From a virus (Duplodnaviria; Caudoviricetes), in the IMG/VR virus record IMGVR_UViG_3300023084_000034, positions 1-47,910 of that record: a stretch of DNA of 47,910 nucleotides; one strand, given 5' to 3'. The notes under the pieces are model-generated. The model did not search any database. It was given only the letters and a program-made list of their open reading frames with translations, and had not been told where the DNA came from. Below, piece by piece: positions 1 through 47,910 of the stretch (position 1 is its first letter; each line of letters begins with the position of its first letter). The position numbers and the translations under genes were made by a program.

Positions 1-3000
1 TATTTCTAAACCTTTATCAGGTGATATGATTGCAAATGCCGAACCTGATGTAATTCTGTCTAATTGTAAGTCCGTTAAGGATTCTGCGGGAATGTTAAAT
101 AGTTCAGAACCATCACCAGCAAATACTGATGCGGTTAATCTAACATTAACATTCATTTCATTCGGGTCAATAATTGCAAGACCCGAACCCGATTTAATTC
201 TATCTAACTCAAGGTCAGTTAAGGATTCTGCGGGGATGTTAAATAGACCACTACCATCACCTCTAAATAAAGATGCTGATAATGAACCACTAATATCAAC
301 CGAACCAGTAAACTCAGAACCACTATCTTCAGATTCAACTCTAAATCCGAATACCGGTGATACTGATGCTGTTACCGAACCACTTGCTATTTTTGGTGCT
401 GCTGCTGCTTGTACATTTTGTAAATTAGAACCATCACCAAAGTATGTTGTAGCAGTGATTGAACCACTAACAAGAACCGAACCACTAAATTCAGATGTTA
501 CAGGTGTTGCTCCCGCACCCTCAACTCTAAAGAATCCATCAGGGTCAACTGATGCAGTTATTGAACCAGTAAAGATACGAGATGAATCAATTGCTAAATT
601 AGCAATATCAATATTTGTAAGTCCACTACCATCACCCGTATAGATACCTGTAATTTTTAAGTCTCCATCTACATCTATTGAACCAGTAAACTCAGAACCA
701 CTTGCTTGAGATTCTACTCTAAATCCAAATTCTGGTGATACTGATGCGGTTACACCTCCACTAACAATCAATGGAGTATCTTCTGCTCTTTCTGCGATTA
801 CACCAGTTAATTTAGAACCATCACCCACAAATTCAGTTGCGAGAACTGAACCCGTTACATTTATTGAACCAGTTACATCAACCGAACCTGTTATTTGTTG
901 TAACGATTCTGTTGTAGAACCAAATGTATTACTATTTGGTGCTGATAAAGTTTGTAATGTAGTTAATCCCTCTACATCTAAGTTGGTATCAATAATAGTT
1001 GAACCAGTTATTTGTACATCACCAATTAATCGAGAACCACTATCTATTGATTCAACTACAAATCCATCATCAGGTGTTACCGATGCAGTTACAGACCCAG
1101 ATGCGATTCTAAATGCGTCACCAGTAAATGCAGAACGAGGAATATCAAATAAATTTCTACCCGAACCACTAAAGTTACCACTTATTTCATTGGCAACTAA
1201 TTTGTCTGCCTTTAGAGTCTTTTCAACCGTTACATTATCACTAATATCAACTCTACCATCAAATACAATATTAGCATTAGTTGGTTCTTCACTAAGTACA
1301 TTAATTTGACCACCCATACCAGAGTGATTAATACAATAGTAATAAAGAGTTGTTGGTGTGTTCGAATTAACATCAATAATTACTCTTGAACCACTTTCCC
1401 CTGCTTCTATACTTCCAGTATCTACACTTCCCGTATACACAGTACCACTATTATGAGTACCATCTGAAGTTGTAGATAATCTTAAATCATGTGTTAGGTT
1501 ATTACTACCCGTTTGCCAAAATGTATAAGTTGAACCAACTAAGAATTCTAATGTGGGTTGTCTTTCTGAATTGATAACATATTTGTTACTACCATCAAAG
1601 TTTTGAACATCTACATTTAGACTTGTAATATCTTCAAATGGTTCAAATGATGCCGATACTAATAAAGAACCAGTAGTTTTAACATTACCACCAACATTTA
1701 ATCCACCACTAATAGATGCGGTAGCATTCATTTCAAATCTAAAGTCAGGTGATAGTGATGCCGTTACCGAACCAGTTGCAATTGCTGCTTGTAGTGGGAA
1801 ATCCCTTGCATCTTGTGAAATAGGAATATCAAATAAATCTCTACCACTACCACTAAAGAAAGATGCAGATACTTGGGTTATTACTGCCTTAGGTCCAACT
1901 ATTGTAGTTCCAAAGTCTATTCTACTCTGTACATCTAAGTTTCCATTTAGGTCTAAATCACCCTCTATTTTAGTATCATTGTATAATTCTATTGACCCAC
2001 TTTGTACATATTCATCTACAACATAGATTGTACCTGCCATTTCGGCATGATTTTCACAATTATAGTAATATGTACCTTGTGCAGATGCAGAGAAGAAAAT
2101 AGAACCACTCGTTCCACCATTGTTTGTAAATGGAAGTGCGTTACCAGTTCCTGTTCCTGCTGCGGTTTTTAAGTAGAAAGGATGTCCTGATGCTGATATT
2201 TCAAATTCGTATGCAAGATTTTTAACTAATACTAAATCTGGATTCAATCTACCATCGATTGAGTACGCAGTATTACCAACATTGTATACAAAGAAGTGAG
2301 TATCTAAAGAACCCGTAGGAACAATTTGATTTGAGGCAGATACTATAAAACTACCACTTACTCTTAAATCATCTTCAAATCTACCAAACTCATTTACAAT
2401 AAATCCTTCATTTGGAGAAACCGATGCTGTTACTGAACCTGATGCTATTCTTGATGCATCTTCTGAAAGTGCGGATTGTGGAATATTAAATAAACCACTA
2501 CCATCACCTCTAAATAATGATGCAGAAATATAATTTTGAGTATCTATCGAACCACTAAATATAGAACGAACTGAACCTTCAGATGAGGCAACAAGGAACT
2601 CTCTATATTCAAATACTGATGCGGATACCGAACCTGTTGCAATTCTTGGGGAATCATCTGATAATGCTGCTTGTGGAATATTAAATAGTCCACTACCATC
2701 ACCACTAATTACACCATCAACATCTAAAGAGTTAGTTACAAATACCGAACCAGTAAACTCTTGTCTATCACTTAAATCATTTCCAAATTGATTTGAACCC
2801 GAAGAATAGATTATTGTAGTTGCTATATAATTCGTATAAAGTTCATTAGAAACAATTGCTCCTGCTACTACCAAATCACCATCAATTGATGCACTTGCGT
2901 TTACAGTAAGTCCAGTCTTGGGGTCAATTGACGCAGAGAATGCTCCACTAATAATTCTATTTGAATCTAAGGCATCTTCAGTTAATGCGTTTCTTGGTAT

Positions 3001-5445
3001 ATTAAATAAATTAGCACCACTACCACTAAACGAACCAGTATATAGTTTTATATCACCAAAGAATGTTGAACCACTATCATACGAAGTTACTACAAATCCG
3101 TCATCTGGTGATGTAGATGCTGTTACTGAACCACTAAATATTTTTGATGTATCTAAATCTGCAATTGCTGCTACGGGAATGTTAAATAACTTTTCACCCG
3201 AACCACTAAAAGCAGAACCTGATTGTACTCTTACTTCTCCAAAGAAAGTAGAACCACTATCGACTGAAGTTACTACGAATCCATCATCTGGTGATGTAGA
3301 TGCCGTTACTGAACCCGATGCGATAAATGCGGAAAGTAAAGCATCTTCAGTAAGTGCGGTTCTTGGAATATCAAATAATTCTGCACCACTACCACTAAAT
3401 ACCGAACCACTACTAATAGAAATTCCACCAAGTACATCTATTGAACCTGTGAATTGAGAACCACTATCTAATGATTTAACTTTGAATCCATCTTCATTAG
3501 AAACCGATGCCGTTACATTACCTTGTTGTATTCTTGTTGAAGCAACAACTTCTTCTGCGAAAGCAGATAATGGAATATCAAATAAATCTCTACCACTACC
3601 ACTAAAGAACGCACCAGATATTGCACCAACTACATCTAAGTCATTTCCAATACTTACATTTCTTGATACAAATACAGAACCACTAAATTCTGACCTTGTT
3701 CCTAATATACCCGAACCAAAGTCTTCTACTTTGAATCCGGTTTCTGGGTCTACCGATGCTGTTACTGAACCCGATGCGATGAATGAAGAAATTAAAGCAT
3801 CTTGAGTAAGTGCAGTTCTTGGAATATTAAATAATTTTGCACCCGAACCACTAAAGTCAGACCCCGATGTTAATCTTAATTCACCCGTAAATGTAGAACC
3901 ACTTGCTTCAGATATTACTATAAACCCATCTTCAGGGTCTACCGAAGCAGTAACCGAACCCGTTGCTAATAATTTTGCCTCTGCTGCAATCGCAGCGTTA
4001 ATTGCTTGTTGTGTTTCATCTGATAATGCTGCAAGAGGTATATCAAATAACTTTTCACCACTACCACTAAAAGAACTTCCACTAACTACTCTAACTTCAC
4101 CAAAGAATGTTGAACCACTTTCAACTGCGGTTACTACAAATCCATCATCTGGTGAAACAGAAGCAGTTACTGAACCACTTACTATAAATGAAGATAATAA
4201 AGCATCTTCGGTGAGTGCCGAACGAGGTATATTAAATAAATCTCTACCCGAACCACTAAATACCGAACCACTTTGTAGTTTTACATCACCAATAAAAAGT
4301 GAACCACTTTCTTCGGATGTTACTACAAATCCATCATCTGGTGAAACCGATGCTGTTACCGAACCACTTGTTATTAAATCAGTTAATAATGCGTCTTCGG
4401 TTAATGCTGAACGAGGAATATCAAAAAGTCCTTGACCACTACCACTAAATACTGATGCGGATACTCCACCTTCTACAAATAAAGAAGAACTAAATTCTGC
4501 TCTATCAGTACCCTCTAATCTAAATCCAAAATCAGGGTCAACTGATGCGGTTACTGAACCACTTGCTATGAAAGATGATAAAAGTGCGTCTTCAGTTAAT
4601 GCACTTCTTGGAATATCAAATAAATCTCTACCACTACCACTAAATACCGAACCCGTTACAAGTTTTACATCACCATCAAATAAAGAACCACTTTCAACGG
4701 AAGTAACTCTAAATTGATTGTCTGCTGTTGATGCGGTAATTGCTCCACTTGCAATTAAAGAGGCATCTTCTGAAAGTGCTGATTGTGGAATATCAAATAA
4801 ATCTCTACCACTACCACTAAAGAATGATGCGGAAACTGCGTTTACTTCTATATCATTTGTAACAAAGACCGAACCAGTTACATTTGCATCACCTCTAAGA
4901 CCAAAAGAACCCGAAATGGATAGTGAACCTGTGAATTCTTGTAAATCGGTTACATCGTTCCCAAAACGATTTGAACCACTTGAGAAAATAATTGAAGAAG
5001 AAATAATTTCAACAAGTATTTCTCTTGCTACAATTCTATTATCTACTAATAAATCACCAGTAATTCTAACATCACCATTAATGTCCATGTCCCCATCAAA
5101 TGATGAAGATACATTTACTAAGAATCCTGTGTTTGGTGCGATTGATGCAGATGCCGAACCACTTCTTAATAATGAAGTATCAGGTAAGTTATTTAATTCA
5201 GAACCATCTCCTGCGAATGAACCACTAAAAGAACCCGTAAATTCTTCTAATTGTATTTTAGTTACGAAAAGTCTATTACCATCAGCATCAGAAGCAACAA
5301 GTGCGATAGAACCCGATGACAGACTCCCACTAATAGGTACACCTAAATTAGGTTCTGCCTCCGCAAGTTCTAAGAACTCGTATCTATCAACCGATACATC
5401 ACTCGGTCTGATTACTCTAACTTTTCCACTTAATAATTGACTCAT
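1..5445 (-). CDS. Large Ser/Gly-rich repetitive virion (fibre-like) protein, >=1815 aa, truncated by the left window edge; contains two cupredoxin-like domains
   Basis: Absent from the ORF track because it has no stop in the window. ATG at 5445-5443 (MSQLLSGKVRVIRPSDVSVDRYEFLELAEAEPNLGVP...), and the same frame reads to base 1 (...DRITSGSAFAIISPDKGLEI). About 20 copies of a ~60-65 aa unit FSGSGxxLFxIPxxALxEDA...SGSVTASVSPDxGFxV. Confidence 0.9.
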   Translation of the reverse strand, partial: MSQLLSGKVRVIRPSDVSVDRYEFLELAEAEPNLGVPISGSLSSGSIALVASDADGNRLFVTKIQLEEFTGSFSGSFAGDGSELNNLPDTSLLRSGSASASIAPNTGFLVNVSSSFDGDMDINGDVRITGDLLVDNRIVAREILVEIISSSIIFSSGSNRFGNDVTDLQEFTGSLSISGSFGLRGDANVTGSVFVTNDIEVNAVSASFFSGSGRDLFDIPQSALSEDASLIASGAITASTADNQFRVTSVESGSLFDGDVKLVTGSVFSGSGRDLFDIPRSALTEDALLSSFIASGSVTASVDPDFGFRLEGTDRAEFSSSLFVEGGVSASVFSGSGQGLFDIPRSALTEDALLTDLITSGSVTASVSPDDGFVVTSEESGSLFIGDVKLQSGSVFSGSGRDLFNIPRSALTEDALLSSFIVSGSVTASVSPDDGFVVTAVESGSTFFGEVRVVSGSSFSGSGEKLFDIPLAALSDETQQAINAAIAAEAKLLATGSVTASVDPEDGFIVISEASGSTFTGELRLTSGSDFSGSGAKLFNIPRTALTQDALISSFIASGSVTASVDPETGFKVEDFGSGILGTRSEFSGSVFVSRNVSIGNDLDVVGAISGAFFSGSGRDLFDIPLSAFAEEVVASTRIQQGNVTASVSNEDGFKVKSLDSGSQFTGSIDVLGGISISSGSVFSGSGAELFDIPRTALTEDALLSAFIASGSVTASTSPDDGFVVTSVDSGSTFFGEVRVQSGSAFSGSGEKLFNIPVAAIADLDTSKIFSGSVTASTSPDDGFVVTSYDSGSTFFGDIKLYTGSFSGSGANLFNIPRNALTEDALDSNRIISGAFSASIDPKTGLTVNASASIDGDLVVAGAIVSNELYTNYIATTIIYSSGSNQFGNDLSDRQEFTGSVFVTNSLDVDGVISGDGSGLFNIPQAALSDDSPRIATGSVSASVFEYREFLVASSEGSVRSIFSGSIDTQNYISASLFRGDGSGLFNIPQSALSEDASRIASGSVTASVSPNEGFIVNEFGRFEDDLRVSGSFIVSASNQIVPTGSLDTHFFVYNVGNTAYSIDGRLNPDLVLVKNLAYEFEISASGHPFYLKTAAGTGTGNALPFTNNGGTSGSIFFSASAQGTYYYNCENHAEMAGTIYVVDEYVQSGSIELYNDTKIEGDLDLNGNLDVQSRIDFGTTIVGPKAVITQVSASFFSGSGRDLFDIPISQDARDFPLQAAIATGSVTASLSPDFRFEMNATASISGGLNVGGNVKTTGSLLVSASFEPFEDITSLNVDVQNFDGSNKYVINSERQPTLEFLVGSTYTFWQTGSNNLTHDLRLSTTSDGTHNSGTVYTGSVDTGSIEAGESGSRVIIDVNSNTPTTLYYYCINHSGMGGQINVLSEEPTNANIVFDGRVDISDNVTVEKTLKADKLVANEISGNFSGSGRNLFDIPRSAFTGDAFRIASGSVTASVTPDDGFVVESIDSGSRLIGDVQITGSTIIDTNLDVEGLTTLQTLSAPNSNTFGSTTESLQQITGSVDVTGSINVTGSVLATEFVGDGSKLTGVIAERAEDTPLIVSGGVTASVSPEFGFRVESQASGSEFTGSIDVDGDLKITGIYTGDGSGLTNIDIANLAIDSSRIFTGSITASVDPDGFFRVEGAGATPVTSEFSGSVLVSGSITATTYFGDGSNLQNVQAAAAPKIASGSVTASVSPVFGFRVESEDSGSEFTGSVDISGSLSASLFRGDGSGLFNIPAESLTDLELDRIKSGSGLAIIDPNEMNVNVRLTASVFAGDGSELFNIPAESLTDLQLDRITSGSAFAIISPDKGLEI
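60..5230 (-). repeat. Intragenic degenerate repeats (~190 bp unit) encoding the GSGxxLFxIP / SGSVTAS unit
   Basis: About 20 recurring copies, e.g. + strand ggaatatcaaataaatctctaccactaccactaaa near 1823, 3572, 4610 and 4787. Confidence 0.85.
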
Positions 5446-5470
5446 CTACTCGGGTATATAATAGTAAATA

Positions 5471-6337
5471 TTATTCATTTGCGCTTTCAAGAATAGAAAG
5501 TATAACTTTTAAGTCTGTTGACCCGGAAACTACCAAAGAAAACTCTTCCTCCATTACCAGTTTACCTGCGGTAACTGGTGAAAATGAATCTCCTTTTCGT
5601 ATTGGGAAATCTTTAACTAATTCTATCTTTTCTTGGGGTTGTCTTACTGGTATAAAGTTTGTATTTGCAATTACTTCAAATAAATCCTCTATAATAGCAG
5701 GAGAACCAGATTCTGCTGTTAATGTTGCATCGTATGATTGTGTAAATGTAGTTTGATATAATCTGTCAATATCTACCGAACCAGTAACTGATTCATTTTT
5801 TAGAATTTGCTGTGATAAGGTATTTACATAATTTATCGTGTTATACGATGAAGTTACTTGTAATAAATCAGTATCTAATCTTACACCATTTTTATCATAA
5901 TAAGACAATGCTTCTTTTTGAGTTCTTAAAGTACCACCATTTTCAATATCAAAAGTAACAGCGTCTAATGCTTCATCTACATAAGTTTCAAATTTTGATG
6001 AAGTGAATGCAAATGGAATATCTTCCAAGTTATTTAAGAAATTTGCATATGCGGTTGCTTCTTTCTTTAAGAAGGTTCTGTTTATTTCTAAAAGTTGTGA
6101 AGAACTAATAAAACTACCGGTATTTTCAATATTTTGAACTTGAGGTACTGGTATCTTTCTATTAGAATCTAATTTAAGTGTAACATTATTATTCTGTGCT
6201 ACATTCTGATTTGTAATCTGAGCAGAAAGAATAATTGTAGAAACCCCAGAGGGTGTAGTATACACTACATCTTCCTCGCCTGTTAAAGAAGTTACTACTG
6301 ATTTGAATGCGTTAAGTGGTACAAATACATCTGCCAT
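5471..6337 (-). CDS. Putative virion structural protein (288 aa) carrying one inserted copy of the helical repeat of the neighbouring giant protein
   Basis: ORF track. Beta-rich ends (VYTTPSGVSTIILSAQITN ... GKLVMEEEFSLVVSGS) flank LLEINRTFLKKE...ALDAVTFDIENGG...TINYVNTLSQQILKN. Confidence 0.75.
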   Translation of the reverse strand: MADVFVPLNAFKSVVTSLTGEEDVVYTTPSGVSTIILSAQITNQNVAQNNNVTLKLDSNRKIPVPQVQNIENTGSFISSSQLLEINRTFLKKEATAYANFLNNLEDIPFAFTSSKFETYVDEALDAVTFDIENGGTLRTQKEALSYYDKNGVRLDTDLLQVTSSYNTINYVNTLSQQILKNESVTGSVDIDRLYQTTFTQSYDATLTAESGSPAIIEDLFEVIANTNFIPVRQPQEKIELVKDFPIRKGDSFSPVTAGKLVMEEEFSLVVSGSTDLKVILSILESANE

Positions 6338-6351
6338 ATCTTTTTTCCTTT

Positions 6352-9300
6352 TTAGTCTTGTAGTGCAAGTGAGAATGGTGTTACTAACGAGAACAATGAA
6401 CGAGAGAATGTTCGACCCTGAAGTGTACCTGTTGCCTGGTTAATTACCAGTCCTGCACCAATTCTAAAGTCACCAAGTTCATTACCCGAAGTAAAGAATA
6501 CTCTACCTCCACCTATTTCTGTTATTTCTTTTGTTGGGTCTGGTACACCTGCACCACCTTGGTTAGGAGGTAATGCTTTATAAGTTACACCGGAACCCGC
6601 ATAAGAGAAGTCATGTCCAGTAGTAATTATTAAGGAACCAAATAATTCTAACGGAGAGTTCCTTACAATTCTCTGGAATTGAGTTCTCAAAAATCTATTA
6701 GTTTCCGCAGTTTCGTATTTTTGTTCATTAACAACTGCGGATGCATCTCCATACACACCATTATAGTATGATTTTGCTGCTTCGATACTTCGTTCGTTAC
6801 CACCATATAATAAATCTGTTGCGATTGCGTCTACGATGAATCCCGTATCTCTATAACATTTTTCTTCATTGTACACAAAGTCTGGGAATGCTCCATTTGT
6901 ATAAGATATTGCCTTACCTTGTAATACTTTTTTATTTGCTCTTAACAAGTCAACCGATACTCTTGTATTAAATGGTGCTCTTGTTAATTGGTCTTTCAAT
7001 ATTACTCTTTCAGCAAGTCCTTTTGCGAAATCAATACCATCAATTGTTTGTGGTTTTTGTTCCGTAATTGCTACTGAAGGTATGTAGTAATAGAATCTAC
7101 CTGCTTGTAAACTTCTTTCATTACCACCATAAACCATATCAGTTCTTACTGCGTCAATAATATATCCAACATCTCTAAAACATTTTTCTTGATTGTATTC
7201 AAATTCACTCCAAGATGAAGATAAGAATGTAATAACTTCATTTTGAATTAAGTTTTTATTTCCAATCAATAATTCTGCACCAACTAAAGTAGAATTAGTA
7301 GGAGTAGTAAATTCAGTATTTTGAATTACTTTTTGTGATAATCCTTTTGCATATCTAATTCCATCAACAGTTGGGTCTAATTGATTTTCTTCTGAAGGTA
7401 CACCCTTGTTAGTTGCTCTTGAAGGATATCTCCAATAGTAACTACCTGCGGTTACACTTCTTTCGTTACCACCATAGAATAAATCAGTAGCAGTAGCATC
7501 AATTAGGAAACCAACATCTCTTTTACATTTTTCCTCATCGTAGTAAACACCACTCCAAGAAGAAGATACAAAGGCAATAACTTCATTTTGAATAAATTCT
7601 TTGTTATCTCTTAGTAAGTTCCAAGATGCCGATACTTCATTGGAAGCAGTTACAAACTCAATGTTTTGAACTAACTTTTGTGCAATACCACTTGCGTATT
7701 TCACACCATCAGTTGTTTGATTTGCTTGAGTTGTAGTTGCTTCAGATGGATATAAATAGTAATATTCTCCCGCAGTTCTACTTCTTTCGTTACCACCATA
7801 TAGTAAGTCAGTCGCAACTGCGTCTACAATATATCCGGTATCTCTACTACAACTTGCTTCATTATATTCAAAACCACTCCAAGAAGAAGAAATATATGCT
7901 ATTACTTCATTTTGGATAAAACTTCTATTTTCTAATAATGTTTTGTTTCCTGCAATTCTTTCTGCAGTTGCAGTTACAAATTCATTGTTTTGAATAAGGT
8001 TTTCCATTAAATCACCAGCATAATTAATACCAGTTGTTGTTGGGTCAACTTGAGCAGTTGTTGCAGATGATGGGTATTTGTAGTAGAAGTTTCCTGCTGT
8101 AATACTTCTTTCATTTCCACCATAAAGAATATCAGTTGATACTGCGTCAATAATATGAGTTATATCTCGTTTACACTTTTCTTCATTATAGTCAAACGAA
8201 CTCCAAGAAGATGATAAGTAAGAAATAGATTCACTTTGAATAAATTGTCTATTTTCTCTTATCAAGTTGTAAGAAGATGATACTTCTAATGAAGCAGTTT
8301 CAAATTCAATATTCTGAATTAATTTTTGTGTAATTCTACTTGCGTAGAAAATTCCATCTAATGTTTGATTTATCTGTGAACCCGTTCCATTTGCTTCTGA
8401 TGGGTATTCGTAATAGAATTTACCATTTACAATAGATGCAGAATAAGTGTTATAAACTAAATCTTCTGCTGCTCCACTAATAATAAATCCAACATCTCTT
8501 TTACATTTCTCCTCGTTGTACGATGATGTACTCCAAGAAGATGATAAGTAAGCAATTGTTTCATCTTTGATAAAGTCAATATTTTCCTTGATAATCTCAT
8601 AAGCAGCGAGAGTAGATGGGTCAGTAGAACGAACTCCATATAAACTTGCAGTTTCATAAGAACCCGTTCCATTTGCGATTATCGTAGTGACTATATCAAT
8701 TGAAGATGAAACAAATGCTATATTTTCTAAACTACCACTTAGTGAACCAGTAAACTGATTATGTGTCAAGAACTTAATATTAGAATCTGTATTAAGTGTT
8801 CTTTGTGGTACTGATAATGTTTCTTTATTTGCAATACTTTCAATCAAGTCTTTGATGTATACTACACCATCAATTGTTGAACTTGCCTGAGATGATATTG
8901 CTTTAGATGGGAATTTATAATAGAACTCACCTGCGGTAATACTTCTTTGGTTACCACCCCATCTTAAATCAGTAGCAATAGCATCAACAATAAACCCAGT
9001 ATCTCTACTACAACTTGCTTCGTTGTAAATTAAATCAGGGTATTTTGCATTAATAAATGCTACTGTTTCATTTTGAATAAATTGTCTATTTTCTCTTATT
9101 GAATCATAAGTGTATTCAACTTCGTTACTTGGTGATACAAAGGTAGAACCACTTACAAGTTCTCCAACTAAACCTTTAATGTAGTTTATTGCAGTTACCG
9201 TTGGGTCTTTTTGTTGATTTTCATTTGGTACACCACCCACAATTGCTGCTGATGGGTAACGATAGTAATATTCTGCTGCTATTGTACTTCTTTCATTACC

Positions 9301-12300
9301 ACCATATAGTAAGTCAGTTGCGATAGCATCTACAATATATCCGGTATCTCTTCTACATTTAGATTCTGAGTAGTAGAAATCACTCCATGAAGAAGATACA
9401 AATGCGATTGTTTCTTCTTTAATAAATTCTCTATTGTTTCTTAACAATTCAAATGATGCAGACACATTTTGTGAAGCAGTTACATAAGTTCTACCTCTAA
9501 CAATGTTTTGTGCCATATTACTTGCATAGATAATACCATCAAGTGTTTGTTGTAATTGAGAACCAGTTGCTTGAGATGGATATTCATAGTAGAATTTACC
9601 GTTTACTATTGAAGATGAATTTGCATTCCAAATTAAATCTTCTGCTGCTCCACTAATAATAAATCCTAAATCTCTTCTACATTTTGCTTCATTGTAATCA
9701 AATTCAGTCCATGATGAAGAAAGGAATGCAATAGTTTCATCTTGAATAAACTCAATATTATCCTTTAATAAGTTATATGCATTAACACTCTTAGGTGCAT
9801 CAATTCTTGTTTCATAATCAACTAATGTTGGTAGTGAACCAGTACCATTGTTTAGAATATCAACCACAATACCAAATGATGAAGAAATAATTTTCTCTTG
9901 AACTTTATCACCACTACTACCGGTTATTTGAGAACTATCAGTATACTTGATTAGGTTTGTAATATCACTATTTGTTCTAACTAATATTGGAAGTGAACCC
10001 GTTCCATTTTGTACCACATTCTCTATAATACCTGCTCTGTTTTTAACTAAATCAATTTCAGTTAATGAACCACTTTGTACTCCAATGAATTGGTCTACTG
10101 TTCCTACTTTAATAGTATTTGATGTATTTGAAATTTGAGTTGGTAGTGAACCAGTACCACTTTGAATTATATCATTTACAATCTTAACCGAAGAACTAAC
10201 AATGACTAACTCATCGGTCACATCATAAGTTCCAGTTGGAGTTACAACATATCCAGATTCACCTGCTATTGTTGGGTCACCCAAATCACCATCTTGGAAT
10301 ATACTTCTAATAGTTGCCAATGATGGTTTACTAATTGTAGGTGAAATATATGTGTTATGGAATGCATAACCTAATGGGTTATTTGCTAAAATTCCAGCTT
10401 GTGTTCTCATTGAATCATCCCACTCAGGAGAAAGACTTCCATTTTCCCATAAATCGGTATATTCAAACATTGAGAAGTTTAACAAATATAGATATTCTTT
10501 AGCAGCTACCTCAAATGCATCAGAATCAGTTTTCCAACTATTACCACCATATCCCGATGAATCCCACAATCCAGCATCATATGCCTCTTCCATTGCAAGA
10601 TATAAATCACCAGTCTGCCAATCAGATGCCAAATAAGAATATAGTTTTATATCATCTGCAGGTAAACCATGCATATGTAATGTGTGGAATATGTGTTCAA
10701 TTACTTCTTGTGCATCTATATCACCAGAACCAGATATATCACCTGTTGAGTTTAGATACCAAACCATATCGTTTTGTACATGAGTATCAAGCAAGTTTGT
10801 TAAGTTCCAATATAAAATACCAGCATCATCAAGGAAGTTTGGAGTATAATCACTTCCAGCCCCTCTTGCTACTCTTTGTATAGTTGGTAATCCAGCGTGG
10901 TAAGTTCCACTATCACCACTTAATGTTTTAATTAAATTTCTTTGGAATGTTTCATTTATTCCCGAACCACTTGGGTCAGTAAATAATTCAAACATACGAG
11001 CAACTTTCTCAGTAAATGCATCAGGTACAGCAGTTTGTCCACCAACATCACCGGCTACAACAATTCTTACACCATTGACTGTAACTTCTTTTTTGAAGAA
11101 ATCACTACCATCACCAGTTAAAGATATAATTGAACCATTGTTGTATTCTGAATCTAATGTAGGTCCAGTTATTTGAGTATAAGAACCCGTTGTTAATTGT
11201 TGTGGAGTATCTAACTCAGAAGTTTGGAAATGTTTAGCGATAGTAAATGGTATATTATCAGTACCAAGTCTAATAATATCATTAATCAAATCAATACTTG
11301 CAGATACAATTCCCACTTCAGTAGATGAACCACTTGTAGATAAAGTAAATTGTTCTATATTATTTACTTTAGTTAGTGATTCAATATTTTTAGTTTCGTA
11401 TGGAACTGTACTTATTGAATTTTCAACAGTTCTAACAAATGTATGAGTAGATTGAGGTAAATGTTTCAATGCTCCATTTGATGCAGACACAAATGTGTGT
11501 ACTGATTGAGGTTCGTGTTTAACTGCGTTATTTGATGCAGATACAAATGTGTGTAAAGAACCAGAAGCACTTCCAGCATTACCCACATTGATTGTAAATG
11601 TACCATCTTGTCTTTCTAATCCATCGGCAGTTGCAGATACAAATGTATGTGCCCCTACATATGGAGATGAACCAATATTGATATCAAATGTATTTGTAGT
11701 TACATTTGAAATCTCTAACCATCTTCCACTTGGATAATCGTAATTAGGTCTTGGGTAAGATTTGGTAGTTGTATTACCATCTAATACACAAGTATAAGTT
11801 AGAGAGTTATCATCTAATTTGATGTAATCTCCATTTGAGAATCCGTGATTAGCAATTGTTATAGTAACATCACCAGTTGCTGAATCGTATGGTGCATCGG
11901 TTATAGTATGTGTTGTTGTACCAACTGAAGTAATCACAATTGATTTTCCAGCATATGGGTCTGAACCTGGTCTTGGGTAAGAATGAGTTGTTGTGTTTCC
12001 ATCTTGGTCACAAGTGAATGCAAATGATTCATCTTCCAATACTACACTTCTACCAACACCCAATCCGAATGATTCACTAACAGTCAATGTCATATCACCA
12101 GTTAATGCATTGTAAGATGCAGATACAGGTGTGAAATATTTGTTTGGACCAGATGCTCCAACATTAAATGTTAATGTAGTATCAGTTACCGCAGTTAGAG
12201 GAATAGAACGAACTGCTTTAGGGTCTATACCAACTCTTGGATAAGATTTAACTGATTGGTTATCATCCATATCACAAGTGAATGCGAATGATTCAGGTTC

Positions 12301-15300
12301 CATAACGATACCTTCACCAACACTTAAACTATGAGTTCCAACAGTTACCACAAAATCACCAGTTGCAGGGTCATAAGATGCATTAGTTGGATTGAATTCA
12401 ATATTCGGACCTGATTTGCCAACATTTACAGTTATAGTATCTGATGTTGTTGCTGTTATTGGTAATCTATTATTGTATGCGGGTTGACCAAGTGAAGGTA
12501 AAATATGTTCAGTTCTATTACCATCCATTTCACAAGTAAAGGTAAATGAATTAGGTTTTATCCAAATACCATTTGATGTACTTAGTGAATGGTTTGCAAT
12601 AGTAATTACAAAATCTCCACTTGATGGGTCATATGATGCATCTGTTGGAGTAAATGATTTTACACCATCTGTTATAATTCCAGTAACAGTTTCAAATGAA
12701 GAACTTATTTCTAATACTTCACTTCCACTAATTGCTAATGAATCGGTATATTGAGTAGAATTAGTAAACCTAATATTGTTTTCCGTGTTCTTAGAAATTG
12801 ATGGTGTTACCAATTCTTCATTTTGTACAACCTTTTTACTAATTGAATCGGCATATCGTATTGCCTGTACAGTTTCTATTATTTGAGTTGTAGTTGCTTC
12901 AGATGGGTATAGATAATAATAAACACCTGCTACAACACTTCTTTGATTACCACCATACAATAAGTCAGTTACAACCGCATCAATAATGTATCCAGTATCT
13001 CTTCTACACTTAGTTCTATTATAAGTGAAGTATGGATATGTCTGGTCTATAAAGTCAATAACATTATCTTGAATTAAGTCTTTATTGTCTAAGATTAAAT
13101 CATAAGATTGTTTTTTGTCTAAAGAGGCAGTAGTAAATATTGTATTTTCAATCAGTTTATCTGCTACACCTGCCGCATGTCTTACACCATCCAATGTTTG
13201 TTGTAATTGAGAACCAGTTGCTTCAGATGGGAATAAGTAATAGAACTCACCCGCAGTTACACTTCTCTCGTTACCACCATAAAGTGTATCAGTTGCAACC
13301 GCATCAATAATATATCCAGTATCTCTTCTACATTTAGATTCTATATAGTCAAAACCACTCCAAGAAGAAGAAATATAAGATATTACCTCATCTTGTATGA
13401 ATGATTTGTTTTCAAATAATAAATCATAAGTTGATTGTCTTTCTATCGAAGGACTTACTAAAGTTGTATTTGTAATTAACTTATTTGTAAGTCTTGATGC
13501 GAAAGAAACACCATCCGATGTTTGAGATAGTTGAGAACCAGTTGCTTCTGAAGGATATAGATAGTAGAATTCTCCTGCCTTAGCACTTCTTTCATTACCA
13601 CCATATACAAAGTCAGTCACAACTGCATCTAAAATATATCCAACATCTCTTTTACATTTAGATTCGTTATAATCAAATGTTGACCAAGATGAAGATAAAT
13701 ATGCTATTGTTTCATCTTGTATTAGTTGTTTATTTTCAGTTATTAAACTTGCTACTGCTAACTTTTGTTCCGATGCTGTTACAAATAAATTGTTTTGTAA
13801 AATTTCATCAGTCATTGATTTTGCCCACTTAACACCATCAACTGTTTGTGTTAATTGAGAACCAGTAGCATCTGATGGATATAGGTAGTAGAATTCACCT
13901 GCTACTCTACTTCTTTCGTTTCCTCCATAAAGTAAATCAGTAGATACTGCGTCTAAAATATATCCTACATCTCTTGCACATTTTACATCATCGTATTCAA
14001 AATCTGCCCATGATGAAGAAATGTATTCTACAACCTCAGTTTGAATTAAGTTTCTGTTTTTGAAGATTAGGTCATATCCATTTGTTCTACTAAATGGTGC
14101 AGATGCAAATTGTGTATTTACTATAATGTTTTCAGATAATCTTCTTGCGTAATTAATCGCATCAGTTGTTTGAGATAATTGAGAACCAGTAGCATCCGAT
14201 GGATATAGGTAATAATATCTTGCTGCTTCAACAGTTCTTTCATTACCTCCATAAAGTGTATCTGTTGCAACCGCATCAATGATGTATCCCACATCTCGTT
14301 TACAAGTTGACTCTACATAATCAAAGTCAGACCAACTTGCTGAAATATATGCAATAGTTTCATCTTGAATGAATTGTTTATTGTCTCTCAATAACTGATG
14401 AGATGCCGATGCCTCATTTGAAGAAGTTATAAATTCAACATTTTGTATTACTTTATCTGCTAATCTTCTTGCATAGTCAATTCCATCAAGTGTTTGTTGT
14501 AATTGAGAACCGGTAGCATCCGATGGGTATAGGTAGTAGAATTCTCCTGCGTTTGCACTTCTTTCATTACCACCATAAACAATATCAGTTTTTACTGCAT
14601 CAATTATATAGTTTATATCTCTTTTACAAGTTACTTCATTATAATCAAATGTTGACCATGAAGAACTCAAATAAGAAATAGTTTCATTCTGAATAAATGG
14701 TGTGTTTTCAGTTAATAAAGTTTGTGTTAATAACCTTTCTTCAGATGATGTTACAAATTCAATATTTTGAATAAGTTTTTGTGCCAATCTACTTGCGTAA
14801 TTGATACCATCTAAAGTTTGATTTATCTGAGAAGTTTCTGCTAAAGAAGGGTTCTCAAAATAGAACTTACCATTTACTACCGATGCGGAATTTGCATTCC
14901 AAATTAAATCTTCTGCTGCACCACTAACAATAAATCCAACATCTCTTCTACACTTTTGTTCATCGTAAGAAGCAGTTGACCAAGAAGATGATAAGTATGC
15001 TATTGTTTCTTCTTGGATAAAATCAATATTTTCTTTTAATATTTCATAAGATGCTATTGCATTTTCGGTTGTCAATCTTGTTGTATAATCAACAAGAGTT
15101 GGTGCCGAATTTAATCCATTTTTAATTATACTCGTTACTATTGCGAATGATGAAGAAAGGTAAGATACATCTTCTAATGAACCACTATAAGAGGATGAAA
15201 TATATTGTCCTATGTTTCCAACTTTTATATTCTCATTTACATTTTCTACAATCGTAGGAATACTACCCGTTCCATTTTCTACAATATCTAATACAATAGC

Positions 15301-18300
15301 AAACGAAGATGATACTTTGTTGATTTCTTCACTACTAACCGAAGATGCAGAAATGTATTGAGGTGTGTTGGTTACTTTTATACTTGCTGAAGTATTTAAG
15401 ATTTCACTTGGTAAATTACCCAACCCATTAAATAAAACATCAATAATAGTTGCGTATGATGAACTAACAAGACCCACCTCATAATCACCAGCAGAAACTG
15501 ATGATGTTAACTGATTGGTTGAAGTTACTTTAATTAAATCTGACACATTGTCATCTAAAGTTGGTATGTTGTCAGTTCCATTTTCTAAGATATCAATAAT
15601 TGTATCAAAAGATGATGTTACAATATTTCTAATACCAACCGTTGCATCAGTTGATGAAGTATATTGACTTATATTACTTTTCTTTATTGAACCGGTAATA
15701 TTACTAACAACCGTTGGTAAATTATCTAATCCATTCTCCAAAACATCAATCACGGTTGCGAATGATGAACTTACATTATGAGTATCATTTACAGACGCTG
15801 AAAAAGATGAACTAAATTGAATGTTATCAGTTACCTTAATATTATCAATAGTGTTGTAAACAACCTCTATTTCACCTTTAGATGGAACATCAATATATCT
15901 TTGAGTATCAGATAAAGGTAAGTTGTCTACAATATCAATTACACCACTTGCAGAAACATTATTTCCATTCACATAGAATAACCTATCGGGTGCATCAAAT
16001 GGTACAATGAATGTTAAAGTACCAAATGTTGTTCCATTATTTGTTATACCAGTTGTGTATTGGAACTCTGTTCCTGATTTTCTTTGTGTTTTAATATAGA
16101 ATGGTTGTCTCTCATCAGGATTTATACTTCCACCATCTACGATATTTAGAGAGTTAATAGAGAAAGTATATAGTTCTCCTCGTTTTAGAGTAAGTGTTGG
16201 GTCTTTTATTCCATCATCATAAGAACCACTATCTTCTGGTAAATCCTTTCCATCAATGTCATCAAATTTTGATAACTGATTCTTGTTAAAATAAAATGCG
16301 TTATAATTACTATCCAATGTTACAACTTCAAAATAAGTTGATGCATCAGATGAACCACTTATTATTCGACTTCCAGTAATTCCAAATTCTATAATATCGG
16401 AAACTACTGCGAATGAAGATGATACTTTTGCTACCTCAACCGAAGATGCCGTTACCGATGCGGTGTATTGATTATTATTATTAAATTTAATTGCCGAATC
16501 GGTATTTTTTACTATTGTAATTTCATTAGGAATGTTTACACCAGTTACCGTTTTTACTAAATTGTCTCCATAAGAATTTTTAGGAATACCAACTGTTGAT
16601 ATTGGATTTCCTTTAGAATCGGTTCCTATTGTTTCTTCAGTAGTTATTGATGAACCACTTTCAATTATTTTTATAACGGTTTCATAATTACTTGAAATAC
16701 TTTCGGTGTATGTATTATCAAAACTTGTACTACTTGTTATTTGATTTCTTCCACTTGTGTTTACAGGACTTGTAGTAGTCCATTCAATATCACTTGAGTT
16801 TGCTGCTATAGCACCCAATACATTAGAATCACCATATCTTATAATATCTTCAATAATACCGAAAGATTGAGATACTATTTGTATTTCAGTTTCCCCACCA
16901 CTAATAGAACCTGTTGTTGGTGTATAAGATGTTACTCGTATGTTACCATCAGTATTTAGAACAATCTGTGGTGTATTGATATTGTTTGATAATACTATTT
17001 CTCGTAAGAAACCTTGTGAGTATCTTATACCTTCTAAAGTTTCTTCTAATTGAGTTGTATTTGCAATAGAAGGGTATAAGTAGTAATACAATCCTGCCAA
17101 TTCACTTCTTTCATTACCACCATAAACTAAATCGGTGATAACATTGTCAATAATATATCCAGTATCTCTCCTACATTTTGCCTCATTGTAAGAGAATGTT
17201 GGATATTTTGTGTTTATATATGTAATCGTTTCATCTTGAATAAGAGAACGATTTTTTCTTGCTAAATCGGCTGCTGCTTGAATTGATTGTGATGCAGTTA
17301 CAAATGTTTCATTGTTAACCAATTTTTGTGATAATCTTTTGGCATACTTTATACCATCTAAAGTTTGTTGTTTTTGACCATCGGTTCTATTATCAGTAGT
17401 TGCTAACGAAGGGTATTTGTAATAGAAGTTTCCTGCCTCGAGGGTTCTTTCATTACCATCGTATAATAAGTCAGTTCCAACTGCATCAATTATGTATCCT
17501 AAATCTCTTCTACATTTTGCTTCATTATAATCAAAAGTAGACCAAGATGAACTTAGATATGCAATCGTTTCTTCTCTAATAAAATCTTTGTTATTGAATA
17601 AAACATCATATCCATTATCAATATCAGAATTTGTATCTCTAAATGTTTTATTCTTTAATATATTTTCAGTAAGACCTCTAACATATTTTATTGCAGTTAG
17701 TGTAGGGTCTTTTTGTGTCGTTGTTGCGTCTGATGGATACTGATAATAGAAAATACCACTTCTTACAGATTCTTCATTTCCACCATATAATAAATCATGT
17801 GCGGCACCACTTACAATGTATCCAACATCCCTTTTACAAGTTTCTTGATTGTATTCAAATTCACTCCAAGAAGATGACAAATAAAGAATTGTTTCTTCTT
17901 GAATAAATGGAATATTGTTAATCAATAATTCGTATGCATTTTGGTATTCAACCGTTGGGTTTGCTATTGAACTACTTGGTACAATAGTTGGAACTACATT
18001 TGAACCAGTTCCATTGTCTAAAATATTATAAACAATAGATATAGATTCACTAATACTTTGAACAATACTATCGGATGAAATAACATCTGTTTCATATGGA
18101 GTTTCACTTGAAAATTTGAAACTTGCTGAAGTGTTTGTTATTAGTGTATCTGCAAATGTTGGTCCATTGGTAATAATATCAATTACCTCATCAAACCTAT
18201 CTCCAACAATTTGTTTAGTTGTAGAAGTTACTGCAATTCCACTTTTATATTGTTCGACATCACCAACATAAATTGATGCTGAAGTATTTTCAGCTTGAGT

Positions 18301-19797
18301 ATATGATGATGTTGCTGCGTTACCTCTATCAATAATATCAAGAACTATTGTATAGTTTGTATCTATTTTTTGAATATCAGAAACCGATGCAGTTAATGAT
18401 GATGTGATTTGTGTATCACCACTAATATTATAAACCGATGCTGATGAATATCCAGTTGTACTACTTTTTGCAACTAAAGCAACTTCATTAGTATCACCAT
18501 TTTCAATTACAGATGTTACTAATCTAAAATCAGATTTTGCAATTTCTGCAACTTCAGCATTAGAATCTGCCGAAGTAAAGTATTGAGGAATTACATTTGG
18601 GTCAGTTGCTCTATATCCATTTTCGGTATTCGTTACCAATGGTGGAATTGCAGAAAGACCATCTTCAATTGTATCAACAATAATTGAATAGTTATTTTGT
18701 ACATTTATAAATGCATTTTGGTTACCACCACTACCTGTAATGAAACGAGAACCAGATGCGTACATACCATAATCACCAAACGAGGTGTTTGAGTTAAGTA
18801 GTACTGCTTGTCCACCATCAATTACTTTTACTGAATATGCTGAGAAGTTGGTGAAGAATGATACCAACTGAATGAATCCTCTACCAACAACCTGACAACC
18901 CACACCATTTGGTGCAATTTGTGTATATGCATCAAGTACCATTGAAGCAAGTGGTGAGTCGGGATGGATTCTATTACCATCTACATTCAAACCACCACCA
19001 CCCGCAGGTATTTCTTCGTATGCTTCTAAGAATGAATTTTCCTGATTCGAAATCATCGAACAGTTCTGAACATAAGGAGATGTTGTAATAAATGCGTTTG
19101 GTGCGAATGCAATAGCAAATCCTTTTGCTGCTACATCAACCGATGGATAAACTCTTAGACCTGCGAAAGTCATTTCAGCAAGATAACAACCAGAATTTAC
19201 CCAAAAAAGGTCTTCGTTTTCGTTTTTAGCAATAATTTTTGTTACCCTTAAACCACTTCCCCAAACAGTTGTGTTTCTTGGTAATTCAATTGGGTTATCT
19301 TCTACATAATTACCAGTATCTACATCGATTCGGAAACCAGTAAAGTTAGAACCAGTATCTAAACCAAATCTACCATCATCACCAGGAGTTGCTAATTCGG
19401 CTGCTTTCTTTATAGTTCTTAGTGGGAATTGTGGTGAACGACCATCATTTGTATCATCACCCCTTGTAGCAGATACATAAATAGTGGCATCACTACCTCC
19501 AAATTCGGTTACTGAAATACCACCAAATCGTTGAGTATCAACAGATTCATCAGAGAACGATGAGGTTGCGTCTAATCTACTTTGAGCATCCTTAAACGAT
19601 AACTGACCATCTAATTCTAATGAACCAGTTATTTCTACCGAACCTGTGATTCTTTGTATAGTATCGGCAGTTGACCCAATATCTATTGATTGAGATACTA
19701 AAAGAGAACCAGAAATAAAAACAGAGTTAGCTACGGATATGGAATCCTTAAACTGATTTATTTCTTCTATCTGCTTCTGTGGTATTAATCTAGCCAT
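6352..19797 (-). CDS. Giant virion structural protein (4481 aa): N-terminal pectin-lyase-like beta-helix region, 19 CxRD helical repeats, 4 Cys/His beta repeats, peptidase-like and cupredoxin-like inserts
   Basis: ORF track. IYVSATRGDDTNDGRSPQFPLRTIKKA is a typical beta-helix cap. The repeats are directly visible, and the gene lies in the morphogenesis operon with a TAATG overlap to the upstream gene. Confidence 0.85.
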   Translation of the reverse strand: MARLIPQKQIEEINQFKDSISVANSVFISGSLLVSQSIDIGSTADTIQRITGSVEITGSLELDGQLSFKDAQSRLDATSSFSDESVDTQRFGGISVTEFGGSDATIYVSATRGDDTNDGRSPQFPLRTIKKAAELATPGDDGRFGLDTGSNFTGFRIDVDTGNYVEDNPIELPRNTTVWGSGLRVTKIIAKNENEDLFWVNSGCYLAEMTFAGLRVYPSVDVAAKGFAIAFAPNAFITTSPYVQNCSMISNQENSFLEAYEEIPAGGGGLNVDGNRIHPDSPLASMVLDAYTQIAPNGVGCQVVGRGFIQLVSFFTNFSAYSVKVIDGGQAVLLNSNTSFGDYGMYASGSRFITGSGGNQNAFINVQNNYSIIVDTIEDGLSAIPPLVTNTENGYRATDPNVIPQYFTSADSNAEVAEIAKSDFRLVTSVIENGDTNEVALVAKSSTTGYSSASVYNISGDTQITSSLTASVSDIQKIDTNYTIVLDIIDRGNAATSSYTQAENTSASIYVGDVEQYKSGIAVTSTTKQIVGDRFDEVIDIITNGPTFADTLITNTSASFKFSSETPYETDVISSDSIVQSISESISIVYNILDNGTGSNVVPTIVPSSSIANPTVEYQNAYELLINNIPFIQEETILYLSSSWSEFEYNQETCKRDVGYIVSGAAHDLLYGGNEESVRSGIFYYQYPSDATTTQKDPTLTAIKYVRGLTENILKNKTFRDTNSDIDNGYDVLFNNKDFIREETIAYLSSSWSTFDYNEAKCRRDLGYIIDAVGTDLLYDGNERTLEAGNFYYKYPSLATTDNRTDGQKQQTLDGIKYAKRLSQKLVNNETFVTASQSIQAAADLARKNRSLIQDETITYINTKYPTFSYNEAKCRRDTGYIIDNVITDLVYGGNERSELAGLYYYLYPSIANTTQLEETLEGIRYSQGFLREIVLSNNINTPQIVLNTDGNIRVTSYTPTTGSISGGETEIQIVSQSFGIIEDIIRYGDSNVLGAIAANSSDIEWTTTSPVNTSGRNQITSSTSFDNTYTESISSNYETVIKIIESGSSITTEETIGTDSKGNPISTVGIPKNSYGDNLVKTVTGVNIPNEITIVKNTDSAIKFNNNNQYTASVTASSVEVAKVSSSFAVVSDIIEFGITGSRIISGSSDASTYFEVVTLDSNYNAFYFNKNQLSKFDDIDGKDLPEDSGSYDDGIKDPTLTLKRGELYTFSINSLNIVDGGSINPDERQPFYIKTQRKSGTEFQYTTGITNNGTTFGTLTFIVPFDAPDRLFYVNGNNVSASGVIDIVDNLPLSDTQRYIDVPSKGEIEVVYNTIDNIKVTDNIQFSSSFSASVNDTHNVSSSFATVIDVLENGLDNLPTVVSNITGSIKKSNISQYTSSTDATVGIRNIVTSSFDTIIDILENGTDNIPTLDDNVSDLIKVTSTNQLTSSVSAGDYEVGLVSSSYATIIDVLFNGLGNLPSEILNTSASIKVTNTPQYISASSVSSEEINKVSSSFAIVLDIVENGTGSIPTIVENVNENIKVGNIGQYISSSYSGSLEDVSYLSSSFAIVTSIIKNGLNSAPTLVDYTTRLTTENAIASYEILKENIDFIQEETIAYLSSSWSTASYDEQKCRRDVGFIVSGAAEDLIWNANSASVVNGKFYFENPSLAETSQINQTLDGINYASRLAQKLIQNIEFVTSSEERLLTQTLLTENTPFIQNETISYLSSSWSTFDYNEVTCKRDINYIIDAVKTDIVYGGNERSANAGEFYYLYPSDATGSQLQQTLDGIDYARRLADKVIQNVEFITSSNEASASHQLLRDNKQFIQDETIAYISASWSDFDYVESTCKRDVGYIIDAVATDTLYGGNERTVEAARYYYLYPSDATGSQLSQTTDAINYARRLSENIIVNTQFASAPFSRTNGYDLIFKNRNLIQTEVVEYISSSWADFEYDDVKCARDVGYILDAVSTDLLYGGNERSRVAGEFYYLYPSDATGSQLTQTVDGVKWAKSMTDEILQNNLFVTASEQKLAVASLITENKQLIQDETIAYLSSSWSTFDYNESKCKRDVGYILDAVVTDFVYGGNERSAKAGEFYYLYPSEATGSQLSQTSDGVSFASRLTNKLITNTTLVSPSIERQSTYDLLFENKSFIQDEVISYISSSWSGFDYIESKCRRDTGYIIDAVATDTLYGGNERSVTAGEFYYLFPSEATGSQLQQTLDGVRHAAGVADKLIENTIFTTASLDKKQSYDLILDNKDLIQDNVIDFIDQTYPYFTYNRTKCRRDTGYIIDAVVTDLLYGGNQRSVVAGVYYYLYPSEATTTQIIETVQAIRYADSISKKVVQNEELVTPSISKNTENNIRFTNSTQYTDSLAISGSEVLEISSSFETVTGIITDGVKSFTPTDASYDPSSGDFVITIANHSLSTSNGIWIKPNSFTFTCEMDGNRTEHILPSLGQPAYNNRLPITATTSDTITVNVGKSGPNIEFNPTNASYDPATGDFVVTVGTHSLSVGEGIVMEPESFAFTCDMDDNQSVKSYPRVGIDPKAVRSIPLTAVTDTTLTFNVGASGPNKYFTPVSASYNALTGDMTLTVSESFGLGVGRSVVLEDESFAFTCDQDGNTTTHSYPRPGSDPYAGKSIVITSVGTTTHTITDAPYDSATGDVTITIANHGFSNGDYIKLDDNSLTYTCVLDGNTTTKSYPRPNYDYPSGRWLEISNVTTNTFDINIGSSPYVGAHTFVSATADGLERQDGTFTINVGNAGSASGSLHTFVSASNNAVKHEPQSVHTFVSASNGALKHLPQSTHTFVRTVENSISTVPYETKNIESLTKVNNIEQFTLSTSGSSTEVGIVSASIDLINDIIRLGTDNIPFTIAKHFQTSELDTPQQLTTGSYTQITGPTLDSEYNNGSIISLTGDGSDFFKKEVTVNGVRIVVAGDVGGQTAVPDAFTEKVARMFELFTDPSGSGINETFQRNLIKTLSGDSGTYHAGLPTIQRVARGAGSDYTPNFLDDAGILYWNLTNLLDTHVQNDMVWYLNSTGDISGSGDIDAQEVIEHIFHTLHMHGLPADDIKLYSYLASDWQTGDLYLAMEEAYDAGLWDSSGYGGNSWKTDSDAFEVAAKEYLYLLNFSMFEYTDLWENGSLSPEWDDSMRTQAGILANNPLGYAFHNTYISPTISKPSLATIRSIFQDGDLGDPTIAGESGYVVTPTGTYDVTDELVIVSSSVKIVNDIIQSGTGSLPTQISNTSNTIKVGTVDQFIGVQSGSLTEIDLVKNRAGIIENVVQNGTGSLPILVRTNSDITNLIKYTDSSQITGSSGDKVQEKIISSSFGIVVDILNNGTGSLPTLVDYETRIDAPKSVNAYNLLKDNIEFIQDETIAFLSSSWTEFDYNEAKCRRDLGFIISGAAEDLIWNANSSSIVNGKFYYEYPSQATGSQLQQTLDGIIYASNMAQNIVRGRTYVTASQNVSASFELLRNNREFIKEETIAFVSSSWSDFYYSESKCRRDTGYIVDAIATDLLYGGNERSTIAAEYYYRYPSAAIVGGVPNENQQKDPTVTAINYIKGLVGELVSGSTFVSPSNEVEYTYDSIRENRQFIQNETVAFINAKYPDLIYNEASCSRDTGFIVDAIATDLRWGGNQRSITAGEFYYKFPSKAISSQASSTIDGVVYIKDLIESIANKETLSVPQRTLNTDSNIKFLTHNQFTGSLSGSLENIAFVSSSIDIVTTIIANGTGSYETASLYGVRSTDPSTLAAYEIIKENIDFIKDETIAYLSSSWSTSSYNEEKCKRDVGFIISGAAEDLVYNTYSASIVNGKFYYEYPSEANGTGSQINQTLDGIFYASRITQKLIQNIEFETASLEVSSSYNLIRENRQFIQSESISYLSSSWSSFDYNEEKCKRDITHIIDAVSTDILYGGNERSITAGNFYYKYPSSATTAQVDPTTTGINYAGDLMENLIQNNEFVTATAERIAGNKTLLENRSFIQNEVIAYISSSWSGFEYNEASCSRDTGYIVDAVATDLLYGGNERSRTAGEYYYLYPSEATTTQANQTTDGVKYASGIAQKLVQNIEFVTASNEVSASWNLLRDNKEFIQNEVIAFVSSSWSGVYYDEEKCKRDVGFLIDATATDLFYGGNERSVTAGSYYWRYPSRATNKGVPSEENQLDPTVDGIRYAKGLSQKVIQNTEFTTPTNSTLVGAELLIGNKNLIQNEVITFLSSSWSEFEYNQEKCFRDVGYIIDAVRTDMVYGGNERSLQAGRFYYYIPSVAITEQKPQTIDGIDFAKGLAERVILKDQLTRAPFNTRVSVDLLRANKKVLQGKAISYTNGAFPDFVYNEEKCYRDTGFIVDAIATDLLYGGNERSIEAAKSYYNGVYGDASAVVNEQKYETAETNRFLRTQFQRIVRNSPLELFGSLIITTGHDFSYAGSGVTYKALPPNQGGAGVPDPTKEITEIGGGRVFFTSGNELGDFRIGAGLVINQATGTLQGRTFSRSLFSLVTPFSLALQD
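6660..17950 (-). repeat. 19 copies of a ~108-aa (324-bp) helical repeat in four blocks (3+7+3+6)
   Basis: Cys codons of CxRD at 17836, 17512, 17173 | 14950, 14626, 14302, 13978, 13654, 13330, 13006 (exact 324-bp period) | 9679, 9355, 9010 | 8503, 8173, 7849, 7525, 7180, 6856. Confidence 0.95.
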
Positions 19798-20276
19798 TAT
19801 TCAATTTCTACAATTTTACCTTTAATTTCAAAGTCAGTTCTAACCACATCTGCTGGAACTAATGTAATACTTTGATTAAAAATGATTTTGATGGATACAC
19901 CGTTCATCAAATTACCAGTAGTTATTTCACCACCAATAGAATTGAATATTTTAACTTCGTACCTATCTCCCGTCTGCTTTACTCCATATAAATATACATC
20001 AATGTAATCTTTCACATCATCTACAATCAAATCTTCATAAACAAATCTATACCCCTTTATATCACCGTAATCCGTGTAATCACCATCCGATGGTGTTGAG
20101 TTATCAACAGGACCTAATGTAAGGGTAAACAATTCATCATTTAAGGAAATAGATGTAGGTGTAAACTCTTTTATAAATGTATCTTTAATTACATCTAATA
20201 AGAATGTTCTAAAAGATTCCTTATCTCTTTTCTTTTCAATATTACCAATTTCTATATGTGGTCTTCTTCTTGCCAT
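19797..20276 (-). CDS. Hypothetical structural protein (159 aa)
   Basis: ORF track; stop/start overlaps on both sides; C-terminal motif shared with the 125-aa and 353-aa neighbours. Confidence 0.75.
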   Translation of the reverse strand: MARRRPHIEIGNIEKKRDKESFRTFLLDVIKDTFIKEFTPTSISLNDELFTLTLGPVDNSTPSDGDYTDYGDIKGYRFVYEDLIVDDVKDYIDVYLYGVKQTGDRYEVKIFNSIGGEITTGNLMNGVSIKIIFNQSITLVPADVVRTDFEIKGKIVEIE

Positions 20277-20653
20277 TAGTTAACTTGCTCTAAATCACCT
20301 TCAATTTTAATTTCATCACTTGACTCAATCTGCCATGCTTCTCCAAAATTTGGGTCATTTGGATTTTCAATTATTGATGGAAAGTTTGCTCTTATAAACT
20401 TTATATGAAAATCGTTTCCAACCTGCTCGTACTTGTAGTCTCTTGGAGCAATGTAACCACCCCAAATAAAAACATCAAAACGATGCTCCGTTTTTCTTTT
20501 ATCAGCAACTCTACTATCTAAAGTCTTTAGTCTACAATTCTGAACTCTCCATATCCAATATAATGGATGAGTACCATTGTATTCTTCCATAACGAACTCA
20601 TTGGGTTCGTTAACTTCTTTCATTATATTTTTTATGGTTTTTATATCACTCAT
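20276..20653 (-). CDS. Hypothetical structural protein (125 aa)
   Basis: ORF track; overlaps both neighbours; FDVFIWG...DEIKIEGDL motif. Confidence 0.75.
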   Translation of the reverse strand: MSDIKTIKNIMKEVNEPNEFVMEEYNGTHPLYWIWRVQNCRLKTLDSRVADKRKTEHRFDVFIWGGYIAPRDYKYEQVGNDFHIKFIRANFPSIIENPNDPNFGEAWQIESSDEIKIEGDLEQVN

Positions 20654-21711
20654 AATTGTTCAAATTTACCAACAATGTCTACTTCATCGTTTGAATCTAA
20701 GTTAAAACCAAGACCAGTAAATACAAATGTTATTTCATTTGTTGCACCATTAAAAGAATAAGAATAAACCGATGCTGGTTTGAATTCTGAATTGATGTAA
20801 ACTCTATACCAATTTATGGTATCAAAAGAACCTATCAGTTCCGGTGGTAAAACCGGTTGTCTAACATTGGTTAGTTTAACTTGATTCGCACTTACAAATT
20901 CTGCTCTTTGAGAACTTCTTATAGTAACGAAATCTAAAACATTTTGATATTCATTTATAATATTAGGATTTGTAAATGTAAGTCCACTTAAATCCGTTTC
21001 TACACCCCATACTACTTTTTTTGGTGTGAATGATTTTCTAACGGTTGGTTTTTCATCATAAGTTTCAGGAAGTAGATATGCGTTTACAACCATAGTGAAA
21101 GAGGTTCTAATAATTCTTTCCGAACCTTCTCCTACTTCTTGTTGATTATCAAATGAGTCAATACGAGTTCTAAATTTGAATCCATCTTCTTTACCCCAAT
21201 ATCTATCAGTAGCATATTGAAATGCCTCTACAATCTTATTCATGTGTTCGGTAAACGATGTCCAAATCATTACCTCATAAGTTACAGTTACATAATCAGG
21301 TACAGAAACTTCATATTGTTCTAAGGGAGACTTTGCATTTGTTTGTAAGGTAAATCTTTCGTATTTATTTTTTGAAGAATATTTTTTATAAGCAGGAAGA
21401 GTATTTACATCTTTGAATTGTGCTAAGTTAGAATCTCTCTCAATAGAGTTTCTCTTAAACATTACCAATGGAATTTGAATCTTACCCCTTTGGTCTCTCA
21501 GATATCCCTTTGCTCGAGCATTATTCCATCTTTCAGCATTTCCATAAAGTAGGGGAACTTTAACTTTACTATTGTGTTCTTCTACATCAGGAATTACAGT
21601 ATCCACCATATACTCTGCAATAGTAGTATCTACATCTAAAAGTTTTACACCCTTAGTGTATTCTGGTTTGATACCTCTTTGTAATGCTCTATTTGTTTCC
21701 TTCTTGTTCAT
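20650..21711 (-). CDS. Tail completion/terminator protein, T4 gp15-like, with an extra C-terminal domain
   Basis: KVPLLYGNAERW, GKIQIPL and PDYVTVTYEVMIWT...MNKIVE resemble gp15-family motifs; follows the two neck-like genes. Confidence 0.6.
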   Translation of the reverse strand: MNKKETNRALQRGIKPEYTKGVKLLDVDTTIAEYMVDTVIPDVEEHNSKVKVPLLYGNAERWNNARAKGYLRDQRGKIQIPLVMFKRNSIERDSNLAQFKDVNTLPAYKKYSSKNKYERFTLQTNAKSPLEQYEVSVPDYVTVTYEVMIWTSFTEHMNKIVEAFQYATDRYWGKEDGFKFRTRIDSFDNQQEVGEGSERIIRTSFTMVVNAYLLPETYDEKPTVRKSFTPKKVVWGVETDLSGLTFTNPNIINEYQNVLDFVTIRSSQRAEFVSANQVKLTNVRQPVLPPELIGSFDTINWYRVYINSEFKPASVYSYSFNGATNEITFVFTGLGFNLDSNDEVDIVGKFEQL

Positions 21712-22166
21712 TATATAACTCTCATTTCAGTTTGAATAGAACTTCTTCTTGTCATAAATGTTGAACAAATAATTGAGAATTTCTCTCCACTTTGTCCACC
21801 AATTAGTTGGTCCTCTCTTACATTATCAATTTCGAAATAAGCATCATTGTGTTTAATAATATCACCAATTTCGGGATAGAATCCTTTATCTTTTAATGTA
21901 ATACGATTGAATCTGAATTCTACATTTTGTCCACTATCTGAACCAAAACCTTCATAAGAAACCGAAGTATCATCTCTTTCGATGACTGCAGTACATTCCG
22001 TACCTTGATAATAAGATTTGTTTAGAGATTCACCATAAAGGTTTGTTGAGATATCTTCAATAGCAAGTTTGAATAGAACTACCGTAGTTTCAATTACAGT
22101 ATCTACCAACTCTTTTGAAATTGATTCAAAAAATCGTATGTCTCTATCTAATGCAAATCTTGGCAT
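21711..22166 (-). CDS. Neck / head-closure protein, T4 gp14-like
   Basis: NLYGES...YPEIGDII...YFEIDNV pattern; position between gp13-like and gp15-like genes. Confidence 0.6.
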   Translation of the reverse strand: MPRFALDRDIRFFESISKELVDTVIETTVVLFKLAIEDISTNLYGESLNKSYYQGTECTAVIERDDTSVSYEGFGSDSGQNVEFRFNRITLKDKGFYPEIGDIIKHNDAYFEIDNVREDQLIGGQSGEKFSIICSTFMTRRSSIQTEMRVI

Positions 22167-22167
22167 C

Positions 22168-23316
22168 TTATCCGGTGTATATCGTTAATGGAACTTTTCG
22201 TAACATTTCTTGCTGATAATTAGATTCGTTATTTCTAATTTCAAACTGATTTTTTCTACTTAACTCTTCCAAGTTTTCTCTGAGTTGTTCAATCAAAGCA
22301 TCTTTTTCAGTTTGTGCTTCAGCTCTTAATGCTGCTCCATCCAACGATATTTCGGAACCAGGAATAGGTACTGAACTATATTTTTCTCTGATTGCTCCTA
22401 ATAGTTCTTTTGCGAGAGCAAGTGTATATTTTCTAATCCATTGTCTACCAACATCATTTATAGATGTATATGGTATAAAGTCATATCCTATGTTTGAGTA
22501 GTCTGAAACTACATCAGGTGTTACTGATGTTGAGTTTTGTACAAACTCATCTCTCACAAAATATTCAAACCATAGTTTACCAGTTGAAGTTGGTATTGGG
22601 AAAATTTGTAATTTATTGTTTGTGATATTAAACGAGTGTCCAGATTTTCTAATTTGGTCATTGAATTCAATTGCTTGAATTCTTAACATATCTTCAAAAA
22701 TTGGCATTAATACAAATTGTGCTGCTGGTGAGAATGAACCAAATCCAAATTCATCAATTAAGTTAAGTGTTCCTTGACCAGAAACTGAATATGGGTCAAA
22801 GAATCTATTAATAGCAGGAGTTACCTCGTGGAATACCTTGACTACATCTATTCGTTTTCCACCCTCACTACCACTTGCAAATAAAGCGTCTAAATCATAT
22901 CTTTGTTGTCCGATGACTAAATCAATAGAACCACTTTTAATATCAGTATTACCACCAACACCAGATAATGTTCCATAAGCATCGGATATACCAACAACCG
23001 TTGGTAAGAATGAACCTTGTACTAACTTTCCACTATAATTCGTACCCGTTGGATTTCCTTTAAGTGTATCTAAGTTATTTCTAATGTTGAATTGATTTAC
23101 TTGTGAAGCATACTCTGCAGTTGCTTCTTCAAAACAAGCAAATAGATTTTCATCAACCAATTCCACATTTTGGACAGGATATCCTAATCTCTTTGCACAC
23201 CAATTTGCTACTTTAGGAGCATCGGTTTGAAATGAAGACTCTGAATCATAAGTACCAAAAGGAGTTGAACCCGTAGCAAATGATGATGAACCTGGGTATA
23301 TGTATTCTACTGACAT
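22168..23316 (-). CDS. Neck / head-tail adaptor protein, T4 gp13-like
   Basis: KRLGYPVQNVEL at the N-terminus; WIRKYTLALAKELLG.IR.KY...P...ISLDG at the C-terminus; directly downstream of the major capsid gene. Confidence 0.75.
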   Translation of the reverse strand: MSVEYIYPGSSSFATGSTPFGTYDSESSFQTDAPKVANWCAKRLGYPVQNVELVDENLFACFEEATAEYASQVNQFNIRNNLDTLKGNPTGTNYSGKLVQGSFLPTVVGISDAYGTLSGVGGNTDIKSGSIDLVIGQQRYDLDALFASGSEGGKRIDVVKVFHEVTPAINRFFDPYSVSGQGTLNLIDEFGFGSFSPAAQFVLMPIFEDMLRIQAIEFNDQIRKSGHSFNITNNKLQIFPIPTSTGKLWFEYFVRDEFVQNSTSVTPDVVSDYSNIGYDFIPYTSINDVGRQWIRKYTLALAKELLGAIREKYSSVPIPGSEISLDGAALRAEAQTEKDALIEQLRENLEELSRKNQFEIRNNESNYQQEMLRKVPLTIYTG

Positions 23317-23345
23317 CTATTATTCCTCTCTTTTAATATCGTATC

Positions 23346-23354
23346 TATAAATAT
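23346..23354 (-). promoter_or_regulatory. Putative late-promoter motif ATATTTATA upstream of the neck gene
   Basis: Recurrent intergenic motif; lies between the capsid terminator and the ATG at 23316. Confidence 0.6.
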
Positions 23355-23390
23355 AAAGAAATATAAGAATAGTGTTTTTCAAAAAGGCAT

Positions 23391-23420
23391 AAAAAAAGAG
23401 GGATAGTTTCCTACCCCTCT
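23391..23420 (-). terminator. Rho-independent terminator after the major capsid gene
   Basis: Minus strand AGAGGGGTAG-GAAA-CTATCCCTCT (one G-U pair) running into a T-tract. Confidence 0.85.
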
Positions 23421-23445
23421 AATTTTATCTAAGAACTAACTAAGA

Positions 23446-25047
23446 TTAGATAGATGCTAAATCTTTAACATAAATCTTACCATAGAATTCTGGTCTAACC
23501 ATTTTCTTAGCGTATCTTGTCATAACTCCTCTTCTTGGAGTGAAGTTAGTTGGGTCATACACTAATGGTGTCATGATTAGAGGTACATACGGAGCATATA
23601 CAGCACCAGTTTCTAAGAAGTTAGAACCTCTAAATCCTAATAAGATTTCGTTAGAAGTCATATAAGGATTTTTGTAAACAGTATATCTACTAGCTAAAGC
23701 ACCAACAGTAGTTACACCCGCTGCGAAAGACATTGCATCTTTATCAGCAGAAACTGTAAATCCTGGGATTGATTCTAAGATAGTACATACATCAGGAGAA
23801 GCAACGATAAAGTTAGCTCCACCTCTTAATGTTAATTGGTGAATCTTGTTAGATACTTTGTTAATTTTAGTACCTAAAGTTTGGAACCAAGTATTTTTCT
23901 GATATGCTTGTCCTGCAGTTGCAGAAGTCCATGCACTATTTACATACTCTTCACCAATAGTTGCTGACCAGTACTCAGTAGTTAATGCGTTAGAAGCTAA
24001 CATATCTAAGATTTCTAAGTCAATCTCTAATGAGATATAGTCAGATAACATAGAAGTTAACTCTGCTTCAGCATCAATACTGTGGTAAGCATTAAGGTCT
24101 TGTGCTAACTCAGGAGTCCACACAGCCTTTAGTTTTCTTGTCTTAGCAACGATTGCTTCAGACTTCAATTCTAAGTCTACTTCTGGGATTTGGATATCCG
24201 CATCAATAGATGAACCTCTTTGTGGTTTACCAGCTTCGAAGTCACCTCTTGCATAGTCAGAAGGTACTCTTGAATAGTTTACTGTAATTGCGTTTTGGTC
24301 AACAGCTACTTGAGAGAATACAAACGCAGTGATGTTTGTACCATCTGAAGAGTTAAATTGACTAAAGTTTACATTATCAGTAATGTCAGTACCAGAAATT
24401 CTGAAACTTCTTACTGCGTCTAAATCAGCGTTATCTAATTGAGTTGCAGCGAAAGTTACTTTTTGAACATCACCTGCAGCAACTGAAGCAGAAAGTACTG
24501 CGTCAAATCCTACATCAGCCCAAGAAGCAGAAGCCCAAGTCTGAGCACCAGTTGCAACAGAAGCAGTGAATTCGTTTACAGAGTATCCGTAAGAACCTGA
24601 ACCATAAAGACCACCTTGTGCAACATCAGTTGAACCTAAGTCCGCACCTGTACCACCGAATAATGAACCACCAGTACCAGTAGATTTTCCACCAGTTGCA
24701 GTTCCATACTTAAAGTCTAAATAAAAGATTAGACCTGAAGGTAAGTTCATTGGTTGAACAGAAACGAATTCTTTAGAAGCAATCTCACCAAAGATTCTTC
24801 TTACAAGAGGAAGGGCTACACCACTCCACTCTTCACTATTATTACCGACACCAGTTTGTGATGCCTCATCAAGCAATTGCTTTGCTTGGTTTTCTAAAAG
24901 AACGGCCATTGAGCCTTGTTCTTTTTCTCCTAAACCTTCAAGAAGTCCTGTGTTTTCCCATTTTCCTTTAAGTTGTCTTGTTTCATTCAACATTACAGTT
25001 TGTGGGTTCTTTCCTTCCATTAGTTTAGATAAATCAAAATTTGCCAT
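23446..25047 (-). CDS. gp23: Major capsid protein, T4 gp23-like
   Basis: LLENQ, LPLVRR, VSVQPMNLPSGLIFYL, AKTRKLKAVWTPELAQDLNAYHSIDAEAEL, GAVYAPYVPL and PRRGVMTRY motifs. Confidence 0.97.
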   Translation of the reverse strand: MANFDLSKLMEGKNPQTVMLNETRQLKGKWENTGLLEGLGEKEQGSMAVLLENQAKQLLDEASQTGVGNNSEEWSGVALPLVRRIFGEIASKEFVSVQPMNLPSGLIFYLDFKYGTATGGKSTGTGGSLFGGTGADLGSTDVAQGGLYGSGSYGYSVNEFTASVATGAQTWASASWADVGFDAVLSASVAAGDVQKVTFAATQLDNADLDAVRSFRISGTDITDNVNFSQFNSSDGTNITAFVFSQVAVDQNAITVNYSRVPSDYARGDFEAGKPQRGSSIDADIQIPEVDLELKSEAIVAKTRKLKAVWTPELAQDLNAYHSIDAEAELTSMLSDYISLEIDLEILDMLASNALTTEYWSATIGEEYVNSAWTSATAGQAYQKNTWFQTLGTKINKVSNKIHQLTLRGGANFIVASPDVCTILESIPGFTVSADKDAMSFAAGVTTVGALASRYTVYKNPYMTSNEILLGFRGSNFLETGAVYAPYVPLIMTPLVYDPTNFTPRRGVMTRYAKKMVRPEFYGKIYVKDLASI

Positions 25048-25074
25048 TTTTCTTTTCCTTTAATGTTAAGTTAA

Positions 25075-26223
25075 TTATTTGATATTAGCTAATTGCTTAA
25101 ATCTTTCAGCTAATGCATTTGTGTTTTCAGAAATAATTTCTTTTGCAGGAGCAGTAGAAGCAACTGGTTTAGATGCAGCTTCAGCTACAACTTTCTTAGT
25201 TTTTTTCTCAGTTCCTGTAAAATTCATTGATTCTGCTAACGTAGCGTAAACTAATTTTACTTCTCTAACAGATGATGTTCTGTCTAAGTTTTCAACAACT
25301 TTAGATTTTTGCTCATTGTTTAAGTTATAAGCTCTGAACAATCTATTAGCGTATAATAATTTTGCGTTTAATAGGTTTACTTCGTTGATAGTACCTTGTA
25401 AAGTTTTAATAGTAGCATATGCTTCTTCTAAATCTTTTTCAAGTTCTTCGTACTTTTCTTCCGTTTCTGAATCTTCGTGTTCTTCTTCAGAAACTTCTTC
25501 ATCATCTCCGTATCCCATTTCTCTAAGAATTTCATCTAAGTCGATTTCATCATCCATTTCATCTTCTTCTTCAGCTTCCACTTCATCAGCTTCTACTTCT
25601 TCTTCAGACTCATCTTCGATTTCATCTTCTTCATGAACTTCATCTTCTTCTTCGTGTACTTCTTCTTCAGAATCCATATCTTCTTCTTCAGATACTTCAT
25701 CTTCTTCTTCCATACCCATTTCGAGTTCTCTAATGATAGACTCTAAATCTAACTCATCTTCTTCTTCGATTTCTTCTTCTTCAGAGTGAATTTCTTCTTC
25801 TCCTTCTTCTTCAGAAATTTCAGCGTCATCAGCGTTAGTTGGGTCATCATATCCAACTCCATCCACTTCTTCGATTTCTTCTTCTTCAGATACTTCTTCT
25901 TCAGAGTGGTCACCTTCTTCTAACTCATCACCTACCTCTGCAGTTTCTTCTTCAGATTCAGGTCCAAGTTCGGTGTGTGCGTCAGATGCAACATTAGATG
26001 GTTCAACTGGAGATTCTTCATCACCGTCACCAATATCACTTGAATCCAATTCTTCCTCAACTTCTTCTTCACCTTCCATTTCAGCTTGTAGCTTTCTTGA
26101 TAGGATAGATTGTAATCTCGGAGTAAATGCTTCTTCAAGTGCAATCTTAGCGTTAGCGATAGCAGTTTCTCTTACAGCTTTAGCATCCGCAATTGCTTCT
26201 TTTAACAATTTTGAATTTGCCAT
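25075..26223 (-). CDS. Prohead scaffold/core protein (gp22-like), highly acidic
   Basis: Directly upstream of the capsid gene; long Glu/Asp-rich centre; coiled-coil C-terminus; many [LIV]-x-E sites. Confidence 0.75.
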   Translation of the reverse strand: MANSKLLKEAIADAKAVRETAIANAKIALEEAFTPRLQSILSRKLQAEMEGEEEVEEELDSSDIGDGDEESPVEPSNVASDAHTELGPESEEETAEVGDELEEGDHSEEEVSEEEEIEEVDGVGYDDPTNADDAEISEEEGEEEIHSEEEEIEEEDELDLESIIRELEMGMEEEDEVSEEEDMDSEEEVHEEEDEVHEEDEIEDESEEEVEADEVEAEEEDEMDDEIDLDEILREMGYGDDEEVSEEEHEDSETEEKYEELEKDLEEAYATIKTLQGTINEVNLLNAKLLYANRLFRAYNLNNEQKSKVVENLDRTSSVREVKLVYATLAESMNFTGTEKKTKKVVAEAASKPVASTAPAKEIISENTNALAERFKQLANIK

Positions 26224-26369
26224 TTTACTTTTTACCTTTTTTAATTTGCTGAAGTTATTTTGAGGAACCTCAATATAGATTAGTGTAATTTGGTTGTTCG
26301 GTCACTTCACATTAAAGGGTGAGTATTCATTAACCAACAGAACCCACATAGATTGTGGGTTATTATACG

Positions 26370-26378
26370 AATAAATAT
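26370..26378 (-). promoter_or_regulatory. Putative late-promoter motif ATATTTATT upstream of the scaffold-capsid operon
   Basis: Variant of the recurrent motif, between a terminator and a ~145-nt leader. Confidence 0.55.
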
Positions 26379-26439
26379 ATAAAAATTTATAAAACCTAAA
26401 AAAAATATAATATTTTCTTTAGTTTTATTGATAAGACAT

Positions 26440-26465
26440 AAAAAAAGGTGGATAAACCACCTTTT
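26440..26465 (-). terminator. Rho-independent terminator after the 337-aa gene
   Basis: Minus strand AAAAGGTGG-TTTAT-CCACCTTTTTTT. Confidence 0.8.
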
Positions 26466-26469
26466 CTTT

Positions 26470-27483
26470 TTATTTTATTTTTCCTTTTTTGATATCTCTT
26501 TCGAGTTCTTGTCCTGCACCTAATAAATCATTAATTGCATAATCTAATGGTACATTTCTATACTTAGCAAGTTTTCTAACTGCCATCATTACAATTCTTT
26601 TCTCTTCAGTAGAGTATCCTTCGTTTACTGATTCCGAAAATGATGTTTTGTTAAATTCATCTTGCACTTTTTTATTAGATTTGTTTTTCTTTATAAATTC
26701 TTGAAAAACTAATCCACCATCTTTCTTACCCAAATAATTTATAACTTCATCATGTAATTGTTTTAATGAATATCCTTGTCTATCATACTTATTTTGCATG
26801 ATTTTCATTAAATTACTGATATTATTTTCGTTTACCGATTCTTGAAATTGTTTGATAATTTTCTTTTGTTTAGGATTATTTGGTCTACCAGCAAGTGCGG
26901 CAACAAATTCCATTCTTTGGGGTAATCCGCCCTTTTCAACATATTTAAGAAGTTTAGTAAAATTCAATGCGTACTTAGAAACAAAATCCTCAACTGCTTC
27001 AGGTCTTGTACCTGTAAAGTAAGCAATCTTTTTGATTTGTGGTTCAATACCTTCGTTTACTGATTCTTCTACAAATCCTTTTTTCAAAAGTGCATTTCTG
27101 AAAGTTTCTAAATCCTTTTTGTTTTTGAAGATTTGGATTCCAAAGAAATCACTACCATCTTTGTGTTTTTGTTTTCCATCGTGGTAAGAGATTGTGTATT
27201 TAGCTTTACCAATACCATCTTGCTGTCTGAATCTTTTCTTGCCTTCACTTATTTCAGAGATAACTTTTTCTCTCATTATCTCTCTAACGATTTTTCTAAG
27301 TTGTTCTTTCATCTTTGGTAATCCTTTATGTTTTGTTGATGCGAAATCTTCAATCTCTTTTTCACTCATTCTATCCGCAATATCTTTTATTTCATCCGAA
27401 ACCTCTGAAGCAGGAACTTCACCTCTTTTGAATGCCAATGCTAAACCGAATAATTTTTGTTGTTGTTGAGATTGTGCAGGCAT
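26470..27483 (-). CDS. Modular putative internal head protein (337 aa); N-terminal DUF3008-like domain and three ESVNE-delimited modules
   Basis: MPAQSQQQQKLFGLALAFKRG...MSEKEIEDFASTKHKGLP resembles DUF3008 (from memory); three ESVNE sites. Confidence 0.75.
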   Translation of the reverse strand: MPAQSQQQQKLFGLALAFKRGEVPASEVSDEIKDIADRMSEKEIEDFASTKHKGLPKMKEQLRKIVREIMREKVISEISEGKKRFRQQDGIGKAKYTISYHDGKQKHKDGSDFFGIQIFKNKKDLETFRNALLKKGFVEESVNEGIEPQIKKIAYFTGTRPEAVEDFVSKYALNFTKLLKYVEKGGLPQRMEFVAALAGRPNNPKQKKIIKQFQESVNENNISNLMKIMQNKYDRQGYSLKQLHDEVINYLGKKDGGLVFQEFIKKNKSNKKVQDEFNKTSFSESVNEGYSTEEKRIVMMAVRKLAKYRNVPLDYAINDLLGAGQELERDIKKGKIK

Positions 27484-27487
27484 GGTA

Positions 27488-28075
27488 TTATGATTTTCTT
27501 TTTAGGTCTTTAACCACATCCTGAATTCTTTCAATTGCAATTTCTAAAAGGTCAATTGCTTCTAAAACACCATCTTCTTCTAACATTTCAAGTGCTTCTT
27601 CAAAATCAATTTTTACAATTTTTGGAAGATTTTTTAGGTCTCTTTCTAATTTTCTGTGTTGACCTTCTTTCAGTAAATCAGTTAGTTTGATTTCACTTTC
27701 TTTAAGAGTTACGGGGTAAGTTTTACCATTAAACTCAAATTCGGTTTTACCTTCTTCTTTTGCTTTTCTTGCTGCTTGAACAAATGCTCTACCTTCGTTT
27801 ACTGATAAATTTTCTCCTTTTAATTTATCTTTAAGTCTTTGCCACAAAGATTTTGCCTGTTTATGTGCAGGATGATTTTTATCTTTTATTGCAGTTGATA
27901 CTTTAACATCTCTTTTAGTTTCAGGATTTTTTACTGTCTTATCTTTTACAAAATCTGAAAGAGGTGGGACAACTCCAACTTTTTTCTTTTTCTTTGAACC
28001 ACCACCAAATGCTCCCATTTGTCTCATGGTGTGTTGTAATGCGGGATTTTCGTTAAGTATATCAGTTAGTTTCAT
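27488..28075 (-). CDS. Modular putative internal head protein (195 aa)
   Basis: Leader MKLTDILNE, internal LSVNE and IKLTDLLKE; shares a module with the 616-aa protein. Confidence 0.75.
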   Translation of the reverse strand: MKLTDILNENPALQHTMRQMGAFGGGSKKKKKVGVVPPLSDFVKDKTVKNPETKRDVKVSTAIKDKNHPAHKQAKSLWQRLKDKLKGENLSVNEGRAFVQAARKAKEEGKTEFEFNGKTYPVTLKESEIKLTDLLKEGQHRKLERDLKNLPKIVKIDFEEALEMLEEDGVLEAIDLLEIAIERIQDVVKDLKRKS

Positions 28076-28079
28076 AGTA

Positions 28080-28478
28080 TTAAAATAATTTTTTTAATTT
28101 AGTATCATCGTATGTTTTAGCGTAATACCATTTTTTATCTTTAGTATTGTATAGATAAACATAATCTGCACTAGCTTCATTTCCTGCGTTTCTTACATAA
28201 TCATCGATATTGTTAACATCACCTTTCATCGGTTTCATGTTTCCATAATATTCAATATCTTTATCATCATAAATACCACGAGCACCACCTTTTTTAATTA
28301 GTGTCATGACATCCTTTTCACCTTTCATATGTTTTTTCAAACCATCTTTCATATTAGATGGATATCCATCGAAATGAACATATACCGAAATAATCTTACC
28401 ACCTTTGATAAGACCAACTTGAGAACGAGTTCCTTCGTTTATTAAGTTTTCTGATAGTAAGTTTTTTAGTTTAATCAT
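28080..28478 (-). CDS. Hypothetical phage protein (YxHxDGYP motif) with a putative cleavable leader
   Basis: MIKLKNLLSENLINE followed by GTRSQVG...SVYVHFDGYP...YVYLY. Confidence 0.75.
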   Translation of the reverse strand: MIKLKNLLSENLINEGTRSQVGLIKGGKIISVYVHFDGYPSNMKDGLKKHMKGEKDVMTLIKKGGARGIYDDKDIEYYGNMKPMKGDVNNIDDYVRNAGNEASADYVYLYNTKDKKWYYAKTYDDTKLKKLF

Positions 28479-28483
28479 AGTAT

Positions 28484-29035
28484 TTATTTTTTTTCTCCAA
28501 GTCTTTGTTTCATAGTATCTGGGTCAATGTCAGAGATTTCATAATATCTACCTAAAATATGTCCCATATCTTCATACAATGAATGTAACCTTTCATCTAA
28601 TGCTCTTGCTTCTGCAGCAACTTTATCAAATGCTTTATCCATTTTATCCAACTCACTCATATTTCTTTTGATGGTTACTTTATCAAACCAATCACCAGCT
28701 TCAGAAAGAGTTAAGGTTTTAGCTGCCTCAACAACTCCACCTAATGTCTCTGCAGTTTCAACAATGTCGGATTGTCTTCCCATCTGCTCTTTGAAACCCT
28801 TGTAGGTAGAAATGATTTCTAAGAAATGTTTCTTAACTTCAGTTGCTAATGGTCTATCACCTTTTAGAGATTCTGAAATAGAAAATTTACCATCTACGAT
28901 TTTTACCTCATTGATGTTTGTTTTTCTAATATCGTTATATCCTTTAGATACTTTAGTACCTTGTTTGTTCTCAACTTTCAAACTAAATTTGTTGTTGTGA
29001 ACATAATCGTATATGTCAAAATTCTTTTTACTCAT
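28484..29035 (-). CDS. Hypothetical head-cluster protein (183 aa), helical C-terminus
   Basis: ORF track; coupled to the protease gene; contains NINE and ISE sites. Confidence 0.75.
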   Translation of the reverse strand: MSKKNFDIYDYVHNNKFSLKVENKQGTKVSKGYNDIRKTNINEVKIVDGKFSISESLKGDRPLATEVKKHFLEIISTYKGFKEQMGRQSDIVETAETLGGVVEAAKTLTLSEAGDWFDKVTIKRNMSELDKMDKAFDKVAAEARALDERLHSLYEDMGHILGRYYEISDIDPDTMKQRLGEKK

Positions 29036-29622
29036 TATGCTAACTCCGTTATAATTTCTCTCATTAAATCTTGTGCTTTACAAAAATCTCCACAAACATC
29101 AGTACCAATATTCTTAATTACTGATTCGTTCATTGGAGTCATAAATGCACCATGTGTAGATGGGTTGGATACAAAGTCCCAACCGATTAGTTCAAAATCT
29201 TCACCAACTAAAAGTTTGTTATCTTTCATTGGTTGAGTAGAACCCATACCTCTTGATGAGATACCTAAAAGGATTCCAGCCCTTAATAATTCTTTTAATA
29301 TATTTCCAGAAGGAGTAGGTAAGATTTCAACTGTACCTACAACATCGCTACCTTCCCAATGTACCTCTTTAATATTATGTGATACATTCTTTAAGTTGAT
29401 AACTGAAGAATCTGGGTGGTCTAATTCACCCAATGCTCTTCTTTCTTTGATTAGAGTTTGATATTTACCAATCTCTCTTTCTAATATTTCTTTTGGGTAC
29501 ACTCTACCATTTTGGTTTTCTGCACCTGCTCTTTGAAGGATACCTTTAACCATAGTTCTTCCCGATGAATCTTCATTCACTCTTCCTTCAAATAAGTTTG
29601 TTTCTATCAATAGGTTTTTCAT
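29035..29622 (-). CDS. gp21: Prohead core protease, T4 gp21-like
   Basis: NQNGRVYP, ALGELDHP, VSH, GISSRGMGS and DFVSNPSTHGAF motifs. Confidence 0.95.
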   Translation of the reverse strand: MKNLLIETNLFEGRVNEDSSGRTMVKGILQRAGAENQNGRVYPKEILEREIGKYQTLIKERRALGELDHPDSSVINLKNVSHNIKEVHWEGSDVVGTVEILPTPSGNILKELLRAGILLGISSRGMGSTQPMKDNKLLVGEDFELIGWDFVSNPSTHGAFMTPMNESVIKNIGTDVCGDFCKAQDLMREIITELA

Positions 29623-29633
29623 ATCGGTTATCC

Positions 29634-31484
29634 TTATTTATATTTTTTTAACAAATTTGTAAATTCCTTCTTTACACCAGAAGATAATCTTTTGTGTACA
29701 CCAACTTTTGCTAACATAGGAATTGCATCTTTCATTTGTGAATTATCAATTTGAATACCAGTTCTACTTCTTGCCATTAATGGTCTTTGTAAAAACATTC
29801 TTAATTCAAATGCTAACTCTGGACTAATGTTTACTCCTTCAACTCTTGAAGTTTCACCATTTTCAACACTCTTTAACAAAGATACCTTACCCAATCTTGC
29901 TTCGTTTACTGATTCTCCAATTAAAGAATCTACATCAGCATGGATATCTTTATAGTTATTAAACTTTTTACCTCTTAATGCACTATAAAGAGCCATTGTA
30001 TATTTTTGAGTATTATTGTGAGCTCTTGATTTTACTAAATCAACTGCACCAGTAATAGGATTTCCCTTTTGGATTGAATCAACTGCTGCTTTTAATGCTT
30101 TATAATCGTTAAATGCTTGTTCTTTTCTTCTATCTGTGATAACTTGAGTAATATAATCTTTTGCCTTACCCATATCACCTTTGAATTTATCTAAGATTTG
30201 TTGTGCACCTTTATCGTTTCTTTGTAATGCTCTTTCAAAGTTTCCGATTTGTACTTTTGCCAAACCTTTAGCATTGAAGTAATCTCTTTTATCAAAAGTA
30301 CCATATACTTTTTCAAAGGTAGAATCTTTTGATTTGAATTCTTCGTTTAAGTAGTTTTTACCTGCCAATCCACGAATCTTTCTTGCATCGGAAACCTTTA
30401 ATACTTCTCGTTTTGATATATCACTACCTTTTCTAATACTACGAGCACTATCCTCTGCATCTTTTTTTGAACCAGGTTTAGTCATTACAAATCCACCACC
30501 CTTTTCATGGAAATCAATTACTACATATTTGTCATCGTTCTTTGCTTCGTTTACTGATTCAAACTTGATTGATTTACCATATTTTTTTTGTAATTTTTTT
30601 ATCAATTCTTCTTTACTATCAGCAATTTCATTACCTCTTTCATATCCAAACTTTTGAATAGGTTTACCTGTTTTAGGGTTAAGAGCCGCCGTTAGTTCTC
30701 TAAATCCTTTATTATCACCAACGATTTGAACCATAGTATCATCATCTACTTTGATAGGTTTAGATACAGTTCTTGCTTCGTTTACTGATTCAGAACAACC
30801 ACCACATCCACAACTACAACTAGCTGATTCGTTTACTGATTCAACTAATTTTTCAACTTTTTCACCAACGGGTCTGCCGATAGTCATTGATACATAGAAT
30901 CCCATAGCCATCACTATATCCTTGCCATCCCATTTACAAATATTTGCAACATCCGGTCCTAACTCATAGTGGTAGTATTCTTCAACATCCTTAGCTGCCA
31001 TCGGGTCACCCTCATATTTTGCTCTTGGGAATAGTTTTGCAACTTTCTTAGCTTCCGAATGGAAATTAGCATCACTCAATGCTCCCATCAAAATATGCAT
31101 TACTGCAAACTGATGATTTGGTTTACCTTTAGTTAACTCTTTTAGATTTTTATCTAAAAGTTGTTTAACCTTTTTGTTCATATTAGCATCTTCGTTTACT
31201 ACTGATTCAACTTTGTAAGTTTTACCATCAACTTCGAATTCATCTTCACCCTTTTCTTTTGCAGCAACTACTGCTGCTCCGAAAGCATTACCTTCATTCT
31301 TTTCACCTTTTCCATTCCATGCTTTATCAATCTTATTAAAGAACTCTTTCTTTTCTTCATCAGACATTGATGGAATAGATTTTCCTGCTTTTTCTAAAGC
31401 TTTTCTAAAAAATACTTGATATTCAGATTCTTCTTTCAAAGTCTCTTTAACTATGTTTTTTAATTGCTCTCTGGTAATACTCAT
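29634..31484 (-). CDS. Modular putative internal head polyprotein (616 aa) with about 8 modules delimited by ESVNE/xNE
   Basis: ESVVNE, four ESVNE, YLNE and EKNE junctions; Lys-rich modules; directly upstream of the protease. Confidence 0.8.
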   Translation of the reverse strand: MSITREQLKNIVKETLKEESEYQVFFRKALEKAGKSIPSMSDEEKKEFFNKIDKAWNGKGEKNEGNAFGAAVVAAKEKGEDEFEVDGKTYKVESVVNEDANMNKKVKQLLDKNLKELTKGKPNHQFAVMHILMGALSDANFHSEAKKVAKLFPRAKYEGDPMAAKDVEEYYHYELGPDVANICKWDGKDIVMAMGFYVSMTIGRPVGEKVEKLVESVNESASCSCGCGGCSESVNEARTVSKPIKVDDDTMVQIVGDNKGFRELTAALNPKTGKPIQKFGYERGNEIADSKEELIKKLQKKYGKSIKFESVNEAKNDDKYVVIDFHEKGGGFVMTKPGSKKDAEDSARSIRKGSDISKREVLKVSDARKIRGLAGKNYLNEEFKSKDSTFEKVYGTFDKRDYFNAKGLAKVQIGNFERALQRNDKGAQQILDKFKGDMGKAKDYITQVITDRRKEQAFNDYKALKAAVDSIQKGNPITGAVDLVKSRAHNNTQKYTMALYSALRGKKFNNYKDIHADVDSLIGESVNEARLGKVSLLKSVENGETSRVEGVNISPELAFELRMFLQRPLMARSRTGIQIDNSQMKDAIPMLAKVGVHKRLSSGVKKEFTNLLKKYK

Positions 31485-31499
31485 AATTTTACTTCCTAA

Positions 31500-31934
31500 T
31501 TATAGTTCGGATATAGATGTTGCCATCCTTCTTAGTCTTTCTCTTATTTTGAATAAATGACTTTTAGTTCGTTTCCATTGTTGGTCTGAACTCAGTCCAC
31601 TTTCTTTCTTGATTTTTCCATACCAGTTTAAGAAAGATTCCATTTCACTAAGTTGTTTGTTTATGTTTCTGATTCCTACTCCTATTTTTTGTTTTGGAGT
31701 TCCTTCAGATTTTCTCAACTCATGCCAACGATTTTCATTAACTTTACTATAACCACTCACCTTAATAATATGGTCTACATCTGCTTCTGCCTCATCATCA
31801 GTTCCATCGGTGTCTGCGAAAGCATTAGGAGTATTATAACCTGCTACATTACCAGTAGTGGTTGCTTCATCAACTTCTAATTCTTCTTGCTCTATTTCTG
31901 CAATTAAATCTTCAATTAACTCCTTTAAGTTCAT
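31500..31934 (-). CDS. Hypothetical head-cluster protein (144 aa)
   Basis: ORF track; MNLKELIE leader, VDE|ATTTGNVAGYNTPNAF, KVNE. Confidence 0.75.
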   Translation of the reverse strand: MNLKELIEDLIAEIEQEELEVDEATTTGNVAGYNTPNAFADTDGTDDEAEADVDHIIKVSGYSKVNENRWHELRKSEGTPKQKIGVGIRNINKQLSEMESFLNWYGKIKKESGLSSDQQWKRTKSHLFKIRERLRRMATSISEL

Positions 31935-32794
31935 AATTTACTTTTCAACTCTTTAATTAGTTCATAAGACATCATTAGTGATGATACATGATTATCAGAA
32001 ACCGATTTACCAATTTTTGTTTTAGATAAAACCGATGCAGTTTCTGCTAACTTAATTTTAGTTACCTTATCTTTAACTTTAGATTGGATTGATTTTAATT
32101 CTTTTACAATATTTGGAATTTCATTCTCTACATAAGATTTGAATCCAGTTGTGTTTGTTAAGTTGTTTATATACTCTTTTAATAAAGATTTTTGAGATTC
32201 ATTTAAGTTAGAATACTTTTTATTAAATTGTTCTACTAAAATTTTATAAGTAAGTAATCTTAAATCTTTATCTTGTTTTTTATAGGATTCAACTAATTTA
32301 TCTTTTTTAGATTGAGTTTTAACTGCTGGATTTGATGTGATTGATTCAATGAGGGTAATTTTTGAATTGAATACATCTTTAATATCATAGTTATTCATCT
32401 TTTTAGATTCAAAAATCTTATAGATGGATGCTAAAACTCTATAATTAGAAATAGGAGAAGAAAGGAACTCATCCATATTGAATGATTCGTTAATCTTTTT
32501 AATAAGATTATATTTTTCTCTATGAAGTTGTTTTTGGTCAATACGATTATGTGCTTCATTAACAGTATCAATGAACTTTTCTGCTCTTGACTCAGAATTG
32601 TACTTTTCTTTCATAAGAAGTTCGTACAATCTTAACTCCTTGTTTAACTCTGTTTTTGGACTAAAAAATTCACTTACGATTTTTTTAGCTTTTTCGGTAG
32701 TATCACCATTAAGAACTTCTAACGTAATTTGTCTTACGAGAAGTTCAAATAGAATACCTGTATTCTTAAATTTTGAATGTTTTACCCTCTTCAT
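31931..32794 (-). CDS. Hypothetical helical protein downstream of the portal (287 aa), possibly a prohead component
   Basis: ORF track; has its own promoter motif; 4-bp overlap with the next gene. Confidence 0.75.
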   Translation of the reverse strand: MKRVKHSKFKNTGILFELLVRQITLEVLNGDTTEKAKKIVSEFFSPKTELNKELRLYELLMKEKYNSESRAEKFIDTVNEAHNRIDQKQLHREKYNLIKKINESFNMDEFLSSPISNYRVLASIYKIFESKKMNNYDIKDVFNSKITLIESITSNPAVKTQSKKDKLVESYKKQDKDLRLLTYKILVEQFNKKYSNLNESQKSLLKEYINNLTNTTGFKSYVENEIPNIVKELKSIQSKVKDKVTKIKLAETASVLSKTKIGKSVSDNHVSSLMMSYELIKELKSKL

Positions 32795-32844
32795 TGTGTT
32801 TTTATCCTATAATAATATATCAATATACGATACTTTACATCGTA

Positions 32845-32853
32845 TATAAATAT
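32845..32853 (-). promoter_or_regulatory. Putative late-promoter motif ATATTTATA
   Basis: Recurrent intergenic motif about 50 nt upstream of the ATG at 32794. Confidence 0.6.
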
Positions 32854-32878
32854 AAGTTAATTTTTATTTCCTGATTTT

Positions 32879-34636
32879 TTATTCATCAATCAAATTTGTG
32901 TCATCTAAAAAGTCTCCGTTTTCACTCATCAACTTTCGTTTTGAAGAAACCCCATTAACATATTCCCGTGCAACTTTTTGTGTTCTTTTACTAATTTTTG
33001 ATTCGGTCTTTGATAATGCTTTTTGATTTTCCTTTTTACCTAAAGGGTCTCTACCATAAGGATGTTTATCTTTTCCATAGGTGTTTCCCTCTCTTGGTCT
33101 ACCACCTTTGTTTTTTAGTTCAGTTTTTAATTCTTCTAATTCATCTTCAACATCAGTTGGGTCTTGTTCCATTGCTGGGTCATTACCTTCATCTTCAATT
33201 GAACGATATCTAAATCTATCTTTAAGGTCATTGATAAGTTGCTCTTTTTGGAAATCAACCTCATCTTCACTAAAGTTAAATATATTTTTGTATGCCCAAT
33301 CTTTAGATACCATATTTAATTGTTGAATATCGGAAACCAATCTAACTTTCTCACTCCAAAGATTTACTTTTTCTTGTTCATAAATCGTAGATGGGTTTAC
33401 TAAGTCTAATTCAAAGTCCACCATTTCAGGTCCGTCAATACCTTGAGCAGCTAAGTGAGTTACTGCAATCTTAGTTAATTCTGAAATAAGAGTTCTTTGG
33501 ATTCTTTCGATTGTTCTTGCGAATCTTACATCTTCTGCAGCAAGAGTTGCTTTACCATTTACATTCTCATCATATCCCAAATATGCTTTTGGAATTTTAA
33601 GAGCCGCAAATAGTTTGTTTTTTAAGTAATCGATATCATCAATTGCTGTGTATTCCAATCCACCCAATGAATCAATTTCAGTACCACTATCACCACCCCT
33701 AACAGGTAAGAAGAAATCTTCAGTTAGGTTTTGGATATTATACTTTAAGTTATAATCACCAGTCTTTTTGTCCACAAATGGAGTTTTCTTCATTTTGGTG
33801 ATAATCTTCTGCATATAGTTATCAACTTCTTGTGGTGGAATGTTCCCAATATCAATTTTGAAAACTCTCTTATCGGGTGCTCTCATAATTCTATGAATTA
33901 ACATAGCATCTTCCATAAGAGAAACTTGTTTCCAAATTCTTCTACCATTTTCAATCATTGCCTTTCCATATGGTAAGAAGTTAGTATCAGATAATAATCT
34001 AAAATGTACTACTTCATAGTTTTCATATTCACCTTTTCCTGCGGGGTCATGGTTTAATTTGAACTTTACATAATTTGAATTATTTGGGTCAGTATTTTCT
34101 ATTCTTTCCAATTCATAAACTGGAAGTGGTCTTACATTTATAATACCAACACCTGGTTGTATTTCTTGTAGTAAAAAGAAATCACCATACTTAACCATAT
34201 TACGAGTCCAAGACCAAAGGTTGAACTCAATATTAAGAATATCATAGAAAAGGTTTTCTAAAATTTCTTTTATTTTTTCGTTTTTTGATTTGATTTGTAC
34301 AACTTCACCGAATTCGTTTTTAAGTGTACATTCATCTGCGTATATATCTAATGCCGATGAGATAATTGGGTCATTATCCATTGCATCATAATCTCTGAAT
34401 AGTTCTCTACGAACTTGATGGTATGCCATCGATTGAGCTGCCATCTGGTCTCCATAAAAAGACCTTTGTAGTTTGGTGTACCTATCTCTTATGTTCATAA
34501 GGTTAGTACCACCTTGTTGCCTATCATCTATATCAACAACTTTTCTCTTTCCATCCTTGTCAACCTTTACGATTGCTTGGGTAGAAAAGAGTTTCGTTAA
34601 TCGATTAAAAAATGAACTATTGTTTTGTTCTGCCAT
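32879..34636 (-). CDS. gp20: Portal protein, T4 gp20-like
   Basis: LMEDAMLIHRIMRAPDKRVFKIDIGN, EDFFLPVRGGDSGTEIDSLGG and DIDYLKNKLFAALKIP motifs. Confidence 0.96.
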   Translation of the reverse strand: MAEQNNSSFFNRLTKLFSTQAIVKVDKDGKRKVVDIDDRQQGGTNLMNIRDRYTKLQRSFYGDQMAAQSMAYHQVRRELFRDYDAMDNDPIISSALDIYADECTLKNEFGEVVQIKSKNEKIKEILENLFYDILNIEFNLWSWTRNMVKYGDFFLLQEIQPGVGIINVRPLPVYELERIENTDPNNSNYVKFKLNHDPAGKGEYENYEVVHFRLLSDTNFLPYGKAMIENGRRIWKQVSLMEDAMLIHRIMRAPDKRVFKIDIGNIPPQEVDNYMQKIITKMKKTPFVDKKTGDYNLKYNIQNLTEDFFLPVRGGDSGTEIDSLGGLEYTAIDDIDYLKNKLFAALKIPKAYLGYDENVNGKATLAAEDVRFARTIERIQRTLISELTKIAVTHLAAQGIDGPEMVDFELDLVNPSTIYEQEKVNLWSEKVRLVSDIQQLNMVSKDWAYKNIFNFSEDEVDFQKEQLINDLKDRFRYRSIEDEGNDPAMEQDPTDVEDELEELKTELKNKGGRPREGNTYGKDKHPYGRDPLGKKENQKALSKTESKISKRTQKVAREYVNGVSSKRKLMSENGDFLDDTNLIDE

Positions 34637-34667
34637 TTTGTTTCCTTATTTTATAACCTTTATTTAT

Positions 34668-35075
34668 TTACCATGCTTTACAACTCCAATACCTTGCCTT
34701 ATGTCTTGGACCAGGACTATCACAGTTGTGTCTTGCTCTAAATGCTTTTTTTCTTTCAGGATTGTCCTTCTTTATCTTCATGGTTTCCTCACCTGCCTTT
34801 TTTGCAGATGAACCACCATGTCCGAAGTTAACCTTTACAACATTTCCCTTTGGATTCTTAACATATACTTTGAACTTCTTAACATCACCCTGCATTGGTT
34901 TATTAAGTTTTACTTCCCTACCTTGATATTCTGCTTCATTAACATCCTCTTTCATGTTTTTTAGAAATTGGATAAACTCTTTCAAATCGTGGTAGTTTTC
35001 TACATCATACTCTTCGATACCTTCATCTAAAAATGACTTGAATTCTTTGTAAAGTTCTTCAGAATAATTTTCCAT
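34668..35075 (-). CDS. Conserved phage protein (DUF6321-like basic C-terminal domain) with an acidic leader ending DVNE
   Basis: KFKVYVK...VKVNFG...RKKAFRARHNC...ARYWSCKAW; family name from memory. Confidence 0.7.
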   Translation of the reverse strand: MENYSEELYKEFKSFLDEGIEEYDVENYHDLKEFIQFLKNMKEDVNEAEYQGREVKLNKPMQGDVKKFKVYVKNPKGNVVKVNFGHGGSSAKKAGEETMKIKKDNPERKKAFRARHNCDSPGPRHKARYWSCKAW

Positions 35076-35103
35076 GCTTAGTTCCTATAATTAACCTATA
35101 CTA

Positions 35104-35112
35104 TATAAATAT
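35104..35112 (-). promoter_or_regulatory. Putative late-promoter motif ATATTTATA
   Basis: Recurrent motif about 30 nt upstream of the ATG at 35075. Confidence 0.6.
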
Positions 35113-35124
35113 AAAATTTTTATT

Positions 35125-36705
35125 TTATAACCATTTAGTTAAATCTTCAGAGTCATCTCCGATTTGCATTTGCCAAGGGTTTTCATCGTTATCATTTCCA
35201 CCATATACCCCACTATAAGTATAAGATGAAATACTGTTAATTGCTTGTTTAGTTAGGTCAATACCCTCCTGTCTTAAACGAAGTGCGGTATCTCTTACCC
35301 ATAGTGAAATAGCAAGAGACATTGTAAGGTCATCGTTATATCCTCTCATTGCCTCTGCTCTACCATTTAACCATATAAATGTAAATAGTTCTTCAATAGT
35401 TCTGATTGAACGAATGATGATTGATTTTTCCCTTACATACTCTTCTAACTTAGAAATAATTAGAGGTCGAGTTCTTGCTGTTGTTGAGAATCCAGCAACC
35501 ATACCCCTATCCTGTGCTCTATATTTATTTGAAAGTTGATTTTCAACATCTACATATTTCAAATCTTTACTCATGTAGTATAAGTTAGGATAGTTTCTAT
35601 CAATAACTTGTTGAATACATGCCCAACCAATATTTGCGTTTTCAATTACTAATAGTGCGTTATTATATTCAGTTGCTAATGCTACTAAGAAGTTTCCAAA
35701 ATCTTTCGTATCTAACTTACCTCTATATTCTGCAACTTGTTCCGAATCTTCTACATCAATGACATGAGCAGCAGAGTAATCCGATGAATCACCTCTCGCA
35801 ACATCGGCAACTACCATATAAGATTTTGTATAATCTGGAAACTGCCATTTCCATAAGTTACCATCAAATCCAGTTTTCTCTAAAGGTTCTTGTACATAAG
35901 TTTCTTTATAGAACTGAAGTATTTGTGGTTCGATTACGGAATCTCCAGAAGATACAAAATCACAATCACATTCTTGTGCTGCTCCTTTTGGTCCTAATAA
36001 TGTTTCTTGCTCATCTCTCCAACTTTGGTCTCTTTCAGGATGAACTGACCAATGTAGTCTAATATGATTAAATCCATTTGTTCCCTCTTCAGAACCTACC
36101 CAAGTTTTGTGGAAAAAGTTACCCACACCATTTGGTGTTGAAAGGATAATTGCGTTACCACCAGTTGAAAGGGTAGATTGTGCTGATACCCAAATCTCTT
36201 CAATCTTATCGATGAATGCTGCCTCATCAAATACAAGTAGGGATAGTGCTTCAGAACGACCTGCATCTCCTGCTGCTGAAGTTGCTTTTATCTGAGAACC
36301 ATTTGCATATCGTAGGGATAGTTTGTTATCTTCTATGGTTGTTAATTTTAACCAACTTGGTAAATATTGATTCATTACTCGAACCTTTGTTACCAAGTTT
36401 TTAGCAACCTCTTGTTTAGTTGCAATTACAAGAACATTAAAATCTTGATTGAATAACATCTTCCATAAGGAGAATCCTGCAGTTAAAGTAGATATACCAG
36501 TTTGTCTTGATTTAAGAATGATATTATATCTGTGTTCTGTGAATTGGTCTAAAGTTTCTTCTTGGAATGGGTATAAGTGAAAAGGAATTTTACCACGAAC
36601 TGGGTGTTGTATCATACAATACTTTTTCATAAAGTATATAGGGTCTGATGCACACTTCTGGTACTCTTCCTTTATAATTTCTTTTAATGTTTTTTTCTGT
36701 GCCAT
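35125..36705 (-). CDS. terL: Terminase large subunit, T4 gp17-like
   Basis: LYPFQ, Walker A KSRQTGIST, Walker B LLVFDEAAF, ILSTPNG, nuclease VADVARG...DYSA, IENAN and DDLTMSLAI. Confidence 0.96.
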   Translation of the reverse strand: MAQKKTLKEIIKEEYQKCASDPIYFMKKYCMIQHPVRGKIPFHLYPFQEETLDQFTEHRYNIILKSRQTGISTLTAGFSLWKMLFNQDFNVLVIATKQEVAKNLVTKVRVMNQYLPSWLKLTTIEDNKLSLRYANGSQIKATSAAGDAGRSEALSLLVFDEAAFIDKIEEIWVSAQSTLSTGGNAIILSTPNGVGNFFHKTWVGSEEGTNGFNHIRLHWSVHPERDQSWRDEQETLLGPKGAAQECDCDFVSSGDSVIEPQILQFYKETYVQEPLEKTGFDGNLWKWQFPDYTKSYMVVADVARGDSSDYSAAHVIDVEDSEQVAEYRGKLDTKDFGNFLVALATEYNNALLVIENANIGWACIQQVIDRNYPNLYYMSKDLKYVDVENQLSNKYRAQDRGMVAGFSTTARTRPLIISKLEEYVREKSIIIRSIRTIEELFTFIWLNGRAEAMRGYNDDLTMSLAISLWVRDTALRLRQEGIDLTKQAINSISSYTYSGVYGGNDNDENPWQMQIGDDSEDLTKWL

Positions 36706-36712
36706 ACATCAA

Positions 36713-37126
36713 TTATCCACCTGCTGCAAAAAATAAACTAAGTAATCCTCCTGCTAAAGTTCCCAACTTCCATAGGAAGGTATTTCTCTTTTGTCTTTTT
36801 AATTCTTTTTCTAATTCTTTAGACTTTTGACTTTCTAAACCAAATTGTTCATCTTTTTTCTGAATGATACCCTCTAAGTTTAGTACCTTACCATTCAGAT
36901 TAGTAATTACACTATCCTTTAATACAATTTTATCATTAGATAATTTTAACAACTCTTTGGTTTCAACTAATTGAAGTTTAACACCATCAAAAGTTACTAA
37001 ATCCTTAATTACCAGTCTTACTATCGGAACCTCCAGTTTCACTACCGAGTCCCTCTCCGTAACGGTCTGTGAAAAACTTGACAAGCTCGTTGAAAGTAAG
37101 AACATCAACATTATTAACTTTTTCAT
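36713..37126 (-). CDS. Exported coiled-coil protein with a C-terminal hydrophobic anchor; spanin-like partner
   Basis: Signal peptide MKKLIMLMFLLSTSLSSFS|Q, coiled coil, C-terminal FLWKLGTLAGGLLSLFFAAGG; 122-bp overlap with the upstream gene. Confidence 0.6.
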   Translation of the reverse strand: MKKLIMLMFLLSTSLSSFSQTVTERDSVVKLEVPIVRLVIKDLVTFDGVKLQLVETKELLKLSNDKIVLKDSVITNLNGKVLNLEGIIQKKDEQFGLESQKSKELEKELKRQKRNTFLWKLGTLAGGLLSLFFAAGG

Positions 37127-37394
37127 TCGTTTTGTTTTTTATCGTAGTAATATTATTTTGTACTTTATCAATATCACTATCGATTAGTTCTATCTCTGAA
37201 TGTAACGATTCTATTTTCATATCCAACTCATCGTTGGCAACTGCGATTGAATCAATATCACTTTGAATCTCTTCAATCTTTTCATCGAATGCAGCAACAT
37301 CCGTTTGGATATCGTGCATTACCATTAGATTATAACCTACAAATCCTAAGATTACAATCAATATTAAATATATTTTTGTATTACTATTATTCAT
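37005..37394 (-). CDS. Membrane-anchored coiled-coil protein, i-spanin-like
   Basis: N-terminal TM segment IYLILIVILGFVGYNLMVM followed by heptad repeats. Confidence 0.6.
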   Translation of the reverse strand: MNNSNTKIYLILIVILGFVGYNLMVMHDIQTDVAAFDEKIEEIQSDIDSIAVANDELDMKIESLHSEIELIDSDIDKVQNNITTIKNKTNEKVNNVDVLTFNELVKFFTDRYGEGLGSETGGSDSKTGN

Positions 37395-37395
37395 T

Positions 37396-38067
37396 TTACA
37401 AAGGTTGTACTAATTCGTAATTTTTGTCTTTTAAGAGTTCGTATGCCGAGTTTCTCTTTTCAATAACTTCGGTAAGTTCTTTCTTACCATTTTCAATGTC
37501 TTTTTCGATTTGTTCTCGTAATGTCTGAACATCTTCGTTTGATGACCACTTTTCAAGTGAGCCATCATCATTTACATATTCATGAATATTTTTGACTTCA
37601 TTCAATGCTTGATTCCATTTTTGTAAAACATCCGTTCCATGTGCTACCATATTTGAGTATATCTTATATTCCTCATACTCTTTCCACAAACCATCTAATT
37701 TTATAATTTGTTCTCGTTTAGATAAACAAACAGAACAAAATCCTGTTTTACTTATTAAAGTTTTATCAGAGTTAGAGTATTTTTTGGAATCACAATCAGT
37801 TGCCCTACACTTAGACTTTTCTTCTAAGTATTGTCTTACTTTTGATAACTCAGATGATGCTCTTGATTGTTTTACCCTACCATAAGACTTTTGTTCCCAA
37901 ATCACACCATTTTCTTCCCAAACATCACCAACATTTCGTTTAGTTTGTTCTTTTACATCAGAAAGAGAAATTTGAGTATCTTTTTGGTATTCACCATTGT
38001 GAACCATATCTACCAACTTCCTACGAGTTGGGTGCATGAATTTTTTATTGAATTTTTTCTCACTCAT
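37396..38067 (-). CDS. Hypothetical protein (223 aa) with a possible 4-Cys metal site
   Basis: ORF track; CRATDC...FCSVC; preceded by the promoter motif. Confidence 0.75.
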   Translation of the reverse strand: MSEKKFNKKFMHPTRRKLVDMVHNGEYQKDTQISLSDVKEQTKRNVGDVWEENGVIWEQKSYGRVKQSRASSELSKVRQYLEEKSKCRATDCDSKKYSNSDKTLISKTGFCSVCLSKREQIIKLDGLWKEYEEYKIYSNMVAHGTDVLQKWNQALNEVKNIHEYVNDDGSLEKWSSNEDVQTLREQIEKDIENGKKELTEVIEKRNSAYELLKDKNYELVQPL

Positions 38068-38092
38068 AAATCGTAACTTATATATCCATATA

Positions 38093-38101
38093 TATAAGTA
38101 T
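38093..38101 (-). promoter_or_regulatory. Putative late-promoter motif ATACTTATA
   Basis: Variant of the recurrent motif about 26 nt upstream of the ATG at 38067. Confidence 0.55.
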
Positions 38102-38112
38102 TAAGTTTTTTA

Positions 38113-41100
38113 CTATTCGTAAAATAACCCAAGAATCTGATTAAGAGGTGCGAAGGTTCCAGTTAGTTTGAAAGTTTTTCCACCATATACGAATACAATT
38201 CCCTCATTTGGTACAATTTTATCTTTCCCACCAATTGCGTTTAATCGTTCTAACTCTAATTTAAGTTTAGTAATCTTTTTTGGGTCACCTGATTTTCTTA
38301 CATCTTTAATAGTTTGGTCTAACCTTTTCTTCATATCCCTAACTGCTTTATCAGGATTTGCTGCAAGTACTGAACTCATAAAGGATAAGATGTCTGCACC
38401 GATACCTAAGAAGATATCTTCGAATGGTCTGATGTTATCCTTAGCCATCTTAGCATGGTCATTCTTATCAATTCCCTTTGCCCACTCTAAGGTTTTTTCA
38501 TCAGGTAAATTCTTCTTATCTAATCTGAATGATTTATCATAGAATGCCCATCTCTTCACCAATCCCATTAGAGTTCTATTATCTAATTTAGATGGTGATT
38601 TTTTAGTTACGAAATCCATCCAAAATGCCTGATGATAATCTGCTATTCCATCAGTATCCTTCAACTTAAACTTAGATTGAAGTTTTGATATCTGTGAGTT
38701 ATACTTTCCTTTTAATTTTGCTAAATCTTTCGATTTAGGTAATTCATTGATTGGAGGTCCTTGGATTGTGTATGCCGATTGTACATCTGCGTTTACTTGT
38801 TTAATCATTCCTGCGAGTATTTTTGCCGCTTCCTGATTTTCTCCAATGGCGATTCCTTCCTCGTTATATTCCATAGTCCCATGAAATACAAGTAGTGCTT
38901 GACCATAAGGTATTACATTAACAGAAGTTGGATAGATAACTTCTAAATTCATAAAACATGCTCCACCTTTGAAGATTTTCTCTCTTTGTTTCTCCGAAAG
39001 TTTTGAAATAGCTTGGGTTAAATCTTTCATTGCGAAGTTGTATGCCTTTTCCAATTCTCCTCTACCCGCAAACTTCATTGCTACACCATTGATATCTAAA
39101 GCATTTTCCCCTTTGTTTTTCAAATGTCCTTTGTTTCTTGCTGCAACTAATCTTCCATCTCTCCAACTAACTGCTAATGCTTGTCCATCGGTCTTTTCTC
39201 TTGCTAATTCCAAGTTCCCTTCTAAAGCACGATTTACAATATCTTTTAATTGTCCAAAAGTTAAATTGATTTCGGTATCAAATGGGTGATTCATATGTCC
39301 ATACGCACCTCCTTCCAAAATCAATGATTCAGTAATACCACCACCTAATGCAGGTTCGTAGTATTTCTCTTTTGGTTCTTTATTAAATTTCTTTCTTAAT
39401 TTCTTTAAGTCTTTTTCATGGTCATCTATCCATTTTTGGTCTGGATATCCATGTGGAGCAATTTCATCCAATTCATCATCTCCTAAACTTTCTCTATCTG
39501 GTGTTGATTGTATGTTACTCTTAAACATCACATATTCAGAAAGTGAACCATATTTAATAATTAACTCACCTAACACTTCCAATCTACCCATCTCTTCTTG
39601 AAATTCAATATCATCCATATTGAAATTAATCTTTGAGTGAGTTTCTTCAAATTCTTTTTTGGCAGACTCTAAATCAAAGTTTCCATTTGCAGCCTTTTCA
39701 TAGTATGGAAGTTTTACATTAAAGTGATGATGTGTCAATAATGAATCACCCCCCTTTTCTTTTGCAGTATTAGATATTTTTTCAGCACCATCACCTCTAC
39801 CATCTGCAAAATTATTGAACTTACTTGAATCAATATTTTCTTTAATAATTTTATCTTTTGCCAATAAGTGAACTAACTCAGCACCAATATAATCAGGACT
39901 TTCTCCTCTATGCCACTTTCCATGGTCTTTCATATATTTATCTGATAAGAATTCAATCTTATCTTCATAATCCATTTTATTGATTTTTGCTCTATTTTTA
40001 TATGCCCACTTTTTGAAATCCATATAGAAAAAACTATTTACTTCTTCTTCAATAGTAGCAAGTTTGGTATAGTATTTTGGGTCTTCATAAAGATGGTCTA
40101 ATGCGATTTTTTCTGCAACACTCTTATCAGAAGTGTGTTCCATTTCTACATTAATACCCATTTGTAATTCCTTATCTAAATCATCAATATCTACCTTGTG
40201 CATATTTGCAATATCGTAAATATCCATTCCCTTTGCTAATTGTTCGAATTTATATTCAGGAGAAGAAGTTTTGAAATCATCTTTTCTCATTACCGTTTTA
40301 GCAATTACTTTATTTGCCTGCTTCATAAACGGAATATTGATTTTACTTCTATTATCTTTTGCTACAATTTGTCCATATAAGTTAAGGAAATTAACAAATT
40401 CTTTTTTCTTCTTTCCCAATCTTTTGAAAAATCCGATTAGTTCTGCTGATGATATTGGTTTCTTATTTCTTGGGTCGGTTAATCTATCGAAGAAATGTTT
40501 ATCAGTTAAAACCACATCAACTGGATTAAGTTGTTTATCTGCGTATTGGTCAATCTTAACCAAATCTGCCATTGGGATTTCATTGATTGTTCCCTCTTTT
40601 AAGATTCTAAAGTTTACAACCTTTCTACCATTAATTGTTGGCATACCATACTCATCTTTACCAATTGATTTAACAACCGTCTTTTTGTTTTTGAATCTAC
40701 CTGTTAGAATTGTATCACCTACATTTACTGGAAGATTGATATCCTCATTTATGTTTTGAGATTTTTTCCATTGTTCTAATGCTGGTAGATTATATTGTTT
40801 TGATTGGTTATCAAATCCACAATTGTGGCATAGATATTTTTCGGTATCATTAATATCAATTTCCCAACTATGACTACATTTTTCACAATTAATAGTTGTA
40901 TCTATATTTGTGGTCTTATATGTTTCATGTAGTGATTTCCCAACTTCCCCCTTTTCTTTATTCAAATCTTTTAATGATTCTTCTCTATCATCTTCTAATT
41001 CAATAAAGTCAACAAGTGAATAACCAACTAATCCAGCAACTCGTGTTACATGCTTGAACCATTTATTGTATGCGTTAGAACCATAGAAATCTTTTTGGTT

Positions 41101-42000
41101 AGTTGCAGTTGTTTTACCTGCAACACCTGCGGGGTATGGGGTTACTGCCTTTACAGGTCCATCAGGATAAATTGGATGTGGGTCAATATCGGTAAGTTCA
41201 TCACTCATAATTTGAGATAAAACACTATATCCTATTTCTTCTGCTCTCTTTTGAGAAACTTTATCAAATGTTGAATATGATGGGAATAAAAAGTTTGGAC
41301 CATCATCTACTGCGGTTTTACCCATAGTTGATGATGCTTCTTTGATTAAATCAAGATTTTGAACTAACCAATTTTCTACCACCTCTTTTGGAATAGTAAA
41401 TTCTTCATTTAATGTATTGGTTATAAAATCAAATACTTTTTTATCAAACTTTGGATATGCTCGTTTGGTAAAGAAATCCTTTTTATCTTCATCTGAACCT
41501 GATGATAATCCTTTACGAACTTCGGTTCCACTAATTGGATTAGATTGTTGAGGTGCAATATAAACATACCCCTTACCTTCATATCCTTCAAAATCTAAGT
41601 TATCTTTATAAGGTGTAAAGTATTTACCACCCAATCTACTTGCATCTTTTTTACCTACAACAGTAATGAATGCCGTTGTATCTTTGTCAAACTTATTTAG
41701 TACTTCTTTTGGTGCGTAAGGATTTTTAACTTGAACGATTTTGTTTTGTGGAATTCCAAACATCTTAGTAATAATCATCACCTTCTCTTTGAAGTTGAAA
41801 GGTGATTTATCATTATCGGTTTTATTAGATGTACCGATATAAACATTGTCCTTTCCGAACTTTTTTACTAAATGTTGGTAGGTTGCATAATGACCCTTAT
41901 GAAAAGGTTGAAAGCGACCAGAGTAAACCACAACTTTGTTGTCTACACTGTCCGCTTCCCCTAATATACTCTCTACTAAGAATTGAGATAGTTCGTTCAT
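38113..42000 (-). CDS. Mosaic protein (1295 aa): HxGH (cytidylyltransferase-like) nucleotidyltransferase, Zn ribbon, DUF5661-like module, C-terminal KxDG ligase-like domain
   Basis: SGRFQPFHKGH and ISGTEVR; CEKC...CHNC; ELQMGINVEMEHT...IALDHLYEDPKYYTKL; EKTDG...LEVI...EGIVF...FKLTG. Confidence 0.8.
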   Translation of the reverse strand: MNELSQFLVESILGEADSVDNKVVVYSGRFQPFHKGHYATYQHLVKKFGKDNVYIGTSNKTDNDKSPFNFKEKVMIITKMFGIPQNKIVQVKNPYAPKEVLNKFDKDTTAFITVVGKKDASRLGGKYFTPYKDNLDFEGYEGKGYVYIAPQQSNPISGTEVRKGLSSGSDEDKKDFFTKRAYPKFDKKVFDFITNTLNEEFTIPKEVVENWLVQNLDLIKEASSTMGKTAVDDGPNFLFPSYSTFDKVSQKRAEEIGYSVLSQIMSDELTDIDPHPIYPDGPVKAVTPYPAGVAGKTTATNQKDFYGSNAYNKWFKHVTRVAGLVGYSLVDFIELEDDREESLKDLNKEKGEVGKSLHETYKTTNIDTTINCEKCSHSWEIDINDTEKYLCHNCGFDNQSKQYNLPALEQWKKSQNINEDINLPVNVGDTILTGRFKNKKTVVKSIGKDEYGMPTINGRKVVNFRILKEGTINEIPMADLVKIDQYADKQLNPVDVVLTDKHFFDRLTDPRNKKPISSAELIGFFKRLGKKKKEFVNFLNLYGQIVAKDNRSKINIPFMKQANKVIAKTVMRKDDFKTSSPEYKFEQLAKGMDIYDIANMHKVDIDDLDKELQMGINVEMEHTSDKSVAEKIALDHLYEDPKYYTKLATIEEEVNSFFYMDFKKWAYKNRAKINKMDYEDKIEFLSDKYMKDHGKWHRGESPDYIGAELVHLLAKDKIIKENIDSSKFNNFADGRGDGAEKISNTAKEKGGDSLLTHHHFNVKLPYYEKAANGNFDLESAKKEFEETHSKINFNMDDIEFQEEMGRLEVLGELIIKYGSLSEYVMFKSNIQSTPDRESLGDDELDEIAPHGYPDQKWIDDHEKDLKKLRKKFNKEPKEKYYEPALGGGITESLILEGGAYGHMNHPFDTEINLTFGQLKDIVNRALEGNLELAREKTDGQALAVSWRDGRLVAARNKGHLKNKGENALDINGVAMKFAGRGELEKAYNFAMKDLTQAISKLSEKQREKIFKGGACFMNLEVIYPTSVNVIPYGQALLVFHGTMEYNEEGIAIGENQEAAKILAGMIKQVNADVQSAYTIQGPPINELPKSKDLAKLKGKYNSQISKLQSKFKLKDTDGIADYHQAFWMDFVTKKSPSKLDNRTLMGLVKRWAFYDKSFRLDKKNLPDEKTLEWAKGIDKNDHAKMAKDNIRPFEDIFLGIGADILSFMSSVLAANPDKAVRDMKKRLDQTIKDVRKSGDPKKITKLKLELERLNAIGGKDKIVPNEGIVFVYGGKTFKLTGTFAPLNQILGLFYE

Positions 42001-42027
42001 TATAATAGTACTATTGTGTTTGTACTA

Positions 42028-42036
42028 TATAAATAT
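42028..42036 (-). promoter_or_regulatory. Putative late-promoter motif ATATTTATA
   Basis: Recurrent motif about 28 nt upstream of the ATG at 42000. Confidence 0.6.
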
Positions 42037-42042
42037 ACGATT

Positions 42043-42411
42043 TTATTCTTTTGGTAATTCTTCTGCAGGAATCTCTTGTTGAGATTGTTGATTTTTAATC
42101 TGCTCTAAAATAGCAGGATTATAAGTAATAGTACCTTTCTGTAAGTCTAATTGACCTCTTGGGTATTCCTTCTCAAGGACTGCAACCATTTTTCTCATTT
42201 CTTCGTTTTCTGATTTGAAGTCACTCTCAAGTTTTTCTCTATCACTATGTAACAATTCCAATTCTTCATTTAATTCCTTCTCACGAATATACAATTGACC
42301 AAAAGAACTAACCATTTGATTTAGTGTATTGTTCTTTTCTACAATAGGATTAACAACACCCTCATCTAAGGTTACCGTTACCAATTCAATTTGTTTTGTT
42401 TCTTGTGCCAT
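42043..42411 (-). CDS. Small coiled-coil protein, paralogue of 46987-47259
   Basis: FGQLYI...LEKEYPRGQLDLQKGTITY. Confidence 0.75.
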   Translation of the reverse strand: MAQETKQIELVTVTLDEGVVNPIVEKNNTLNQMVSSFGQLYIREKELNEELELLHSDREKLESDFKSENEEMRKMVAVLEKEYPRGQLDLQKGTITYNPAILEQIKNQQSQQEIPAEELPKE

Positions 42412-42449
42412 ATGACTATAAATTAATTAATTGTTTTTGAATATTCATA

Positions 42450-42458
42450 TATAAATAT
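42450..42458 (-). promoter_or_regulatory. Putative late-promoter motif ATATTTATA
   Basis: Recurrent motif upstream of the ATG at 42411. Confidence 0.6.
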
Positions 42459-42463
42459 ATAAA

Positions 42464-43216
42464 CTATAAATTTTCGTAATCTATTGTTGTTACACCTCTC
42501 TTTTGTACAACTTGTGTTGAACAACGATTACCAAACTGTATTGATTTTGAAACATCTTCGGAATCTAAGAACTCTTTCACAAATCCTGCTACAAAAGTAT
42601 CACCTGCTCCTGAGATGTCCATTATCTCTACTTTTTCAGTTGGATATGATGTACCCTTGTACATACACCCATCTTTATCTAATGTAATTATTAACTTTTC
42701 TAAAATCCAATCGTTTTCTTCAATAAATTTTTTATTATTTTCAAATTCAGTTCGATTGAGTTTTATGAATCGTAAATCCTTACACCAATCACCCAACTTT
42801 TTCTTTGTATCACAAATTACATTTGGGTGTTTGAATCCAATATATGCTATATCTTCTTCGGTCAGAAATCCTTTGTTGTAATCTGAAACTACAACCATTT
42901 GATATTCCCAAAAATCTAACTTAGGTAATCTATCACCTATGTTATCAATATTTTTTTCTTCATCAATTCTTAGAAGTAAAGTGTTTGATGGTTCGTGAAT
43001 GTGTCTTGTCTTTGTGATTGGAGATTGTTGATGTTCAAAATCTACATCAACTCCTAATGCTGTTAAATTACCCATTACATTCATTCCCATTCCACCATTG
43101 TAAACTTCTCTCGTTGGAATAAATACAGGAGCAGGACCTTCGGGTGAAAGTCTTGGTGTATCTCCATAAATGAAGATATCATCACATTGTTCTCCTATTA
43201 ATAATATTCTACTCAT
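42464..43216 (-). CDS. hldA: D-glycero-D-manno-heptose-7-phosphate kinase (HldE/RfaE kinase domain, PfkB family)
   Basis: RLSPEGPAPV (cf. RISPEAPVPV), ITKTR, LLRIDEE, VSDYNKG and the PfkB signature DISGAGDTF. Confidence 0.85.
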   Translation of the reverse strand: MSRILLIGEQCDDIFIYGDTPRLSPEGPAPVFIPTREVYNGGMGMNVMGNLTALGVDVDFEHQQSPITKTRHIHEPSNTLLLRIDEEKNIDNIGDRLPKLDFWEYQMVVVSDYNKGFLTEEDIAYIGFKHPNVICDTKKKLGDWCKDLRFIKLNRTEFENNKKFIEENDWILEKLIITLDKDGCMYKGTSYPTEKVEIMDISGAGDTFVAGFVKEFLDSEDVSKSIQFGNRCSTQVVQKRGVTTIDYENL

Positions 43217-43598
43217 TACTTAATATCTTTGTAGTACTAAAATTTTCTATTCTATTAAAGTACACAATTGACTTAGCATATTGACCACCAACGATTGGTT
43301 TATCTTTATAATCAGAACCAATTACAAATACATCAGGTTCAAATGTTTTTATCAATTCTTCTAACATTTCAGGTGAATCAAAAATTACAACTCGTTTAAC
43401 ACCCTTTACTCTTTCTAAGTTATACTTTCTTTCTTCTTGAGTATGAAAGGGTCTATCATCACCTTTAAGTTCTTTAACTCGTTTATCGGAATCTATACCC
43501 ACAATAAGTAATTCACCAAATGATGCTGCGTGTTCTAATAACTTAAAATGAGCATGATGTAAAACATCAAAACAACCATTTACCCAAACTTTTTTCAT
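43209..43598 (-). CDS. hldC: Heptose-1-phosphate adenylyltransferase (HldE/RfaE domain II-like)
   Basis: NGCFDVLHHAH, LIVGIDSD.RVKELKGDDRP, GSDY and FSTTKI; overlaps the kinase gene. Confidence 0.8.
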   Translation of the reverse strand: MKKVWVNGCFDVLHHAHFKLLEHAASFGELLIVGIDSDKRVKELKGDDRPFHTQEERKYNLERVKGVKRVVIFDSPEMLEELIKTFEPDVFVIGSDYKDKPIVGGQYAKSIVYFNRIENFSTTKILSNE

Positions 43599-44749
43599 AA
43601 GAACTTTTCTAATTCTTTAATTACTATTTCTGAAGTTATTGATTTGGTACACTCAAATTGTCTTTCAGTTCCCTTGTGGTCAGGACACCAATTCCAATCA
43701 CCTGCGTCTAATCGATATCTATTAAAACAACCCGAACATTTTCCTTGAGGAGCACCGATTCTAACACAATCTTGCATCTCTGCCCATTTTTCAGAGAAAC
43801 CACTAATTAAAACAGTCTTCGTTCCCAATGCCCAAGATAACCAAGAAAGTCCACTACCAATACCAATAAATGCTTTAGACTTTTCCATTTGATTCATTAC
43901 CGATTGTAAAGTTCCTTGTGGGTGTTTCTCTATACCATTTGGATGAGAATTACCCATGTATCCACTTTCTTCTCTTGAAAGTAATTTTACTCGATAACCT
44001 CTACCATTCAACCAATCAACCACATCTTGCCAACCTGTTGGATTATTCCAATATTTTGGTTGAGCAGTTCCATGAAGTGCGATTGTAATTAACTTATCAT
44101 CTTTAACCACATCACCACTTGAGATTTTAGGTTTTAATTCTATATAATCTAATCCCAAAATATCACTACCCATTTTTTGTAGTGGTTGTTCTAAAAAGTT
44201 ATTTGGATTTAATAAGGGGTTTGGATTATTATGTTCGGTATAATAAATTCCTAACTTGTACATAGCATATAAATTATGTACGGTTGAACCAGGATTTACA
44301 AATTCAAGTTCAGGATAGTATTCCTCAAACATATGATTATGAAAAGTAGATACTGTTAACTTACAATTATGTTTTTGTCTGAAAGTTTCTATATATGGAA
44401 ACCATGCTAAAGTATCACCAAGTGCTTTTGAATCAAAGGCAATGAATACTCTTTTATTTTCTAAATTTAAGTTATGAGTATAAACTAATTCATCTTCTTT
44501 ATAAACATCAATTCTCCAATCTATAAAATATTCAAAATTTGATTTTGCCCAATGACCAGGTTTTAGTTTGTTTTCATATAAAACTTGTTCAGTTTTTTGG
44601 TTTACAAATTTTACCAAGTATTCGTTATCACTACTACCAACAACTTCTGCGTATGGACCATTAACAAAATGAATGTTAAATGTATCACCATCTACACTTG
44701 GAATTTCTTTGATATTATTTTTGTTTATTTTTATGTTATCGTAAATCAT
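43595..44749 (-). CDS. aah/tibC: Protein O-heptosyltransferase of the Aah/TibC (BAHT) family
   Basis: ALGDTLAWFPY (catalytic Asp region), KYWNNPTGW, FIGIGSGLSWLSWA, VLISGFS, and the four-Cys iron-finger motif CSGCFN...WCPDHKGTERQFECTKSIT. Confidence 0.85.
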   Translation of the reverse strand: MIYDNIKINKNNIKEIPSVDGDTFNIHFVNGPYAEVVGSSDNEYLVKFVNQKTEQVLYENKLKPGHWAKSNFEYFIDWRIDVYKEDELVYTHNLNLENKRVFIAFDSKALGDTLAWFPYIETFRQKHNCKLTVSTFHNHMFEEYYPELEFVNPGSTVHNLYAMYKLGIYYTEHNNPNPLLNPNNFLEQPLQKMGSDILGLDYIELKPKISSGDVVKDDKLITIALHGTAQPKYWNNPTGWQDVVDWLNGRGYRVKLLSREESGYMGNSHPNGIEKHPQGTLQSVMNQMEKSKAFIGIGSGLSWLSWALGTKTVLISGFSEKWAEMQDCVRIGAPQGKCSGCFNRYRLDAGDWNWCPDHKGTERQFECTKSITSEIVIKELEKFL

Positions 44750-46915
44750 TTATGACCATTTTTTATCATATAAATCTAAAAGAGAAAACCCATCTGCTTG
44801 AAGTGAGTAAACTTTATTTGTAGTGTATCTTGGTCTTGGGTGTGTATAGAAAACATGATTTAACCAAAGGTCACCAACATCCCATTCACAATCTTTGATT
44901 CTGTCCATCCACCAACCTTTTTCTCTATTTGGTATTAGGTAACAATGAGCAAGGTTTTGATTATGACCAGTCTTAGTAAATAACTCATCTATGGTTTCTT
45001 TATATTGAGAACCATTGTTTGCAAAAGATATAAATGGAACATTATCTCTCTCCGAAATAAAACATGCTTTATGTACAATAGATACAAACTCTTCAAGTCC
45101 TACACTCAAATAACCATCTGCTTCAAACACCAAAGTATAATCAAAGTTATCAGTATCAATTGTTTCTAACGCAGTTCTATGGGCAAGATAACAACCATAA
45201 TGTCTACCAGTAATCCAACCCAATCCCGCACCCGGATAAAGTTCACCGGGTTTATTATCTTTACTTAGATGTTCGGGTCTTCTACAATGTTCTTTTGGTG
45301 GAAACCCATCATAAACCTCGTTGATAATAGGTTCGTAAACCATTCCATATCGTTCCAATTGTTTTAAGGAATTTTGTGATATAGTTTCCCTTAAATCATC
45401 AGGTCTTGTTAATAAGTGTTTAACTTGAATCCTTGGTTTTCTTCTCAAGTATGTATGACCATCAATAGCAATTTGATTATAAAAAAACTGTTCAACTGAT
45501 TTGTTTACTTCACTAAATACATTAAAGTCATCTCCCGCAATAATACCACCTGGTTTTACTTTGTGATACCACAAATCTAAATTTTGTTTTGTAGATTGAT
45601 AATCAGAATCTATCATCATAAAATCAATAGAATCGTTTTCAAATAATTTTACAGAATTTTCTGATGTATCTTTTATAACATTGAATGAATCTTTATTATT
45701 AGAAATTAATGTATTATCTATAAAATCACAATAAACATCACCATCAAAATCTTTTATAATATTTTGTTTTGAAATTTCTTTAGATTCTGAAAAGGTATCA
45801 ATAGTAGTAAAGTTAATATTCTTTTTAGATTCTTTAATTAACTCTGCCATTTTATTTGATGATTTACCCATCCAAGAACCAAGTTCTACAAATGTAGAAT
45901 TATCATCAAATTCCTTAACCATTCTTTTATAAGTTTTCTCATAAGAAAACCAACCAGGTATTTCATTGAATTCTGGTTTAAGTAATTCAATTATTATCTT
46001 TTTTGTTTTTAATAAATCATCATCTATGTAAGTAACCAATGAGTTATCATCGTATGTATCTAAGTAAGTTTCTAACTTTCTAAATATAGATGGTAACCCA
46101 TAACTCAATGCTTCTTTTACTGATAAAGGGTTTAGTTCTAAGTTTGAACTAAAATAAAATAAGTCTGCTGCTTCGTAGAAAGTATTAACATCATTTCGTT
46201 CTCCCCAAACAATACAATTATTTGGTTTGTTATCCATTAGAGGTTTCCAATAATTTTCAAAGTTTCCTGCTTGATTACCAATGAAGTGAAATTTTATTTT
46301 ATATTTTTCTAATTGTCTTGCAATTCTAAAAATTTCTCCTTGGTTTTTTCCTGGTGTGAATAGACCAACCATAATTACATGCTTCCAATCTTTTTCAAAT
46401 CCCAAAGATTCTCTTGCTTCATTTTGGTTTGTAGTCTTTTTTATGATTGGATATTCCCACACATCAGTATCAATACCCAAATGTTCAAACTTTCTTCTAC
46501 TCCATTCTGATACTAAAATATATTTGTCAGCATGAAATCTTATTTCGTTTGGGTCAGTTTTTGAACCATGAGTAGTTACTACAAGTTTATAGTTCCTATC
46601 TTCTTTTCCAAATATTCTTTCTAAAGATGGGTGTGGTAAAAAATGTTCAGGTATTTCTTGGAAATGAATAATATCTGGTTTTTCAGTTTCTATAATAGAT
46701 TCTATTTCAGATTTATCATCACCTAAAGTATGTAGTTTGACTAAATCATTTATTTGATTTTTTTGTACTACAAAAGCATGACCTGAATGGTTATTGACTT
46801 CGATTACTTGTATATCAAAGTCTTTTATAAATTCTTGTATTTGTGTAAGAAGATATTGTGGCATTCCTCCCGTAGAAAGGTGAGGTGCTACATATAATAA
46901 CCTTTTTTTATCCAT
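44750..46915 (-). CDS. Three-domain enzyme: GT4-type glycosyltransferase + class I SAM methyltransferase + GT-A (GT25-like) domain
   Basis: PHLSTGGMPQY, GLFTPGKNQ, ELNPLSVKEALSYG; VELGSWMGKS...KVKPGGIIAGDD; HYGCYLAH...LVFEAD. Start moved from 46948 to the ATG at 46915 (MDKKRLL) because the promoter motif abuts 46948. Confidence 0.8.
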   Translation of the reverse strand: MDKKRLLYVAPHLSTGGMPQYLLTQIQEFIKDFDIQVIEVNNHSGHAFVVQKNQINDLVKLHTLGDDKSEIESIIETEKPDIIHFQEIPEHFLPHPSLERIFGKEDRNYKLVVTTHGSKTDPNEIRFHADKYILVSEWSRRKFEHLGIDTDVWEYPIIKKTTNQNEARESLGFEKDWKHVIMVGLFTPGKNQGEIFRIARQLEKYKIKFHFIGNQAGNFENYWKPLMDNKPNNCIVWGERNDVNTFYEAADLFYFSSNLELNPLSVKEALSYGLPSIFRKLETYLDTYDDNSLVTYIDDDLLKTKKIIIELLKPEFNEIPGWFSYEKTYKRMVKEFDDNSTFVELGSWMGKSSNKMAELIKESKKNINFTTIDTFSESKEISKQNIIKDFDGDVYCDFIDNTLISNNKDSFNVIKDTSENSVKLFENDSIDFMMIDSDYQSTKQNLDLWYHKVKPGGIIAGDDFNVFSEVNKSVEQFFYNQIAIDGHTYLRRKPRIQVKHLLTRPDDLRETISQNSLKQLERYGMVYEPIINEVYDGFPPKEHCRRPEHLSKDNKPGELYPGAGLGWITGRHYGCYLAHRTALETIDTDNFDYTLVFEADGYLSVGLEEFVSIVHKACFISERDNVPFISFANNGSQYKETIDELFTKTGHNQNLAHCYLIPNREKGWWMDRIKDCEWDVGDLWLNHVFYTHPRPRYTTNKVYSLQADGFSLLDLYDKKWS

Positions 46916-46948
46916 AACAAATTTATTTATAGTGTGAATACACCACAA

Positions 46949-46957
46949 TACAAATAT
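46949..46957 (-). promoter_or_regulatory. Putative promoter motif variant ATATTTGTA upstream of the glycosylation cassette
   Basis: One mismatch to the recurrent motif, about 34 nt upstream of the ATG at 46915. Confidence 0.45.
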
Positions 46958-46986
46958 ACGAAAAAATTATTTGAATACCAAATATT

Positions 46987-47259
46987 TTAGAAAATAATTA
47001 TTCCCTTTTCTAAATCAATCTGCCCGTTAGGATATTTCTTATCAATTTCACCAAGTTCGATGTTCATCTCATTAATTGACTTATCTAATCTTAGTCCAAA
47101 TTCTTCTTCTTTTGAATCCAACTCATCAAGACTTTTTTCAAATTGTCTTCTTTGAACTGCAACTTGACCTAAAGCAATTACAAGATTATTTTGTTCATCT
47201 TGAATTCCTTTTAATTTGTCAATTAATTCCTTGTCTAATTGTTCTGTTTTTTGTTCCAT
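46987..47259 (-). CDS. Small coiled-coil protein, paralogue of 42043-42411
   Basis: LGQVAV...IDKKYPNGQIDLEKGIIIF; ATG at 47259 preferred over GTG at 47271. Confidence 0.75.
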   Translation of the reverse strand: MEQKTEQLDKELIDKLKGIQDEQNNLVIALGQVAVQRRQFEKSLDELDSKEEEFGLRLDKSINEMNIELGEIDKKYPNGQIDLEKGIIIF

Positions 47260-47285
47260 ATTAAAATCCACTTTATATATTCATA

Positions 47286-47294
47286 TATAAGTAT
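47286..47294 (-). promoter_or_regulatory. Putative late-promoter motif ATACTTATA
   Basis: Variant of the recurrent motif about 27 nt upstream of the ATG at 47259. Confidence 0.55.
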
Positions 47295-47317
47295 ATACTT
47301 TTTTTATTTAACGAAAA

Positions 47318-47707
47318 TTATTCTGGTTGTGTTGGTAAGGTATAGGGTGGTGTTTGTGAAGTTATATCTCTCAAATCTTGTCGATATTGAATCCACTCAT
47401 CCAATTTAGAACCCGTGATAGGAGAATGTGGTAGTACCACCCAATCTGATTTAATTAAAAGGTCATCTCGTTCTCTCCTAATATTATTTAATTCAAACTG
47501 AGATTCTTCTTCCGTTGTGTATGGTACATTTGTGTGTACACCATCAATTACTCTACATCGTGTACTTAATGCTTCTTGCCATTCATCATAAGTTAATTCT
47601 ATATATGGTGTATCAAATGAACCACTATCAGGCCATATATCACTTGTATAAAATGATTTATAATTACCACTCCCACTATCGTAATGTCCAAAATATTGTA
47701 TTTCCAT
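47318..47707 (-). CDS. Tail fibre assembly chaperone
   Basis: IRRERDDLLIKSDW...W.QYRQDLRDIT...P signature; follows a fibre gene. Confidence 0.85.
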   Translation of the reverse strand: MEIQYFGHYDSGSGNYKSFYTSDIWPDSGSFDTPYIELTYDEWQEALSTRCRVIDGVHTNVPYTTEEESQFELNNIRRERDDLLIKSDWVVLPHSPITGSKLDEWIQYRQDLRDITSQTPPYTLPTQPE

Positions 47708-47718
47708 AATTTATTTTT

Positions 47719-47910
47719 TTAATGTCCCCATGCCATCCAAAATCCATACTGTCCATCTAAAATCAAATCACATCCACTTCTATCAATATTATAAACATGA
47801 TTAAATCCTCTACTACCATCAGAATTTCTAATCGTTGAACAAACCACCGATGAAACCGAATTTGGAAATTGAACAGGGAATGTAACTGTTTTTGGGGCAG
47901 TACTATCGTT
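47719..47910 (-). CDS. C-terminus of a tail-fibre protein (gp53-like tip domain), truncated by the right window edge
   Basis: Manual translation: ...NDSTAPKTVTFPVQFPNSVSSVVCSTIRNSDGSRGFNHVYNIDRSGCDLILDGQYGFWMAWGH*. TVTFPxxFPN...WxAxG is typical of fibre tips. Confidence 0.75.
   Translation of the reverse strand, partial: NDSTAPKTVTFPVQFPNSVSSVVCSTIRNSDGSRGFNHVYNIDRSGCDLILDGQYGFWMAWGH

Follow-up and report, generated by a model that had tools for sequence, protein, structure and literature searches.

Strings of mostly basic modules joined at glutamate-ended sites, probably cut by the prohead protease, in a T4-like phage

Genes on both sides of the prohead protease gene in the window (the whole stretch of DNA analysed, 47,910 nucleotides) probably encode polyproteins of small, mostly basic modules that are swapped at glutamate-ended joints, packed into the prohead and cut there by gp21; the pieces would then be carried into the next host. 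The system would be a polyprotein variant of the T4 internal proteins. The genes of the locus are as follows.

26470-27483, minus strand: geneB, a 337-aa polyprotein of 5 modules with an N-terminal DUF3008 domain (ORF and profile match)
27488-28075, minus strand: 195-aa gene, with a short leader ending in ILNE followed by 3 modules
28080-28478, minus strand: 132-aa gene, with a 15-aa leader ending in LINE and a phrog_1987 domain; part of the same system, without the 15-mer
28484-29035, minus strand: conserved 183-aa gene, with added modules in some relatives
29035-29622, minus strand: gp21-type prohead protease (Peptidase_S77/gp21, profile match)
29634-31484, minus strand: geneA, an 8-module polyprotein of 616 aa; lies upstream of gp21 in the slot of T4 gp67/gp68
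31500-31934, minus strand: conserved 144-aa gene; relatives reach 887 aa here and carry as many as 4 ESVNE joints

A late-promoter-type word, TATAAATA, lies just upstream of the gp21 gene. The product of the geneA slot ranges from 65 to 711 aa in relatives; its 64-aa N-terminal module is conserved and its interior is variable. geneB begins with an 80-aa module, and the 195- and 132-aa genes begin with leaders of 9 and 15 aa. The source phage is uncultured; its closest isolate is Flavobacterium phage immuto (vB_FspM_immuto), in which ORFs of the head region also have ESVNE/LNE joints.

The commonest joint is a 15-bp word, GAATCAGTAAACGAA, which encodes ESVNE. The six exact and three near copies listed in the initial annotation were all recovered. 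They are in frame in three ORFs (29634-31484, 27488-28075 and 26470-27483) on both sides of gp21, and the six exact copies all lie on the minus strand, which the annotation did not give. In this search, which also returned the single-mismatch copy at 26827-26841, shuffled sequences yielded no match (0 of 100). These copies and three joints of other sequence are listed with the alignment ends that fall on them.

26620-26634, minus strand: exact linker (ESVNE), geneB; 11 alignment ends; end of a 207-bp indel relative to locus L007
26827-26841, minus strand: linker with 1 mismatch (TCG), geneB; 7 alignment ends
27052-27066, minus strand: exact linker, geneB; a contig from run X23 fuses it with the copy at 30777
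27244-27252, minus strand: ISE joint, not the 15-mer, at the end of the geneB N-terminal module; 19 alignment ends; 75-bp indel relative to L007
27794-27808, minus strand: linker with 2 mismatches (LSVNE), 195-aa gene; 9 alignment ends
29901-29915, minus strand: exact linker, geneA; 9 alignment ends
30342-30350, minus strand: LNE joint, not the 15-mer, geneA; 6 alignment ends
30546-30560, minus strand: exact linker, geneA; 2 alignment ends; a loose contig end here
30777-30791, minus strand: exact linker, geneA; carries alignment ends; in the X23 contig join
30828-30842, minus strand: exact linker, geneA; carries alignment ends
31191-31208, minus strand: linker with a one-codon (3-base) insertion (ESVVNE), geneA; 13 alignment ends
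31293-31301, minus strand: KNE joint, not the 15-mer, at the end of the conserved geneA N-terminal module; 61 alignment ends at 31288-31300

An additional x-E joint lacking the 15-mer occurs at about 27695. The genome-wide scan that the annotation proposed was run on five related records; a degenerate form of the word occurs 1-3 times per record, mostly in the head region (8 of 9 occurrences).

Comparison of orthologous loci and metagenomic contigs reveals rearrangements among relatives, including gain, loss and transfer of modules. All nine copies of the word bear alignment ends, 64 of 208 in total on 7.8% of the bases. Locus L007 lacks exactly the 207 bp that lie between two copies, within DNA that is otherwise 88-97% identical. 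Blocks of two window genes abut in L011 and L013, overlapping across the repeat, and in both loci the module at 27665-27793 of the 195-aa gene sits after a geneA module. Among relatives, 89 ESVNE junctions comprise 75 distinct left-right pairs. The proposal that modules are gained, lost and shuffled at the repeat is borne out by the L007 indel, the two block fusions and the diversity of pairs, but not as a property of the repeat alone; x-E joints other than the 15-mer hold more alignment ends (103 of 208, counting seven joints that were picked after the data were seen), and 41 ends fall at no joint. The most frequent breakpoint is the KNE at 31293; this joint does not conform to [LIV]xE, and the sole conserved module ends at it. 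At the protein level, 254 of 560 breakpoints lie more than 5 residues from an [ILV]xE. Recombination through the word is very probable.

A 732-base contig from run X23 differs from geneA at 1 position in 686 bases and then continues in frame into a geneB module through 16 shared bases; it is a single contig of depth 3.6 with a short side of 44 bases, and is possibly a library chimera. The same geneA-geneB join appears in run X5 as an 11-base loose end. Most loose-end joins, whose short sides measure 18-32 bases, are left out of the evidence.

The modules of the window are 17-147 aa long with the linker counted in. Most are Lys-rich, as initially described, and net basic; three are net acidic. 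Net positive charge characterises 55 of 67 module families, and Lys makes up 15.8% of module residues vs 7.0% of the G002 proteome. The modules are under purifying selection, with a median dN/dS of 0.10-0.64 in all 20 families tested. The 80 loci yield roughly 150 sequence clusters, almost none with a family name; the family counts are approximate because the clustering lumps some short pieces together (families F4 and F16).

Database searches of the modules return few names. Pfam and PHROGs (125 pieces, mostly from 151 representatives) and NCBIfam (30 pieces) matched no module to a known effector family. The names returned are DUF3008, DUF5872, DUF7717, unnamed PHROGs, weak EF-hand-like matches and two stand-alone neighbours (a DNA methylase and S21). 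For geneA, 50,697 GenBank phage records yielded no match, and a PDB sequence search with alignment A3 and the C-terminal part of a 1295-aa protein gave nothing significant. For two modules, the ESM Atlas produced leads at 0.90 and 0.78, with recognition low. The best VIA Z of the phrog_1987 model is 4.7, and its matches are uncharacterised viral proteins only. The two-module model has no Foldseek match at E<=0.001; its best Z is 6.4 (rmsd 1.6 over 56 residues), to a common arrangement. AcrIF5 was rejected as a match for this model, with a Z of 4.9 that is not above background.

Homologues of DUF3008 and NMNAT occur in the virion proteome of cyanophage S-SCSM1, a proxy for packaging; the S-SCSM1 DUF3008 match is limited to the first 61 residues of geneB, at 46% identity. 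The word encodes a site at which this phage's head protease likely cuts, so that the strings probably enter the capsid and are separated into their modules; packaging of the polyproteins in the prohead, taken by itself, is quite likely. That the modules are injected and act on the host, for instance in counter-defence, is a tentative suggestion with somewhat less than an even chance. An improbable but serious alternative is that the proteins serve as accessories of the prohead core, as T4 gp67/gp68 do, or as basic filler that condenses DNA; after cutting at the joints they would be cleared from the head or kept only as charge neutralisers, with no host target. Against this role, modules can be lost or exchanged, and yet selection conserves each of them. 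Both modules that were modelled are predicted to form compact domains, and module bodies avoid internal cut motifs, which clearance would not need.

The protease of the window matches PF03420 (E 7e-28) and PDB 5JBL (E 2e-18). Residues H69, S122 and S123 are invariant in 12 of 12 aligned sequences, and the catalytic His and Ser are taken to be among these three. The catalytic domain is flanked by VNE on its N side and by MNE/S on its C side (the slash marks the predicted cut). This MNE/S aligns with ITE/S of T4 gp21, and 3 of 11 relatives have VNE/S. The protease's own site is M/V/L-x-E where that of T4 is ITE.

Cleavage of the joints by gp21 is likely, given these and other indirect signs. An [LIV]xE stands directly N-terminal to the phrog_1987 domain in all 38 homologues that hold the domain start, with varied leaders; ten tripeptides occur there, and in every one the third residue is an invariant Glu and the first is hydrophobic. 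The predicted structure of the 132-aa gene product has a disordered leader and a fold that begins after the Glu, and predicted folds start or break at the joint. Within 67 module bodies, [ILV]xE occurs 30 times vs 42 expected (p=0.018), while [ILV]xD and [ILV]xK are enriched.

The annotation had given the T4 gp21 rule as [L/I/V]-x-E. L and I agree with the rule in the available text of PMC9026906 (L/I-X-E), from which V is absent. The repeat reads V-N-E and the variant joints I/L-x-E, so that V in the putative cut motif is an extrapolation from the T4 rule. This gap, together with the expectation that any mosaic protein breaks at domain borders, favours ESVNE as an uncut, tolerant linker, in which insertions survive only between domains and breakpoints cluster without processing. 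Such a linker is very unlikely: it would not account for the invariant residues in the 38 homologues, for the same motif closing short leaders and flanking gp21's own domain, or for its depletion in module bodies.

The codons of the word are more uniform than codon usage predicts. In 80 relatives, the exact word occurs at 59 of 108 distinct ESVNE sites, against an expected share of 0.04-0.09. In sets that reuse no module family, about 18 of 36.5 sites are exact. All 5 cases of the ESVTE variant have ACC, a rare codon. Copies resemble each other more within a locus (0.53, 124 pairs) than between loci (0.315; permutation p=0.0005). Within the window, 7 of 8 other VNE sites use different codons, as first reported; the eighth, in the capsid gene, also has GTAAACGAA. 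An origin of the identical codons in codon bias or repeat misassembly is refuted: GAA, TCA, GTA and AAC are common codons, but even codon-pair bias lifts the expectation only to 0.087 against an observed share of about 0.5, and contigs from independent runs cross window copies without change, those of run X1, for example, over 26477-27240 and 30550-31500 with 0 differences.

The excess DNA identity of the repeat beyond codon bias does not amount to a special constraint on the DNA. At homologous junctions, the synonymous divergence of the word is close to that of its flanks (0.058 vs 0.093; 0.21 vs 0.23), so that conservation at the DNA level, as initially proposed, stands for identity above codon bias (59 of 108 vs about 9%) and fails for constraint; a divergence equal to background, named at the outset as contrary evidence, is partly seen. 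The word can change at the DNA level, and joints can do without it. These values bear on a further reading, in which the 15-mer is the sequence-specific site of a dedicated recombinase and the locus an integron-like array. Crossovers do map to the word, its Val codon is GTA at 104 of 108 sites and its first Glu codon GAA at 108 of 108. A 16-mer form occurs in an estimated 660 or so IMG/VR stretches, with the coding frame as the longest open frame at 160 of 166 sites. Even so, this reading is slightly less probable again than the uncut linker. Five related records, one of them complete, contain no tyrosine recombinase (PF00589, 0 of 5) or reverse transcriptase, and two of the five have RecA-family genes. 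Many crossovers fall at degenerate joints, word drift is similar to flank drift, conservation stops 1-3 bases past the word, and the word is not palindromic by inspection. The word resembles a protease site that short-homology recombination has spread rather than a recombinase target. The record nearest to the window, G001, overlaps the region at its capsid end only.

Under the preferred reading of cleavable, swappable strings, related phages gain, lose and transfer modules between genes at Glu-ended joints. The ESVNE peptide would likely be fixed by selection for the cut site, and the codons of the word were likely spread and homogenised by crossovers between its copies, probably through the phage's ordinary RecA/UvsX-type or microhomology recombination. 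Every such crossover would preserve the frame and give the incoming module a cut site on either side. The strings would then enter the prohead, where the neighbouring gp21 would cut them, and the freed pieces would be carried into the next host.

Known systems share parts of this arrangement. The T4 and T-even proteins IPI-III and Alt are similar in having a gp21-type protease, Glu-ended sites, small, basic, unrelated cargo and hypervariable content; the available text of PMC12373910 reports that Ip1-3 inhibit distinct GmrSD enzymes. The protease family and the small basic products agree with the window, but each T4 internal protein has its own gene and begins with a capsid targeting sequence of 10-19 residues that ends in Glu, whereas here an ORF holds up to 8 modules (8 in geneA, 5 in geneB) in a late head cluster. 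No internal protein family appeared in the Pfam/PHROG search of module pieces. T-even IP loci are thought to shuffle via flanking repeats (Repoila 1994, cited in PMC2839356); those repeats are promoter-based elements, whereas here the crossover word is the coded cut site. The PeSL cassettes of RB49 and phi1 also have short conserved linkers, at which T4-type recombination inserts, deletes or replaces ORFans without a known integrase (PMC2839356, as far as its available text goes). PeSLs are intergenic, combine a promoter with a stem-loop and move whole genes, whereas all nine copies here are inside ORFs and 15-16 coding bases move domains within and between genes.

Polyvalent proteins, as described in the available text of PMC5512222, are likewise multi-domain, variable in architecture and predicted to be packaged in virions and processed into units. 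They differ in carrying an embedded MPTase and recognisable enzyme domains; neither MPTase nor hallmark conflict domains were found by Pfam, PHROG or NCBIfam in the three genes or in 125 representative modules, and that text mentions neither a recurrent DNA joint nor prohead-protease sites that separate the domains. The phiKZ and SPN3US ejection proteins have S/A-X-E or A-X-E sites, many head proteins cut after Glu and C-terminal self-cleavage of the protease; in the available text of PMC9026906 and PMC5694885, their cuts trim propeptides and release no arrays of swappable modules. No description of repeat-jointed prohead-protease polyproteins was found in the largely open-access full-text literature covered.

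A broader and more speculative reading, about one chance in three in our view, is that a widespread aquatic T4-like clade holds an integrase-free cassette library, in which one coding word may be both crossover point and maturation cut site, any module inserted at the word may be loaded, released and injected, and more than 100 module families may form an untapped set of injected counter-defence or host-takeover proteins that near-identical strains continue to recombine. Should the cut sites prove real, the joints would mark the exact borders of mature, virion-delivered small proteins where gene callers see long hypothetical ORFs, and a direct screen for injected counter-defence proteins becomes possible. 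Capsid cargo would then evolve at the sub-gene level, with frame and processing site restored at each crossover, and the arrangement may offer a design hint for loading capsids with multiple cargoes.

The genes from terminase to capsid make up the head and packaging region of a phage of T4-like type, and all lie on the minus strand. Among isolates, the capsid protein has its top match in Flavobacterium phage vB_FspM_immuto (53%). Among the 24 metagenome runs listed, 23 salt-marsh runs and one seawater run contain the stretch.

Genes of the head and packaging region
35125-36705, minus strand: terminase
32879-34636, minus strand: portal
Between portal and geneA, minus strand: two conserved unknown genes
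29634-31484, minus strand: geneA
29035-29622, minus strand: gp21 protease
Between gp21 and the 132-aa gene, minus strand: 183-aa unknown gene
Between the 183-aa gene and geneB, minus strand: 132-aa and 195-aa genes
26470-27483, minus strand: geneB
25075-26223, minus strand: acidic scaffold-like gene, assigned by position and composition
23446-25047, minus strand: gp23 capsid gene

In some relatives, a stand-alone insert precedes the scaffold gene, either a DNA methylase gene (L078:8420-9739) or a ribosomal protein S21 gene (L077:9869-10138). A heptose-type sugar cluster (42464-46948, minus strand) adjoins tail fibre assembly and comprises a PfkB kinase, a cytidylyltransferase, GT9 and a glycosyltransferase-methyltransferase fusion. 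Across the 30 minus-strand ORFs of the window, Ser is almost never encoded by AGC (3/1104), a hint that a restriction or modification motif is being avoided.

The 15-bp repeat encoding ESVNE separates modules of 17 to 147 aa, linker included. The six exact copies and one single-mismatch copy reported in the initial annotation are borne out, on the minus strand (0 matches in 100 shuffles), and the LSVNE and ESVVNE near copies are present and in frame, like all other copies. A 12-residue Cys/Gly-rich peptide (30777-30842, minus strand) is flanked by two exact copies; similar CGCG peptides occur in many relatives.

Modules move at the repeat. Their gain and loss with breakpoints there, as initially predicted, is seen in relatives. 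Between geneB and the related locus L007, a 207-bp indel is delimited by the 26827 and 26620 copies, with 88-97% identity in the DNA around it; a second indel, of 75 bp, lies at an ISE joint without the 15-mer. In loci L011 and L013, the module directly after a geneA module is one from the 195-aa gene, and both blocks overlap across the repeat. The blastn alignments end at every one of the nine copies (64 of 208 ends, on 7.8% of bases). Seven other Glu joints, picked after seeing the data, hold 103 ends on 4.2% of bases, 61 of them at a single KNE joint; 41 ends lie away from all these joints. The 310 unique cargo-region proteins have 560 breakpoints; 306 of them fall no more than 5 residues from [ILV]xE (null 106), and 131 no more than 5 residues from ES[VIL]xE (null 26). 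The 89 ESVNE junctions comprise 75 distinct left-right pairs, and some module families, F9, F14 and F23 included, are each spread over three or four classes of host gene. Of the 20 loose contig ends listed, out of 38, ten lie within 10 bases of a repeat copy, on 6% of the stretch. Over 686 bases, a 732-base contig from run X23 differs from geneA at one position; through 16 shared bases it then continues, in frame, into the end of the second module of geneB. This join may be a library chimera because contig depth is 3.6 and the short side is 44 bases; in run X5 the join is represented by a loose end of 11 bases.

The best 80 of 598 gp21-bearing IMG/VR stretches (79-97% identity) were used for comparison. 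Together with the window they contain 125 ESVNE sites, 108 with distinct context, and 59 of these 108 carry the exact 15-mer. The expected share is 0.04-0.06 by plain codon use and 0.087 by a codon-pair model. Random sets without reuse of any left or right module family have a mean of 18.3/36.5 exact sites and a minimum of at least 36%. In ESVTE variants, ACC, one change from AAC, is used in 5/5 (background 12%). Because the exact share exceeds codon expectation, also in the no-reuse sets, and because of the ACC in ESVTE, the copies are of common ancestry at the DNA level. The claim that other VNE sites in the window use different codons holds for seven of eight; one also has GTAAACGAA.

Copies with unrelated flanks show 0.20 synonymous differences per codon (saturation expectation 0.44). 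For copies homologous on both sides (24 pairs) the values are 0.058 in the repeat and 0.093 in the flanks; for those homologous on one side (139 pairs) they are 0.21 and 0.23. The proposed DNA-level conservation thus stands as identity above codon expectation, but the repeat is not frozen and diverges near the flank rate. Within a locus, 0.53 of 124 copy pairs are identical, against 0.315 between loci (p=0.0005). Such a pattern is more in keeping with recombination that spreads and homogenises the copies than with a protein-recognised site. The presumed C-terminal site of gp21 itself (29110-29135, minus strand) is identical to the 15-mer over its first 10 bases and could be a source or partner of the linker.

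A genome-wide scan, as initially suggested, covered five related records; the degenerate repeat occurs one to three times in each, and 8/9 occurrences are in the head region. An IMG/VR 16-mer scan finds at least 131 loci (about 660 stretches estimated), 104 of which have a head gene or an already seen module, and ESVNE is in the longest open frame at 160/166 distinct sites. ESVNE, ESLNE and related joints also occur in immuto, in ORFs close to head genes. No tyrosine recombinase or reverse transcriptase was found in the five related records (one complete), and two, the complete one included, have a RecA-family gene; nothing in these records points to a recombinase specific to the repeat.

T4 gp21 cleaves L/I-X-E sites behind the Glu, a rule stated without V at the first position, and it trims Alt at ITE and LTE (PMC9026906, PMC5694885). 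Four results point indirectly to cleavage at the joints. First, the domain start is included in 38/45 homologues of the 132-aa protein, and the three residues before it are [LIV]xE in 38/38, in ten forms and with varied leaders. Second, in the AlphaFold model of this protein, residues 1-14 are disordered and the fold begins directly after the leader Glu; for a two-module stretch of geneB, the prediction has two domains and lower confidence at the linker (pTM 0.52). Third, [ILV]xE is depleted inside 67 module bodies (30 vs 42 in shuffles, corrected for circularity; p=0.018), [ILV]xD and [ILV]xK are enriched, and the proteome of the related record G002 is at 1.08. Fourth, the C-terminal MNE|S of gp21 aligns with ITE|S of T4 gp21 (PDB 5JBL) and is VNE|S in 3/11 relatives; VNE also lies on the N-terminal side of the catalytic domain.

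Similar architecture occurs in other genes. A 1295-aa protein (38113-42000, minus strand) combines an NMNAT-like domain at its N terminus with DUF5661 and a conserved, EKTDG-containing domain at its C terminus; this last domain has no database match and is presumably ligase-like. The protein is modular at x-E joints similar to those of the cargo genes, and most of the blocks by which its relatives (1048 and 1490 aa) differ have their ends at such joints or close to them; its gene contains no 15-mer copy. A 135-aa gene between terminase and portal (34668-35075, minus strand) is probably a further leader and cargo gene, since its phrog_7595 match begins at a VNE motif (residue 43 onward). Further gene clusters with short MI(K/S/Q)L...E leaders are found in G002:C1 (207191-209210 and 227682-231517), and some have modules in common with the head-region polyproteins.

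The modules are real proteins: each of the 20 families tested, some from few pairs, has a median dN/dS in the range 0.10-0.64. Family and structure searches of module sets found no known function for any module. The best available link to the virion is by proxy: the DUF3008 start of geneB has a match in ORF93 of S-SCSM1, whose annotation is virion protein, and the nearby NMNAT is reported from the S-SCSM1 virion proteome (PMC9602691). Most modules are net basic (55/67). The main rival reading is a core or DNA-condensing role without a host target. Each of the T4 proteins Ip1-3 blocks a different GmrSD enzyme (PMC12373910), and phage NAD reconstitution includes NMN ligation; by analogy with both, a counter-defence role is plausible.

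The system works like that of the T4 internal proteins, whose loci are also thought to shuffle via flanking repeats (PMC2839356, available portion). Unlike in T4, one gene holds many modules and the crossover point is the coded, putative cut site; for these reasons it is not a member of that system. Polyvalent proteins, as described in part of PMC5512222, have an embedded peptidase, unlike the window polyproteins. No passage on such polyproteins was found in the available text of the Far-T4 paper (PMC4360716), and no printed description of repeat-jointed prohead-protease polyproteins was found in the full-text literature searched, whose coverage is limited.

The repeat, its excess DNA identity, rearrangement at joints and selection on modules are directly supported. 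A TATAAATA word of the T4 late-promoter type lies directly upstream of gp21. The polyprotein genes would be expressed late, and their products would be loaded via N-terminal leaders and cut by gp21. The dual-use element initially proposed survives in a weaker form: the 15-mer would serve both roles, but as the commonest of a family of Glu joints. Crossovers at short homologies would preserve the reading frame and leave a cut site at either side.
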